From contig CAWDXE010000001.1 in the NCBI GenBank assembly GCA_963806185.1, positions 224,001 through 288,000 on the forward strand: a stretch of 64,000 nucleotides of DNA, given 5' to 3'. Positions 1 to 64,000 of this stretch are shown here, in pieces. The translations under genes and the position numbers were made by a program. Origin of the DNA: an uncultured candidate division Zixibacteria bacterium (GTDB taxonomy: Bacteria > Zixibacteria > MSB-5A5 > GN15 > FEB-12). The notes beneath the pieces were generated by a model. The model was not told where the DNA came from. It ran no database searches and saw nothing but the letters and a program-made list of their open reading frames with translations. Position 1 is the stretch's first letter, and each line of letters opens with the position of its first letter.

Positions 1-1
1 T

Positions 2-820
2 CTGCCGGCAATAAACGGGTCAGCCACTCACTTGTTCAAGGTCCTCATGAATCTGGTGGTGAATGCCTTTGACGCAATGTCGGACGGAGGGGTACTGCGC
101 ATGACGACCGGGCGCCGCATCCTGACGGAGGCCCCGGCCGGCAACGAATCGCTGGCAGCAGGCGAATACGTCGTTCTGAGCATCTCGGATACCGGCGCCG
201 GAATCGCCGAGGCAGACAGAGCACGGATCTTCGAACCGTATTTTTCGACCAAGAAGATGGGCGGCAGTGGGACAGGCCTTGGTCTGGCAATTGTCCATGG
301 AATCGTCAAGGATCACAACGGGGCAGTTCTGATTATGTCCGAGGTAGGACACGGCACGGCAATGGAGATATTCCTGCCGGTTACGACCTGTCCAACCCGG
401 ACGGTCGCCGAAGCCAACGAGAGTTTACTCGGCACCGGGCACATACTGATTGTGGATGACATGGCGGAGCAACGCGCGCTGGCTTCGCACCTCCTCACCA
501 GCCTGGGGTATACCACAGGGTCGGTGTCAACCGGGACTGCGGCGACGGAGTATGTCGCCCGGCACAAAGTTGATCTGGTCGTTCTGGATATGCTCCTGGA
601 ACCGGAGATGGACGGTCTGGACGCATTGCGCGAAATCCGCCGCGCCCAACCTGACGTTGCGGTTGTCCTTGTTTCGGGCTACGCCGCGACGGAGCGGGTA
701 CACCTGGCCCTGGAGGCCGGGGCATCCTCGCTCGTACCGAAGCCATTCACGCGCGATACACTGGGCAGAGCGGTTCTGGCTGCACGGCGTGGGCAACATC
801 AGCCGACGGTCCAGGTCTGA
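2..820 (+). CDS. Hybrid sensor histidine kinase/response regulator, C-terminal part (HATPase_c + receiver); 5' end outside window
   Basis: N box (LMNLVVNAFDAM), DTGAGI, FEPYFSTK and GTGLGL boxes, then a receiver domain (ILIVDD...DLVVLDM...VSG...KPF). Frame is open back to base 2. Confidence 0.93.
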   Translation: MPAINGSATHLFKVLMNLVVNAFDAMSDGGVLRMTTGRRILTEAPAGNESLAAGEYVVLSISDTGAGIAEADRARIFEPYFSTKKMGGSGTGLGLAIVHGIVKDHNGAVLIMSEVGHGTAMEIFLPVTTCPTRTVAEANESLLGTGHILIVDDMAEQRALASHLLTSLGYTTGSVSTGTAATEYVARHKVDLVVLDMLLEPEMDGLDALREIRRAQPDVAVVLVSGYAATERVHLALEAGASSLVPKPFTRDTLGRAVLAARRGQHQPTVQV

Positions 821-930
821 GTTATCCGTTCAACTTCCCGCTTCCGGAAATACGGCACCCAGAATGTGCTTGTACGCACTGTCCGGATGCCGTAGATTTT
901 TCCCAAACAACAAAATCAGTTCCACGGCGA

Positions 931-3900
931 GTGGTGGAGGTAGATCCTTTGCGTAGTGCTCGTTTCCTCGTGGCGGCGCTCTTTCTGGCGTTGCCCATAT
1001 TCGTAAGTGCCGCCGATGAATTCGTTTCTCTTCAGCCAGACCAACCGATAGCCGATTTTCGCACGGAAGCGGTTTATGACAACGAATCCGGTCACGTGGT
1101 CGGCGCGAGATTCCGACATGTGCCCAGTGGCTTCGTGCTTGACCTGCTGCGCATTCAATCGCTCCCCCAGGCGTTCATGTGGGTGAACTCGCCGCCTCCT
1201 TCCGACCAGGGCGAACCTCACACGCTGGAGCATCTCCTGTTGGGCAAGGGCAACAAGGGGCGGTATGTCGCTTCGCTTGAGGATATGTCTCTGGGCTCCA
1301 GCTCGGCATTCACCATGCAGGTACAGACCTGTTACCACTTCAACGCGCCGACGCCGGAGATATTCTTCAATCTGCTCGAAGCCAAGATGGACGCAATGGT
1401 GCACCCGAATTACTCGGATGAAGAAATTCGGCGTGAGGTCGCCAACATGGGTGTGGCCGAGAACCAGTCGGACGGATCTCTCCGTCTGGAAGAAAAGGGA
1501 ACGGTCTACAACGAGATGACCCGATCATTTGAAAGTCCCTGGGGTAATCTCAGTGTTACGATGGATCGGATGATTTGGGGCGCGGGGCATCCGCTATCAT
1601 TTTCGTCAGGCGGGTATCCCGATTCAATTCGCAACATGACGCCGGACGACCTGCGCGCGTTTCACGGCGCCACCCACCATTTGAATAACATGGGTGCCGA
1701 AGTGGCTTTGCCGGACGCGATAAGTCTGGACGACGCGCTGACTCAAATCTCGTCGATTCTCAAGCGGATTGAACCGGAGGCGAAAACGGGCGATCATCCG
1801 TCAGCACTTTACGATCGCCTTCCGGCCGCCAAGTCGGCGCCGTACGGGACGATCGCTATCACTGAGTTCCCGCACGCCGATGAAAACGAGCCGGGTCTGC
1901 TGCTGATGTCCTGGCCGCCGATTGAGAAGGTGGACAATAACGAGCTGTACCTGCTCGAATTGCTTATGAACAACCTGGCCAACGGGCCGTCGTCCAACCT
2001 GTACAAGCGGTTTATCGATTCCCGTACGCGGACCATCGATATTGGCGCAAGTGGAACGTTTGTCTGGGTCGGCAATGAACCGGGACACCCGGTGCAGATG
2101 GGATTTGGCGATATCAACCGGGCTTCGAATAATGAAAAGATGATCGACTCCGTGCGCTCGGCGGTGATCAGTGAGATTGCCCAGATTGCGGCTCTGAAGG
2201 ATGGCTCGCCGGAATTAAAGGATTTCAACGATCGAGCCCTGAATCGGATAGCGCAGCGGCGGCGGACGCTTCGCCAGTTCCTCAATTCACCGCCCGGCTG
2301 GGGCGCCCGGGGCACCGGGTCGGAGTGGATGGAGCATTTGCGTCGACTGCATTACAGCGGCGGCTTCCATCGTTCACTCGTGCTGGCAAACGAACTGGCC
2401 TTTGCGGATTCACTGGTCAATCAACCGGCGAATATATGGCGCGAATACATCAATCGGTGGCAACTGCTTACGGTGAAGCCGTATGCCGTAAGTGCCAAGG
2501 CCAGCCCGCAGCTTCTGGCCCGACAGGAAGCGGCGCGGCAGGCACGGATCGACGCCTACGCCGACAAGCTGATGAAGGAATACGGCGTGTCCGACCGGAG
2601 CGAGGCCATCAAGCGCTTCAGTGCCGACTACGATCGCAACACCGCGGCCATCGATGCGGAGGCCACCAGGATCACGATGCCGGCCTTTGCGCACAATCCG
2701 CCGATGACACTCGATGATCAGTTGAAATACCGGGTGGACACGCTTCCGGGCGGTGCTCCGCTGGTTGCCTCGACATTCGAAAACATGTCCGGCGCGACCA
2801 TGGGGTTTGCGTTTCGGATGGACGTCGTCCCGGAATCGCTGCTGGTCTATGTGTCGGCGCTGCCGGATTTGCTGACGTCGATCGGCGGGACATATAAGGG
2901 GCAGCTTCTCGCCTACGACAAGATGTCGGAGGCAGTTCGAAAAGAGATCCTTCGCTTAAGCACGTATTATAGCGTCAATTACCGCAAGGAGCGGGTTGAA
3001 CTGGTATGTCGTGCTGCGGGCAGCGACAGTGTCGAGGCCCAACGGGCGGTCGACTGGATTAACACGGCGTTGTTCGGCGCCAATTTCTCGGTGGAGAATC
3101 TCCCCCGCATTCGCGACGTGATCGATCAGACCCTCATGGATATCCGCAGCCGAACCGCCAGTGCGGAGGAAAGCTGGGTGGACGAGCCGGCGAACGGCTA
3201 TTGGAAGCAGGACGACCCGCTTATCCTGGCGGCGGATAACTTCCTCACGCGCGCCCACGCGTTCCACCGTCTGCGCTGGCTGCTGAAGGAATCCGGTTCA
3301 CCCACGCTGGGCGATCAATTCTCCAAGTTCATGGACGAACTTGCACCACTCGGCGCCAACTACACCCGGGACACGATTCTTCTGGTGCTCGGCTATCTGA
3401 AAACCGACACAACCGAAAAGGCGCTGTTGCCGGAAGCCGACCGTCTGCGGAAATTGATGGCGGCGGCGCGGGAAGACACGCGCGGTGTTATCGAGGACGC
3501 ACTTTCGGACCTGGAGCGACTGCTGTCGGATATCCCCGACAATTCGTTGGGGGCCGACTGGCGGTATCTCTGCCGACAAATGACACTCGATTTCCTGACG
3601 CCGGCGCGCGAGGCGCTCGATCAACTGCAGGCTGTTCTGGCGTTGGTGCGTCGGTCGGACAACGTGCGCAGTTTTGTCGTGGGATCGACCGCCACGCAGA
3701 AGGCGCTGCGCCCCCGGCTCGATGAGATCGTCAGCCGACTGGACACGGCGCCCTCCAAGCGGGCAACGTACGCAGCAGGCGAACGAATCAATAATCGGCT
3801 GAAGGAACGGGCGAAAAACAGCACCCCGCCGATCTATGTTGGACTGGTGAATAACAGCACGCGTTCGGGGGTCATATTCAACACGGCCGACTGCGCTTCG

Positions 3901-4539
3901 TATGCGGACACGAGCAAAGACGTGCTCATTCGATTTCTCTCGGCCCGGCTGTACGGCGGTGGGGGCGCCCACAGCATGTTCATGAAGACCTGGGGCGCGG
4001 GTCTGGCCTACTCCAATGGCCTGAGAAGCAACGAAGCGTCGGGCCGGCTCATCTACTACGCTGAGCGGTGTCCTGATCTGTCGCAGACGATGCAATTTGT
4101 CGTCGATCAACTAAAAAACGCGCCGCGCGACACTGCGCTCGCTGAATACGCGGTTTCGCAGGCCTTCGTCATGCTCCGGGGCGGCGCCAGTTACGAGGCA
4201 CGAGGGGAAGCCATGGCCAATGATCTGGCCGACGGCATTACCCCTGACGTGGTGAGATCATTCCGCCAGCGGATTCTCGATCTTCGGAAAGACCCGAAGC
4301 TATACGATAAACTGGCGGCCCAGATGGAATCGATTTATGGCCTGGTGCTGCCTGATTACGGCCCCAGCGGGGAGGAAGCAGCCAAGACGGCGCACGCCAT
4401 GAACTTCATTATCGGCCCGGAGAAGCAGTTTCAGACCTACGAGCAGTATCTCGATAAGACGGAAGGTGATATAGAGTTGCAGCGATTGTACCCCCGCGAT
4501 TATTGGCTGCCACGCACCTTGCCGAAGACGAGCCGATAG
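931..4539 (+). CDS. Secreted M16 family (insulinase/presequence protease-like) zinc metallopeptidase
   Basis: Inverted zinc motif HTLEH; downstream KGTVYNEM and SGGxP motifs typical of PreP-like M16C; N-terminal signal-like stretch (FLVAALFLALPIFVSA); 1202 aa. Confidence 0.85.
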   Translation: MVEVDPLRSARFLVAALFLALPIFVSAADEFVSLQPDQPIADFRTEAVYDNESGHVVGARFRHVPSGFVLDLLRIQSLPQAFMWVNSPPPSDQGEPHTLEHLLLGKGNKGRYVASLEDMSLGSSSAFTMQVQTCYHFNAPTPEIFFNLLEAKMDAMVHPNYSDEEIRREVANMGVAENQSDGSLRLEEKGTVYNEMTRSFESPWGNLSVTMDRMIWGAGHPLSFSSGGYPDSIRNMTPDDLRAFHGATHHLNNMGAEVALPDAISLDDALTQISSILKRIEPEAKTGDHPSALYDRLPAAKSAPYGTIAITEFPHADENEPGLLLMSWPPIEKVDNNELYLLELLMNNLANGPSSNLYKRFIDSRTRTIDIGASGTFVWVGNEPGHPVQMGFGDINRASNNEKMIDSVRSAVISEIAQIAALKDGSPELKDFNDRALNRIAQRRRTLRQFLNSPPGWGARGTGSEWMEHLRRLHYSGGFHRSLVLANELAFADSLVNQPANIWREYINRWQLLTVKPYAVSAKASPQLLARQEAARQARIDAYADKLMKEYGVSDRSEAIKRFSADYDRNTAAIDAEATRITMPAFAHNPPMTLDDQLKYRVDTLPGGAPLVASTFENMSGATMGFAFRMDVVPESLLVYVSALPDLLTSIGGTYKGQLLAYDKMSEAVRKEILRLSTYYSVNYRKERVELVCRAAGSDSVEAQRAVDWINTALFGANFSVENLPRIRDVIDQTLMDIRSRTASAEESWVDEPANGYWKQDDPLILAADNFLTRAHAFHRLRWLLKESGSPTLGDQFSKFMDELAPLGANYTRDTILLVLGYLKTDTTEKALLPEADRLRKLMAAAREDTRGVIEDALSDLERLLSDIPDNSLGADWRYLCRQMTLDFLTPAREALDQLQAVLALVRRSDNVRSFVVGSTATQKALRPRLDEIVSRLDTAPSKRATYAAGERINNRLKERAKNSTPPIYVGLVNNSTRSGVIFNTADCASYADTSKDVLIRFLSARLYGGGGAHSMFMKTWGAGLAYSNGLRSNEASGRLIYYAERCPDLSQTMQFVVDQLKNAPRDTALAEYAVSQAFVMLRGGASYEARGEAMANDLADGITPDVVRSFRQRILDLRKDPKLYDKLAAQMESIYGLVLPDYGPSGEEAAKTAHAMNFIIGPEKQFQTYEQYLDKTEGDIELQRLYPRDYWLPRTLPKTSR

Positions 4540-4566
4540 GCGCCGCTCCATTATAATTGCACATGC

Positions 4567-4603
4567 AACGGTCCCGAATGCAACTTTCGGGACCGTTTTT
4601 TGT
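4567..4603 (+). terminator. Intrinsic terminator after the M16 peptidase
   Basis: Stem aacggtcccga / tcgggaccgtt followed by a T-run. Confidence 0.7.
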
Positions 4604-4652
4604 TATGAGTGTCTAGCCTTGGTGATAGGAAGACAATGATAAAGGAGCGACC

Positions 4653-5351
4653 ATGATCACTGCGAGGAAATCGTCCGAGCGCGGCCAGGCCGATCACGGC
4701 TGGCTGCAGACTTTTCACACTTTCTCCTTTGCGGATTACCATGATCCGGAGCACACCAGCTTTCGCCAGTTGAGAGTCATCAACGAAGATTGGGTGGCGC
4801 CGACGCGCGGGTTCGCGGCGCATCCTCATCGCGATATGGAAATCGTGACCTACATCCTTGAAGGGGAGTTGGAGCACAAGGATTCGATGGGCACGGGATC
4901 GGTAATTCGGCGGGGTGACGTGCAGCGGATGAGCGCCGGCAGCGGTGTCGTGCACAGCGAATTCAATCCCTCGACCGAGCAACCTGTTCATCTCTGGCAA
5001 ATATGGTTGTTTCCTGACCAGCGTGGACGCCGGCCCGAATATGAGCAAAAGACTTTCGATGACCACACCAAGCTGAATCAGTTGCGACTGATTGTGTCGC
5101 CTGACGCAGCGGAAGGGGCGATCGGGATTCACCAGGATGTGCGCGTCTTCGCTTCCATTTTGGAAGCGGGTCATCAGGTTCAGCACGAATTTGTGTCCGG
5201 TCGCCATGGCTGGCTGCAGCTTGCCTCCGGTCGAGTGACGGTTAACGGTGTACCGCTGGCGTCAGGGGACGGAGCGAGGATTAGCGACGAGGCCGCGCTA
5301 ACGATTGCGGCCAACGAGCGGGCTGAGTTTCTGCTTTTCGACCTCAACTGA
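4653..5351 (+). CDS. Pirin family protein (YhhW-like bicupin)
   Basis: HTFSFADY, LRVINED, HPHRDMEI, QRMSAGSGVVHSE, QIW motifs; RBS aaggag. Confidence 0.95.
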   Translation: MITARKSSERGQADHGWLQTFHTFSFADYHDPEHTSFRQLRVINEDWVAPTRGFAAHPHRDMEIVTYILEGELEHKDSMGTGSVIRRGDVQRMSAGSGVVHSEFNPSTEQPVHLWQIWLFPDQRGRRPEYEQKTFDDHTKLNQLRLIVSPDAAEGAIGIHQDVRVFASILEAGHQVQHEFVSGRHGWLQLASGRVTVNGVPLASGDGARISDEAALTIAANERAEFLLFDLN

Positions 5352-5603
5352 GGGACGTTTGGCTTTGCACGGAGCCATGAGAGGTTCTGGCAGGTCTCCC
5401 TTATCGGGCACGGGGCGGGTCGATTTTCGAACGGCTAATCCCTTAGGTGAAATGGACTTCACCAGCGGCAGAAGTGGATTCCATCAGATCGACGTGACCA
5501 CACCCGTGGCTCATCATCTTGGAACGTGAAATCGACTATATAGCCTTCCAATCGAGGCGTCGTTGTTGCGCGGCTAACCTCTCTGCCACCAGTAATTTAC
5601 TGG

Positions 5604-5632
5604 TTGACAATCGTACGATTTCACGGTATACT
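5604..5632 (+). promoter_or_regulatory. Sigma-70-type promoter for the first large secreted protein
   Basis: TTGACA (5604-5609), 17-nt spacer, TATACT (5627-5632); abutted upstream by the palindrome ccagtaa-t-ttactgg (5589-5603). Confidence 0.7.
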
Positions 5633-6110
5633 TTTATGTGCCGGAGACTGTATAGATGTTTTTGTAAATAGACCAGTTATACGCGTTCGTGTCGGGGTTG
5701 GACGACTCCTGCCGATTCGCGCTTCGAAGCACATATTTGGGTAACCATTACCGGCGCTTCTGCGTCGCCGGAAAGAGTGACCGTGATTGCAGTGTTGACA
5801 AGCGGTAATCCCCATACCGCGATGGCAACGACCCTGAGCATTGGGGTCGTCGGGCCAGTTATTTATCTTTTGATTGTATTTGCAGTTCAGAATTACGTCC
5901 GATTACACGTGCAGAATTGGCATCGGAAACAGTGTTACTCCGCTCTGCCGGGCAGCGTCGTGATATCGCGCTGCAGGAAAGGAGGTATTTCGATGCAATG
6001 AGCCCGCTGATCGGCGTTGCGGGTGGCACGAACGCCGACCGAGCTGAGGCAAGATGTAAGCGCTGTGCTGCAGAGCGGAGCGCTGATCGAACATTCAGGA
6101 ATCGAAAGGA

Positions 6111-9100
6111 ATGAAAATGATCAGGAAGCTTACAGTGTTGCTCGTCCTTAGCCTGATTGCGATCGCGTTTATCGCGGTTTCCATCGACGCTAAGTCGGTT
6201 TTCGACAAAGGCAAGCGTGTCGTCGACGAGCGGACCAATAAAGTCACGACCTTCAGTTTCACGGGCAAACGTCCTCTCGTGGCCCGTGGCGACGTACCCG
6301 AGCTCCCCACGCCGACCACGTCGAGCGCCGTCCGCTCATCGCTGGGCGTTCCGGCGACTGCCGGACAGTCGGCGTCTCCGGGATTTACGGTTGACGTATC
6401 GTATAATGACGACCAGTACATTCCGTCGGCCGGTCACCAGGTCGAATGGCGGGGTACGTCGCCGTACGTGCAATTCGCGTATGGCAACGCCAATTCGAAG
6501 GGAGATATCAGCCGATTCGGCTATAACGTGTATGACCCGGTTCTGGGCAACTGGCCGCGCACGGCGGAAGTTGGCTGCGAGATTCAGGGTGCCGGCGATA
6601 TCGGGACCCAGGTCGACATGTCGCTCAATTCGAGCGGATTTGTGGTGATTGGCGGCGTGGACGGAACGACCACGGCCACCCAGGACAACCACTTTTTCTT
6701 CCAGACGGCGAAGTTCAGCTGTACGTGGGGCACCGGCACGAAGATAGCGGCGAGCCAGTACAATGTGAACTTCCTGGCGTCGACAAACCTGCTGCACCAC
6801 CCGCGCATAGAGTCGCAGACCTGGGCTGGTCAGACCTACACGCACGTGGTGGCGGTAGAGAGCAAAGTGCAGGATGTGACGACAGAGTTCCGTCGCAACA
6901 CGCTGCATTATTTCCGCAAGGTAGGGACGGCACAGGCCGGGACCTGGACCGGTCCGGTCACGCTTGACACGATCGCGTCGGTGTCGAATTCCCAGCGGGT
7001 CAACGCAGCCAGCATCGTGTCCTCGCGGGTGTCGCCGAAAGTGGCCGTCGTGTATGTAGTACCGACGGCTGAGGGTTTAGCCCATCAGCAGCGGTATGAC
7101 GCGGACATCTGGTACACCGAGTCTGACTCGGTGGGCGCCACCTGGGGACCGCGGGTCAACATGACCGGTTTCCATCATGACGTCGCCTCCAAAACATCTT
7201 TTATGGGATCGGTCGGTTTCTACGATACGCAGGGTTTCCTGCACATCATTTTTGATGCTACCGACGTTCCTGCCGGCGCGTATGACCCGGCGTCCTCGTA
7301 CTTCTGGGGAGATTTCTCGAACAGCCTCTATCACTGGTCGAAGCGTGTGGCTGGGACGTACGCTGGCGGCACGATCGCCAAGATCCACAACTCTGAATGG
7401 GGCATTGATCTCAACACCGAGGTTTGCGGATTCGGCTCTCCGGGTACCGGATACACCGGGTTCTATTCGGTGGCCGAGTGCGACGGTCGTTTGTACGTCA
7501 TATTCACCCAGTATCTTGACTATTTTGGTATTTTCACCGGCACGTCGCACATTGATGACTGCGCGGTGGGTGCGTCGGACCGTCTCTACGCCGCCAACGG
7601 CGAGGTGTGCGTCTGCGTCTCGTCCGATCGTGACGGTATGCTCTGGGATGCCGCACGTAACCTGACGAACACGTATACGCCTAACTGCGACTCGGCGGGC
7701 GGAACCGGCGGCGAATGCGCCAACGACACGCGGCCGACCGTATCGCGGTATGGAATGAACGTCAATTCGTTTGACACCAATGCGGTGCACGTGAACCTGA
7801 CCTGGCCGGGGACGGATCTGATCGTTCCGGCGGGTGGTACGGCCGATTCGATGTTCCTGCATGTCTTCTATACGGCCGACAAGTTCCCGGCGCCGGGCTG
7901 GCGCGATACGACGACCTACAACCGGGCGACGCCGAACCCGCTCAAGTGGATGCGTCTGGCTTGTGTCGATCCTATCAGTGCGCCGCAGATTCGGGTGTCG
8001 CCGAACCTGATCGCCTATCCGGAGTACACCAAGCATAATACGCAGAAGAGCGTGACGGTCACGGTGACCAACGAAGGGAACGAAGATCTGCATGTGACCA
8101 CGATCGGGACGGACAAGGTCAGTCCGATCACGCCGAACTGGCTGGCCACCTCGGTGGGAAGCCTGACGGTCGCGGCGGGTCAATCGAACACAGGAACGTT
8201 TAACGTCCTGCTTAACGGTCCCGGCCTGATCAACAGCCCGGGGACGGTAGTGGCGCTGAACGGTGAAGTGTATTTGTTATCGGATGCACCGGCGCCGCGC
8301 GACTCGGTATCGATCTTTATCGAGAACTTCCTGGTGGCCGACACGGTGGTGGGTCTGGACTTTGACACGGTGGTGACCTGCGGCGTGGAGTTGATGGTGG
8401 ACAACCATGGGAACATGGGCAGCCAGGGTCAGGGCAAGGTCAATCTGGACTTTGTCGGCTCGGGTGAGTGCGACACGTCGGGGGCGAAAACCTACCTGTA
8501 TGACGGTGGACCGATGTTGATTCGGAACCTGGGTGGTGGTTCGTTTGTGTACAGCAACGCGTTGTTTGAAGATGACTTCAGCACGGCCCAGTCGTTCAAG
8601 CCGTTGACGGGTCCGGTGCCGGCCAGTTTCGTGGGTCCGGCGGGCTCTGACGGTTATTTCACGGGCACTTTTGTGACTCGTGACACGGCGGTGGGCATGC
8701 AGTTGCGGTACTACGGTCCGACGGACGGTGGCGACAACTGCGACTTCGTCATTCAGCAGATGAAGGTGTTCAAGATGACGCCGGGGACGCTGACGGGAAT
8801 CACGGTTGGTCAGGGGATCGACTGGGATATTCGTTCGGACAGCGGTGCGCAGAACTCGTTCAATCGTTCGGGGGTAGCGACCGACTCGTCGTTTGTGTAC
8901 CAGCGTGGTGTGGACACGGGCGCGGTGACCGGTTGCAATCCTGATTCGGGTCGTTATGGCGCCCAGGCGGTGCTGGGGATGTACCTGAAGTCGGACAGTG
9001 TGGCCAACAATTGCGCCACGAGCAACATTTACGGTATGTACGCGCAGTACAATGACACGTTGTTCAAGTACGACACGTTGTCGGAGAATCTGGAAGCGAA

Positions 9101-9557
9101 CTTCTACTGGAACGAGATGGGGATCGCCGGCTATCGCAGTCGTGCGGGGGTTCGCGATTTCCATATGATCACGACCTACAAGTACAACACGAGTTTGAGC
9201 AACACCGACACGTTGACCTGTTGGACGGTGATGACGTCCGTGCGGAACGGGACGTTGACCGATCTGGCGGCCAATGTGGCGGCGGCCAAGGCCTGGTTCT
9301 TTGCCAATCTGCGTCCGGGTTGCGGATCGTGTTGTGTCGGCAGCGTGGGTAATATTGATGGTGACATCACTGACGGCGTTGACGTTGGTGACCTGACCAA
9401 GTTGATCAACAACCTGTTCATCACCTTTGAAGCGATAGCCTGTCCGGCGGAAGCCAACTGTGATGGCGATCCGCTGAACAGTGTCGACGTAGGTGATTTG
9501 ACGGCACTGATTAACAACCTGTTTATTACGTTCGCGCCGCTTCCTGCCTGTCAGTAA
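6111..9557 (+). CDS. Large secreted protein, copy 1 (Asp-box/beta-propeller-like region, Ig-like domain, C-terminal dockerin-like domain)
   Basis: Signal peptide; Asp-box-like SDSVGATW; Ig-like PQIRVSP...VTVTNEGNEDL; C-terminal CCVG-GNIDGD...DVGDLT.LINNLFITF repeated twice (duplicated Ca-loop-helix). Confidence 0.85.
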   Translation: MKMIRKLTVLLVLSLIAIAFIAVSIDAKSVFDKGKRVVDERTNKVTTFSFTGKRPLVARGDVPELPTPTTSSAVRSSLGVPATAGQSASPGFTVDVSYNDDQYIPSAGHQVEWRGTSPYVQFAYGNANSKGDISRFGYNVYDPVLGNWPRTAEVGCEIQGAGDIGTQVDMSLNSSGFVVIGGVDGTTTATQDNHFFFQTAKFSCTWGTGTKIAASQYNVNFLASTNLLHHPRIESQTWAGQTYTHVVAVESKVQDVTTEFRRNTLHYFRKVGTAQAGTWTGPVTLDTIASVSNSQRVNAASIVSSRVSPKVAVVYVVPTAEGLAHQQRYDADIWYTESDSVGATWGPRVNMTGFHHDVASKTSFMGSVGFYDTQGFLHIIFDATDVPAGAYDPASSYFWGDFSNSLYHWSKRVAGTYAGGTIAKIHNSEWGIDLNTEVCGFGSPGTGYTGFYSVAECDGRLYVIFTQYLDYFGIFTGTSHIDDCAVGASDRLYAANGEVCVCVSSDRDGMLWDAARNLTNTYTPNCDSAGGTGGECANDTRPTVSRYGMNVNSFDTNAVHVNLTWPGTDLIVPAGGTADSMFLHVFYTADKFPAPGWRDTTTYNRATPNPLKWMRLACVDPISAPQIRVSPNLIAYPEYTKHNTQKSVTVTVTNEGNEDLHVTTIGTDKVSPITPNWLATSVGSLTVAAGQSNTGTFNVLLNGPGLINSPGTVVALNGEVYLLSDAPAPRDSVSIFIENFLVADTVVGLDFDTVVTCGVELMVDNHGNMGSQGQGKVNLDFVGSGECDTSGAKTYLYDGGPMLIRNLGGGSFVYSNALFEDDFSTAQSFKPLTGPVPASFVGPAGSDGYFTGTFVTRDTAVGMQLRYYGPTDGGDNCDFVIQQMKVFKMTPGTLTGITVGQGIDWDIRSDSGAQNSFNRSGVATDSSFVYQRGVDTGAVTGCNPDSGRYGAQAVLGMYLKSDSVANNCATSNIYGMYAQYNDTLFKYDTLSENLEANFYWNEMGIAGYRSRAGVRDFHMITTYKYNTSLSNTDTLTCWTVMTSVRNGTLTDLAANVAAAKAWFFANLRPGCGSCCVGSVGNIDGDITDGVDVGDLTKLINNLFITFEAIACPAEANCDGDPLNSVDVGDLTALINNLFITFAPLPACQ

Positions 9558-9630
9558 GCAGTCGAACCGATAGACGGTGACGATGAGATACGGCCACCTC
9601 CCCCCGGGGGGTGGCCGTACGTGTTTGCGG
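6204..9630 (+). repeat. ~3.4-kb direct repeat, copy 1 (partner at 10222-13643)
   Basis: Near-identical nucleotide sequence at an offset of about 4015-4018, extending about 70 nt past the stop codon; divergent patch at about 6980-7660. Confidence 0.95.
9589..9627 (+). terminator. Hairpin/terminator downstream of copy 1
   Basis: tacggccacctcccccc/ggggggtggccgta GC-rich stem followed by cgtgttt; identical copy after copy 2. Confidence 0.6.
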
Positions 9631-9774
9631 AAAAAATCCAGAGGATCGGCATGCTTCCGGGTCGACGGGGGTCGGGCGTTCCCGGGCTGGAAGCGGATTC
9701 AGGACAAAATCGGTCAAGGGGAATTCCTTAGGCCACTAGTTGCTTGCAGGACAAGGGCCCCGCTGAAATTGGCA

Positions 9775-9803
9775 TTGACAAAATCCGTCGCTGCATATAC
9801 ATT
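9775..9803 (+). promoter_or_regulatory. Sigma-70-type promoter for copy 2
   Basis: TTGACA (9775-9780), 17-nt spacer, TACATT (9798-9803). Confidence 0.6.
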
Positions 9804-10134
9804 TCGTATGCTGGAGAGGTTTGCCTTAGGGACAGAGTATCCGGGCCCGGGCCTTCAACGCTACTTCGTCTCGAAGATAGATTTCTACAATTTATTGATC
9901 GTGCATACGTGAGAACATAACCGACAATCGACCTTGGACGATAAGGTCGCCTCCGTCGTAGTCACGATATCGGCGGGACAAGGAAAGGAGGTAATCTCAG
10001 CAACGAGTAACACGGCGTTCGGCCCTCGGCTTTGGGCCATCGGACGCGCATGCTGTGCGTGTAGAAATGGACACGCAGAGCATTGCTAGCTTCTTCTTTG
10101 GGACAATTATTTGGGAATCGAAAGGAGCACGGGA

Positions 10135-13100
10135 ATGATAAAGAGACTTCCCACGCTGTTTATTTGCGTTCTTGTTGCAGTGGCCTTCATTGCTGCTTCC
10201 GTGGATGCAAAATCGAATTTTGACAAAGGCAAGCGTGTCGTCGACGAGCGGACCAATAAAGTCACGACCTTCAGCTTCTCCGGTAAGCGCCACCTGGTTG
10301 CTCAGGATGACGTACCGGAGCTCCTCACGCCGACCACGTCGAGCGCCGTCCGCTCATCGTTGGGCGTTCCGGCGACTGCCGGACAGTCGGCGTCTCCGGG
10401 ATTTACGGTTGACGTATCGTATAATGACGACCAGTACATTCCGTCGGCCGGTCACCAGGTCGAATGGCGGGGTACGTCGCCGTACGTGCAATTCGCGTAT
10501 GGCAACGCCAATTCGAAGGGAGATATCAGCCGATTCGGCTATAACGTGTATGACCCGGTTCTGGGCAACTGGCCGCGCACGGCGGAAGTTGGCTGCGAGA
10601 TTCAGGGTGCCGGCGATATCGGGACCCAGGTCGACATGTCGCTCAATTCGAGCGGATTTGTGGTGATTGGCGGCGTGGACGGAACGACCACGGCCACCCA
10701 GGACAACCACTTTTTCTTCCAGACGGCGAAGTTCAGCTGTACGTGGGGCACCGGCACGAAGATAGCGGCGAGCCAGTACAATGTGAACTTTTTGACCACG
10801 GCCAACCTGCTGCATCACCCGCGCATAGAGTCGCAGACCTGGGCTGGTCAGACCTACACGCACGTGGTGGCGGTAGAGAGCAAAGTGACGGACCTGACGA
10901 CAGAGTTCCGTCGCAACACGCTGCATTATTTCCGCAAGGTAGGGACGGCACAGGCCGGGACCTGGACCGGTCCGGTCACGCTTGACACGATCGCGTCGTC
11001 GTCCAACTCTCAGCGCGTGAACTGCGCCAGTATCGTAGCCTCCCGCACCTCACCTAAGGTGGCGGTGGTCTATACCGTACCGACGGCCGAAGGTTTGGCG
11101 CATCTGCAACGGTACGACAACGATGTCTACTTTACGGAATCAGATTCCGTGGGCGCGACCTGGGGCGCGCGCGTCAATATGACCAACTACACGCACACGA
11201 CAGCATCATTTACGGCAAACCTCGGTGCTTTTGGTCTGTACGATTCGCAGGGGTTCCTGCACATTTTGTTCAGCGCACAGCCGGTTGATGCTCTTCCGTA
11301 TGCTCCCACGTCGTCCTTCTTCTGGGGAGATTTCTCCTGCTCGCTGTTCCACTGGTCGAAGCGTGTGGCCGGGTCGAATGCCGGCGGCACGATCGCCAAG
11401 GTACACAATGCCGAGTGGGGCATCGACGTTAACACCGAAGTCTGCGGATTCCCGAGCCCGGGTTCTTCTTATCTTGGGTTCTATTCGCTGGCCGAGTGCG
11501 ACGGTCGTTTGTATGCGGTGTTCAGCCAGTACAACGACTACTATGGCAACTTCGGCACGTCGCACATTGACGACTGCGCGGTGGGTGCGTCGGACCGTCT
11601 CTACGCCGCCAACGGTGAAGTCTGCGTAACCGTATCATCCGATCGTGACGGTATGCTCTGGGATGCTGTTCGTAACCTGACGAACACGTATACGCCTAAC
11701 TGCGACTCGGCGGGCGGAACCGGCGGCGAATGCGCCAACGACACGCGCGCCACGGTATCGCGGTACGGAATGAACGTCAATTCGTTTGACACCAATGCGG
11801 TGCACGTGAACCTGACCTGGCCGGGGACGGATCTGATCGTTCCGGCGGGTGGTACGGCCGATTCGATGTTCCTGCATGTCTTCTATACGGCCGACAAGTT
11901 CCCGGCGCCGGGCTGGCGCGATACGACGACCTACAACCGGGCGACGCCGAACCCGCTCAAGTGGATGCGTCTGGCTTGTGTCGATCCTATCAGTGCGCCG
12001 CAGATTCGGGTGTCGCCGAATCTGATCGCCTATCCGGAGTACACCAGGCACAATACGCAGAAGAGCGTGACGGTCACGGTGACCAACGAAGGGAACGAAG
12101 ATCTGCATGTGACCACGATCGGGACGGACAAGGTCAGTCCGATCACGCCGAACTGGCTGGCCACCTCGGTGGGAAGCCTGACGGTCGCGGCGGGTCAATC
12201 GAACACAGGAACGTTTAACGTCCTGCTTAACGGTCCCGGCCTGATCAACAGCCCGGGGACGGTAGTGGCGCTGAACGGTGAAGTGTATTTGTTATCGGAT
12301 GCACCGGCGCCGCGCGACTCGGTATCGATCTTTATCGAGAACTTCCTGGTGGCCGACACGGTGGTGGGTCTGGACTTTGACACGGTGGTGACCTGCGGCG
12401 TGGAGTTGATGGTGGACAACCATGGGAACATGGGCAGCCAGGGTCAGGGCAAGGTCAATCTGGACTTTGTCGGCTCGGGTGAGTGCGACACGTCGGGGGC
12501 GGACACCTACCTGTATGACGGTGGACCGATGTTGATTCGGAACCTGGGTGGTGGTTCGTTTGTGTACAGCAACGCGTTGTTTGAAGATGACTTCAGCACG
12601 GCCCAGTCGTTCAAGCCGTTGACGGGTCCGGTGCCGGCCAGTTTCGTGGGTCCGGCGGGCTCTGACGGTTATTTCACGGGCACCTTTGTGACTCGTGACA
12701 CGGCGGTGGGCATGCAGTTGCGGTACTACGGTCCGACGGACGGTGGCGACAACTGCGACTTCGTCATTCAGCAGATGAAGGTGTTCAAGATGACGCCGGG
12801 GACGCTGACGGGAATCACGGTTGGTCAGGGGATCGACTGGGACATTCGTTCGGACAGCGGTGCGCAGAACTCGTTCAATCGTTCGGGGGTAGCGACCGAC
12901 TCGTCGTTTGTGTACCAGCGTGGTGTGGACACGGGCGCGGTGACCGGTTGCAATCCTGATTCGGGTCGTTATGGCGCCCAGGCGGTGCTGGGGATGTACC
13001 TGAAGTCGGACAGTGTGGCCAACAATTGCGCCACGAGCAACATTTACGGTATGTACGCGCAGTACAATGACACGTTGTTCAAGTACGACACGTTGTCGGA

Positions 13101-13572
13101 GAATCTGGAAGCGAACTTCTACTGGAACGAGATGGGGATCGCCGGCTATCGCAGTCGTGCGGGGGTTCGCGATTTCCATATGATCACGACCTACAAGTAC
13201 AACACGAGTTTGAGCAACACCGACACGTTGACCTGTTGGACGGTGATGACGTCCGTGCGGAACGGGACGTTGACCGATCTGGCGGCCAATGTGGCGGCGG
13301 CCAAGGCCTGGTTCTTTGCTAATCTGCGTCCGGGTTGCGGATCGTGTTGTGTCGGCAGCGTGGGTAATATTGATGGTGACATCACTGACGGCGTTGACGT
13401 TGGTGACCTGACCAAGTTGATCAACAACCTGTTCATCACCTTTGAAGCGATAGCCTGTCCGGCGGAAGCCAACTGTGATGGCGATCCGCTGAACAGTGTC
13501 GACGTAGGTGATTTGACGGCACTGATTAACAACCTGTTTATTACGTTCGCGCCGCTTCCTGCCTGTCAGTAA
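10135..13572 (+). CDS. Large secreted protein, copy 2 (paralog of 6111-9557)
   Basis: Same architecture as copy 1; ATG at 10135 follows RBS aaggag and gives signal peptide MIKRLPTLFICVLVAVAFIAASVDA. Confidence 0.85.
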   Translation: MIKRLPTLFICVLVAVAFIAASVDAKSNFDKGKRVVDERTNKVTTFSFSGKRHLVAQDDVPELLTPTTSSAVRSSLGVPATAGQSASPGFTVDVSYNDDQYIPSAGHQVEWRGTSPYVQFAYGNANSKGDISRFGYNVYDPVLGNWPRTAEVGCEIQGAGDIGTQVDMSLNSSGFVVIGGVDGTTTATQDNHFFFQTAKFSCTWGTGTKIAASQYNVNFLTTANLLHHPRIESQTWAGQTYTHVVAVESKVTDLTTEFRRNTLHYFRKVGTAQAGTWTGPVTLDTIASSSNSQRVNCASIVASRTSPKVAVVYTVPTAEGLAHLQRYDNDVYFTESDSVGATWGARVNMTNYTHTTASFTANLGAFGLYDSQGFLHILFSAQPVDALPYAPTSSFFWGDFSCSLFHWSKRVAGSNAGGTIAKVHNAEWGIDVNTEVCGFPSPGSSYLGFYSLAECDGRLYAVFSQYNDYYGNFGTSHIDDCAVGASDRLYAANGEVCVTVSSDRDGMLWDAVRNLTNTYTPNCDSAGGTGGECANDTRATVSRYGMNVNSFDTNAVHVNLTWPGTDLIVPAGGTADSMFLHVFYTADKFPAPGWRDTTTYNRATPNPLKWMRLACVDPISAPQIRVSPNLIAYPEYTRHNTQKSVTVTVTNEGNEDLHVTTIGTDKVSPITPNWLATSVGSLTVAAGQSNTGTFNVLLNGPGLINSPGTVVALNGEVYLLSDAPAPRDSVSIFIENFLVADTVVGLDFDTVVTCGVELMVDNHGNMGSQGQGKVNLDFVGSGECDTSGADTYLYDGGPMLIRNLGGGSFVYSNALFEDDFSTAQSFKPLTGPVPASFVGPAGSDGYFTGTFVTRDTAVGMQLRYYGPTDGGDNCDFVIQQMKVFKMTPGTLTGITVGQGIDWDIRSDSGAQNSFNRSGVATDSSFVYQRGVDTGAVTGCNPDSGRYGAQAVLGMYLKSDSVANNCATSNIYGMYAQYNDTLFKYDTLSENLEANFYWNEMGIAGYRSRAGVRDFHMITTYKYNTSLSNTDTLTCWTVMTSVRNGTLTDLAANVAAAKAWFFANLRPGCGSCCVGSVGNIDGDITDGVDVGDLTKLINNLFITFEAIACPAEANCDGDPLNSVDVGDLTALINNLFITFAPLPACQ

Positions 13573-13643
13573 GCAGTCGAACCGATAGACGGTGACGATG
13601 AGATACGGCCACCTCCCCCCGGGGGTGGCCGTACGTGTTTGCG
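10222..13643 (+). repeat. ~3.4-kb direct repeat, copy 2
   Basis: See copy 1; divergent patch at about 10999-11672. Confidence 0.95.
13604..13640. terminator. Hairpin between copy 2 and the convergent zinc-ribbon gene
   Basis: Same GC-rich stem as at 9589; lies between convergent stop codons. Confidence 0.55.
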
Positions 13644-13664
13644 GGAAGAGCCCCGGGAGCGCTC

Positions 13665-15056
13665 TCAAACCCTCACAGCAGCGCGCTCGACGGTGACGGC
13701 CCCCACAAGGGAATCCACCCAGAAATAGCTTTCCTGGTGAAACGGCAGGTATACGAGTTGCCAAGCCGTGGGCATGAACTTGGCGGCCAATAACGTCGAC
13801 TGTCTCTCGATGGCGGCCCGGGTGAGCAGGGCATCGGCCAGATTGATCGCCTCATCATATGACACCGTCACGGGCGGGAGCTTGGACGGTACCTCGTCGG
13901 AGAGTCCCCGCGAGATCAAGTCAGCGCCGGAGGCACGACGGACCAGTCGGAAGGCGGCTTCAACGTTGGGCATCTCGAAGGCCGGGAGCATCAGCCACTC
14001 CGGCGGATATTGATAGCCGAAGAATCGCATGATTTCCTTCCGATCGAGATCGCGAATCTGAAATGCCCAAAACGGGAGATACGAATCACCGGTGAAGCCC
14101 GGCAGGCAGTGAGCCGAAGTGACTGTGCCGGCACAGTTGCCGAGAAGAGTCCAGCGACCGCAGCTCGCGCAATGGTACACGAGTGAAACGGTTGATTCAA
14201 AATCGGTTCCGCAGGTAGCACAGCAAAGGGATTCAACAATGACAGTCTGGACCGGGGTATTCACGGTGGGCGGTTCCGGCCCGGATACATTTTGGTCAGG
14301 TTGTTCAGCGCACGAGACCACATTGCCGGTAACACCATCGACGATAAGTCGAAAGGCACTGGACGAATAGCACTCGGCCACCATATACGGAAAGTGGATT
14401 AGTGAAAAGACAGGATTGAGAAGTTCAGTCCGATTGACGCCGGAACCGGGCGAGTCCAGCGAATCGAGCCGATCCAGACCGGTTCGGATTCTCGTGGCCG
14501 CCTCCTCCCTCGGGCGAACGACCGACAAGACATCAAACGCGGCTTCCCGATACGGCTCCGCAAAGGGAAACAGCTTAAGGTATGCGGCGCGCAAACCGAG
14601 CGTATCAGGAAAGTCAGCCGATCCCGCACCGGCGGCTATGGCGTTTACGTAGGGAGTCAGGCTGACCGTGCGAACGTTTTGAGTCTCCTCCACGTCAGCG
14701 GATGGATCGATCTCGTTGGCGTGGATGCGCGTGACACTGGAGTTACGGATCTTGAGAAGCGAAGCGTCGATTTTCCAGTACGGGTAGTACACCCATTTCA
14801 TCAGGAGGTCATGGCCCGTGAGGGGCAAGCCGTGTTCCTTGAGATAGCGATCAATCAGAAACCGGAGTTGTGATTCGGTCCTGGTGACGCGCGCCACCCA
14901 AGCCGCTGCCCCCTGGGGCATGACAATGCGCAGGGAGGCGCCACAATGGGCACAGCGGGTCGCGCGGATGGAATCCAGGAATTCCAATTCAGCGCCGCAG
15001 CCGGGGCAGGTGCAACCGAAAACGAGTCCGGCGTCAGGCCGACGTTGAATCGCCAT
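13665..15056 (-). CDS. Zinc-ribbon protein of unknown function (two CxxC...CxxC units, internal repeat; YdjG-like)
   Basis: CPGCGA...CAHCG at the N-terminus and CATCG...CASCG internally; repeated Y[YL]P[YF]W and [LI]x[HY]xP[YF]...VD motifs. Confidence 0.7.
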
Positions 15057-16168
15057 TGTTCACCGACGTTGCCACAATTTCCACAGAACTTGGAGCCGGG
15101 GATCAACTCGGCTTTGCAATTGGGGCAATGCACCTTTTCATCCAGGCGATGACCGCAATAGAGGCAGAAATTCGCCTCGGTAGGAATTTCCCGCTGACAA
15201 GCGAGGCAGCGATTCTGAGCCACCATCGGGTGGCCGCAGCGGTAGCAATACCGTGATTGTTCCGGAGTATCGGTATGGCACTTGGGACAGGTGACGGTGG
15301 CTACCGGCTCGCGCCTGAGTTCTGTCTGATCGGGCGAGAAGACCTTGGTCATGAGACTAGGCAGCATGACACCGACTCCAGCCGCCATGCCGATACCCGC
15401 ACCGGTGCCTGCGGCGCCACCGGTAGCCCCCAGTCCTTTCGCCATCTCGTATTTCATGAACTTGTCGAGGTCACCTACCGCCTCAATGCCGGAGCGCTGG
15501 TCGATCATCTGCCCTACTTCATCCGGCGGAGTGATCGAGGAGATGAAGAAATCGACGAGGGTCAGGCCGTACTTTTCGAATTCGACTCGAACGATGTCTT
15601 TGAAGTTTTCGGCCAGTTCAGTATACTTGGCCGGCAATTCGAGAAGGGTATCGAGCGTCTCGCCAAGCAGGTCGTTCATCCGGGCGACGATGACGTCGCG
15701 GAGGTAGTCCTGTATGTCCGACGTCGTGTACTTCGCCTGACGGCCGACGATGGAATTCAGGAACAGCATCGGTTGAGTGATGCGCATGGTGAAGGCTCCG
15801 TGGCCACGGAGACGAACCAGGCCGAGTTTACTGTCCTTGAAAGTGACAGGCAGTTTGGTCCCCCATTTGAGTTCGGTAAATGTCTTGAGGTTAACGAAGT
15901 AGACCTCGGCCCGAAAGGGCGAGGTGAAGCCAAAGGGGAACGAAAGCAAGCGAGTGAGTATTGGGATGTTCAAGGACGAAAGGGTATGGCGTCCAGTGGT
16001 GAAGGAATCGCAGGCGTGGCCGTCCTTGAAGAAGATCGCCATCTGACTGTCGCGGACGATGAGTTGTGCGCCGAGTTTGAAATCGGCTGATCCCTCCTGC
16101 GGCAGACGATAGATCATTTCTTTGCCGGTCGGATCGACCCATTCGATGACTTCGATCAAAAGTGACAT
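14855..16168 (-). CDS. SPFH/band-7 domain protein with C-terminal double zinc ribbons (YdjI-like)
   Basis: Start [10 protein letters not shown] after RBS gaaggag; [25 protein letters not shown] motifs; three CxxC-x10-CxxC units. The last ~65 codons overlap the next gene and may be read-through. Confidence 0.85.
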
Positions 16169-16333
16169 GGCTGCTCCTTCAATACTGTAACTGCTTGCTA
16201 TATGGCCGTTTTCGGCAATTCGCGGCGATATTAGACTTGCCTCGGCGACGGTCCGGGGGTGTCCTTTTCGCTTGTGGCATATGCAGGTTGGGCCTGTAGA
16301 ATTGGGAAACTTCTGACCGAGGTAGCGGGTTAA

Positions 16334-16939
16334 GTGGGGAGTGAAAGCGTACAATCTTGTAACAGAAGATACTACGAATGGAACGATCAGATCGAGAATC
16401 TTCAGAAGATGTATCACGACCTCCTGGTCGGCGTCGGTGAGGATGTCAGTCGCGAAGGGCTGGTCAAGACCCCCGAACGGGCAGCCCGGGCAATAGAGTT
16501 TCTGACCCGTGGCTACACGCAAGATGTCGAAGAGATCATTAACGACGCCTATTTCCAGTCGGATACTGACGAGATGATCCTGGTAAAGGATATCGAATTG
16601 TACTCGTTGTGCGAACATCATCTTCTGCCCTTCATCGGAAAGTGTCATGTGGCGTACATGCCCATGGGGCGAATCATCGGTCTGTCGAAGATTGCGCGGA
16701 TTGTGGACGTCTTCGCGCGACGTCTTCAGGTTCAGGAACGTCTGACCAAGCAGATAGCAGACACCTTGATGACCCATCTGGGGGCACGCGGCGTTGCCGT
16801 GGTGATCGAGGCTCAGCATTTGTGCATGATGATGCGAGGTGTGGAAAAACAGAATTCAGTGATGAAGACCTCGTGTTTGCTGGGCGCATTTCGCAATTCC
16901 CCGTCGACCCGAGCGGAGTTCCTCAGTCTGATCAAGTAG
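16334..16939 (+). CDS. folE: GTP cyclohydrolase I
   Basis: [48 protein letters not shown]. Exact start uncertain. Confidence 0.97.
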
Positions 16940-16974
16940 GAGTTCGACAACCGTCGCGTTGACACGAAAGCATC

Positions 16975-18225
16975 ATGCTGTTTACACTGAGCAAGCGGTT
17001 CGAATTGTCCTCATCGCGGCGGCTATTTCTGCCTGATCGGTCGAGTGAACAAAACGCCCGCCTCTACGGCGGCAGCGCCGCCGGTCAATGGGGGCAAGGG
17101 TGCAATTACGTGGTCAGCCCGGTGTTCAGCGGACCGATCGATCAGGCGACGGGCATGTTGATGAACGTATCGGAGGTGAAGCAGCGAGTCAACAGCCTGC
17201 TGAACGAACGGTACGATCACCGGTATCTGAATATGGATACCACACCATTTGACAGCATCCCCCCCACGCCGGAACTGGTCGCGCGGCAGATTCTACAGGA
17301 GATTCAACCGATATTCGCCGACAGCCCGGCAAGGCCGGTAGCGGTACACCTGATGGAATCACCAGAGAGCGGGGCTACCGCCTATCTCGACGGGCGGATC
17401 GAGCGTGATATTTGGCTTGATTTCTCGGCGGCGCGGCGGACTTGGTCACCTCATTTGTCCAGAGAGGAAAATGAAAAGCTGTTCGGTATATCGGCCCGGC
17501 CCAATGGCCACGGTCACAACTATCGCCTCAGGATGGTGTTGAGCGGCACGTGGCACGAGGCGGAAGGAATCGTCATTGAGCAGCAGGAGATTGACAGTGC
17601 GGTGGCCTCGATCCGAGAGAAATTCGATCATCAACACTTGAATCTCGACGTACCGGAGTTGAAGGGGCAACCGGTGACGACGGAGACGCTGGCCCGACTG
17701 ATCTATCGGCTGGCGCATTTTGCTCTGCCGGTGGTTCGCGTGCAATTGTACGAATTACCCTGGTTCTTTGTGGAGCATCGGTCGGACAACTCGTTCAGCC
17801 TGGGGTATGAGAATTCATTCAGTGCGGCACACCGACTTCACTCGAATTACCTGTCGGAGGAAGCTAACCGGACAGTGTACGGGAAGTGCAACAATCCGAA
17901 CGGCCATGGGCATCACTATCGAGTGGAGATGACGATCGGCGGGCCGTTTGACGAACGGTCGGGGACACTTTTTGACCTGGGGCGGGCCGCGAGCGGCTTC
18001 GAGCGAGTGATTACACCATGGCGGAACAGACATCTCGACGTGGAGACCGAAGATTTCAAAAGTGTACCCTCAACGGGCGAGAACATCGCTGAACGGCTAT
18101 GGGAGAAGCTGGACGGCGCATACGGTGGTCGGCTGACCCGGCTGCGGTTGTGGGAGACCATGAACAATCGATTCACGCTTCGGAATTACGGCCTGCCGGC
18201 GCCATCAATCATGCAAAATATCTAG
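16975..18225 (+). CDS. Triple-domain 6-pyruvoyl-tetrahydropterin synthase (PTPS/QueD T-fold family)
   Basis: Three tandem ~135-aa PTPS repeats; the third carries FSAAHRL...GKCNNPNGHGH and WET. Confidence 0.88.
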   Translation: MLFTLSKRFELSSSRRLFLPDRSSEQNARLYGGSAAGQWGQGCNYVVSPVFSGPIDQATGMLMNVSEVKQRVNSLLNERYDHRYLNMDTTPFDSIPPTPELVARQILQEIQPIFADSPARPVAVHLMESPESGATAYLDGRIERDIWLDFSAARRTWSPHLSREENEKLFGISARPNGHGHNYRLRMVLSGTWHEAEGIVIEQQEIDSAVASIREKFDHQHLNLDVPELKGQPVTTETLARLIYRLAHFALPVVRVQLYELPWFFVEHRSDNSFSLGYENSFSAAHRLHSNYLSEEANRTVYGKCNNPNGHGHHYRVEMTIGGPFDERSGTLFDLGRAASGFERVITPWRNRHLDVETEDFKSVPSTGENIAERLWEKLDGAYGGRLTRLRLWETMNNRFTLRNYGLPAPSIMQNI

Positions 18226-18244
18226 CGGCCAAGGATATTCACAC

Positions 18245-18940
18245 GTGCAGCGAATACTCATCACGGGAGCGAGCAAAGGGATCGGGAGGGCAATCGCCGA
18301 GCGACTGGCGTCGCCGGGACGGGAACTGCTGATCCACGGACGGGATGCAGGTCGTCTCGAGGAAACGGGACGCCTGGTTGAGAAGCACGGCGGGACGGCC
18401 ACCATGATTCTGTGCGATTTGTCTCGTCCGAGCGAGACGGTCAGGTTGGTGGAAGCAGTTAACGGCCGACCGGTGCATTGCCTTGTCAATAATGCCGGTT
18501 TGGGTCATACCGGACCGCTTGAAAAGATAACTCCGGAGCAATGGCAGGCCATGTTTGACGTCAATGTCACGGGGCCATTCCTCCTGGCACAGGGGCTGGT
18601 GGGGCAGATGCCCAGAGGGAGCCTGATCATCAACATCATTTCGGCGGCGGCGAAGAACATCTTCCCGGGCTGGGGCGCGTATACCATGACCAAATGCGCG
18701 CTCGACGGTTTCGCCAAGGTGATGCGAGAGGAGCTTCGCCCGCGAGGTATACGGGTAGTCAATCTGTATCCGGGAGCCACTGACACCGACATCTGGCGGG
18801 ACGTAGACGGGCCGTTTGTCCGAGACAAGATGATGGCAGCCCGCAACACGGCTGACGCGGTCGCGTTTGTGCTTGACCGGCCCGAAGGGGTACTGGTCGA
18901 GGACATTACACTTTCGAATCTTGGGGCGATTACGGAATAG
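18245..18940 (+). CDS. SDR oxidoreductase, candidate sepiapterin reductase
   Basis: TGASKGIG, NNAG and YTMTK motifs; directly follows folE and PTPS. Confidence 0.8.
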   Translation: MQRILITGASKGIGRAIAERLASPGRELLIHGRDAGRLEETGRLVEKHGGTATMILCDLSRPSETVRLVEAVNGRPVHCLVNNAGLGHTGPLEKITPEQWQAMFDVNVTGPFLLAQGLVGQMPRGSLIINIISAAAKNIFPGWGAYTMTKCALDGFAKVMREELRPRGIRVVNLYPGATDTDIWRDVDGPFVRDKMMAARNTADAVAFVLDRPEGVLVEDITLSNLGAITE

Positions 18941-19124
18941 CCGTACCACATAGCTTTCCCCTGCATGGATGAGCTGTAGTGACTACACCCGCGCTCTCTG
19001 GTCTCATCCTCCATCCGGGGATTCTTAAGAGAACTTCTCAAAATCAAATTCCGGGCGCCGGGCGTCAAGAATCCGGCACGGGATTCGGAGGTGGGCTAAC
19101 TGCGTGAGTGGCTTGCTATTCGGC

Positions 19125-19154
19125 TTGACAAGACCGACGAATCTGTTCTATCTT
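19125..19154 (+). promoter_or_regulatory. Possible sigma-70 promoter of the liv operon
   Basis: TTGACA, 18-nt spacer, TATCTT, about 40 nt before the start codon. Confidence 0.4.
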
Positions 19155-19196
19155 CACGCGTGAACCAGCAACCCTGATTATAGGACTACCAGACAT

Positions 19197-20342
19197 ATGA
19201 AAAATCTCATCGGCTTTGTGCTTAGCGTTTGCCTGCTGGCATTGGCTTTCGGCTGTTCCGGAGGTGGGTCGGGTACGGACGCGAATGTAATCCCGGTCGG
19301 AGAATACTCATCGCTGACGGGGACCACGGCGACGTTTGGGCAGTCGACACACCGAGGGGTGGAGATGGCGGTCCAGGAAACGAATGCTTCCGGCGGAGTG
19401 CTCGGCAAGCAGGTGAAGTTGCTTACGGAGGACACGCAATCAAAGCCGGAAGAAGCGGCGCTGGCCGTGACCAAGTTGATTACACGCGATGGCGTGAAGG
19501 CGTTGATCGGGGAAGTGGCGTCGTCGCGGAGTCTGGCCGCGGCGCCGATTGCCCAGGCTAATAAGATTCCGATGATCTCCCCCGGGTCGACAAACCCTGA
19601 GGTGACCAAAAAGGGCGACTACATTTTCCGCGTCTGTTATATCGATCCGTTTCAGGGGCAGGTGATTGCCAAGTTCGTGGCCAACTCGCTCAACTTGAAG
19701 CAGGTGGGAATTCTGCGCGACGTCAAGAATGATTACTCCGTAGGGCTGGCCGATTACTTCACCCAGACATTCGCGGCATCGGGCGGCAAGGTGGTGGCAG
19801 ACCAGGCATATAGTGAAGGCGATACTGACTTCAAGGCGCAGTTGACGGCGATCAAAGCGTCGAGTCCGGAAGCGGTAATCGTTCCCGGTTACTATCAGGA
19901 AGCGGCGCTCATTGTGAAACAAGCGCGTGAGTTGGGTATGACGATACCGTTTATCGGCGGCGACGGATGGGATTCGGAGAAGCTGATTGAAATCGGCGGC
20001 GAAGCGATGAACGGGACGTATTTCACCAATCATTACAGCCCGGACGATACCAGTCAGATCGTGCAGAATTTCGTGAAGAAATATGAGCAGCAATACGGCC
20101 AGCAGGTTCCCGACGCCATGGCGGCACTGGGGTACGACGCGGCGATGATTTTGTTTGACGCCATGCGTCGCGCGGGTACGGACGAACCGACCAAGGTGCG
20201 CGACGCGCTGGCAGTGACCAAGGATTTTCAGGGGGTGGCGGGCAAGACGACGATAGACGCCGAGCGGAACGCGAGCAAGTCGGCGGTCATCATCGCGATT
20301 GACAACGGTCAACAGCATTTCCGCGAATCGGTTCAACCCTAG
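19197..20342 (+). CDS. Branched-chain amino acid ABC transporter substrate-binding lipoprotein (LivJ/K family)
   Basis: Lipobox AFGC; SLTG, N..GGVLGK, YIFRVC, GGDGW, ALGYDA motifs. Confidence 0.93.
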   Translation: MKNLIGFVLSVCLLALAFGCSGGGSGTDANVIPVGEYSSLTGTTATFGQSTHRGVEMAVQETNASGGVLGKQVKLLTEDTQSKPEEAALAVTKLITRDGVKALIGEVASSRSLAAAPIAQANKIPMISPGSTNPEVTKKGDYIFRVCYIDPFQGQVIAKFVANSLNLKQVGILRDVKNDYSVGLADYFTQTFAASGGKVVADQAYSEGDTDFKAQLTAIKASSPEAVIVPGYYQEAALIVKQARELGMTIPFIGGDGWDSEKLIEIGGEAMNGTYFTNHYSPDDTSQIVQNFVKKYEQQYGQQVPDAMAALGYDAAMILFDAMRRAGTDEPTKVRDALAVTKDFQGVAGKTTIDAERNASKSAVIIAIDNGQQHFRESVQP

Positions 20343-20372
20343 ACTCGACGACGGGCGTTTTTTGCGGGCGGA

Positions 20373-20397
20373 GCCGACGAGAACTGATTTCGTCGGC
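20373..20397 (+). other. Intercistronic hairpin after the binding-protein gene
   Basis: gccgacgaga-actga-tttcgtcggc stem; typical position for a stabiliser/attenuator in ABC operons. Confidence 0.4.
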
Positions 20398-20432
20398 CGG
20401 ACTATCACTTCAAGGACACAGACCACCACGGC

Positions 20433-21338
20433 ATGACCGAATTTCTCCAGCAGATCATCAATGGCGTTTCGCTGGGCAGTATCTATGCCTTGATCGCGCT
20501 GGGGTACACGATGATCTACGGAATCCTCCGGTTCATCAATTTCGCCCATGGTGACGTATTCATGGTGGGGGCGTTCATCGGTTACTACCTGGGTCCGTAT
20601 ATTCTCCCCCTGGCCGGAAGCAATGTAGCGCTCGGCGCGATCATGGTGCTGTTGGTCGCGATGATCGGTTGCTCACTTCTGGGGGTGACGATCGAGAAAC
20701 TGGCCTACCGGCCGTTGCGGAGTCGACCGAAGTTGACGGTGCTCATCACCGCGATCGGCGTTTCGCTTTTTCTGGAATTTGGCGGACAGCTGGTATTCGG
20801 GCCGGACCCCAAGCTCTTCCCGGCTGTCGTCCCGTTGACCACGAAGTACTACGTGGGTGATCTCATCATCGACGCAAAGTCAATCGTGGTGATTCTGACT
20901 GCCGTCATCCTGGTGCTGATGCTCAGGTTCATTGTCTTTCGCACCAAGATCGGGACGGCGATGCGGGCGGTGTCCCACAACCACCATGCCGCCAGCCTCA
21001 TGGGAATAAACAATGACACGGTGATTTCGTTTACATTTGTTCTCGGTTCCAGTCTGGCCGCCGCCGCGGCGATTCTCTATGCCACGGTGTATCCGAGTAT
21101 TAATCCGCTCATGGGTGTTTATACCGGCCTCAAAGCGTTTGTGGCCGCCGTGCTCGGCGGAATCGGCAACTTGATGGGCGCGGCGCTGGGCGGGCTGATT
21201 ATCGGCGTGACCGAGACATTCGTGTCGGGGTATATCTCGTCGACTTTCCGCGACGCTATTGCGTTTATGATTCTGATCCTGATCCTGCTGATTAAGCCTT
21301 CGGGGTTGCTGGGCAAAGGGGAGGACGAGAAGATATGA
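20433..21338 (+). CDS. livH: Branched-chain amino acid ABC permease
   Basis: GSIYALIALGYTMIYGIL.FINFAHG, GTAMRA, KAFVAAVLGGIG. Confidence 0.95.
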   Translation: MTEFLQQIINGVSLGSIYALIALGYTMIYGILRFINFAHGDVFMVGAFIGYYLGPYILPLAGSNVALGAIMVLLVAMIGCSLLGVTIEKLAYRPLRSRPKLTVLITAIGVSLFLEFGGQLVFGPDPKLFPAVVPLTTKYYVGDLIIDAKSIVVILTAVILVLMLRFIVFRTKIGTAMRAVSHNHHAASLMGINNDTVISFTFVLGSSLAAAAAILYATVYPSINPLMGVYTGLKAFVAAVLGGIGNLMGAALGGLIIGVTETFVSGYISSTFRDAIAFMILILILLIKPSGLLGKGEDEKI

Positions 21339-22378
21339 CGTCCGGGCTTACGCGCAAGGCTGAGCGCAATTCGGACGTGTTGCCGCTGTCCGCGTCAAGA
21401 GTCTGGCGTGAGCACAAGGCCAAGCTGGTACTCCTGGGTGTCGTCCTGTTAGCCCTCGGGATGACATTTGTGCAACCGTACATCAATCAGTACATCCTTC
21501 TCATCATCGTCTATGTCGGAATCAACATCACCCTGTCGGTGAGTCTTGGGTTGATCAATGGATTCACGGGGCAGTTCTCGCTGGGGCACGCCGGATTCAT
21601 GGCGATCGGGGCGTACACGACCACGCAGTGTGCTGTGCTCTTCAATCTGGCGCCGGGCACCGTATCGGGGACAATCGGGTTTCTCGCGGCACTGGTTATC
21701 GGCGGCTCCGTGGCGGCTGTGTTCGGACTACTCGTTGGGGTACCCAGTCTTCGGCTTAAGGGGGATTACCTCGCCATTGTCACGCTCGGATTCGGGGAGA
21801 TTATCCGCGTTATTATTCAGAATCTCGATTTTTTGGGCGGGGCGCGAGGCTTTACCGAGATTCCCAAGTTGTCAAATATGTTCTGGGTATTCGGCATCGC
21901 GGCGCTGACGGTGTTTGTGGTATGGAATCTTGTGCGATCGACCTATGGCAAGGGATTCCTCGCGGTGGCGGACGATGAAATCTCTGCGGAGGCCATGGGA
22001 ATCAATTCCACGCGATATAAGGTCATTGCCTTTGTCACCGGCGCATTCTTTGCCGGGATTGCGGGAGGTTTGTACGCTCATTTTGTTGTCTATATCAATC
22101 CTTCGCAATTCGGCTTCGTTAAGTCGATTGAAATCGTGATCATGGTGATGGTGGGCGGCGTACACAGCATCATCGGCGTCATTCTGTCCGCCACGCTCCT
22201 GACGGTTCTGCGCGAAGTGCTTCGCACGGCCGCCGGTTACCGCGAAGTCATCTATTCCCTCGCCTTGATTCTCATCATGATTTGGCGCCCGCAGGGGCTA
22301 TTCGGGGGCAGTGGGATATGGCTGAAGTCGCTCTGGCGGCGGCTTCATCCCCCCAAGCCTCGGGCGGTGGAGGAGTGA
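21335..22378 (+). CDS. livM: Branched-chain amino acid ABC permease
   Basis: GQFSLGHAGFMAIGAY, LRLKGDYLAIVTLGFGEI, RPQGL. Confidence 0.95.
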   Translation: MTSGLTRKAERNSDVLPLSASRVWREHKAKLVLLGVVLLALGMTFVQPYINQYILLIIVYVGINITLSVSLGLINGFTGQFSLGHAGFMAIGAYTTTQCAVLFNLAPGTVSGTIGFLAALVIGGSVAAVFGLLVGVPSLRLKGDYLAIVTLGFGEIIRVIIQNLDFLGGARGFTEIPKLSNMFWVFGIAALTVFVVWNLVRSTYGKGFLAVADDEISAEAMGINSTRYKVIAFVTGAFFAGIAGGLYAHFVVYINPSQFGFVKSIEIVIMVMVGGVHSIIGVILSATLLTVLREVLRTAAGYREVIYSLALILIMIWRPQGLFGGSGIWLKSLWRRLHPPKPRAVEE

Positions 22379-23150
22379 TGGCGGACTCTATTCTCAGCAT
22401 TCAGGATTGCACGATGCAATTCGGCGGCTTGACGGCGGTGTCGAATCTGACTTTGGAGATTCCGCAGAATGGACTAATCGGCCTGATCGGCCCGAACGGC
22501 GCCGGCAAGACGACGGTCTTCAATATGATCACCGGTTTCTACCAGCCGACCAGCGGCGATATTGTGTTTGACGACATATCGATTGTCGGGAAGAAACCCT
22601 ACCAAATCGCCAAGCGCGGAATCGCCCGCACATTTCAGAACGTGCGGCTGTGCCCGTCGCTATCGGTTTACGAAAGCGCCCAGGTTGCTGTAACCAAGAG
22701 CGTTGGCTACGGTTTCGTCGACGCGGTGTTCGACTCGAAGAAGTGCCGCGACGAAGAAGCGGAAATTCGACGCAGCATTATGGAAGTACTGGGCATGTTC
22801 GATCTGGTGGACGTGGCCGAAGAGCAATCGACCTCTCTCCCCTACGGCGACCAGCGCCGGCTCGAAATCGTGCGCGCACTGGCGACCAAGCCGCGATTAT
22901 TGCTGCTGGACGAACCGGCGGCGGGGATGAACCCGTCGGAGAAGCGCGAACTGATGAGCCTGATCCAGCAGATTCGCGAGAAGTTTCAGATTGCGATCTT
23001 CATGATTGAACACGACATGAAGGTGATCATGGGCGTCTGTGAGTACATCTCGGTGCTCGATTACGGCATCAAGATTTCCGAGGGGACGCCGGCAGAAATA
23101 CAGCGCGATCCGAAGGTCATCGAAGCATACCTTGGCGAGCAGGTGCACTG

Positions 23151-23151
<1 letters not shown>
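22378..23151 (+). CDS. livG: Branched-chain amino acid ABC ATPase
   Basis: FGGLTAV, GPNGAGKTT, RTFQN, LPYG, LLLDEPAAG, IEAYLG; ATG overlaps the livM stop. Confidence 0.95.
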
Positions 23152-23861
<710 letters not shown>

Positions 23862-23870
23862 GCCGACGGC

Positions 23871-24791
23871 CTATTCTTTCTCTCTATCTTCCCTGACAAT
23901 TGGCTGAAGGATGTCCTGAAGCGCGACACCGATGAGTCCATGGGTGAAGCGGAAGCCGCTGGCGAGTAATCGCTGCGGTCGAACGCGAGCGGAGTTGAGG
24001 ATCATGTCCTGAGCTTTGCGATTGCCAAGGGCAAGACGGAGCGCAAGGGCAGGCACGGTGAAGTAGGTCGGACGGTGCAAGACGTTTCCAAGGGCAGTAG
24101 TGAATTCGGCCATGGTCACCGGTGTGGGGGATACGACGTTGACCGGACCGGACAGCTCCGGAGTCAGGACGATGTGTTCGACGGCGCGGTGAACATCTTC
24201 GAGGACAACCCAGCTCAGATATTGCCGGCCATCGCCAAGCTTACCCCCCAATCCAGCGCGAAACAGGGGCAGCATGCGCTGCAGCATCCCGCCACGGGGT
24301 GTGAGCACGACACCCATGCGCATCGTCACTACTCGCATACCGCGGGCGGCCATCGCAGCCGCTTCCCATTCTTTGACCAGATCGGCAAGGAATCCCTGCC
24401 CGGCGAGTGAATCCTCGGTTAACTGCTCCTCGCCACGGTCGCCGTAGTAACCGACGGCCGAAGCACAAATGAAGGTGTGCGGAGGTCGGCGCAGGGAACT
24501 GAGTCGATCGGCCAACAATTGAGTGGCATTGACTCGACTGGACCGAAACCGTTCGCGGCGGCGCTTCGTCCAGCGACCGACGCCGATATTCTCGCCGGCC
24601 AGATGGATGATGACGTCGTACCCGTCAAGCGCCTTGCCGTCAAGATCCCCAATGCCCGGATTCCAGACGAGGTGCGGCTTTTCGCCGAGAGAACGGCGGG
24701 TGAGCGCCGCCACCTTGTACCCTTTGGCGTCGAGATAGACAGCCAATGATCCGCCGATGAGTCCAGTGGCACCGGAGATGAGGAATTTCAT
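23871..24791 (-). CDS. TIGR01777/YfcH-type NAD-dependent epimerase family protein
   Basis: SGATGLIG, HLAGENI, SRV..T, SAVGYYG, WE, GLGG.LG.G.Q, GPVN..SP. Confidence 0.92.
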   Translation of the reverse strand: MKFLISGATGLIGGSLAVYLDAKGYKVAALTRRSLGEKPHLVWNPGIGDLDGKALDGYDVIIHLAGENIGVGRWTKRRRERFRSSRVNATQLLADRLSSLRRPPHTFICASAVGYYGDRGEEQLTEDSLAGQGFLADLVKEWEAAAMAARGMRVVTMRMGVVLTPRGGMLQRMLPLFRAGLGGKLGDGRQYLSWVVLEDVHRAVEHIVLTPELSGPVNVVSPTPVTMAEFTTALGNVLHRPTYFTVPALALRLALGNRKAQDMILNSARVRPQRLLASGFRFTHGLIGVALQDILQPIVREDREKE

Positions 24792-24806
24792 GTAGAAATG
24801 ATCGGC

Positions 24807-25292
24807 TTATTTTATCAATTCCGCCAGTTTGTTTCTCACTGCCTCGGCATGTCCGGCGGCCGTCACTTTCGCCCAGACATAGGCGATCTTGCCCAGGGGG
24901 TCGATCAGGAACGTACTGCGGATGACGCCCAGCGATTCCTTGCCGTACATCATCTTGGTCCCCCAGGCACCGTATTTTTCGAGCACTTCCCTCTCAGGGT
25001 CGGAAAGCAGTGTGACTTTCAATTTGAACTTCTCGACAAATTTCCGGTGGCTGGCGGTGGAGTCGGGGCTTACACCGAGCACAGTGGCACCGACTTTTTC
25101 AAACGCCTTAAGGCCGTCGGTAAATTCACACGCCTCGGTAGTGCAGCCGGGGGTATCGTCTTTGGGGTAGAAATAGAGCACCACCCATTGCCCCTTGAAA
25201 TCCTTGAGGCTGGTTTTGGCGTCGTCCTGATTGAGCAGGTTGAAAGTCGGGGCTGTTTGGCCGGCATCCGGTCGTTTGGTATCAGTAGGCAT
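24807..25292 (-). CDS. bcp: Thioredoxin-dependent peroxiredoxin (BCP/PrxQ)
   Basis: LYFYPKDDTPGCTTEAC, GVSPD, RSTFLID. Confidence 0.95.
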   Translation of the reverse strand: MPTDTKRPDAGQTAPTFNLLNQDDAKTSLKDFKGQWVVLYFYPKDDTPGCTTEACEFTDGLKAFEKVGATVLGVSPDSTASHRKFVEKFKLKVTLLSDPEREVLEKYGAWGTKMMYGKESLGVIRSTFLIDPLGKIAYVWAKVTAAGHAEAVRNKLAELIK

Positions 25293-25352
25293 CGTCCCTC
25301 CAATGGTTGGTATGGTGATGCCTACTGTAACAAGAATCAGCGTCGGAAGTTT

Positions 25353-26216
25353 TTACGGCCGCGCATTTCCGATCGGAAATTCAAGCTTCAGTTGGACAGC
25401 GCCGCTCACGTCGTCATATTCCGAATCCAGCGGCTTCTGGAAATACACGATGGGACGACCGACAAACCTCGGAAATTCGAATCCGACGGCAGCGAAGTGA
25501 TCGATGCCATCGGAGGACTCGTTTCCATCCTTTGTCATCAGCCACAAACCCGAGAGCTCCAACGTGAGGAGTAATCTTCTCGATCCGATCCCTCCGGAAA
25601 CGCCGTAATGGAGAATGGCTTCCGAATCTCTTTCGTCCCGACCAAGCAGTATGGTCGGACCCAGCTCGAACCCAAAGCGACAACTGTCGAAGGTGAACTG
25701 CTGTGAAAAGTTGCCGTAGAGACTCCAGTAACCAGAATTGAAGCGGGCGACGTCGTAGAGATCAGCGGCGTTGCCCGCAAATAGTGCGTAGTATTTGCCG
25801 TCGTCATACGGCCAGTACCATTCAGGACCATAATTTGAATATTGCGCAGCAGTCGGCAGTTGCGCCATAAGAGTGGCACTGGTCTGACGTTTTTCCGATC
25901 TGGCCAACAAGAAGTCAAGACCAATGCCGATGTTGCCGAGCACGGTACCATCGTCCGATTCGTATTTCTTGTCACTGTTGGCGATGGGGAGCTGGGTGGT
26001 GAAGGCGACACTGTGCGTCACTGGCACGCGAACGTCGAATTGGAGTGAACCTGTCAATCCCTTGTACCCCCAATCGTGGATAATCGGCCGGGAGAGTTGA
26101 AGACCAAAGGTAGTCGTATCTGATGCCGGTCGACGAAGCATAAGGTTGGCGGATGCGTCAACGGCGCACATGAGCAGGCAGGTCGACACAGGGAAAAGGA
26201 TGCCCAGATGTTTCAT
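25353..26216 (-). CDS. Hypothetical exported protein, possibly an outer-membrane beta-barrel
   Basis: Signal peptide from MKHLG after RBS ggag; alternating hydrophobic beta-strand patterns (GNIGIGLDF, YGVSGG, QLKLEF). Confidence 0.6.
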   Translation of the reverse strand: MKHLGILFPVSTCLLMCAVDASANLMLRRPASDTTTFGLQLSRPIIHDWGYKGLTGSLQFDVRVPVTHSVAFTTQLPIANSDKKYESDDGTVLGNIGIGLDFLLARSEKRQTSATLMAQLPTAAQYSNYGPEWYWPYDDGKYYALFAGNAADLYDVARFNSGYWSLYGNFSQQFTFDSCRFGFELGPTILLGRDERDSEAILHYGVSGGIGSRRLLLTLELSGLWLMTKDGNESSDGIDHFAAVGFEFPRFVGRPIVYFQKPLDSEYDDVSGAVQLKLEFPIGNARP

Positions 26217-26396
26217 TGCTGTTCTCCGGTGTAGAGAGGCTTGGTGAGACGCAGGCAAATTTGCTGATACACCAAGTAAGTTCCGCGAGTCATACACTCA
26301 ATCGGGTAACGAGGATGCTTTGCTCAAATATAAAGCAAGCATCAAAGGATGCAAGCAATTCGGGGCTGACTATTTGACGGACCCGCATAAGCCATG

Positions 26397-27509
26397 CTAC
26401 ACCATGCGCTTATGGAAGCGGAGCGCGGCGGAGGTGAAGGCGATCAGGCCGATGATGGTCATGCCGATGATACTCTCCCAGAGATCAGCCACGCCGGAGC
26501 CTTTCATAATGATGCCGCGCACGATGTCGATGTAATAGCGCATCGGATTGATGATGGTGAGATGCTGAAGCCAGACGGGCATGTTGGCGACCGGCGTAAA
26601 ATAGCCGGAGGTGAGCATGGTGAAGATGGACAGGAACCAGGCCAGAAACATCGCCTGCTGTTGAGTGTGAGTGAGCGTCGACACTAGCAACCCGAGGCCA
26701 AGCGAACTGAGCAAATAGATCAGTGAGAGCACGACGAGCAGAAGATGCGAGCCGACAAATGGGACGTTGAACCACCAGAGGCCTACTTGCAGGGTGAATC
26801 CCATAACGGCCATGGAAACGAGAGCAAAATACGAAAGCTTGCCGAACATGAGGGTGACGCTGTTGATCGGCGTGACCATGACCTGTTCCAGTGTGCCCAG
26901 TTCCCTTTCGCGGACAATAGCCATAGCGGTCATCATCAGAGTGAGCATGGTCAATAAAGTGGCCACAACTCCCGGGACCATAAACATGCGCGATTCGGCC
27001 TCCGGGTTAAACAGGTAGTCGTAGCGGAGTTCGATATTCTGCTTCCTGTTGAGTACATTGCTCGAGAAACTCTGTACGATGCGTTGTGCGTAGCCGGTCC
27101 CTATCCTTGCCGAGTTGGCATCCGAGCCGTCAGCTATCCAACCAAGCGTGACCGAATCACCATTTTCAAGTTGCTCGGAGAATTCTTTGGGGATAATAAC
27201 AGCCATCTCCGACTTGCCGGCGCGGAAACGATCCTCGAGTTGCCAGATCGGGACACGGTCGTCGACCGCCTCTCGTTCGACCGGACGGAAGTAATCTCCG
27301 GCCTTAAACGCCTGAATCAATTGGCGTGAGTAGGCGGACTGGCTGTAGTCGTAGACATCGAGGGCAATCCGTTTGACGTCGGTATTAACAGCGTACCCCA
27401 TAATCAACAACTGGAGTATCGGCATGACGAAGAAGAGCCTGAGGTTGGTCTTGTCGCGGAGGCTCTGGGTGAGTTCCTTTTTGAAAACGCCGGCAAAGGC
27501 ACGCAACAT
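26397..27509 (-). CDS. ABC-2 type permease (YbhR-like)
   Basis: KKELTQ.LRD, IVRERELGTLEQ..VTP, SG.FTP..NMP, G...KG. Confidence 0.92.
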   Translation of the reverse strand: MLRAFAGVFKKELTQSLRDKTNLRLFFVMPILQLLIMGYAVNTDVKRIALDVYDYSQSAYSRQLIQAFKAGDYFRPVEREAVDDRVPIWQLEDRFRAGKSEMAVIIPKEFSEQLENGDSVTLGWIADGSDANSARIGTGYAQRIVQSFSSNVLNRKQNIELRYDYLFNPEAESRMFMVPGVVATLLTMLTLMMTAMAIVRERELGTLEQVMVTPINSVTLMFGKLSYFALVSMAVMGFTLQVGLWWFNVPFVGSHLLLVVLSLIYLLSSLGLGLLVSTLTHTQQQAMFLAWFLSIFTMLTSGYFTPVANMPVWLQHLTIINPMRYYIDIVRGIIMKGSGVADLWESIIGMTIIGLIAFTSAALRFHKRMV

Positions 27510-27510
27510 A

Positions 27511-28629
27511 TCAGCCCACCCTCGTGCTGAAACGCCGCACGGCCAGGAAGAGAAAGATCACCATTAACAGGAACAGAAAACCGGCTTGCGGGGCGAGAAT
27601 GGCAAAATCGGATCCTTTCAGCATGATCCCCCGCACCATCTTGATGAAGTAAGTGGCCGGGACGAGTCGGCTGATAACCTGCAGGGCCACCGGCATGTTT
27701 TTGACGGCGAAAATAAAGCCAGAGAGCATGATCGACGGCAGCATGGTGATCAAAAGTGCCAGTTGCATGGCGAGCTGTTGAGTCGCGACACCGGTTGAAA
27801 TGAGGATACCGATGCTGAGCGCCGTGCCGACGTAGAGCAGTTCAAAGAGCAGCAGCAGCGGGAATGAGCCGACGAACGGAACGTTGAACAAGAGCTTGGC
27901 GAAAACGATCACCAACAACCCGTCGAGAAAGGCAATGAGTATGTAGGGAACGATCTTCCCAATGAGTATCTGGGTCGGCGAAACCGGTGCGACCAGCAGT
28001 TGCTCCATGGTGCCGGTTTCCTTCTCTCGCGCGATAGTAATCGACGTCAAGAGTGCGGAAATCATGAGCAGGATAATCGAGACGATGCCGGGCACAAAGA
28101 AGTGCGACGAAAGCATGTCCGGGTTGTAGAGCATCTGTTGAGAAATCCTGACACCGGGCAGCGACGTGCCGGGCGGGAGGCGGTCGAGCAGGTACCTATT
28201 GAGCAGGGCGTTGGTGTAGGCCACGACCGCGGCGGCCTGGGACACCTCGGAGCCATCAAGCTCCAACCCCAATTCATACTGGGAGCCATTCTGTAAGGCT
28301 TCAGCAAAGCCCGGACGGATGAGCAGCACTCCGGCGGCATGTGAGGCACGCAGAAGCTGGGCCGGGTCGAAGATGTATGGCTCTTCGGCGGCACGATAGA
28401 AGTATCCTGATTCATAGAATCGTTCGACGAAGGCGCGTGATTCGGGGGTTTGATCCTGATCGATGACCGCGAGACCGATGTGCTCGATATCCATGTTGAT
28501 GGCATAGCCATAGAGAAACGTCATCATGATCGGCATGATGAAGATGATGATGAGCGAGCGGAAGTCGCGCAGGATGTGATACAGCTCTTTTTGGGCGATG
28601 GCTTTAAGCTGACGCACTGGCGACTCCAT
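27511..28629 (-). CDS. ABC-2 type permease (YbhS-like)
   Basis: KELYHILRD, YNP, VPG, IAREKETGTMEQLL, GKIVPY. Confidence 0.92.
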   Translation of the reverse strand: MESPVRQLKAIAQKELYHILRDFRSLIIIFIMPIMMTFLYGYAINMDIEHIGLAVIDQDQTPESRAFVERFYESGYFYRAAEEPYIFDPAQLLRASHAAGVLLIRPGFAEALQNGSQYELGLELDGSEVSQAAAVVAYTNALLNRYLLDRLPPGTSLPGVRISQQMLYNPDMLSSHFFVPGIVSIILLMISALLTSITIAREKETGTMEQLLVAPVSPTQILIGKIVPYILIAFLDGLLVIVFAKLLFNVPFVGSFPLLLLFELLYVGTALSIGILISTGVATQQLAMQLALLITMLPSIMLSGFIFAVKNMPVALQVISRLVPATYFIKMVRGIMLKGSDFAILAPQAGFLFLLMVIFLFLAVRRFSTRVG

Positions 28630-29353
28630 TCGGCCGGATCAGATCGATGAACATATCTTCGAGGTTGGCCGCCTTGTGTTTCTTAACCAGTTCGTGCGGA
28701 GTGCCGAGCTCAATAAGTTTGCCGGCATGCATGATGGAAATTCGACCGCAGTATTCCGCCTCGTCCATATAGTGTGTAGTTACGAAAATCGTAACGCCTT
28801 CGTCGGCCAATTCATATAGAAGGCCCCAGAAGGTGCGGCGGAACACGGGATCCACGCCGCCGGTCGGTTCGTCGAGAAAGAGAATTTTCGGCTGGTGCAG
28901 AACGGCGACTGACAGCGCCAGGCGCTGCCGCCAGCCGACCGGAAGACGGCCCGAGACGCGGTCGATGAATTCGCCGAGCGAGAGTCGTTCGGTGAGTTCA
29001 TCGATGCGCCGGCGGCGCGATTTCTTATCGAGATTGTAGGCGTGGCCGTAGAAATCAAGGTTCTCGCGGCCAGTCAGATCGGCGTATAACGAGAATTTCT
29101 GCGACATGTAGCCGATATTGCGTTTGATCTGTTCGGATTCCTTGAGAACATCAAACCCGCCGACCTGACCAGAGCCTGACGTGGGCAAGAGCAACCCGCA
29201 CAGCATGCGAATGGCAGTAGTCTTCCCCGCTCCGTTGGCCCCGAGGAAACCAAAGATCTCACCCGTCTCGACGGTCAGCGAAAGATCGTCGACGGCCGTG
29301 AATTGGCCGAAGCGTTTGGTCAGATGGTCGATCTGCACGGCGTGGCTGTTCAT
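28604..29353 (-). CDS. ABC transporter ATP-binding protein (YbhF C-terminal half-like)
   Basis: GANGAGKTT, GYMSQKFSLY, LDEPTGGVDP, THYMDEAE. Confidence 0.93.
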   Translation of the reverse strand: MNSHAVQIDHLTKRFGQFTAVDDLSLTVETGEIFGFLGANGAGKTTAIRMLCGLLLPTSGSGQVGGFDVLKESEQIKRNIGYMSQKFSLYADLTGRENLDFYGHAYNLDKKSRRRRIDELTERLSLGEFIDRVSGRLPVGWRQRLALSVAVLHQPKILFLDEPTGGVDPVFRRTFWGLLYELADEGVTIFVTTHYMDEAEYCGRISIMHAGKLIELGTPHELVKKHKAANLEDMFIDLIRPNGVASASA

Positions 29354-30264
29354 CCGGTGGTCTCCATCAATTGGATGAAACGATCCTCGAGCTCGGGCGC
29401 AATGGTGTGGATCTGCGTGGAGGTCACTCCGGCTGAGGACAGACTCCCGGCGGATCGCTCAATAGTATCACCGGACTGAAGGTAGATATGGATGCCGGCG
29501 CCAAAGCGGCGGGCCGAGAGGCCGGAGATCTGATTAATTTGCTGAATCAATTCGGTAGTTGGGTTGGCATCCAGATAGTAGATCGTTCCCTCGAACTGGG
29601 CAGCCAGTTGCTGCGGCGTACCGACGGAGAGGCGACGGCTGTTGAAGATGAAGCAGGCGCGATCGGCGCGAGCAACCTCGTCCATATAGGGTGTGGAGAC
29701 GAGGATGGTGGTGCCGCCTTTCTTCAGCTCAAGCAGTATCTCCCAGAACTGCCGTCGCGAAAGGGGATCAACGCCGGTGGTCGGCTCGTCGAGAATCAGT
29801 AACTCAGGATCATGCATGAGCGCGCAGGAAAGGGCCAGCTTCTGCTTCATGCCTCCTGACAGGGCCGACGCTCGGCGTTTGGCGAAAGGGCCGAGATTGG
29901 AGAAGGTGTAGAGAAAATCGCGCTTGTCACGATAAGTCTGCCCATATACGCCGTAGATGCCGGCGTAGAAGGTGAGATTCTCCTCGACGCTCAAATCCGG
30001 GTAGAGCGAAAAGACCTGCGGCATATAGCCGAGGATATGCTTCACGGCGTCGAAGTTCTTCGTGATGTCGTGGCCGGCGATAGTTACGTTGCCGGCGTCG
30101 GCGTCGATTAAACGGCAGAGGATACGGATCAACGTAGTCTTCCCCGCGCCATCCGGCCCGACCAGGGCAAAGATCTCCCCTTTTTCGACGGCGAGTGAAA
30201 ATTCATGCAAGGCGACCACCTTGCCGTAGGAGCGGCTGATATTGTCGATAGTGATGAAGCTCAT
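29350..30264 (-). CDS. ABC transporter ATP-binding protein (YbhF N-terminal half-like)
   Basis: GPDGAGKTT, LSGGMKQKL, LDEPTTGVDP, STPYMDE. Confidence 0.93.
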   Translation of the reverse strand: MSFITIDNISRSYGKVVALHEFSLAVEKGEIFALVGPDGAGKTTLIRILCRLIDADAGNVTIAGHDITKNFDAVKHILGYMPQVFSLYPDLSVEENLTFYAGIYGVYGQTYRDKRDFLYTFSNLGPFAKRRASALSGGMKQKLALSCALMHDPELLILDEPTTGVDPLSRRQFWEILLELKKGGTTILVSTPYMDEVARADRACFIFNSRRLSVGTPQQLAAQFEGTIYYLDANPTTELIQQINQISGLSARRFGAGIHIYLQSGDTIERSAGSLSSAGVTSTQIHTIAPELEDRFIQLMETTG

Positions 30265-31148
30265 TTCAGTTCCAGAGTCACGAATACTGGCATGCCGATT
30301 TTCAGCCGCCCGTCGCTGTTCGGGATGGTTACTTTTACGGCATAGACGAGGTTGGCCCGGGATTTCTCAGTCTGCACGTTCTTGGGCGTGAACTCCGCTT
30401 CGGCGGAAGTCCAGGAGACGACGCCGGGATATTCGGTTTCGCCCGACTCGGTGCTGACCTTGGCGCGGTCGCCGACTTTCACTCCTGAGAACTCGCTGGA
30501 AGGGAGATAGACTTTGGCCCAGACGGTATCGAGCTGGGCAATTTTGATGATGGCCTTGCCGAGGCCGACCACTTCGCCGGCATCAACGAACTTCTCAGTG
30601 ACGGTTCCGCTGATAGGCGCCAGTGGGCGCGTATCTTGAAGCACGCGACGGATGCGATTGAGATCGGCATTGATCTTTTCGATTTCCGCTTCAATTGTGC
30701 CGACGGTAGCTTCGGCGGACTTGCGGGCGATGGTTGCCTGAGTGAATTCGTTTTCCAACTGGTCGAGTTGTCGCTGGGTGGCCGAGCCGGAGCGAATGAG
30801 ACGGGCGATGCGGTCGCGTTCGGACTTGGTGTATGATTCCTGCTGTTTGGCGCGGTCGACCTGGATACGGGCGACGCGAAGGTTGGCTTCGGCGGTCTGG
30901 TGGCCGGCCTCGGCCGAGGCGAGCTCGAGCTCAGTTCGACTGGGATCGATAACGGCGAGAGTGTCGCCGGCCTTGACCGATTGGCCCTCGTCGAAGCGCC
31001 GTTCAATCACTCGTCCACCTGTCTCGGCACTGACGAGAACCTCGTTGGCCTCGATGAAACCCGAACCACCCGCTGTTCCATTGTTTGACTTGCAGCCGAT
31101 GACGGTTGCACCCAGGATTGAAAGCAGGATTATGGCCATTCGTTTCAT
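30261..31148 (-). CDS. HlyD family efflux periplasmic adaptor (YbhG-like), lipoprotein
   Basis: Lipobox VIGC, SGFIEA, AEFTPKNVQT...R..LVYAVK, LKIGMP. Confidence 0.92.
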   Translation of the reverse strand: MKRMAIILLSILGATVIGCKSNNGTAGGSGFIEANEVLVSAETGGRVIERRFDEGQSVKAGDTLAVIDPSRTELELASAEAGHQTAEANLRVARIQVDRAKQQESYTKSERDRIARLIRSGSATQRQLDQLENEFTQATIARKSAEATVGTIEAEIEKINADLNRIRRVLQDTRPLAPISGTVTEKFVDAGEVVGLGKAIIKIAQLDTVWAKVYLPSSEFSGVKVGDRAKVSTESGETEYPGVVSWTSAEAEFTPKNVQTEKSRANLVYAVKVTIPNSDGRLKIGMPVFVTLELK

Positions 31149-31149
31149 A

Positions 31150-32451
31150 TCAGTTTCCCTTCTCGATATCTGTTGAACCGATCGCGTACAAGTAGGCGCT
31201 ACGAGCGATATAGTACTGCACCAGCGTGGCATGGCGCGAACCGTCAGCAACGGCGAGATCCGCCTCGGCTTCAAGCAGGCGATTGGCTGTCATGGTACCT
31301 TCTTTATGTTGCGCCGAGGCGAGGCGGAAGTGATCGGAGGTGATTCGGTACTCGGCCACCGCTGTCAGGTATTGGCGGTGGGCCAGGTGCATTTGTTCCA
31401 AACTGACGGCAGCGTCGCGAGTGAGATTCTCTTTTATCAAATCGCGATCAAATTCGGCGCCTGCCAGCGCCCAGTTGGCAGAACGAGCCCGGTTGGCCGT
31501 GCGGCCGCCGATATTAAACGACCAGGTGAGATTTCCTCCCACGGTGAAGTAGTCGTTCCAGCTGTTGTTGAACAGGTCCCGGTTAGGCTTGCCGTAGGAG
31601 TAGCCGCCATAGGCGGAGACAGTGGGGAGGTAATCCGTTTTAGACAGTCGTACGCGAGCGCGATTGACTGAGACTCCGGCCTCGGCGACGCGAAGCTCCG
31701 GCTTCTGGGCGTCGACAATCGCATCGCCATCCGGTTCGATCGGGTCGGGAATTACCTCGGCAAAACGGACGGAGTCCGATATCGGCAATCCGAGTAACGT
31801 GAGCAGAGAAAGTTCGGCTGTGCGTCGACTATTGCGGGCCTGTTCCAAACCAATTTGCGCTCGTGACAGAGCGAGCTGAGCATCAAGAATATCGACCGAG
31901 TCGGCCGAGCCGCCGTCAAACAGTGACTGAACATCCTGTGAAATAACTTCGGCCCGTTTGAGTTGTGCTTCGGATGTTCTGACGAGGCCGTCCGCTTTGT
32001 ACAGGGTGTAGTACGCGACGCGAGTCTGGAAAGCGAGGCGCATGCGCTCGGCATCCAATTGCGCCTGACTCAGTTCGCGGGCCGCCTTGGAAGTAGCGAT
32101 ACTGTTGCTGATTCTTCCACCGGTATAGAGCGGCATGGATAGACGAAGGTCGAGTTGATAATTCTGTTCGCTGCCGAGTTCGCGGGAAAATGACGGTGCA
32201 CCTGGAATCGGGAGGGCAATGTCGAATGATGGAACAGCACTGATGTACGACGCTGCGCCGTTGGCCGAAAGTGTGGGAAACCGCTCCGCTTGCAGAGCGC
32301 GTACGTCCGCTTCGGCACCGGCCAGCCCGGACTGCGCCCGTTTCAGACTTCGCGAATGTTCCTCGGCAAGGCTGAGCGCCTGAGTAAGAGTGAGATCGCG
32401 CGCTTGAGCGACACTGCACAGATACACTAGAACAAGGACTATAGCTTTCAT
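31150..32451 (-). CDS. TolC family outer-membrane efflux protein
   Basis: Signal peptide, LTL.QA, PTLS, PLYTGG, duplicated helical repeats; operon context. Confidence 0.9.
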   Translation of the reverse strand: MKAIVLVLVYLCSVAQARDLTLTQALSLAEEHSRSLKRAQSGLAGAEADVRALQAERFPTLSANGAASYISAVPSFDIALPIPGAPSFSRELGSEQNYQLDLRLSMPLYTGGRISNSIATSKAARELSQAQLDAERMRLAFQTRVAYYTLYKADGLVRTSEAQLKRAEVISQDVQSLFDGGSADSVDILDAQLALSRAQIGLEQARNSRRTAELSLLTLLGLPISDSVRFAEVIPDPIEPDGDAIVDAQKPELRVAEAGVSVNRARVRLSKTDYLPTVSAYGGYSYGKPNRDLFNNSWNDYFTVGGNLTWSFNIGGRTANRARSANWALAGAEFDRDLIKENLTRDAAVSLEQMHLAHRQYLTAVAEYRITSDHFRLASAQHKEGTMTANRLLEAEADLAVADGSRHATLVQYYIARSAYLYAIGSTDIEKGN

Positions 32452-33086
32452 GCTGGTTTAGCTCGCAAACCGTTAAGGAGTAAATCGACAATTACTTTCT
32501 TTCGTTCTTCAATAAACGCGTCGCGATCAGTGAGGGGTCCCATGGTGGCAAAAAGTGGTTCGAGAAAATAGAAACCGATGCTCAACGTGAGAAATGCGGT
32601 CATGATCTGGCGCGGATCAAAGCGCCGGAACTCACCGGTCTCCATAGAATTTCTGAGCCGAACGATCACGTCCTGCGGGAGTCCGGAGCCGAGAATATTC
32701 TTGGTCATCCGGTCGAGGAACTGACGGTCGGGGTTGGCCAATTCACGCATGAGAATGGAACGGACATCGGGCCGGTTTCCAATGAGGGTTGCATGGCGTT
32801 CGACGGCGGCGCGAAGGAACTCCTCAAAAGTGAATGATGCAGACAGATCCTGGCGAATGAGCGACATAGCGCGTTGCTGGAATTCATCGATGACGCAGCC
32901 GTAGAGCTCGTCCTTGGATTTGAAATGATAGTAGATCATCGCCTTATTGACGCCGGCGTGTTCGGCAATACGATCAACGCGGGCACCGGCAAGGCCGAGT
33001 TCGGCGAATTCCAGGCGGGCGGCTTCGAGGATCTTCTCGCGGGTGGTATCGCTAATGGAATGTTCGTGATCGTTCGCTTCTCTCAT
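32448..33086 (-). CDS. TetR/AcrR family regulator
   Basis: ILEAARLEFAELGLAGARVDRIAEHAGVNKAMIYYHF.SK HTH. Confidence 0.95.
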   Translation of the reverse strand: MREANDHEHSISDTTREKILEAARLEFAELGLAGARVDRIAEHAGVNKAMIYYHFKSKDELYGCVIDEFQQRAMSLIRQDLSASFTFEEFLRAAVERHATLIGNRPDVRSILMRELANPDRQFLDRMTKNILGSGLPQDVIVRLRNSMETGEFRRFDPRQIMTAFLTLSIGFYFLEPLFATMGPLTDRDAFIEERKKVIVDLLLNGLRAKPA

Positions 33087-33120
33087 AACTAACCAGTCAG
33101 TTCAACTAAACTGTTAGTTA
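33086..33120. promoter_or_regulatory. Probable TetR operator
   Basis: taactaac-cagtcagttcaactaaact-gttagtta: two tandem imperfect aactaa..tagtt palindromes abutting the tetR start codon. Confidence 0.7.
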
Positions 33121-33221
33121 TATACGAAAGAAGGGAGGAAAGTTGCAGGAAAATCTGCACTCCCCGTCAAGAATTTTCCTAAGCTATTATACAGCAATAT
33201 CTTACTTTGTGATTATTCCGT

Positions 33222-34814
33222 CTATTTGAGCAGGAGCATCTTCTTTGCTTGGTCGAACCTGCCAGTCACCAGACGGTAGAAATATATCCCGCTGGCGGCT
33301 GGCTGGCCGTTGTCCCCGTAGCCGTCCCAGGTAATCTGATGGGTTCCCGCCGTGAGTTCCTGATCGCCAAAGATTCAGACAAGTTGTCCGAGGCTATTGT
33401 AGATGCGAAGAGAGACCCTTTCTTTCTGTGGCAGACTGAAGCTGATCACAGACTGGCTGTTGAAGGGGTTGGGGTAGTTTTGGGAGAGGCTGAAATCTGA
33501 CGGCAGCGGCTCCGGGTCATCGTTGGTCACATCGGTTGGAATCGCTGCGGTCCCGGTCTGGACAAAGAGTCGGCGCTGGTTGTACGGTTCCGGGGCGACA
33601 GCGGTATAGCAAACGGCAAACGATGAAGAGCTTGGCATCGCTGCGATCCAGACATTCTGAACAGATTCGCCCGCATAGGTAATGTTGTCTGAGGTAAGGT
33701 GGCTCCACGAACGATCGTATAGTTCGAGGTGGTCCCCCGTGTGCGATCGAGTGGTTGCGAGAATAGCAAAGCCATTCTGCAGCGTTACGGGCAGGAGGTT
33801 TTCGGATCTCGCGGCCGGGACCGAGGCCACAAATTCGAACCCGTCCGTTTGTGTGTTTAGTTTGCGGATTTCACGAGCCCCTCTCAGGGCAAAAAACTGT
33901 CCGGAGTCGGTCGTTACATGGCGGACATCGTACCAGGTGGCATCATCCGCAAGATACACGCTGTCGATGACGACGCCAGAGTCGTTAACGCTGTCCAGCG
34001 CAATGGAATGGGTTCGGTAGTACACCTCGGGACGAAAACACCAAGGTTCCATATCCATGTAAAAATAGAGATGGCAAAACAGATCAGGATCGACGATGGA
34101 TATACCCTGGGCGGTAGTGATAAATTCCGATCTTCCCCCGGAGGTATGCGCCGAGGGATAGGTATTTGCCCGGGGCAGGCGGAAGTTTTCCTTCTGCTTT
34201 GTTACCAGATTCGTCACGACGACGGAGTGAATATCGCGGATGGTTTCGAACCAATCACTACCGGTGGTATATTCGAGATACAAGAGCGAATCCAGAATCG
34301 CACTGCGAACATCCCAGGGCCAGACTGTTCTGTCGGATGTTTGCCATTTGCCCAGCAGAATACTCTGTGCGAGTTCATCAGTAGTTGGGACGCTCGATTG
34401 GAAAATCGTTTCAAGGAAGTAAACGGAGTCAACGGACGGCGTGGTAGTTGCGCCGACTGACCGGTCTGTTTTCCAAAGAAGAACGTTATGATTGCCGGCC
34501 TTTGTCAACCAGGCATCAAAAACCATGGCATCGGGAATAACTGATCCGAGAGGAACGCATGATTCGGGGTGGGTCGGATCGGCGATCTTGAATCCGACAA
34601 GCTCAGTGTCGGTAGTCGTCTGACGTATTGCATAAATCAGGATGCCGCTGGAGTCGACAATTATTGACGGCTGACCAAGCGTATGCCCAATTACGGTGTC
34701 GAGCATGACGGCGGGACCCAATTGGATATCTTGTCCGAACGCCGCGCCTTCACAAAGTACGGCAAGCACGAAAAGTGCCGAAATGAACGGCTGGCAAGAT
34801 ACACCGCGAGTCAT
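33222..34814 (-). pseudogene. Secreted protein with NYPNPFN/FlgD-Ig-like C-terminal sorting domain, interrupted by an in-frame TGA at 33375-33377
   Basis: Signal peptide from MTRGV (RBS ggagg). After ...YNSLGQLV* the same frame continues IFGDQELTAGTHQITWDG...ASGIYFYRL...KKMLLLK to TAG at 33222. Confidence 0.75.
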
Positions 34815-34920
34815 AGATCCTCCAGAGGTATCATAGATAATATAGTCGAATTGCGGGAAGTCACAAGGTTGAAACAAGAAGATCGGCGCGATGGCGATGG
34901 AGACGCTAACCAATTGTGGA

Positions 34921-35451
34921 TTAGCGCGTTATCTTGAGCTTCACCCGACCGTCGAGAGTGATCGCGGCGCCGGCCGAATTGGCGAACTGGGCGTTGACGG
35001 TGGCAAACAAGTGTCCCTTGCTGATCGAGTCGATCACCATCTCACCACTGGTCGGTCGATAGATCTTAGATTCGGCCGGCAAATCATAGCGTCCGACCAG
35101 ATTTACAAATGAGTTCTCGGCCAGCGGTATGGTCTGAGGCGAAGGTTCACCGGGGAGGTGGACGTACAGGCGGTACCGGAGGCTTTCATCGTAGCCGAGC
35201 ACTGAACCGTATTCGGTGGCGTGGCGCTGTCCCCGGCGGTTCATCGTGACAACGATGGTATTGCCGGTACCGGGCACAACTTTGACGTCGGCGTACGGAT
35301 CGGCCAGTTGTGATCCGACGATAAATTCGCGCTGGAGTACTTTGGCATTGCCGCGACTGCCCTCATCGGTAACAAAAAGATCGAGGCGGTAGCGGCTGGT
35401 GCAGCCGAAGGTGAGAAAGAGAAGCAGCGAGACGACAAGTATTCGTCGCAT
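34921..35451 (-). CDS. Hypothetical lipoprotein
   Basis: MRRILVVSLLLFLTFGC lipobox; 19 nt downstream of the GNAT gene. Confidence 0.75.
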   Translation of the reverse strand: MRRILVVSLLLFLTFGCTSRYRLDLFVTDEGSRGNAKVLQREFIVGSQLADPYADVKVVPGTGNTIVVTMNRRGQRHATEYGSVLGYDESLRYRLYVHLPGEPSPQTIPLAENSFVNLVGRYDLPAESKIYRPTSGEMVIDSISKGHLFATVNAQFANSAGAAITLDGRVKLKITR

Positions 35452-35470
35452 GACAGCGGGCTCAAATCAC

Positions 35471-36598
35471 TTAAAGGGGCATCTCCATGATGCGGTATTT
35501 CTTATACAACCTGGCGCCCATATCGGCGGCCGCGCGGTTCATCAATTCGTTCGTCTCGAGAATCCACGACAGCTCGGCCCAGTGGTACCCCTTCTCGCTG
35601 CCCTGACGAAAGGTATTGGTGTACAGCATAAGGTCGATCGCCCGCTTCTGAAATTTGGGGACGACGCCCATGGTGAGCATGCGGACACCGTTGATTTTGT
35701 TCCGCACCTTGGTGTGCCAGAGAAGTTTGAAGATGCCAACGGGGAGCAGGCGGCCGTGGAGGTGGATCAGGGCCTGATTGATATCGGGAAGCGCGAGCGA
35801 GAACGCCACCGGCTCGCCGTCGTGTTCGGCGATGAAGACCATGTCGGGATCGACAATCTGTTTCAGCTGTTTGGCCATGGCGAAGAATTCCTCTTCATCC
35901 ATCGGCACAAAGCCCCAATTGGGCGCCCAGGCGGCGTTATAGATTTCCAATACCTTGCGGACTTCATTGTCGAAGTCTCGCATGCGCAGAGTTCGGATCT
36001 TAATCCCGCCGCGTTTTTGCAATGCCTCGGTGACGCGAGCGACCCGATCGGAAATGCCGGCGGTCTTGTCCAACCGATAGGCATTCAGGTCCATGACCTT
36101 CTTGAGTCCGAATTTCTCGGCCAGTTTCGGCTGGTAGGGATAGTTCCAGGGCATCATGACGGTAGGCGGCAGGTCGAAGCCATCGATCAAAAAACCGATC
36201 TCGTGATTGGTGGAGAAATTCATCGGGCCGCGCATCCGTTCCATCCCCTCTTTCTTGAGGGTGATCATCGCCACTTTGAGCAGCCGCTGGGCGACATCGA
36301 AATCATCAATCGAATCGAAGAAGCCAAAGAAGCCGGTCTTTTCAGCGTGATAATCATTGTGACGGTAGTTGACGCAGGTTGCGACGCGCCCGCACACTTC
36401 GCCATCCTTTACGGCCAGAAACAGGCGCGTGCGGGCAGACCGATAGAAGGGGTTTTTCTTCGTGTCGAAAAACTCGTTGCGTTCGCTCACGAGTGGGACG
36501 ACGTATTGTGAGATACCCTTGTAGAGGGTGGTGGGAAAACGGATAAACTGTTTCAGTTGATCTTTCGACTCAACTTCAACAACATCGAGAGTGGCCAT
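35471..36598 (-). CDS. YghO-like GNAT acyltransferase, candidate bacterial ceramide synthase
   Basis: GR.A, GFFGFF, RGP..FS.N.E.G.L..GF, M.WN..Y, AW..NWGF.P, LPD.N, E.SWILE.N motifs; adjacent to spt. Confidence 0.8.
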   Translation of the reverse strand: MATLDVVEVESKDQLKQFIRFPTTLYKGISQYVVPLVSERNEFFDTKKNPFYRSARTRLFLAVKDGEVCGRVATCVNYRHNDYHAEKTGFFGFFDSIDDFDVAQRLLKVAMITLKKEGMERMRGPMNFSTNHEIGFLIDGFDLPPTVMMPWNYPYQPKLAEKFGLKKVMDLNAYRLDKTAGISDRVARVTEALQKRGGIKIRTLRMRDFDNEVRKVLEIYNAAWAPNWGFVPMDEEEFFAMAKQLKQIVDPDMVFIAEHDGEPVAFSLALPDINQALIHLHGRLLPVGIFKLLWHTKVRNKINGVRMLTMGVVPKFQKRAIDLMLYTNTFRQGSEKGYHWAELSWILETNELMNRAAADMGARLYKKYRIMEMPL

Positions 36599-36607
36599 AA
36601 GAGATTT

Positions 36608-37834
36608 CTACGAGATAAGTCCTTTTTCGCGTCCGACTTTGGCCATGACCTCGACCACACGGTCCAGGTGCTTTTCGGTGTGGGTTGCGGTGTACGAGGT
36701 CCGGATCATGGCTTGTCCGGGGGGAACGGCGGGTGAGATCACCGGGTTGGTAAACACGCCGTTGTCATAGAGCGCTTTCCAGAAAGCGAAGCATTCCAGA
36801 TCTTCGCCGACCACGATCGGTACGATGGGGGTCTGCGTGTGTCCGATGTTGAAGCCGAGGCTTCGGAATTCCCGCTGCATGCGCTGGGCGTTTTTCCAGA
36901 GCTGTTCGCGCCGCTGGGGTTCGCTTTCAATAATGTCCAGGGCAGCCAGCACGGCGGCGGCTGAGGAGGGTGTCATGGAAGCGGAGAAGATGAGCGCCCG
37001 GGCCGTGTGCTGGATGTAGTCGATAACGTCAGCCTCACCGGCGATAAACCCGCCCAGCGCGGCAAATGATTTGGAGAAGGTGCCCATGATGAGGTCGACT
37101 TCACTGGACAAGCCGAAATGTTCGGCGGTGCCGGCGCCGGTCTTGCCGAGGACACCGACCGCATGAGCGTCATCGACCATGACCTTAGCGTTGTACTTCT
37201 TGGCCACTTTCACCAGGTTCGGCAAATCGATGATGTCGCCTTCCATCGAGAAAACGCCATCCACGACCACAAGAATGCCGCCCCGACCGTTGTTGGCGCG
37301 CACATTCTTAATGACGCGTTCGAAATCTTCCATGTCGTTGTGCGCGAACTTGTAGACCTTGCCATATGAGAGGCGGCAGCCATCGACAATGCAGGCATGC
37401 ACCTGGCGATCGATGATGATGGCGTCGTTCTTTCCAACCAGACAAGAAATGGTTCCCAGGTTGGTCTGGAAGCCGGTGGAAAAAACGAGTGCGCGCTCCT
37501 TGTGGACGAATTTAGCCAGACGTCGCTCAAGTTCCAGATGGAGATCGAGCGTGCCGTTCAGGAAGCGTGAACCGGTACATCCGGAGCCGAATTCCATGGC
37601 GGCCTTGGCGGCGGCTTCTCTGACTTTGGGATGATTGACCAAGCCGAGGTAGTTGTTGGAGCCGGCCATAACGCAGGGCTGGCCATCGACGATGACCTCA
37701 TCGCCCGGGGCACTCTGGATGGGGTGAAAATAGGGATAGATGCCGAGCGCTTTGACATCGTCGGCGGCGGTGAATTTGTAGCACTTCTCAAAGAGGTCAG
37801 GAAATGTTACTTGCGGTGCGTCCTTGGCCTGCAA
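36608..37834 (-). CDS. spt: Serine palmitoyltransferase (AOS-family PLP enzyme)
   Basis: G.YPYF.PI, GSNNYLGL, GSRFLNGT, TGFQTNLG, DGVFSMEGD, DDAH, GTFSKS, IFSAS; TTG start after RBS aaggag. Confidence 0.82.
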   Translation of the reverse strand: MQAKDAPQVTFPDLFEKCYKFTAADDVKALGIYPYFHPIQSAPGDEVIVDGQPCVMAGSNNYLGLVNHPKVREAAAKAAMEFGSGCTGSRFLNGTLDLHLELERRLAKFVHKERALVFSTGFQTNLGTISCLVGKNDAIIIDRQVHACIVDGCRLSYGKVYKFAHNDMEDFERVIKNVRANNGRGGILVVVDGVFSMEGDIIDLPNLVKVAKKYNAKVMVDDAHAVGVLGKTGAGTAEHFGLSSEVDLIMGTFSKSFAALGGFIAGEADVIDYIQHTARALIFSASMTPSSAAAVLAALDIIESEPQRREQLWKNAQRMQREFRSLGFNIGHTQTPIVPIVVGEDLECFAFWKALYDNGVFTNPVISPAVPPGQAMIRTSYTATHTEKHLDRVVEVMAKVGREKGLIS

Positions 37835-37879
37835 TCCGACTCCTTCGTAGTGAGGTTCCGATTCTCGCTTAAGCCGCTC

Positions 37880-37908
37880 ATAAAACCACTTTTGACCGCA
37901 TTTGTCAA
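37880..37908 (-). promoter_or_regulatory. Possible promoter of spt
   Basis: TTGACA on the minus strand, within a TTGAC-N7-GTCAA palindrome (37892-37908); weak -10. Confidence 0.35.
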
Positions 37909-38074
37909 GAGGTTAGCCGGGGCTGCCAAGCGTAACACGGTCGCAAGACGGTCCATCGAGAGCCATTCAACCTCTTGCAGGACAACGGCAAAAAAACTCC
38001 CGACCAACCAGGGTGGGCAGCCAGCATCAAAACCGTGGCCGATTCTGGCCGAGGTAGCGTGTGACGCTGAAAGT

Positions 38075-39301
38075 TCAGCCTCTCCCCCGATGTCCGCCTC
38101 CCCTGGACTTCAGGCCCAACCCCATGACGGCTGCTGGAATGATGTCTCGGCGGTTGAGCCAATGGTAAAGAATGGCCAGGACCACGTAGGCGATGGCCAC
38201 CTCAACGCGAATTTGTTCGACCAGCAATTGGGCGGCAAAAAGCACAAAGAGCAACAGGCCGTCAAGGCGACTCAGCCGCAGATTAACCAACAGGGCAACA
38301 GCAAACAATGACTGGGCGGCGGTGAGAATGAGCTCGTGATCCTGCAGAGTGTCGAGCATGAACGGCCTGATAGCGCCGCCCGAGATGGCATAGACGAGAG
38401 GAATGGTTCCGACCAGCAGGGTCCATTGATTGACTTTCGACGAAATGAGCGCTTTGAGCGCTGAGCCGGCAGCACCCCGAAGGGTCCAGGTGGCGGCGAC
38501 GATAAATTCCGGTGACTCCGAGGCGATAGGGGCCAGCCACTGCACCAGCAGGAACTCCTTGATGCCGAGCACTTTGCCCATTGAGACGAGCGATTCGGCA
38601 AACGGTTCAGCGACAAAGAAGATAACGCCACCAGCGAAGAGAAACATCAAGCCGGTGGTCAGCCTTCGCGGCATCGTTTTCATATTCGCCACGATCTTAA
38701 CGGGGCCGACTAGTTCTGGTTCATCGGATTCTATCTGAGCGGCACGTCGTGTATACAAGAAGAAGAGTGTCACCAAGATCAGCGTGTCGAACAGATTGAG
38801 GCTACCCTTGAGAGGAATGGTAAAGGAGTACAGGGTGGCCATAGCGAGATAGAAGATCTCGACACGTTGCGTCTCGTGCAGGATGATTTCTTTCTTCTTT
38901 TTGGCGATGACATAAAGCAGGAGAATAAACGGCCAGCCGAGCCCGACGAGCAGGCGATTGGCGCCAGTCATGTTGGCTATGGCATAATGGGCCTGGCTGG
39001 GATCGTGAGCCGCTTTCCAGGTGAAGACGAAGTCCACGGCATACTCAGGTAAGACGGCGATGAGCGCGAGGATGGCGACGGCGAGCGATTCCGATATATC
39101 GACCTGGGCCGCTTCGGCGGCCCAGGACAGGATGAAGGCGGCGCCGAAGATCGCGATACCAAAGGCGAACACGCCGATGATGGGCGAGAGCGGGACATGA
39201 AACAGGCCGCACAGCAGGCCGGGCAGAGTGACGACCAGGGCCACAATGAGAATCAAATAGAGATACGGATCGATATCATACTTTTTGTGTTGATGCTCCA
39301 T
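38075..39301 (-). CDS. CaCA family (Na+/Ca2+ or cation/H+) exchanger
   Basis: Alpha repeats AVLPEY...ANMTGAN and ASESPE...SSKVNQ; about 11 TM segments. Confidence 0.88.
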   Translation of the reverse strand: MEHQHKKYDIDPYLYLILIVALVVTLPGLLCGLFHVPLSPIIGVFAFGIAIFGAAFILSWAAEAAQVDISESLAVAILALIAVLPEYAVDFVFTWKAAHDPSQAHYAIANMTGANRLLVGLGWPFILLLYVIAKKKKEIILHETQRVEIFYLAMATLYSFTIPLKGSLNLFDTLILVTLFFLYTRRAAQIESDEPELVGPVKIVANMKTMPRRLTTGLMFLFAGGVIFFVAEPFAESLVSMGKVLGIKEFLLVQWLAPIASESPEFIVAATWTLRGAAGSALKALISSKVNQWTLLVGTIPLVYAISGGAIRPFMLDTLQDHELILTAAQSLFAVALLVNLRLSRLDGLLLFVLFAAQLLVEQIRVEVAIAYVVLAILYHWLNRRDIIPAAVMGLGLKSRGGGHRGRG

Positions 39302-39333
39302 GAGAAGTTGCCCCTATTTCACCAGAGACTTGA

Positions 39334-40242
39334 TTAGCCTCGAATTACCATATTGACGATGTCCTTGCGCAGGAGTACGCCGACCAAGTTGTTGTCGTTG
39401 TCGGTGACGAAGACGCGGCGGACGTCCTTGAAGATCATGGCCGCAGCAACGTCAACGATTCGGGTGTTCGGCGAGGCGACCATTTGATCGGTGCGATAGA
39501 GTTGGGCCACCTTGATTTTATCCTCCTGCTTGAGAAGGTCTTCAAATGGTTCGCCGTCGATCGAATATCTCATATATTCAATTTCCCGGGCATCGGCCGG
39601 CAGAGCGGCGCGAATCAAATCTCGATCGCTGATTTGTCCCAGCAGTTTACGGTTATGGTCGACAACGGCGAGCGCCGACAGGCGATGACGAAACATCAGA
39701 TTGGCAACATCCTTCAGTGAGTCCTCGGGGGTGACGGTCGCAACGCGGTGGCGCATCACGTCCTTGACCACCAGTTCCTTGTCAACTACCACGTTGGCGT
39801 CGGAGATCATCTTGACGATGTCGGGCGGGCCGGCGGCAGCCAGCAGGCGGGCGAGGGAATCCGGCCGACGAGCAAAGGTAGCCAAGCCGGAGAGCGTCTG
39901 TAAATACAGCTTCGCGATGTGTGACGGAGTCAGCAAGAGGCACACAACGTGCAGCATCTGACCATCACTGGTACGGCCGGCCATGCCGTGCTTTGAGACA
40001 CCGATGAGGATAAACATCTCGGCCACAGCGTCAGTCCGCGCGTGGGGGAAGGCAAAGCCGTGGCCGTAACAGGTATCCTCGATTTCTTCGCGTTCGCGAA
40101 TAGATCTGAGAACAGAATCGTAATCGAATGCCACGCCTTCGGCGACGATCATGTCGAGGAGTTCACGAATCGCCTCGTCTTTTGTCTGAGCGACGAGATC
40201 AATATTGATCCGGCGCTCCATCAGCAAATTAGCCAATTTCAT
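39334..40242 (-). CDS. PTS EIIA (Ntr/fructose-type) domain fused to a CBS-domain pair
   Basis: REREE..T..G.G.AFPHAR with phosphorylatable His; C-terminal V.DVM...VT...VVD...G.I.D.D CBS repeats. Confidence 0.87.
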   Translation of the reverse strand: MKLANLLMERRINIDLVAQTKDEAIRELLDMIVAEGVAFDYDSVLRSIREREEIEDTCYGHGFAFPHARTDAVAEMFILIGVSKHGMAGRTSDGQMLHVVCLLLTPSHIAKLYLQTLSGLATFARRPDSLARLLAAAGPPDIVKMISDANVVVDKELVVKDVMRHRVATVTPEDSLKDVANLMFRHRLSALAVVDHNRKLLGQISDRDLIRAALPADAREIEYMRYSIDGEPFEDLLKQEDKIKVAQLYRTDQMVASPNTRIVDVAAAMIFKDVRRVFVTDNDNNLVGVLLRKDIVNMVIRG

Positions 40243-40248
40243 ATGTAG

Positions 40249-40911
40249 TCACCTGCCGGTTGTCGCGGGCCGCGACAAATGACGGGCATGAATCAGGTCG
40301 GGGGACGCGGCGCCACCCGATACCAGATACTTCACCCCTTGCTCGACGGTCATATCCAGGACATACGCTTTGTCGGCCGGGACGAGGGCGACGTTACCGG
40401 TCATCGGAGTAGGCGTCGAGGGAATGAACACGGCGATATAGGGGTCGCGAGATCCGTCGACAGCTATTTCCAGACGATGCGTAATGAATCCGATCGCGTA
40501 GATGCCGACGCGCGGATATTCGACCAGAGCAACCTCTTTGAAGGAAGTCGAGGACGAGCCGGCCATCGCTTCCAGAAGCTGCTTGGCGGCGGAATACACC
40601 GGCCGCACCAAAGGCATGCCGTTGAGAAATCGGTCGCCCAGATGGTAGATTTGAGCACCGAGGAAATTGCGCGTAATGATTCCGGCGATAATGATGATGA
40701 CAAGCGTGGTCACCAGGCCAAGGCCGGGGATGGCAAAACCGAAGAGTTTGGTGATGACCGGCTGGAGGATGTCATCGACGGTGCTAAAGAGCAGCCGCAG
40801 GACCAGATAGGTGAGTATGACCGGAACGACAACGAGAACGCCGCTGAGGAAATACCGTTTGATAATGTTGGCCGCACCAGAGAATACCGACATACCCATC
40901 CCATCCACCAA
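40249..40911 (-). CDS. DUF502 family membrane protein
   Basis: F.SG.LV.VP, P.V..VY...KQ, F..V.LVEYPR.G, VFIP.TP.P.TG, M.VE....Y.VSGG. Confidence 0.9.
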   Translation of the reverse strand: MVDGMGMSVFSGAANIIKRYFLSGVLVVVPVILTYLVLRLLFSTVDDILQPVITKLFGFAIPGLGLVTTLVIIIIAGIITRNFLGAQIYHLGDRFLNGMPLVRPVYSAAKQLLEAMAGSSSTSFKEVALVEYPRVGIYAIGFITHRLEIAVDGSRDPYIAVFIPSTPTPMTGNVALVPADKAYVLDMTVEQGVKYLVSGGAASPDLIHARHLSRPATTGR

Positions 40912-40947
40912 TTAGTGCCCGGAGTATAGAATTAGTACGGAATAAAG

Positions 40948-42496
40948 TCAATTGGAATGGAATGTACTCAGTGCGGGGGAATGCAGCCCGTAGGCAGCCG
41001 GGATCTGGTTCGCGAACTGGAGAATCGGCTCAGGGAACAGACCAAACAGAACGACGCCCACCAAGCCAACCATGACCACGATCATCGCGGCACGGGAAGG
41101 CCGGAATGCAGCGGTGTCGGCGGTGGGATTGAAGTACATAGCGCGAATGACTCCGGCATAGTAGTAGAGGCCGAAAACCGAAGTGAGCAGGCCAATGCCG
41201 ACCACCCAGTAGAGCCAGGAGAAGCTCGGGCCTACGCCGGCCATTTTGATGGCCGCGGCGAAAACGTAGTATTTCGCGAGGAAACCGGCCAGGGGCGGTA
41301 TGCCGGTCAGCGACAGGAGAAAGACGCTGAGGGTACCGGCCAGGAAAGGAGAGCGGCGCGACAGGCCGTTGTAAGCGTCGATTTCGCATGAGCCGGTCTT
41401 GTCTTCGATGATGGCTACGATGGCAAAGGCACCCATGTTGGCGAACAGGTAAGCGAACATGTAAAAGCCGACCGAAGCGAGGCCGAGCTCGTTGACGGCG
41501 ATCATGCCGATCATGACGTAACCGGCCTGGGCAATCGACGAATAGGCCAGCATACGCTTGATGTTGGTCTGGCGAATCGCCAGTACATTGCCGATCACCA
41601 GTGCGGCATCGCCAGAGCGCCGGCAATGATTCCCCAATCGTTGGGGCTCATGACCGGATCGTAGAAGGCGAACAATCCGTTGACGATGATCTTGGCGAAC
41701 GCGACCAGCCCGGCGGCCTTGGAACCGACCGACAGGAAAGACGCGACCGGGGTCGGCGCACCTTCATAGACATCCGGCGCCCACTGGTGGAAGGGCGGCA
41801 GCGCCAGTTTGAAGCCGAGGCCGGCCAGAATGGTCGCGGTTGCCAGAATCAGCACCACGCCGATATCACCGCCATTGCCCAATTGGGTGATGGCGATATT
41901 GACTTTCATCTGCAGAATGTCGGTCGTGCCGGACAGACCGTACAGGAACGACAGACCGTAGAGCAGCACGGCCGAGGAGAAGGCGCCGATGATCAGATAC
42001 TTGATGCCGGCTTCGACGGAAAGGCGATCATCCTTGAAGAAGGCGGCCAGCACGAACAGCGGGATGGTGGTCAGTTCAAGGCCGATATACAGCGACAGCA
42101 ATTCGTTGCTTGAGCGCCAGAAACATCATGCCGACGGTCGAGAGCAGGATCAGGCCGAAGAACTCGCCGCGATGGTTGATGATCTTTTCGCTGAACGATG
42201 CCGAACGACGAGCCGATGGCCATGAAGGCGGCGCCGAGGAAGATGATTTTGAAGAACAGGGCGAGCGGGTCGTTGAAGAACATCGTCCCGAAGCCAGACC
42301 GAAACCGTAGACACCGGCGCAAGAGAGCCCACAGAGAAGCCGGCGACAACCAGGCCGACCATGGCGAGGTAGGCGACGCTGTGGCCGACTTACGGCTGGT
42401 GAACAGGTCGTAGGTGAACACCAGGAGCGCCCAGCCGAAGAGAATGATCTCCGGGGCCATCAGCCAAAGGTTATAGTCGGGCAGTGTCGTTTCCAT
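40948..42496 (-). CDS. nuoN: NADH-quinone oxidoreductase subunit N (apparent frameshifts)
   Basis: Fragments: APE, EAGIKY, GFKL..PPFH.WAPDVYEGAP, KRMLAYSSI, SL.GIPPLAGF..K. Confidence 0.9.
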
Positions 42497-42500
42497 ACGT

Positions 42501-43988
<1,488 letters not shown>

Positions 43989-43993
43989 ATGTC

Positions 43994-46113
43994 TTATCTA
44001 CCTCTATACACCGACCTTAGGTTTTTCGATTTCTTCTGCGGTTCGAGTCTGGCCTCGCGCGTGAATATGACTTTCGACGCAATGCCGAGAGCAACGAGGC
44101 CGGCGACGAAAAACGTCGTCAACATCGGCCAGCCGACAGACTTGAACAGGACGCCTTCAATTTTCGCCAACATCACCACGATGATGCCACCGAGGAGAAA
44201 CAGGGCATAGAATTGAACCGCGCCGCTCTGCATGTATTTCAGGAAAGAGCCGAAAGTACGGACGAGCCAGCCCGAACCGTTGACGGCGCCATCGATAATC
44301 CATTTGTCGAACCACATCTTGATGTCCGCCCAGAGGACCGTCAGCCAGGCGGTGCCGTTGACGGCGCCATCGACAACGTTGGCGTCAAAACTCCACATGA
44401 AGCGGCTGATGGCCAGGATGGGCCGGATCAATATCAGATCATAAAGTTCATCAAAATAGTATTTGTTGTACAGGAGCGTGTAGATCGGTCTGAATCTGCG
44501 CCGCAAGCGCATCGGCTGAGATCGACTTCTTGATAGTACATCAGGTAGGCGAGCCCGATACCGGCGAGAGAGATCACCGTCGAGAGCGCCATCATGAAGT
44601 AATTTGGCGCGGCATGATGCGGTTCGCCGTGGAAGACGAACGATGAAAAACCGTGCGACAACCAGGGGAGCGCCACCCAGCCGGCGCAGACCGAAAGCAC
44701 GGCCAGGAGAATCAGCGGATAGGTCATAACGTTCGGCGATTCGTGAGCGTGGTCATAGCGATGCTGATTGCGCGGCTCGCCGAAGAAGGTCAGGAAGCAG
44801 AGCCGCCACATGTAGAAGGCGGTCATGAAGGCGATAGTCAGCGTGCCGATGAAGAAGACCGGATGATGCAGGGTCGTGGCGATGATTTCATCTTTCGACC
44901 AGAAGCCGGATAACGGGAAGATGCCGGCGATCGACAGCGAGGCGATCAGAAAGGTTTTGCTGGTGATCGCCGAGTTTCCTGTTCAGGCCGCCCATCTCCT
45001 GAATGTCGTTGGTGTGCACGGCGTGAATGACCGAACCGGCGCCGAGGAACAGCAGCCCTTTGAAAGAAGGCGTGGGTCATCAGGTGAAGAGTACCGGCGA
45101 CAAAACCGGCGGAGTGTTCGCCGAGGGCGGTATCGTGACCATACAGGCCGAGGGCCATGATCATGTAACCGAGCTGGGAGACGGTCGAATAGGCGAGAAT
45201 TCGTTTAATGTCGTTTTGGACCAGGCCGATGGTGGCAGCCAGGAACGAGGTAATCAGGCCGATGATGGCGACGACCATGGAGGCTTCGGCCGAGCCGACG
45301 AAGATATTCATTGAGCGCGCGACCAGATAGACGCCGGCGGCGACCATGGTGGCGGCATGGATGAGGGCGGACACCGGGAGTCGGGCCTTCCATAGCGTCG
45401 GGCAGCCAGACATGCAGCGGGAACTGGGCGGACTTTCCGACCGCGCCGCAGAAGAGGAAAATGGCGGCGGCGGTCAGGATGGCCGGCGGAATCTGCCACC
45501 GGCAACTTTGTCAAACACCTCATGGTAGTTGAACGTGCCACAGTAGATGCCGATCAGCATCAGGCCGATGATGAAGCCGAGATCGCCGATGCGGGTGGTG
45601 ATGAACGCCTTCTTGCCGGCATCGGCCGCGCTCTTCTTTTCGAACCAGAAGCCGATCAGGAGGTAGGAGGTCACGCCGACCAGCTCCCAGAAGATGAAGA
45701 TCATGAAGAAGTTGTTGGCCAGCACGAGACCCGAGCATCGAGAACAAGAACAGCGACAGGTAGGCGAAGAAGCGGCTGAAGCGCGGGTCGTCTTTCATGT
45801 ACCCGAGCGAATAGATCTGCACGCAGGCACCGACGGTGGTCACCACGACCAGCATAATGGCGGTGATGGAATCGACCAGAATGCCAATTTCGAAGTTGAG
45901 TCCGGAAAATGAAGTAATCAGCGTGCGCCACTCGTACGATTCGCCATGGCGAGCAATCGTCTCGAAGAGAATGACAATCGACATCACCCAGCCGATGAGG
46001 ATCGTCGCGATAGAGAAGCCGGCCGAGACCTTTTCGTTCCAGCGCAGGAAGAAGACGATCAGGGCAAACGAGAGAAGCGGCAGGAGCGCAATCAAATAGG
46101 CATGTTGTGTCAT
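43994..46113 (-). CDS. nuoL: NADH-quinone oxidoreductase subunit L (apparent frameshifts)
   Basis: YS.GYM..D...[67 protein letters not shown]. Confidence 0.92.
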
Positions 46114-46123
46114 GTATCTTCCC

Positions 46124-46423
46124 TCACCACTTCATCACGCTGAAGTTATCGGAGTCAACGCCGCGCCAGTTTCGGTAGACGAGCAATACGATCGCCAGGC
46201 CGACGGTCGCTTCGGCGGCGGCCATCGCCACGATGAAGATCGCGAAGATCTGTCCGGACATGCCGGCGGTGGCGACAAATTTGTTGAAGGCCACAAAATT
46301 GATATTGGCCGCGTTGAACATCAGCTCGAGCGACATCAGGATGCCGATGGTGTTGCGGCGCGTAATCACACCAAAGAGACCGATGGCAAACAGGATGGCC
46401 GCCAGGATCAGGTAATATTGCAT
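46124..46423 (-). CDS. nuoK: NADH-quinone oxidoreductase subunit K
   Basis: LF.IGL.G..TRRN...LMS.ELM.NA, AAAEA.VGLAI; intact, 99 aa. Confidence 0.95.
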   Translation of the reverse strand: MQYYLILAAILFAIGLFGVITRRNTIGILMSLELMFNAANINFVAFNKFVATAGMSGQIFAIFIVAMAAAEATVGLAIVLLVYRNWRGVDSDNFSVMKW

Positions 46424-46931
46424 CAGGCCCTCTCCCCTCTTGCCAGGACGATGGCGCCGATCAGCGCGGCCACGAGCAGGACCGAGATCAATTCGAACGG
46501 GCAGCATGAATTCAGTCAGAAGCAGTTTGCCGATCACGAACGTGTTTTTCAACGGCAGGGCGTTGGCGCTAAGTCGCCAGATATCGGTGGCGCCGATCAG
46601 AAGCGACGCAACGGCGACGAAGAACAGGCAGATGAAGGCCCCGGTGACGGCGTGCTGATTGACCTGGGCGATGCGCTGGCCGGCCAGATTCGAGGTCAAC
46701 ATGATGGCGAACATCATCAGAATGGAGACCGCGCCTACATATATGAGCACCTGCGCGGCCGCCAGGAACTCGGCATGCAAGCAGGATGAATATACCGGCC
46801 ACCGCCGAGAGCGAGACAATCAACGCCAAGGCGCAATGGAAGATATTCTTGAGACTCACAACGAGCAAGCCGGCGAGCACGATCACAAAAGCGAGGATCC
46901 AGAACACAATGCCGACGTCAGGCTGCATCAT
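46423..46931 (-). CDS. nuoJ: NADH-quinone oxidoreductase subunit J (apparent frameshifts)
   Basis: KN.FH.AL.L, AEFLAAAQVLIYVGA..IL..FAIML, IG..L..EF.LP. Confidence 0.88.
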
Positions 46932-47479
46932 CACTTTGCCTCTCCTTCGGGATCTCCGTCGGGCTTGCGGCATCGGTGCTCGGGCTGCTCGGCGCGGCGA
47001 CCAGGAGCGGCGGCCGCAGCCGGAGCTTTCTTCTTTCGGGTGTCGACATAGTCGACATTGCGGCCATTCGCCTGCAACTTCTCCATATCCCAGATGGTGT
47101 CGCTCTTGGTGAGCGTGGAAAATTCGTACTTGGGAGCCATCTTCAGAGCGCTGAAGTTGCAGGCCTCTTCGCAGAGTCCGCAGATAGCAGCAAATGCCGA
47201 AATCGATCTGGAAATTCTGCAGATGACGTTTCTTGGCCTCGTCGCGCGGAGCGTCGATAACGATCGCGCCGGTGGGACAGGCGCGCATGCAGAGCATGCA
47301 GGCGGTGCAATTGAGTTCGCCGGTTTCCTTATCCGAAAGCAGGACGACGATGCCGCGCGACCGCTCGGGCATGGTCATTTTCTGTTCCGGATACTGAATA
47401 GTGATGGCATGGCGGCCGAGATGCTTGCTGGTGATCCTCATCCCGGTGAGGAGTTCTTTATGTCTTTCCAGATTCCCAT
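46931..47479 (-). CDS. nuoI: NADH-quinone oxidoreductase subunit I (apparent frameshifts)
   Basis: T.QYPE, RSRG, CTACMLCMRACP; second ferredoxin motif split by a frameshift. Confidence 0.88.
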
Positions 47480-47495
47480 CGTTATCGTCCTTGTC

Positions 47496-48566
47496 TCACC
47501 AGTACCATTCGGCGTATTTCATCCAGCCGGTCAGGATCAGATTGGCAAACGTCAGCGGCACCAGGAATTTCCAGGCGAACTCCATCAGCTGGTCGACGCG
47601 CAGTCGCGGGAAGGTCCAGCGGAACAGCATCAGTATGAAAACGACCAAGAGCGTCTTGCCGAGGAACCAGATCCACGACGGCAGGAACGGCCCGTTCCAG
47701 CCGCCGAGGAACAGGGTGGTGGCGATCGCCGAGACGGTGAACATGTTGACGAATTCGGCCAGAAAGAACATGGCGAACTTCATGCCGGAGTATTCGACAT
47801 TGTACCCGGCGACCAGTTCCTGTTCGGCCTCGGGAATGTCAAACGGCGTGCGGTTGGTCTCGGCCGTGGCGGCGATCAGATAGGTCAGGAACGCGATCGG
47901 GCCGAACGGCACGCGGAAGATGAACCAGTTGAAGATACCATGTCCCTTGCTGGGATTCGACGATATCGACCATCGACAGCGAGCCGGAAAAGACGATCAC
48001 GGCCAGAATCGAAGCGACCATCGGGACTTCGTAGCTGACAACCTGCGCGGCCGAACGAATGCCGCCGAGCAGGGCGTACTTGTTGTTGGAGCCCCAGCCG
48101 GCCATCAGCAGCGAGATGATGGTGAAAGTCGTGACGGCGAGGATGTAAAGGATGCCGATGTTGAGATCGGCGACGATTACGCCCTTGCCGAACGGAATGA
48201 CGATGTAGGCGAGAAAGGCGGCGACAAAGCAGACGACCGGCGCCCAGAAGAAGACTACCTTGTCGCGCGTGGTGACGCGAATATCTTCCTTCTGCAGCAG
48301 TTTCACGGCATCCATGACGGTCTGATACCAGCCGTGCCAGCCGGTGCGCATCGGGCCGAAGCGCTGCTGAATGTGCGCGGAGATTTTGCGCTCCCACCAG
48401 ACCAGGAACAGCGCCACCAGAGCAAGGAAGCCGAAGACAACAACCGCGAGCAGAACGTATTCGACAATGGTGAGCCAGGGATCGCCGAGCCCGGTGGAGG
48501 CAAGCAGTTCATGGAGCCAGGTGAAAAGCGGCCCAGTTCGAGTGCCTCAATCACGGGGAGCATCAT
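47496..48566 (-). CDS. nuoH: NADH-quinone oxidoreductase subunit H (apparent frameshifts)
   Basis: [48 protein letters not shown]...EYSG, PRLR.DQ. Confidence 0.92.
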
Positions 48567-49666
48567 CGATCGACCTCCGGCATGATGATATCGAGCGAGG
48601 CCATGATCGCGACGATGTCGGCGATGAGATGCCCTTTACCAAGTTCCGGAAGGACCTGCAATGCGTTGTAGGAACCGCCGCGCGTCTTGACGCGAAGCGG
48701 TTTCGTGGTGCCGTCGGACTGGAGATAGACGCCGAGTTCACCGCGGGAATTTTCGATGCGGGCGTAGGTCTCGCCGACCGGCGGCTTGAAGACGCCGGGG
48801 ACTTTGGCCTTGAAGTCGCCCTCGGGAAGGCCGTCGAGCGCCTGCGTGATGATCTTCAGCGACTCTTTGATTTCCTGAAGACGCTGGATATATCGGTCGA
48901 AGCAGTCGCCGTTCTTCTGCACGGGAATATCGAAATCGAACCGGTCGTAGATGGAGTATGGATCATCTTTGCGGAGATCGTAGTTTACGCCGCTGGCGCG
49001 GAGAATCGGACCGGAGACGCCGTAGGCGATCGCCAGTTCCGGCGACATCACGCCGACATTCTTCTTGCGAGCCATCCAGATCGGGTTCTCGTTCAGCAGA
49101 CCCTCGTAGTCGCGACATCTTCTCGGTAATAGTCGCCACCGCTTCGCGGCCTTGGCGACGAAAGGTCGGATGAATATCGCGCGAGACACCGCCGATGCGG
49201 ATATAATTGTAGGTGAGGCGCTGACCGCAGGTCATTTCGAACAGATCCATGATCAGTTCGCGTTCGCGGAAACCGTACAGAAACGGCGTGATCGCGCCGA
49301 GATCCAGCGCGGTCGTGCCGTACCAAAGAAGGTGCGAGGCTATACGGTTCAGTTCGAGCATGATGACGCGAAGGTATTCCGCCCGCTCCGGCACCTGAAT
49401 CCGGCCAGCCGCTCGGCGGCCAGGGCGAAGACGTAGTTGCAGGACATGGCCGTGACATATTCGAAGCGATCGAGAATCGGAATGCACTGCGGGTAGGTGC
49501 GGTTTTCGCAGATTTTTTCAATCGCCCGGTGCAGATAGCCGATCACCGGTTCAATCTTGACGACCCGCTCGCCGTCCATGGTAAGCAGCAACCGGCAGAC
49601 ACCGTGGGTCGACGGATGGTGCGGCCCCATGTTGACGACGAATTCTTCGGTCCGCAGCTTGCTCAT
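48563..49666 (-). CDS. nuoD: NADH-quinone oxidoreductase subunit D (apparent frameshifts)
   Basis: NMGP.HPSTHGV.R, IGYLHR..EK, DR.EY, EL.RIASHL, GP.LRASG..DLRK, GD..DR, E..RGE, E.DR C-terminus. Confidence 0.93.
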
Positions 49667-50139
49667 TTATCAAACTCCGGCAACCGAATGAAATCGGGCG
49701 CGTCCCAATCCTTGCGCATCGGATACCCCTGATTCCAGTCGTCGGGCAGCAGGAATCGTTTCAGGTTGCCGTGATTGCGGACGTTGATGCCGTACAGCTC
49801 CCACATTTCGCGTTCGAACCAGTTGGCGGCCGGCCAGATGGTCTGAATGGAGTCGAGCTCGGCACTATCGTACGGCAGGATCAACTTGAAATCCAGGCGG
49901 AGATTCTTGCACGAACAGGCGAGATTGTACACCACCTCGAAATTCGTCTTATTGTCCAGCGCCCCCATATTGCAGAGCGTGTCCATGCAGGTAGTCGAAT
50001 CGTCACGCAATGCTTTGGTTACCGCGAGAAGATCATACGGCTCGATTTGAAACATCGGATCGTGACGGCCGGTGTCGAGAAGCTTCAACTTGCCGTCGAA
50101 GTGAGCAACGATGTAGGCTTTCAGTTCGTCCTTGGTCAT
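49663..50139 (-). CDS. nuoC: NADH-quinone oxidoreductase subunit C
   Basis: FEVVY.L, SI..IWPAANW.ERE..EL.GI....H..L.R.LLP..W.G.P.RKD. Confidence 0.93.
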
Positions 50140-50653
50140 CCCCTCGCTCCTGCCAATCGGACAATTTCTGCGCTTTGATCTTCTTCTGAAGTGTCAGACA
50201 TCCCTCGAGCAGTGATTCGGGACGAGGCGGACAGCCGGGGATATAGACGTCGACCGGGACGATATGATCGATTCCCTTCTCGACGGCGTAGGAATCGTAG
50301 TAGAACGGGCCACCTTTGATCGTGCAGCCGCCCATCGCGATGACATAGCGGGGCTCGGCCATCTGGTCGTAGAGGCGGCGAAGGCGGGGAGCCATTTTCT
50401 TGGTAATGGTGCCGGCTGCGATAATCAGGTCGGATTGGCGCGGCGAGGCGCGGAAAATCATACCGAGGCGATCGAAATCATAGCGCGACGCACCGGTGGC
50501 CATCAGTTCGATGGCGCAGCAGGCGGTACCAAACAGGAGGTACCAGAGTGAGCAGGCCTGTCCGTGATGGAGGATAGCTTCCAACGACGTGGTGACGATC
50601 GCACCGCCCGGAATCTTCTCGGCGTAGACGGGGAGTTCTTTGATCAGACCCAT
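50033..50653 (-). CDS. nuoB: NADH-quinone oxidoreductase subunit B (3' end probably shifted; real stop likely near 50136)
   Basis: [31 protein letters not shown]...[16 protein letters not shown]. Confidence 0.95.
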
Positions 50654-50997
50654 TTGAGGGCTCCCTTCTTCCAGGCGTAGAAGAATCCATAAAAGAGGAT
50701 CAGGACGAAGAGTATCATCTCAACCAGGGCGTAGAGCCCGAGCTGGCCGAAGGCAACCGCCCACGGAAAGAGGAAGATCGCTTCGACGTCAAAGATCACG
50801 AAGATCAGCGCAATAATGTAGAACCGGTTGTTGAACTGTATCCACGAGGAGCCGATCGGGTCTTCGGCACATTCATAGTTGAGATTTTTGGCCGGATAGG
50901 GGTGATGAGGGCGAATCAGGCGGCTGAGAAAGAAGGTAAAAAGGACGATCCCGGTCCCAGCGGCGAGGAAGATCAGAACGGCTAAGTATGCACTCAT
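50644..50997 (-). CDS. nuoA: NADH-quinone oxidoreductase subunit A
   Basis: K...[30 protein letters not shown]. Confidence 0.95.
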
Positions 50998-51025
50998 CAC
51001 ATCAAGTCCTTCTCGGTTCAGTATC

Positions 51026-51051
51026 GGACTTGTGACGGAATTCACAAGTCC
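51026..51051. promoter_or_regulatory. Rex-like (or CRP-like) operator upstream of nuoA
   Basis: Perfect 10-bp inverted repeat ggacTTGTGA-cggaat-TCACAAgtcc, about 30 nt upstream of nuoA. Confidence 0.7.
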
Positions 51052-51505
51052 ACCTTGGGCAAGAAACATTTCTGGCCTTCAAAGTCAAGGCCTTTTTTGG
51101 GATTTTGTAGAGCCAACTTGTTATATAATATACAGAATGGTAAGTACAAGGTGAGGGGAACGAAAAGGTACCGAAATTGGCTCCAAGATGGACGAGTCGG
51201 GTAAATTATATACATCCTATCCTGCAATTGGATGGTCAGTTAGAGAGAATGTTTGTCGACTTGCTCTGGATTCGGGTTTGGGGAGTGATGATGGAACGGG
51301 AGCGGCAAAATGGTGCGATCAACTCCATGATATTTTTGAGAATTGAAAAAATGGCAGAAAAGGCATTGGCCCCAATTTTGGCTATTGAGGTCTTTAATAT
51401 TTTGCTTTCACCCGGCTGGAGCGGGAGCTGGGAACGGTGGGAGGAATCAGTCAGTGAACCGCCAAGCATAGGGTCCGAGCCCCCGAATTCGGCGAAAAAG
51501 AGGGT

Positions 51506-52708
51506 TTACTGCTCGACTCTTGGCAGATCGCGTTCGAGTTCCTTGTCCTCGCGGTAGCCGAGCGCGTAGTCAGCCTGCAACAGGGTATGGATTTCGCGGG
51601 TCCCCTCGTAGATCGACGCACCCTTGGAGTTGCGATAAAACCGCTCCACCGGATATTCGTCGGAAAAGCCGTAGGCACCGAAACATTGCACGGCGTTGGC
51701 GGCAGCCGCCTCGGCCTCGCGGCAGGCAATCCACTTGGCCATCGATGTCGCCCGAGTGGAGCGTTTCCCCTGATTCTTGAGCCAGCCAGCTTTCATCCAA
51801 AGATAAGTTGAATACTCATACCCGGCTTCCATGTTGGCGATCATCTGTTTCACCAGTTGATGCTCACCAATCTCTTTTTCGAACGTCTTACGCTGATGCG
51901 AGTAGCCGGCAGCGGCGTCGCGACAGGCGCGGATGAGTCCGCACGAGCCGGCGGCGACGGTGTACCTGCCCTGGTCGAGGCAGAACATGGCGATCTTGAA
52001 GCCTGCTCCCTCTTTGTAGACGAGATTGGCGGCCGGGACTTTGACATCCTGGAAGGCGATGTAGCCGGTACTGCCGGCGCGGACGCCGAGCTTGCCGTGA
52101 AGGGTGCCGGTGGAGACACCGGGCCAGTTGTTTTCGACTATGAAAGCCGACAAGCCGCTGTGGTCGCGTTTGCGTTTCTTTTCGAGATCGGTCCAGGCGA
52201 AGACGAGGAAGTAGTCGGCGACGGCGGCCAGCGAGATCCACATCTTCTCACCGTTCAGTACATAATGATCGCCCTGTTTGACAGCGGTAGTCTGAATGCC
52301 GACCGCGTCGGAACCGGCCGCCGGTTCGGTGAGACCGAAGGTGGCGATCTTCTGCCCTTTGGCGGCGGGGACGAGGTATTTTTGTTTCTGTTCCTCGTTG
52401 GCCCAGACGAGCACCGGTAGGGAGAAAAGGCCGATGTGAACGGAAAGGATGACGCGTGCGGAGGTGTCGCCGTATTCCATTTCCTCGGACGCGAGGCCAA
52501 GCGAGATATAATCCATGCCCAGCCCGCCGTACTGTTCGGGGATGCAGAAGCCGAGCAGGTTGGCCTCGGCCATGGCCGGGAGGAGGTCGGGGTTGAGTTT
52601 CTGGGCGCGATCGAATTCCTGGATATTGGGGAGAATCAGCCGATTGACCAGTTCGCGGGTCATGTCGCGGACGGCGAGCTGGTTTTCGGTGAAGCTGAAA
52701 TCTATCAT
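51506..52708 (-). CDS. Acyl-CoA dehydrogenase
   Basis: FGLTEP.AGSD, LNGEK.WIS, KLG.R, L..GR, R..F...I...Q, GAYG..EYPVER.YR, IYEGT.EI. Confidence 0.95.
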   Translation of the reverse strand: MIDFSFTENQLAVRDMTRELVNRLILPNIQEFDRAQKLNPDLLPAMAEANLLGFCIPEQYGGLGMDYISLGLASEEMEYGDTSARVILSVHIGLFSLPVLVWANEEQKQKYLVPAAKGQKIATFGLTEPAAGSDAVGIQTTAVKQGDHYVLNGEKMWISLAAVADYFLVFAWTDLEKKRKRDHSGLSAFIVENNWPGVSTGTLHGKLGVRAGSTGYIAFQDVKVPAANLVYKEGAGFKIAMFCLDQGRYTVAAGSCGLIRACRDAAAGYSHQRKTFEKEIGEHQLVKQMIANMEAGYEYSTYLWMKAGWLKNQGKRSTRATSMAKWIACREAEAAAANAVQCFGAYGFSDEYPVERFYRNSKGASIYEGTREIHTLLQADYALGYREDKELERDLPRVEQ

Positions 52709-52867
52709 GCGGTTACTACTCCTTTGACGCCGTTTGCGGCGTGACTATATACGTCTTTTCGCACGTAATGTCAATCGACGTGGCCCATGATCGGGGACGC
52801 TTTCGGCAGTTGCCGAAGGTGGAGACGGGGAGTATATTGGCGCCAGATAACCAACCACGATTGATAT

Positions 52868-53344
52868 ATGAGCCATCCACTGAAGACCAAAACCGATCTT
52901 GTCCCCTACTCGGAGCAGTACTCCACGCTGGTCCGTTCCTGGCTGGACACGCCCAAGACATACCAGGATGTCTGCCGGGGGAAGGATTTCCCGCCGCCGG
53001 AAGATATCGTCGACAACTGGCAGCGTCAGGACACCGAATCGTTCCTGCTTTTCGCGGACAACAAGCCGGTCGCGTATGGCGAATTGTGGCACCGACCGGT
53101 GGAAATGGCGAGTGAGATCATGCACCTCTTGGTATCGCCGTACGATCGGGGCAAAGGGTATGGGACGCACATGACGGAGATGCTCTTTCAGCGCGCTGCA
53201 CAGCGGGGGAATCTGGTGAAGGTGCTGATCAATGTGTATGGCGACAATCGCGAGGCGCTGGGCTGTTATGTGAAGGCGGGGTTTGAGCTTTTGGGGACGA
53301 CGACACACCTGACCGGTTTACGGCTGGTGAAGCTGGTGGAATAG
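52868..53344 (+). CDS. GNAT family N-acetyltransferase
   Basis: V.P..RGKGYG, N..A..CY...GF. Confidence 0.85.
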   Translation: MSHPLKTKTDLVPYSEQYSTLVRSWLDTPKTYQDVCRGKDFPPPEDIVDNWQRQDTESFLLFADNKPVAYGELWHRPVEMASEIMHLLVSPYDRGKGYGTHMTEMLFQRAAQRGNLVKVLINVYGDNREALGCYVKAGFELLGTTTHLTGLRLVKLVE

Positions 53345-53378
53345 GGATTCAAGCAATAAAACTTAGGGATAGAGACAC

Positions 53379-54234
53379 ATGATCAAGAAAGTCGGTATCA
53401 TCGGGTTCGGGCAGATGGGCTCGGGCATCGGACAGGTCGCGGCGGGCGCCGGGTATTCGGTGGTCGCACGCGAGGTCAACGATGCAGCCTTCCAAAAAGG
53501 ACTCGGCTACATCACGAAATCGATCGACAAGGCGATCGAAAAGGGAAAGGCCGACCAGGCGTTCAAGCAGAAAGTGGTCGGCAATATCAACGGGACAACG
53601 TCGCTGAGTGATCTGGCCGACTGCGATATCATCTGCGAGGCGGTGATCGAGAATATTGAGGTCAAGAAGGCAGGTGTACAAAGAGCTGGACGGCATCTGC
53701 AAAGCCGAGACGATATTTGCGTCGAATACCTCTTCGCTGTCGATCAGCGACATGGCGGCAGTGACCGGCCGTCGCGACCGCTTTGTCGGTCTGCACTTTT
53801 TCAACCCGGTGTCGATGATGAAACTGTGCGAGGTGGTAAAATCGATTGATACGTCGGAAGCGACCTTCAAGGCGGCGTTTGATTTTGCCTCGTCGCTCGG
53901 CAAGACGTGTGTGACGGCGAAGGATTCGCCGGGATTTATCGTCAATGTGCTGTTGATGCCGTTCTTGCTCGACGCGATCCGCCCGCTGGAACGCGGACTG
54001 GCGTCACGCGAGGATATCGACAACGGCATGATGCTCGGGTGCGGACATCCGATGGGGCCGTTGGCGCTGACTGATTTTATCGGCACCGACACGATTCTGT
54101 ATATCGCGGACATCATGTTCGAGGAATTCAAGGACTCTCATTACGCTGCGCCGCCGCTGTTGCGCCGGATGGTCAACGCCGGGTATCTCGGCAAGAAGTG
54201 CGGGCGCGGCTTTTACGATTACAGCAAGAAATAA
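53379..54234 (+). CDS. hbd: 3-hydroxybutyryl-CoA dehydrogenase (one apparent frameshift near 53670)
   Basis: GFGQMGSGI, EAVIEN, then in a shifted frame ASNTSSL, GLHFFNP, PGFIVN, HPMGPL...D.IG.D, G.LG.K.G.GFY.Y. Confidence 0.9.
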
Positions 54235-54255
54235 CGAGGAGACAGGAACGAATAT

Positions 54256-55043
54256 ATGACTGATTACAAGAATCTCATTGTCGAACGGGACGACAAGATC
54301 CTGATGGTGAAGATCAATCGCGAACGGGCGCTCAATGCGCTGAATCGCGAGACGATCGGCGAATTACAGCAGCTGTTCAGTTTTCACTGGTCGGATGACA
54401 CGGTCCGTACTGTGTGATTCTCACCGGCGCCGGCGAGAAGGCGTTTGTGGCGGGAGCCGACATACCGGAACTGGCCGATCTCGATGTCCGCACCGGGGCG
54501 GATCTGTCCGGGCGCGGGCTGTATCTGATGAAGACGATCCAGAACTTCCCCAAGCCGGTGATTGCAGCGATCAACGGGTTTGCGCTCGGCGGCGGGTGTG
54601 AACTGGCGATGGCGTGCGATATCCGACTGGCGTCGGAGAAAGCCAAGCTGGGTCAGCCGGAAGTGAATCTGGGGATTATTCCCGGCTACGGCGGCACGCA
54701 GCGGCTGAGCCGTCTGGTGGGTCGGGGCAAGGCGATGCAGATGATCCTGACCGGCGAGTTGATCAACGCGCAGGAAGCGCATCGGATCGGCCTGGTCGAC
54801 GAAGTCTATCCGCCCGACCAGTTGATGCCAAAGGCGCTGGAGATGGCGCGGACGATTTGCACGAAGGGTCCGCTGGCGGTTTCAATGGCCAAGGAGTGCA
54901 TCAATCGCGGCCTCGACGTCAATCTGACCGCCGGCTGCGATCTGGAGAAGGCGAATTTCGGATCGATCTGCGGCACCGGTGACAAGAATGAAGGGATGGA
55001 GGCGTTTCTGGAGAAGCGCAGTCCGAAGTTCACGGGGCATTGA
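54256..55043 (+). CDS. crt: Enoyl-CoA hydratase/crotonase (one apparent frameshift near 54410)
   Basis: INR..ALNALN, then ILTGAGEKAFVAGADI, NGFALGGGCELA.ACD.R, GQPEV.LG..PG.GGTQRL. Confidence 0.9.
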
Positions 55044-55052
55044 AGTAGTGAA

Positions 55053-55294
55053 GTCAGGTCACGCGCCGCTCGGAAGCGGCGCAGGAGCTGACGTAACGGG
55101 GGGATGGTGGATATCAAGATTCAGACGAGTCAGGCTTCTTGATCGATTGGGTAAGGAAGCCTGACCTCTACGAAGAAGTACGCCCCTACCGGCCCTCACC
55201 CCTGCCCCCGTCCCTAAAGGGAGAGGGGGTAAGAGAAAAGCGTCAGGTCACACGATGCCGGGAAGCAGCGCAGCGACTGACATAACGAAGGATG
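55053..55294. repeat. Cluster of REP-like palindromes, including a ~50-nt degenerate direct repeat
   Basis: gtcaggtcac...ggaagc.gcgcag...ctgac.taacg at 55053-55098 and 55242-55287; gtcaggcttc/gaagcctgac stem at 55129-55165; ccctcacccc...gggagagggg at 55193-55229. Confidence 0.65.
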
Positions 55295-55377
55295 AGGTTC
55301 ACACGTGGGCAAGGGAGATTTCTGCATGGTGGAGATCACTGCCAAACGGCAGAAATAGGATCTCATCTCGAGCTATC

Positions 55378-55410
55378 AAGAAAGGCCGGTCATCTTTGAC
55401 CGGCCTTTTT
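55378..55410. terminator. Bidirectional intrinsic terminator
   Basis: aagaaaggccggtca-tctt-tgaccggccttttt between convergent crt and PEP-CTERM genes. Confidence 0.8.
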
Positions 55411-55437
55411 GTGTGTGCGATGGACCTAAGGTAAGAC

Positions 55438-56127
55438 CTATTTTCGCATTTTTCTTTTCATCGCGCCCGCGCCGATCATCCCGACTGCAAAGAGAGCAAG
55501 AGTAGTCGGTTCGGGCACCGGCTGGTTGGGACAGGGAGACGCAGTTACGTTGACGGTTGCGTTTGAGCCGAACGGGCAGAAGAACTTGTCCGGCACATTG
55601 TTCGGGACCATACACGGATTAATATTCCCGGCAAACACAAGTCCGGCCTTTCCGGTACTCGGTGTCAGGAACTTGTAGTCGAACAGCAGAAGCCCGTCAA
55701 TATCCCACGAGTCAAACTTCGCACTAATCCAACTGGCGCCGGCCATGAGGTCGGAGTATGACGCCTTGCGCGTGAAGCTGAAATCCGGCAACGGAGTTGG
55801 ATGTCCCGGGACGGTGAGGTTCTTCACCGTCAGAGTCCACTTCCAGTCGCTGAGCGGATCTGCGATCATCCCCTCGATGGGCGCGGTGTCGGGCGCGTAG
55901 GCGAAGTCGAAGCCGACGCCGGCGGAGACGTTGAATTTCTTGCCAGTGGCGCCGTACGACAGACGCGGATCCAGTCCGAAAGTATTGACGACATCGCCCC
56001 CTTTGTCATAGGCGGCATAGCCCCTGAAGTTACTCGCGCTGAAGGCGAAACCGAACGCCTGCGACGGGAGTCCGGTAAGGGCGACAATTCCCAGGATCAG
56101 CACTGCGCTCAGGACGCGGTGTTTCAT
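55438..56127 (-). CDS. PEP-CTERM sorting domain protein
   Basis: Signal peptide MKHRVLSAVLILG...SQA after RBS ggagg; C-terminal VPEPTTLALFAVGMIGAGAMKRKMRK. Confidence 0.92.
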   Translation of the reverse strand: MKHRVLSAVLILGIVALTGLPSQAFGFAFSASNFRGYAAYDKGGDVVNTFGLDPRLSYGATGKKFNVSAGVGFDFAYAPDTAPIEGMIADPLSDWKWTLTVKNLTVPGHPTPLPDFSFTRKASYSDLMAGASWISAKFDSWDIDGLLLFDYKFLTPSTGKAGLVFAGNINPCMVPNNVPDKFFCPFGSNATVNVTASPCPNQPVPEPTTLALFAVGMIGAGAMKRKMRK

Positions 56128-56186
56128 GGTTCCTCCGATTTTTAGCGACAGGTTGACAGTTGGCATATTTATCTGGGCAGTACAGC

Positions 56187-56201
56187 GCAACCAGCGTGCC
56201 G
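56187..56201 (-). promoter_or_regulatory. Sigma-54 (-24/-12) promoter of the PEP-CTERM gene
   Basis: Minus strand CGGCAC-GCTGG-TTGC (GG-N10-GC), about 60 nt upstream of the ATG. Confidence 0.7.
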
Positions 56202-56342
56202 TTTTGGAAACCGACAGAGGGTCTTGTAATAGCGGGAGTTAGCGAACAATCAGGGATGAGTTGACGCAGGCAATTGCACAACCAACTCGGACAGAACTCA
56301 GGTTTAGCAGGAAGTTCAGGAAGTGAACAGCAGTTCGCCGGC

Positions 56343-56873
56343 TTATCGGTTAGAAATGATCTTCTTACTCATCACTACGCTGCGATAGTTCGTCACGTCC
56401 CACTGCATGTATTCTACGAAGCGATAACCGAGGCGAGTATACCATTCGATCAAGTGCGTCGCCGGTTCAGCGGTATCGAGCGCGAGCTCGGCGGCATTGT
56501 TGTCGCGCGCACAGTATTCGGCCGCAAGCATCAGCCTGGCGGCGATGCCCTGTCGTTGGTGTCGCGGCTCGACACCCATCTGACCGATCACTGCGACATC
56601 GGGGCGCGACATCCACGGCGTGGGTTTGCCGATTTCCTTGGGATAAAACGTAATCGTGCCGACCATGCGGCCATCGAGCTCGGCGATCAAACAGATGCCT
56701 TTGGCGATGCGCTTGCGGGTGACATGGACGTCCTGATACGTAGCGACAAATTTCAAGCCGAGGTTGGCGAGATAGGCATACGCCCGGTGCAGCAATTCTG
56801 TAAGTTCTTCGAGGGAATCAGTATCGGTGAAGGGACGAATGATGACGCGATCAGCTGTAGAATCCGATGTCAT
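56343..56873 (-). CDS. GNAT family N-acetyltransferase
   Basis: V.P..QRQGIA..L, LDTAEPA..L...Y...GY; ATG overlaps the symporter stop codon. Confidence 0.88.
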   Translation of the reverse strand: MTSDSTADRVIIRPFTDTDSLEELTELLHRAYAYLANLGLKFVATYQDVHVTRKRIAKGICLIAELDGRMVGTITFYPKEIGKPTPWMSRPDVAVIGQMGVEPRHQRQGIAARLMLAAEYCARDNNAAELALDTAEPATHLIEWYTRLGYRFVEYMQWDVTNYRSVVMSKKIISNR

Positions 56874-58243
56874 GCCAGACCGGCCTCCTCGTCGGACAAT
56901 TTCGGCATGAGTCGATGTCCCTCGGAGCGGGCGACGTAGGTGGCGGCGGTCAAATCGCCGGTCACGTTGAGCGTCGTGCGGCACATATCGAGAATACGGT
57001 CGACGCCCAGAATGATCGCGATGAGCGCGGGGTTCACACCGACTGTCGCGAGGACGATGATGATAAACGGTATGGAGCCGGAGGGCACGCCGGCGGTGCC
57101 GATGCCGCCGAGAATCGCCAGATAGGCGACCATGATCTGCTGGCCGAGGGAAAGATCGATGCCCGCCAACTGCGCCAGAAACAAGACGGTGACGCCCTCA
57201 TAGAGAGCGGTGCCGTTCTGATTGGCCGTCGCGCCGATAGTGAGCACGAAATTATTGATTTCACGCGGGACGCCGAGATTGCGTTCGGAGACGGCGAGAG
57301 CGGTCGGCAGGGTGGCATTCGACGACGACGTGGAGAAGGCTGTGACCATTACCGTCTTGATGCGCCGGAAAAACTCCAGCGGCGAGATTCGCGACAACAG
57401 CGCTATCGAAAGGGAATAGACGCCGAACATATGCAGGCTCAGGCCGAGCAGGACGGTGAGCACGAACCAGCCCAGCGCGCCGAGCAGGTCGACACCAAAT
57501 TGCGCGATATTCGTAAAGAGAAGACATGCCACCGCGTAAGGAGCGAATTTCATGATGATGTCGATGATCTTCGCCGACAGCGCGTAGAGTGATTCGAGAA
57601 TATTCAGGAATGGCGAGGCAGTAGCCGGGGCGATGAGAGTTGCGGCAATGCCGAGAATCAGCGCAAAGAACATCAGGTGAAGCATGTTGGGCGTTTCGCT
57701 GGCGACGGCGGCGATCGGATTGGAGGGGATAGCTGACTTGATGATCTGCATCACCGGCGAATCGCTGCCAGCGGACTTCTGCGCAGCTTCTACTCGTTTT
57801 GACGCCTCCGTTCCGTATCGTTGCTCCAAAGCCTGAGCAGTCGATTGATCCACCCGCTTGCCGGGGTTTATCGTATTCGCAAGCGTGATACCAATTACCA
57901 CCGAGATGGCAGAAATCACAAGGGTGTAGACAAACGACTTGACACCAACTCGCCCGAGTGTCCGCAGATCGCCGATGCCGGCGACTCCGACGACCAGCGA
58001 AGAGAAGACCAGCGGGATGACGGTCATCAGGAGCAGGCGAAGAAATATCTGACCGATCGGTTCGGTAAGATAGCGAATGACCCAAACGGTCAGCGTGCTG
58101 CTTCCATTTCCGGAGAGATTGACGATCAGCCCGGCGGCCGCGCCTGCTCCCAAGCCGAGGAGGATCTTGGTATGCAGAGGAACCTTCTTGCGCCTCGGCG
58201 AGGCCGAATGGGGAGAATCAGGGCTGGAGGAAGAGCGAGCCAT
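56870..58243 (-). CDS. Dicarboxylate/amino acid:cation symporter (DAACS, GltP/DctA family)
   Basis: G.IFLRLL.M.VIPLVF, AFSTSSS.ATLP, GAT.N..GTALYE, G.AGVP, GVDR.LDMCRT..NV.GD. Confidence 0.95.
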   Translation of the reverse strand: MARSSSSPDSPHSASPRRKKVPLHTKILLGLGAGAAAGLIVNLSGNGSSTLTVWVIRYLTEPIGQIFLRLLLMTVIPLVFSSLVVGVAGIGDLRTLGRVGVKSFVYTLVISAISVVIGITLANTINPGKRVDQSTAQALEQRYGTEASKRVEAAQKSAGSDSPVMQIIKSAIPSNPIAAVASETPNMLHLMFFALILGIAATLIAPATASPFLNILESLYALSAKIIDIIMKFAPYAVACLLFTNIAQFGVDLLGALGWFVLTVLLGLSLHMFGVYSLSIALLSRISPLEFFRRIKTVMVTAFSTSSSNATLPTALAVSERNLGVPREINNFVLTIGATANQNGTALYEGVTVLFLAQLAGIDLSLGQQIMVAYLAILGGIGTAGVPSGSIPFIIIVLATVGVNPALIAIILGVDRILDMCRTTLNVTGDLTAATYVARSEGHRLMPKLSDEEAGLA

Positions 58244-58494
58244 CGATGCAAATATCCAAAACGGAAAGTCGGTTGACAAGTTAAAGCGAGTCAATTGAAC
58301 CAATACTGCGCCGACGGTTCATCGGGAATCTTCCATGATCATTCCAATCCACCTGACCTTAATGTATGGGCGGACGCCCATTCTCGTTACTCAAGCGGCT
58401 GACCAGCCGCAACAGTTCATCCGCGAACAACAGTAAGTCCCTTGCCCGCCAAGAGCATAGCCGGGCCGTTGAGAAACGACAGCTTCGGCACGGA

Positions 58495-58510
58495 GGGCAG
58501 GAGCCTTGCA
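58495..58510 (+). promoter_or_regulatory. Possible sigma-54 promoter of the C25 protease gene
   Basis: GGGCAG-GAGCC-TTGCA has GG-N10-GC spacing but deviates from TGGCAC. Confidence 0.3.
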
Positions 58511-58584
58511 CTATTGGTGTGAAGGTTCAGGGTGAAACAGCACCTACAGGCAGGCACTGGAGGCGCGAAAGGGGAGCAAGAGAC

Positions 58585-60864
58585 GTGGTCCGAATTCTAC
58601 TGACTTTAACTTTGTTGGTCGCGACAGTCGAGGCCGAGAATCAGGCGACGTTGATGTTGTCACCCGATCTGGTCTCGGCAGATGTTTCGACGGGCACTTT
58701 CGACTACCCGAGTTTCCCCAAGATTACGGTTTCCGGTGGGCTGCGCCTGTCAGCGCAGGTTGTCTTCGTTCCGCTCAGTTCCGACCAACATGCCGACGAC
58801 GTTACGTATCAATCAACGACCGATACGCTTGGTGTTATTCCGGCAGGCAATCTGACAGACATTCCAACATCGCTCGAACCGGAACGATATGATGCGATCG
58901 TCACCCGGGCGGCGGTCAATCGCCCCGGCCAATCGGCAGTCGAAGTAATAGATGAGACGACAATAGCGGGCGAGCGATACGCCAGAGTACTGATCTTTCC
59001 GGTGTCGGTCGACGCAAATGGTTTGGTCTCCTTCAATCGAGAGGTCTCGGTTCGCGTCGGTGGCATTCTGCTGACATCTCAACAACTGCTCACTGCCGAA
59101 GCGGCTGCAAGCATCGCCACGGCGACACCCGAATTGACTTCGGGAGGCAGTGGGCCGGAATACCTGATTGTGACAACTTCAATCCTGACACCGGCTATAC
59201 AACGACTGGCCGACTTCAAAATAGCACTGGGGATTACGACCGAGGTGCGGTTGGTCGACGACATGGTCGCCGCCCAAACCGGCCGTGATACAGCCGAACG
59301 ACTGAGGGAAGCGTTGAAAGCGGCGTACCAATCGGGCACCCGGTATGTCCTGCTCGCCGGGGACGAGACGCTGCTTCCCGTCCGGTATGCCTATCCATAC
59401 ACAGTGACTCCCCCGCCGACATTTGACGAGACGCCGATCTGCGATCTTTACTTTGCCGATGTCAACGGCGATTGGAATGCCGACAATGACGATCAATGGG
59501 GCGAGCGGTACTTCGACCAGGTCGACCAGACGCCGGAGTTGATGGTGGGGCGACTTCCCTTTTCGACGCTTGTCGAAGCCGAAAACTACGTTGAAAAGCT
59601 GATTGTCTACGAGACCGATCCGGGACGCGGCAACCGGTCGTACCTCGAGAACGTGATGTTCTTCTGTTCAGATCAGATGCGCGACACGTCGTACGGCCTT
59701 CAGCACCAGTATGTCGCGGCAGGTTTTTCCGGCGAATTGTCGGTCGATACCATTACCGGGCTCGAGCAGAGCACTGGTGATGATCCGTCCCCGACAAATC
59801 TCGCGGCTCCGGAGATGGTGGGAGTACTCGACGCCGGATATGGATTCGTGAACGTGCTGGCTCACGGCGCGGCGGGGCAGTTTGCGGTAAAGACGGCCAA
59901 ATACAACACGTCGCCGAAATCGTGCATCGTGACCGATTCGACAATTCCGGGACACGGGCCGATAACCGAGCTCATGCCGAATGATTACACCGGTTTCTGG
60001 TATTCGGCGGCTTGCGACAATGGAGCCTTTGATATGGACCTTCCCCCCTACCCGTATCCATCGCCAAGTCTCGTCCAGACCCTGCTCGGACTGAGGCGTG
60101 CGGGGGCCGTGGCCATGATTGCGTACTCGCGGTACGGATGGGTGGCACTCAGTTACCTTCAACAGCGGACATTCGTTGATTCTCTGTTTGCCCATCCGGA
60201 TCGGCCGGCGATTGAAGCGTTTTATGCCGAGAAAGCTGTGCATGCGTCGTATCGCGATCTGGTATACGGCCAGAATTTCTACGGTGACCCGACGCTGCAC
60301 ATATATACGTCCGCACCGCAGCCGCTGGTCACGCAAACGCATCTGGACGGCACCGACCTGATGGTAAGGGTCGTATCCGCCGGCACGCCGGTCGCCGGAG
60401 CAAAGATCATCGTCAGTTCTAATGGCATTTGTCAGGGGCAATACATCACCGGGATGTCGGGAGAGGTCAACCTCGCTCAGAGTCTCACCGGAGCGAGTGC
60501 ATTTACGATCGCAGCAGTGAAGTCGGGGTATAGCTCGAATCTGTTAACATACATTCCGGCAATTGGCACCGACGTAGAAGGAGGTGAGGACAATTTGCCC
60601 GCGACGTTCGCGTTGTCGCAGAACTATCCCAATCCGTTTAACCCATCGACCAGTATACATTTCTCGTTGCCGACCGCCGCGCATGTGAGACTGATTGTCT
60701 ACAACGTGCTCGGGCAAGCGTTGGCAACACTGCTGGACGGCGAGCAGCGCGCGGGTGAGCACGAAGTAACGTGGGACGGGTCCACCGCGGCGAGTGGAGT
60801 CTATTATTACCGCCTTGAGGCGGGTGATTTCGTCCAGACCAAGAAGATGGTTCTGCTCAGGTAG
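58585..60864 (+). CDS. C25 family (gingipain-like) cysteine peptidase with NYPNPFN-type C-terminal sorting domain
   Basis: YLIVT, YVLLAGD, D.Y.AD, VGRLP, catalytic AHG and AAC, GDP; tail QNYPNPFNP...ASGVYYYRL...KKMVLLR. GTG start at 58585 gives a signal peptide after RBS ggag. Confidence 0.9.
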   Translation: MVRILLTLTLLVATVEAENQATLMLSPDLVSADVSTGTFDYPSFPKITVSGGLRLSAQVVFVPLSSDQHADDVTYQSTTDTLGVIPAGNLTDIPTSLEPERYDAIVTRAAVNRPGQSAVEVIDETTIAGERYARVLIFPVSVDANGLVSFNREVSVRVGGILLTSQQLLTAEAAASIATATPELTSGGSGPEYLIVTTSILTPAIQRLADFKIALGITTEVRLVDDMVAAQTGRDTAERLREALKAAYQSGTRYVLLAGDETLLPVRYAYPYTVTPPPTFDETPICDLYFADVNGDWNADNDDQWGERYFDQVDQTPELMVGRLPFSTLVEAENYVEKLIVYETDPGRGNRSYLENVMFFCSDQMRDTSYGLQHQYVAAGFSGELSVDTITGLEQSTGDDPSPTNLAAPEMVGVLDAGYGFVNVLAHGAAGQFAVKTAKYNTSPKSCIVTDSTIPGHGPITELMPNDYTGFWYSAACDNGAFDMDLPPYPYPSPSLVQTLLGLRRAGAVAMIAYSRYGWVALSYLQQRTFVDSLFAHPDRPAIEAFYAEKAVHASYRDLVYGQNFYGDPTLHIYTSAPQPLVTQTHLDGTDLMVRVVSAGTPVAGAKIIVSSNGICQGQYITGMSGEVNLAQSLTGASAFTIAAVKSGYSSNLLTYIPAIGTDVEGGEDNLPATFALSQNYPNPFNPSTSIHFSLPTAAHVRLIVYNVLGQALATLLDGEQRAGEHEVTWDGSTAASGVYYYRLEAGDFVQTKKMVLLR

Positions 60865-60918
60865 ATGAGCGGATCGTTTTCTGTTTACAAGGAGCGAATC
60901 AGGCCATAGACTTCAGGT

Positions 60919-62688
60919 GTGCCTGGAATATTCCTCAGAGTTCGACGATCAGCGCCGACGCAATCGGCTCCGCTGGCTGCGCCACGGCCGCCGGCTTCCT
61001 CACAGCCGCTCTCCGTACAGACCATAAGTGCATCGAACTTGTCCCGACTGGACATATTGGACCATTCGGGATATCCAGTGTCGGAGTACGATACCGACAA
61101 TCATCAGCTCATCGTCGAGGGCGAGATCGTATCGCTCCAGACGATCAGCCCGGTACAAGACTTTGCAGCACTCGCCCGGATACTGCTGCATGAACCCCGG
61201 CCTGAAATCGCGGCGTTGCGCGAATGGCAGCGCAATCATACGGGCGAGTATGTTATTGCGGGTCATCGAAGGGGAAGCGATCAGTGGGTGCTGCTCACCG
61301 ATGCACTGGGTCGGTTGCCGTCATACTATCTGGTTGATGACGATGGTGTGACGATTGGGCGTGACATCCAGGCCGTCGTAGGTGGTCGCACGGCAATCGA
61401 TCGCCTGTCGTTGGCACAGTATCTATTATTCGGGTATCCAATCGGATTTCGGACACTGTTCGCCGGGATGAAGCGGGTTCCGCCGGGATCCTGTCTGATA
61501 GTTGGGGCGGAGGGACAACTGCAGATCGATCCGATATCGACGCTGAATTTGCAGGATGAGTCGTCGGAGAATTATGACGCCCAATTGGAGCGCATAGAGT
61601 CTGCGTTTGTGGCGGCATGCCAACAGCTTGGGCGGGATGAGCGACGCGTACTGGTATCGTTGAGTGGCGGGCTCGATTCGCGGAGTGTTGCCGGCGGGCT
61701 GGTGCGGGCCGGGGTGTCGTTTTCGGCGGTTACGTTTGTCACGCAAGACAATCAGACTTCGCGAGATGCCGCACGGGCAGAAGAGGTGATGAGGACGCTC
61801 GGGTTGCCATGGCAGCTCATGCAGTTGGGGCAGGCGGATGAGGCGGCGCGAGAGGAGATAATCGCCGCCAAAGCGGGGCTGGTGTATCTGGGGCAGGCGT
61901 ATGATGTCGAGTTTTTCAGGCGACTTCGCGGGGCGTTCGGCGACCAGGTTACATTTGTGTCCGGCGACGGCGGTGACAAGTGCCTGCCGTATTTGCTGCC
62001 GGCCAGGCGCCTGACCGGCATTTCGGAGCTGGTCGATTTCATTGTAGCGACGCAAACGCTGTTGTCGTTGGCCGAAGTCTCGGAGTTAACCGGAGTGGCT
62101 CAGGATGACATCAGAGCGAGCATTCGTGACACGGTCGACGCGTATCCCGAGAGTTCTCCTGACTACAAGTATTTCCGCTTCCTAATCTCCGAACGGGCAA
62201 TGCAGTGGTTGTTTGAGGGCGAGGATCGCAACCGGTATCAATTCTGGGCGACGACGCCGTGTTACCGGGAACCCTTTTTCAGTGCTGTCATGCAGTGCCC
62301 GCAACGGTTCAAGCGACGGCATCGATTGTATCGCGACTTTCTGGAGCGCCTCTCCCCTGCGCTGGCAGGTATCCCGGACGCCAATCGTGGCATGGCGCCG
62401 AGGTCGTGGAAATTTACTGCGTATCTTCAGGTGGCGGATTTGATGAAGAAGTTTCCGGGGTTGGCGGCGAAGGCACGGTCGCTGCGCAAAGGAAGGTCAA
62501 GGGCACTGACTGTCGCAGCCGATGAAGGCGGCGACAGGGCGGCCACCGGAAATCGCGAGAAGCTGGCTCAGTATGTCAATGTCGAATGTTATCAGCGATT
62601 GCTTGCGCCAGGGGCAGAAACGGGGGCGGCTGCGCGGGATCTGCTGAAGACGCTAGAGAATCTCGTCAATCGAATGGCGAGGCGATGA
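60919..62688 (+). CDS. Asparagine synthase-like (AsnB C-terminal ATP-pyrophosphatase) protein lacking the N-terminal Cys
   Basis: D..G..P.YY, T.F.G..RVPPG, SLSGGLDSR, SGDGGD; N-terminus is MPGIF rather than MCGI. Confidence 0.82.
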   Translation: MPGIFLRVRRSAPTQSAPLAAPRPPASSQPLSVQTISASNLSRLDILDHSGYPVSEYDTDNHQLIVEGEIVSLQTISPVQDFAALARILLHEPRPEIAALREWQRNHTGEYVIAGHRRGSDQWVLLTDALGRLPSYYLVDDDGVTIGRDIQAVVGGRTAIDRLSLAQYLLFGYPIGFRTLFAGMKRVPPGSCLIVGAEGQLQIDPISTLNLQDESSENYDAQLERIESAFVAACQQLGRDERRVLVSLSGGLDSRSVAGGLVRAGVSFSAVTFVTQDNQTSRDAARAEEVMRTLGLPWQLMQLGQADEAAREEIIAAKAGLVYLGQAYDVEFFRRLRGAFGDQVTFVSGDGGDKCLPYLLPARRLTGISELVDFIVATQTLLSLAEVSELTGVAQDDIRASIRDTVDAYPESSPDYKYFRFLISERAMQWLFEGEDRNRYQFWATTPCYREPFFSAVMQCPQRFKRRHRLYRDFLERLSPALAGIPDANRGMAPRSWKFTAYLQVADLMKKFPGLAAKARSLRKGRSRALTVAADEGGDRAATGNREKLAQYVNVECYQRLLAPGAETGAAARDLLKTLENLVNRMARR

Positions 62689-62708
62689 GTATCCCGCTCA
62701 CTGTTGAA

Positions 62709-63998
62709 CTACTTATGTATCCGCTTCAGAAATTCTTCTATCTCGGGGACGCCGCCCTGGAAGATCAGGTAGCCGTTATACGGTTCGCGTTCGGTGATTT
62801 CGCCGCAAATCGGTTTGAGCATTAGCTCCGTCACCTTCGCCAGGTCATCCGTCTGTCCCAACGCCCACCCCAGCTTAATGTAGGCCACCTCGGGAAGCAT
62901 GTTCTCCAGCGGAATGATTCCCTTCGCCATGAGGTCACGGCCGGTGTCGTACACATACATGTGCACGTATCCCCAAAGGGTCTGGACCGTCATGTAGACG
63001 CAGATTCCCTTGTCGCGGGCCCGTTCAATGGCCGGATAGAGGGGCTTATTGATATGCCCGAGACCGGTGCCGGCGATAACAATGCCGCGGTATCCGTTGT
63101 CAATGAGAGCGTCGATAATGTCCGGGCGCATGGCCGGGTAGTAATAGACGATGGCGACTTTCTCTTCGAAATAGGGCAGGATGGTGACATTGCGATCTTT
63201 GCGGCGGCGATTGTAATCGTCGCGCAGCGGCGTGATCGTCTTGGTGTCAACCATTGCCAATGGTATGTCGCCGATGGTACGGAAGGTGGAGCGATACGAC
63301 GAGTGCATCTTGCGTACGCGCATGCCGCGATGCAGCAGGCCGTATTCGTCGGAAGTCGGGCCGAACATGCAGACCATCACCTCGGCGATATCCGATTCGG
63401 CGGCAGTTTTGGTGGCGTGCTGAAGATTGAGGGCGGCGTCGGATGACGGACGATCCGATGATCGCTGCGAACCGACCATGACAATCGGCACGGGAGAATT
63501 CTGGACCATGAAGCCGAGGGCAGCCGCGGTATGGTGCATGGTGTCGGTGCCGTGGCCGATGACGATACCATCCACGCCTTTTTCGATCTCGCGACCGATG
63601 GCGATGGCCAGCGCCTTGTACTGTTCCGGCCCCATGTTTTCGCTGAAGACGGCAAATAATTTCTCGGTGCTCAGATTGCAGATGTCGGCCAGTTCGGGGA
63701 CGGCGCCGTACAGCTCGCCCGGTGAAAAGGCAGGAATAACGGCGCCGGTACGGTAATCGAGACGCGAGGCGATCGTTCCACCGGTGCCGAGCAATTTGAC
63801 ATAGGGCTTTCCCTTGGAGATCGGGAATTCTTTTTCGGGGATTTTGTAGTGGGCTTCCTTGTACCCCAGCTCTTTCATGTCGGTGATGGTGTCAACGGCG
63901 ATGCCGACGTTGTACCCGGAGGCGAGCTTGATGACAATATGCTGATCGTCGTCGTTCTCTGAGCGCGGCAGCAGGATCCCGCGGAATTCGCCCCGGGT
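62709..63998 (-). CDS. gatD: Glu-tRNA(Gln) amidotransferase subunit D; 5' end outside window
   Basis: GatD N-terminal domain (GILLPR...HIVIKLASGYNVGI) upstream of the tracked ORF; TGGTIASRLDYRTGAV, SEN, HGTDTM, GSQRSSDRPSSD, RKMHSS.R..F, GTGLGH, MLPEVAY.KL.W.LG. Confidence 0.9.
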   Translation of the reverse strand, partial: TRGEFRGILLPRSENDDDQHIVIKLASGYNVGIAVDTITDMKELGYKEAHYKIPEKEFPISKGKPYVKLLGTGGTIASRLDYRTGAVIPAFSPGELYGAVPELADICNLSTEKLFAVFSENMGPEQYKALAIAIGREIEKGVDGIVIGHGTDTMHHTAAALGFMVQNSPVPIVMVGSQRSSDRPSSDAALNLQHATKTAAESDIAEVMVCMFGPTSDEYGLLHRGMRVRKMHSSYRSTFRTIGDIPLAMVDTKTITPLRDDYNRRRKDRNVTILPYFEEKVAIVYYYPAMRPDIIDALIDNGYRGIVIAGTGLGHINKPLYPAIERARDKGICVYMTVQTLWGYVHMYVYDTGRDLMAKGIIPLENMLPEVAYIKLGWALGQTDDLAKVTELMLKPICGEITEREPYNGYLIFQGGVPEIEEFLKRIHK

Positions 63999-64000
63999 TG

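What the first reader, a model, noticed from the sequence alone, without database searches (positions are those of the whole stretch)
6111..13643. Tandem surface-protein paralogues, nearly identical except for one deeply diverged cassette
Seen: the two ~3.45-kb genes are almost identical at nucleotide level, including synonymous sites and ~70 nt of 3' flank. However, about 6980-7660 versus 10999-11672 differ at many synonymous and non-synonymous positions. Smaller patches differ near 6770-6800, 6870 and 7730, and the signal peptides and promoters differ too. The variable part lies in the Asp-box/propeller-like region. Inference: an old duplication is being homogenised by gene conversion while a ligand- or phage-facing surface stays distinct, or a cassette was imported by recombination. 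Separate promoters would allow switching between variants.
Basis: partly seen in the sequence, partly recalled or inferred. Interest (0 to 1): 0.7.

Follow-up and report, generated by a model that had tools for sequence, protein, structure and literature searches.

The report
Gene-converted tandem propeller surface proteins
Two neighbouring genes of a bacterium likely belonging to the uncultured Zixibacteria encode almost identical, likely secreted proteins that differ mainly in one 190-residue stretch of a predicted propeller domain, likely because DNA copying between old duplicates erased most other differences while that likely ligand-binding part was kept distinct; this is a clean new case of a known evolutionary pattern.

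Summary
Observation confirmed. Genes A (6111-9557) and B (10135-13572) differ at 174 nt in codons 290-480 (dS about 1.6, dN/dS about 0.14), but at 1 of 462 and 9 of 1809 nt in the flanking tracts. The proteins are predicted to be signal peptide, seven-bladed beta-propeller, two beta domains and a dockerin-like tail; homologues are labelled Zixibacteria. The island covers blades 4, 5 and half of 6. The pair is old: another genus has two family genes at the same locus, and B's leader best matches the leader of that genome's second gene, yet A and B are each other's closest relatives (AU p 6e-56). So old duplicates were homogenised, most likely by tract-wise gene conversion. Contigs from two studies carry both types, so an artefact is unlikely, although no record spans both copies. 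The island is not a fast region between genomes, which hints at selection, but top-face enrichment was not significant. Phage pressure and switching have no support. The scan earlier noted a cohesin-dockerin system elsewhere in this genome, not this mosaic. Known kind (flaA/flaB-like concerted evolution) in an uncharacterised family.

The parts
5604..5632 (+). sigma70-like promoter candidate of A (11/12 consensus), about 480 nt upstream of the start
   Evidence: 1 found, shuffle mean 0.8; consensus match only
5977..5986 (+). Family leader motif GAAAGGAGGT, Shine-Dalgarno-like, about 133 nt before the start of A
6111..9557 (+). Gene A, 1148 aa: signal-peptide-like N-terminus, propeller, Ig-like and beta-rich domains, dockerin-like tail
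6375..7970 (+). Predicted seven-bladed beta-propeller of A (aa about 89-620)
6343..6772 (+). 430-nt tract identical in A and B
6773..6876 (+). Two small retained patches (aa 221-229 and 254-256), on inferred top-face loops
6981..7556 (+). Divergence island in A (aa 290-480; blades 4, 5 and strands a-b of blade 6)
7601..7751 (+). Satellite patches of old divergence (aa 497-515 and 541-547)
7752..9630 (+). Near-identical 3' part with its flank (identical tracts of 254, 450, 179, 158, 476 and 252 nt)
9342..9554 (+). Dockerin-like double repeat; 92% nt identical to the tail of the distant paralogue on contig C6
9589..9619 (+). GC-rich hairpin after A (copy after B at about 13604-13633); terminator-like, no U tract called
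9634..10134 (+). Unique spacer and leader of B; single copy in the genome; best matches the leader of the second gene of the syntenic pair in G022
9775..9803 (+). sigma70-like promoter candidate of B (10/12 consensus)
   Evidence: 2 found, shuffle mean 0.4
9983..9992 (+). Family leader motif, about 151 nt before the start of B
10135..13572 (+). Gene B, 1145 aa, same architecture
10999..11571 (+). Divergence island in B
13665..15056 (-). Zinc-ribbon protein gene; synteny marker directly after the pair here and in G022

Best explanation
A and B are two full-length tandem genes for predicted secreted seven-bladed propeller proteins with dockerin-like tails, likely an old pair whose coding sequences were likely homogenised by repeated gene-conversion tracts, leaving one island of old divergence in propeller blades 4-6 that selection likely keeps distinct so that the two proteins would bind different ligands. 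Shown: the mosaic, saturated synonymous divergence under purifying selection in the island, the conserved two-gene locus, and A+B as sister sequences. Inferred: RecA-type conversion as the copying route; surface display through dockerin-cohesin binding; selection on the island; a glycan as the most likely ligand. My odds per step: real arrangement 0.93, old pair plus conversion 0.8, selection on the island 0.55, glycan ligand 0.4.
For: (1) Locus age. G022, another genus, has M16 peptidase, then two family genes, then zinc-ribbon and SPFH genes, in the same order as the window. Among 31 other family leaders, B's best match is that of G022's second gene (score 64, z 11.5; next 49, z 6.9). (2) A+B are sisters at 100/100 and in all 5 region trees. 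Holding B with the second-position genes is rejected, AU p 5.6e-56. (3) A relative's contig (run X4) is B-type at 23 of 30 diagnostic sites (A-type 3, other 4), yet differs at 16 of 95 sites where A=B. X4 also holds an A-type leader and N-terminus at 6.5% divergence, and a contig with 10 listed differences inside the 430-nt A=B tract. (4) Conversion-like tracts occur family-wide: identical runs up to 144, 135, 114 and 111 nt in paralogues of G012, G016, G014 and G022, and four-fold-site difference of 0-17% in the tail of 7 of 18 within-genome pairs against about 20-90% in most other windows. (5) The island is not fast between records: block/rest ratio 0.60-1.30 in 16 pairs, none significantly above 1, against 21.7 for A/B and 1.8 and 1.47 for two G022 paralogue pairs. 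(6) All 6 loop differences outside the island lie on inferred top-face loops, 0 of 74 bottom-loop residues. RecA is present; 3 cohesin matches pass the cut-off.
Against: No record spans both copies. dN/dS in the island is about 0.14, so there is no sign of positive selection. Top versus bottom loops is not significant: 22/79 vs 4/30, p 0.14 inside; 6/112 vs 0/74, p 0.08 outside, in only 3 patches; variability-weighted test p 0.42. Shared positions with the G022 pair: 21 observed, 16.5 expected, p 0.058. Only 3 of 14 within-genome pairs peak in this block; 10 are flat and G009 shows the reverse (ratio 0.65, p 4e-4). A's leader does not match G022's first gene. X4 fragments range from 3% to 15% divergence and may come from several organisms. 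The between-record pairs share members and their orthology rests on the tree only. Fold matches do not show function: the top four lie within 1.2 Z and include a lyase-family protein, a virginiamycin lyase, CylK and YncE.
Confidence: 0.6

Rival explanations
1. Neutral remnant. The same old pair and conversion, but the island survives only because about 30% nucleotide divergence blocks tracts from starting in it; it is a passing state without functional meaning.
For: dN/dS about 0.14. Face and parallel-site tests not significant. 11 of 14 within-genome pairs show no peak here. Purely synonymous remnants also persist elsewhere.
Against: Equally old divergence was erased over about 2.5 kb on both sides. 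A tract anchored in those flanks could cover 576 nt (general knowledge, not tested). Two G022 pairs peak in the same block. The B-type start of the island is shared with a relative about 16% diverged.
Confidence: 0.2
2. Cassette import. A recent duplication or full homogenisation was followed by recombination that brought a diverged blade 4-6 segment, most likely into A, from a related lineage.
For: P0057 carries aa about 240-345 from the P0026 lineage in a G022_p2b-like backbone (20 of 26 informative sites inside vs 21 of 169 outside, p 3e-11), so segment swaps occur in this family. The X4 contig is B-type, as expected if B is native.
Against: No donor found: in the block the best outside match is 51-52% for both copies against 73% between them. 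GC3 is alike in the two blocks (0.71 vs 0.72). The 5' ends, leaders and at least five further patches are also deeply diverged, which would need many imports. The p value uses boundaries chosen after seeing the data.
Confidence: 0.12
3. Assembly artefact. Two strain alleles were joined in tandem, or polishing homogenised two diverged copies.
For: No spanning record in 5 runs laid, all short contigs. The genome has broken genes elsewhere, e.g. split frames on C4 and in a C7 paralogue, and is 82% complete.
Against: The 501-nt spacer is unique in the genome and resembles neither outer flank. The same two-gene locus exists in G022. Runs X1 and X3 (different studies; at most one may be the source) hold A-specific and B-specific pieces joined to shared sequence with 0-3 differences. 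X1 has at least 2 of 3 A-specific SNPs in one 264-nt contig and both B-specific SNPs in a 314-nt contig. Contamination estimate 0.86%.
Confidence: 0.05
4. Phage-driven antigenic or phase switching. One copy is expressed at a time, or donates its block to the other, to escape phages.
For: Separate promoters. The proposed role of flaA/flaB recombination in phage escape (PMC5126078, passages; that study found no such recombination in its own escape mutants). A predicted surface location.
Against: Both genes are intact with sigma70-like sites. No close inverted repeats bracket the promoters; the best is a 70% 27-nt pair overlapping A's site. Near-identical strains of related species show few allelic differences in the block. 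One RNA run holds pieces of both types (this does not prove transcription). No phage evidence was sought or found.
Confidence: 0.08

Closest known systems
Divergence peak under interlocus gene conversion (Teshima-Innan test; Osada and Innan 2008, PMC2588116, passages read)
   Same: Old duplicates homogenised except a local peak; divergence between genomes is flat across the peak; A and B are sisters outside the peak, and a relative groups with B inside it.
   Different: Bacterial and tandem. No excess of non-synonymous change here. Retention of the same peak in a sister species is seen only in fragments.
Campylobacter flaA/flaB (PMC5126078, passages; PMC6053082, passages)
   Same: Two tandem, full-length genes about 93-95% identical, for surface proteins, each with its own promoter, under intragenomic recombination.
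   Different: flaA/flaB use sigma28 and sigma54 and differ mainly at the termini. Here both sites are sigma70-like and the difference is one internal island with saturated dS. The protein is not a flagellin.
Plasmodium DBLMSP/DBLMSP2 (PMC10919680, abstract and outline only)
   Same: Paralogous surface proteins with deeply diverged sequence in one domain, shaped by gene conversion between diverged paralogues.
   Different: Eukaryotic pathogen; conversion there shares alleles of the variable domain, whereas here the variable block is what stays unshared.
Seven-bladed BNR-type propellers: BACINT_00347 (5mum), L-rhamnose-glucuronate lyase (7esk), PL25 ulvan lyase (5uam), PLL lectin (5c9o)
   Same: Fold: 5mum Z 25.5, rmsd 3.3, 359 aligned; nearest named Atlas cluster BNR_4 at 0.83, a lead only.
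   Different: 12% identity or less, long inserted loops, no Pfam family; catalytic residues not compared; non-enzymatic propellers score almost as high.
Cohesin-dockerin (cellulosome-like) display; inferred for Cloacimonadota in PMC8542988 (search listing only)
   Same: C-terminal duplicated Asp-rich loop-helix motif (4fl4 dockerin E 2e-4); about 80 such tails and cohesin matches in the genome.
   Different: Below Pfam's dockerin threshold; binding untested; cargo is not a known cellulase.

Membership tests
Concerted evolution with a retained divergence island | Paralogues closer to each other than to positional orthologues | tested here: met
   (AU p 5.6e-56); synteny
Concerted evolution with a retained divergence island | Patchy identical tracts including synonymous sites, beyond chance | tested here: met
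   (0 of 10,000 permutations)
Concerted evolution with a retained divergence island | Island not a region of relaxed constraint between genomes | tested here: met
   ratio 0.60-1.30 in 16 non-independent pairs, orthology by tree only
Concerted evolution with a retained divergence island | Same island retained in a sister species | tested here: inconclusive
   short fragments, possibly from several organisms
Concerted evolution with a retained divergence island | Excess of amino-acid-changing differences in the island | tested here: not met
   dN 0.22, dS about 1.6
Concerted evolution with a retained divergence island | Non-reciprocal transfer seen within a population | not testable with these tools
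   only low-depth contigs were available
flaA/flaB-type alternative pair | Tandem, intact, separately promoted copies | tested here: met
   (consensus matches only)
flaA/flaB-type alternative pair | Different sigma factors for the two copies | tested here: inconclusive
   both have sigma70-like sites; other promoter types are not scanned
Silent-cassette antigenic variation (pilS/vlsE type, recalled) | Truncated or promoterless donor copy | tested here: not met
   both genes full length with promoter-like sites; no partial island copies in the genome blastn
Sialidase GH33 (a source labels P0013 exo-alpha-sialidase) | Six-bladed propeller | tested here: not met
   strand count gives seven blades and the best structural matches are seven-bladed; sequence matches cover only Asp-box stretches
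Sialidase GH33 (a source labels P0013 exo-alpha-sialidase) | Arginine triad and Tyr/Glu nucleophile pair in the site | not tested
Seven-bladed polysaccharide lyases and lectins (5mum, 7esk, 5uam types) | Seven-bladed propeller fold | tested here: met
   Z 25.5, rmsd 3.3, 359 aligned, 12% identity
Seven-bladed polysaccharide lyases and lectins (5mum, 7esk, 5uam types) | Conserved catalytic His/Tyr/Arg at the top of the channel (recalled) | not tested
   no residue-level structural alignment was returned
Dockerin | Duplicated Asp-rich loop plus helix | tested here: met
   sequence; two helices in the model; 4fl4 E 2e-4
Dockerin | Pfam Dockerin_1 above cut-off | tested here: not met
   none in A or B; 1 of 24 members at E 0.0047
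Dockerin | Binding to a cohesin | not tested
   3 of 5 cohesin matches over cut-off in G000; no complex job sent

The most novel reading that the evidence does not exclude
This family is a major surface receptor or glycan-lyase repertoire of Zixibacteria, run on a 'shared plug, private tip' rule. Gene conversion keeps the dockerin tail and stalk genome-specific, so that every copy fits the cell's own cohesin anchor. Selection protects blades 4-6 of the propeller as a swappable specificity cassette that also moves between species. A family-specific Shine-Dalgarno-like leader element co-regulates the copies. The A/B pair would be a natural chimera experiment that pinpoints the specificity site of an unknown protein family.
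Probability: 0.2. Interest if true: 0.62.

Novelty: new member of a known kind. Interest (0 to 1): 0.4.

Why it matters
The process (concerted evolution with an island of retained divergence) is known. The value lies in the target. The family is found in 40 of 41 genomes searched in this order, is often multi-copy, has no Pfam family and belongs to an uncultured phylum. The pair narrows the likely specificity determinants to 53 changed positions in two and a half blades, so two expressed domains and one chimera would test function directly. The within-genome uniformity of dockerin tails also gives a testable handle on species-specific surface docking. Searches for 'Zixibacteria + dockerin' and 'Zixibacteria + gene conversion' found 0 papers in the held library; subscription papers are not covered.

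Tried and rejected
Spanning reads: 5 runs were offered, none with more than 0.13 of the words; all 5 were laid (X5 only on 10860-11145, where nothing was laid), and no record spans both copies. Contig depths were not used as copy number or expression. Close relatives: the single-protein metagenome scan found none; the protein search found nothing above 52% apart from B; the alignment scan gave 14 loci at 27-46%, none with near-identical copies. Other tandem pairs are only 66-72% identical at nucleotide level, so the extreme state is peculiar to G000 among those examined. Top-face enrichment and parallel-site tests were not significant; faces were assigned from strand order, not coordinates. 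Rfam found nothing credible in 5340-13700 (one hit, E 0.59). The mRNA-stabilising STAB-SD reading of the leader motif (PMC12970973, passages) lost support because no RNase J match passed the cut-off with TIGR00649 in this 82%-complete genome. The motif has no conserved start codon after it. Invertible promoter: no convincing flanking repeats. Sialidase: rejected on blade number. The third domain (aa 746-1070) was not folded alone; Atlas gave only unnamed clusters (0.91-0.96), and the whole-model search barely tested it. No complex prediction was sent. An earlier-findings look-up by sequence returned nothing. Rows left out: the 57-sequence family set omits most partial proteins, duplicates of genome-derived copies and some single copies; the careful tree used 17 of the 57. 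In one search the pairs were picked by me, and several 'between-record' pairs are below the 78% written in the script's header. P0008/P0020 were taken as one contig only from equal contig length.
Full report
Observation. The window holds two co-oriented genes, A (6111-9557, 1148 aa) and B (10135-13572, 1145 aa), with one self-match of 92.9% over 3487 nt. Differences are strongly clustered. Codons 67-220 differ at 1 of 462 nt and codons 546-1148 at 9 of 1809 nt. Codons 290-480 differ at 174 nt, with pS 0.66 (dS about 1.6) and pN 0.19 (dN 0.22). The first 66 codons are also diverged. Small patches lie at 6773-6797, 6870-6876, 7601-7655, 7733-7751, 8006-8036 and 8487-8489. Identity extends about 75 nt beyond the stop through a GC hairpin. 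None of 10,000 permutations gave an identical run as long as the observed 476 nt.

What the protein is. Pfam finds nothing in A or B. Of the 42 homologues, the 10 whose source names give a taxon are mostly labelled Zixibacteria (9; one Acidobacteriota), and none but B exceeds 52% identity. The family matches 40 of 41 genomes searched, though short tail matches count in that tally. AlphaFold models (pLDDT 84.5 full length, 91.2 and pTM 0.93 for the B propeller) give a disordered N-terminus, a propeller at aa about 89-620, two beta-rich domains and a two-helix tail. The best structural matches are seven-bladed propellers: 5mum Z 25.5, rmsd 3.3, 359 aligned, 12% identity, with 2z2n, 7ron and 3vgz within 1.2 Z. 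The fold therefore does not fix function; a glycan-binding or lyase role is my inference from 5mum, 7esk, 5uam and the lectins. The tail resembles a dockerin (4fl4, E 2e-4), occurs at about 80 places in the genome, and 3 of 5 cohesin matches pass the cut-off. The signal peptide is read by eye from the sequence. By strand order the island covers blades 4 and 5 and half of blade 6.

Is it real? No record spans both copies, so the direct test is open. Indirect evidence is strong. The 501-nt spacer is single-copy and unlike either outer flank, which a joining of two alleles would not give. G022, in another genus, has two family genes at the same locus, between an M16 peptidase and the zinc-ribbon and SPFH genes. 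Tandem copies are common in the family: G022 twice, G014, G013, G002, G009 and L052. Runs X1 and X3, from different studies of which at most one may be the source, hold A-specific and B-specific pieces joined to shared sequence with 0-3 differences. X1 holds both SNP types within the near-identical part, which argues against polishing.

Age and mechanism. B's leader aligns best with the leader of G022's second gene among 31 family leaders (z 11.5); A's leader shows no matching link to G022's first gene. The coding sequences of A and B are nonetheless sisters in all five region trees and at 100/100 in the careful tree of 17 rows. Forcing B with the second-position genes costs 391 log-likelihood units (AU p 5.6e-56). 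An old two-gene locus with lineage-specific coding sequence is concerted evolution. Timing comes from a relative in run X4. One contig is B-type at 23 of 30 diagnostic sites, yet differs at 16 of 95 sites in the adjoining tract where A and B are identical. The A/B split in the island thus likely predates, and the identity beside it likely postdates, the split from that relative. X4 also has an A-type leader and N-terminus (21 differences in 321 nt). These fragments may come from more than one organism. Similar tracts occur across the family: identical runs of 111-144 nt and nearly unsaturated synonymous sites in the tails of paralogues whose propellers are about 50% identical. In G000 the tail of the distant C6 paralogue is 92% identical in DNA to A and B while the rest is about 55%. 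RecA is present.

Why the island persists. In 16 pairs of tree neighbours from different records, the block is no more variable than the rest (ratio 0.60-1.30). It is 21.7-fold enriched between A and B and 1.8- and 1.5-fold in two G022 paralogue pairs. This is the control used by Osada and Innan for selection under gene conversion (PMC2588116, passages). Against it: 10 of 14 within-genome pairs are flat and one is reversed; dN/dS is about 0.14; enrichment on top-face loops is not significant (p 0.14 inside, 0.08 outside, 0.42 weighted); overlap with the G022 pair's changed sites is borderline (21 vs 16.5, p 0.058). Selection for different ligand specificity is the reading I favour, at modest odds. 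A neutral barrier from high divergence is the main rival. Import is a real process in this family (P0057 mosaic), but no donor was found for this pair and many separate imports would be needed.

Regulation. Each gene has a sigma70-like site far upstream (consensus matches, near shuffle expectation for A) and its own hairpin downstream. No evidence of inversion or a silent copy was found. A Shine-Dalgarno-like motif, often followed by GAGTAA, lies 112-175 nt upstream of the start in 18 of 32 family genes (shuffle mean 0.5, max 4). In G000 it precedes only A, B and the C6 paralogue among 59 tail-bearing ORFs, and 8 of 1482 others. It recalls STAB-SD (PMC12970973, passages), but RNase J was not found with the query used; it stays unexplained.

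Comparison and verdict. The case works like Campylobacter flaA/flaB (PMC5126078, passages) and fits the divergence-peak model. Wang and Chen (PMC6053082, passages) surveyed full-length concerted evolution in prokaryotes and did not treat partial-gene cases such as this one in the passages seen. PMC10919680 and PMC8860441 were seen as abstract and outline only, PMC8542988 as a search listing only; no supplements were read. It is not a silent-cassette system and not a six-bladed sialidase. Literature searches for Zixibacteria with dockerin or gene conversion gave 0 papers. Verdict: real, well explained by a known process, in an uncharacterised family where it points to a testable specificity region. 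Interest 0.4.

Noticed in passing
window 5977-5986 and 9983-9992; upstream of family genes in L011-L052: Family-specific Shine-Dalgarno-like leader motif (GAA[AG]GGAGGT ... GAGTAA) 112-175 nt before the start in 18 of 32 family genes across genera; no conserved start codon follows; function unexplained.
   Followed up: partly
window 9342-9554; G000:C6:175541-175751; L026-L028, L035/L041, L036/L040, L052: Dockerin-like tails are homogenised within genomes (91-96% aa in six pairs examined, 40-82% in five others) while the rest of the paralogues is 30-75% identical; tails cluster by genome in trees.
   Followed up: partly
G000:C1:464807-466051 vs 471709-472952: A 1245-nt internal segment is 99.7% identical between two otherwise dissimilar dockerin-tailed genes; the first seems split by a frameshift in this assembly.
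   Followed up: partly
G000:C4:384034-384873 vs 386042-386880: A tandem pair of membrane proteins shares about 600 nt of near-identity in an otherwise diverged pair, a second mosaic of the same type.
   Followed up: no
P0057 (aa about 240-350 in A numbering): Mosaic family member: blade 3-4 segment from the P0026 lineage in a G022_p2b-like backbone, suggesting segment exchange between lineages.
   Followed up: partly
G000:C7:156425-159856 and C4:310000-331000: A distant family paralogue and several ribosomal-operon and RNA polymerase genes are in broken frames, suggesting residual indel errors in the assembly; the two tuf-like copies are 96.7% identical.
   Followed up: no
window 14855-16819 (-): The SPFH and zinc-ribbon ORF runs about 200 nt into the next gene with a low-complexity-looking tail; in G022 the homologue is 377 aa, so a frameshift or missing stop is possible.
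   Followed up: no
window 40951-50653 (-): NADH dehydrogenase-like subunit genes appear as short or partial ORFs, possibly further indel errors (names by eye).
   Followed up: no
L056:95-2829: Long tandem array with about 66-nt period upstream of a family gene.
   Followed up: no
G040:C1:3982550-3989515 and G026:C45:7836-14714: In two genomes of another family a family gene lies within about 3 kb of the zinc-ribbon gene, so the locus may be older than the family.
   Followed up: no
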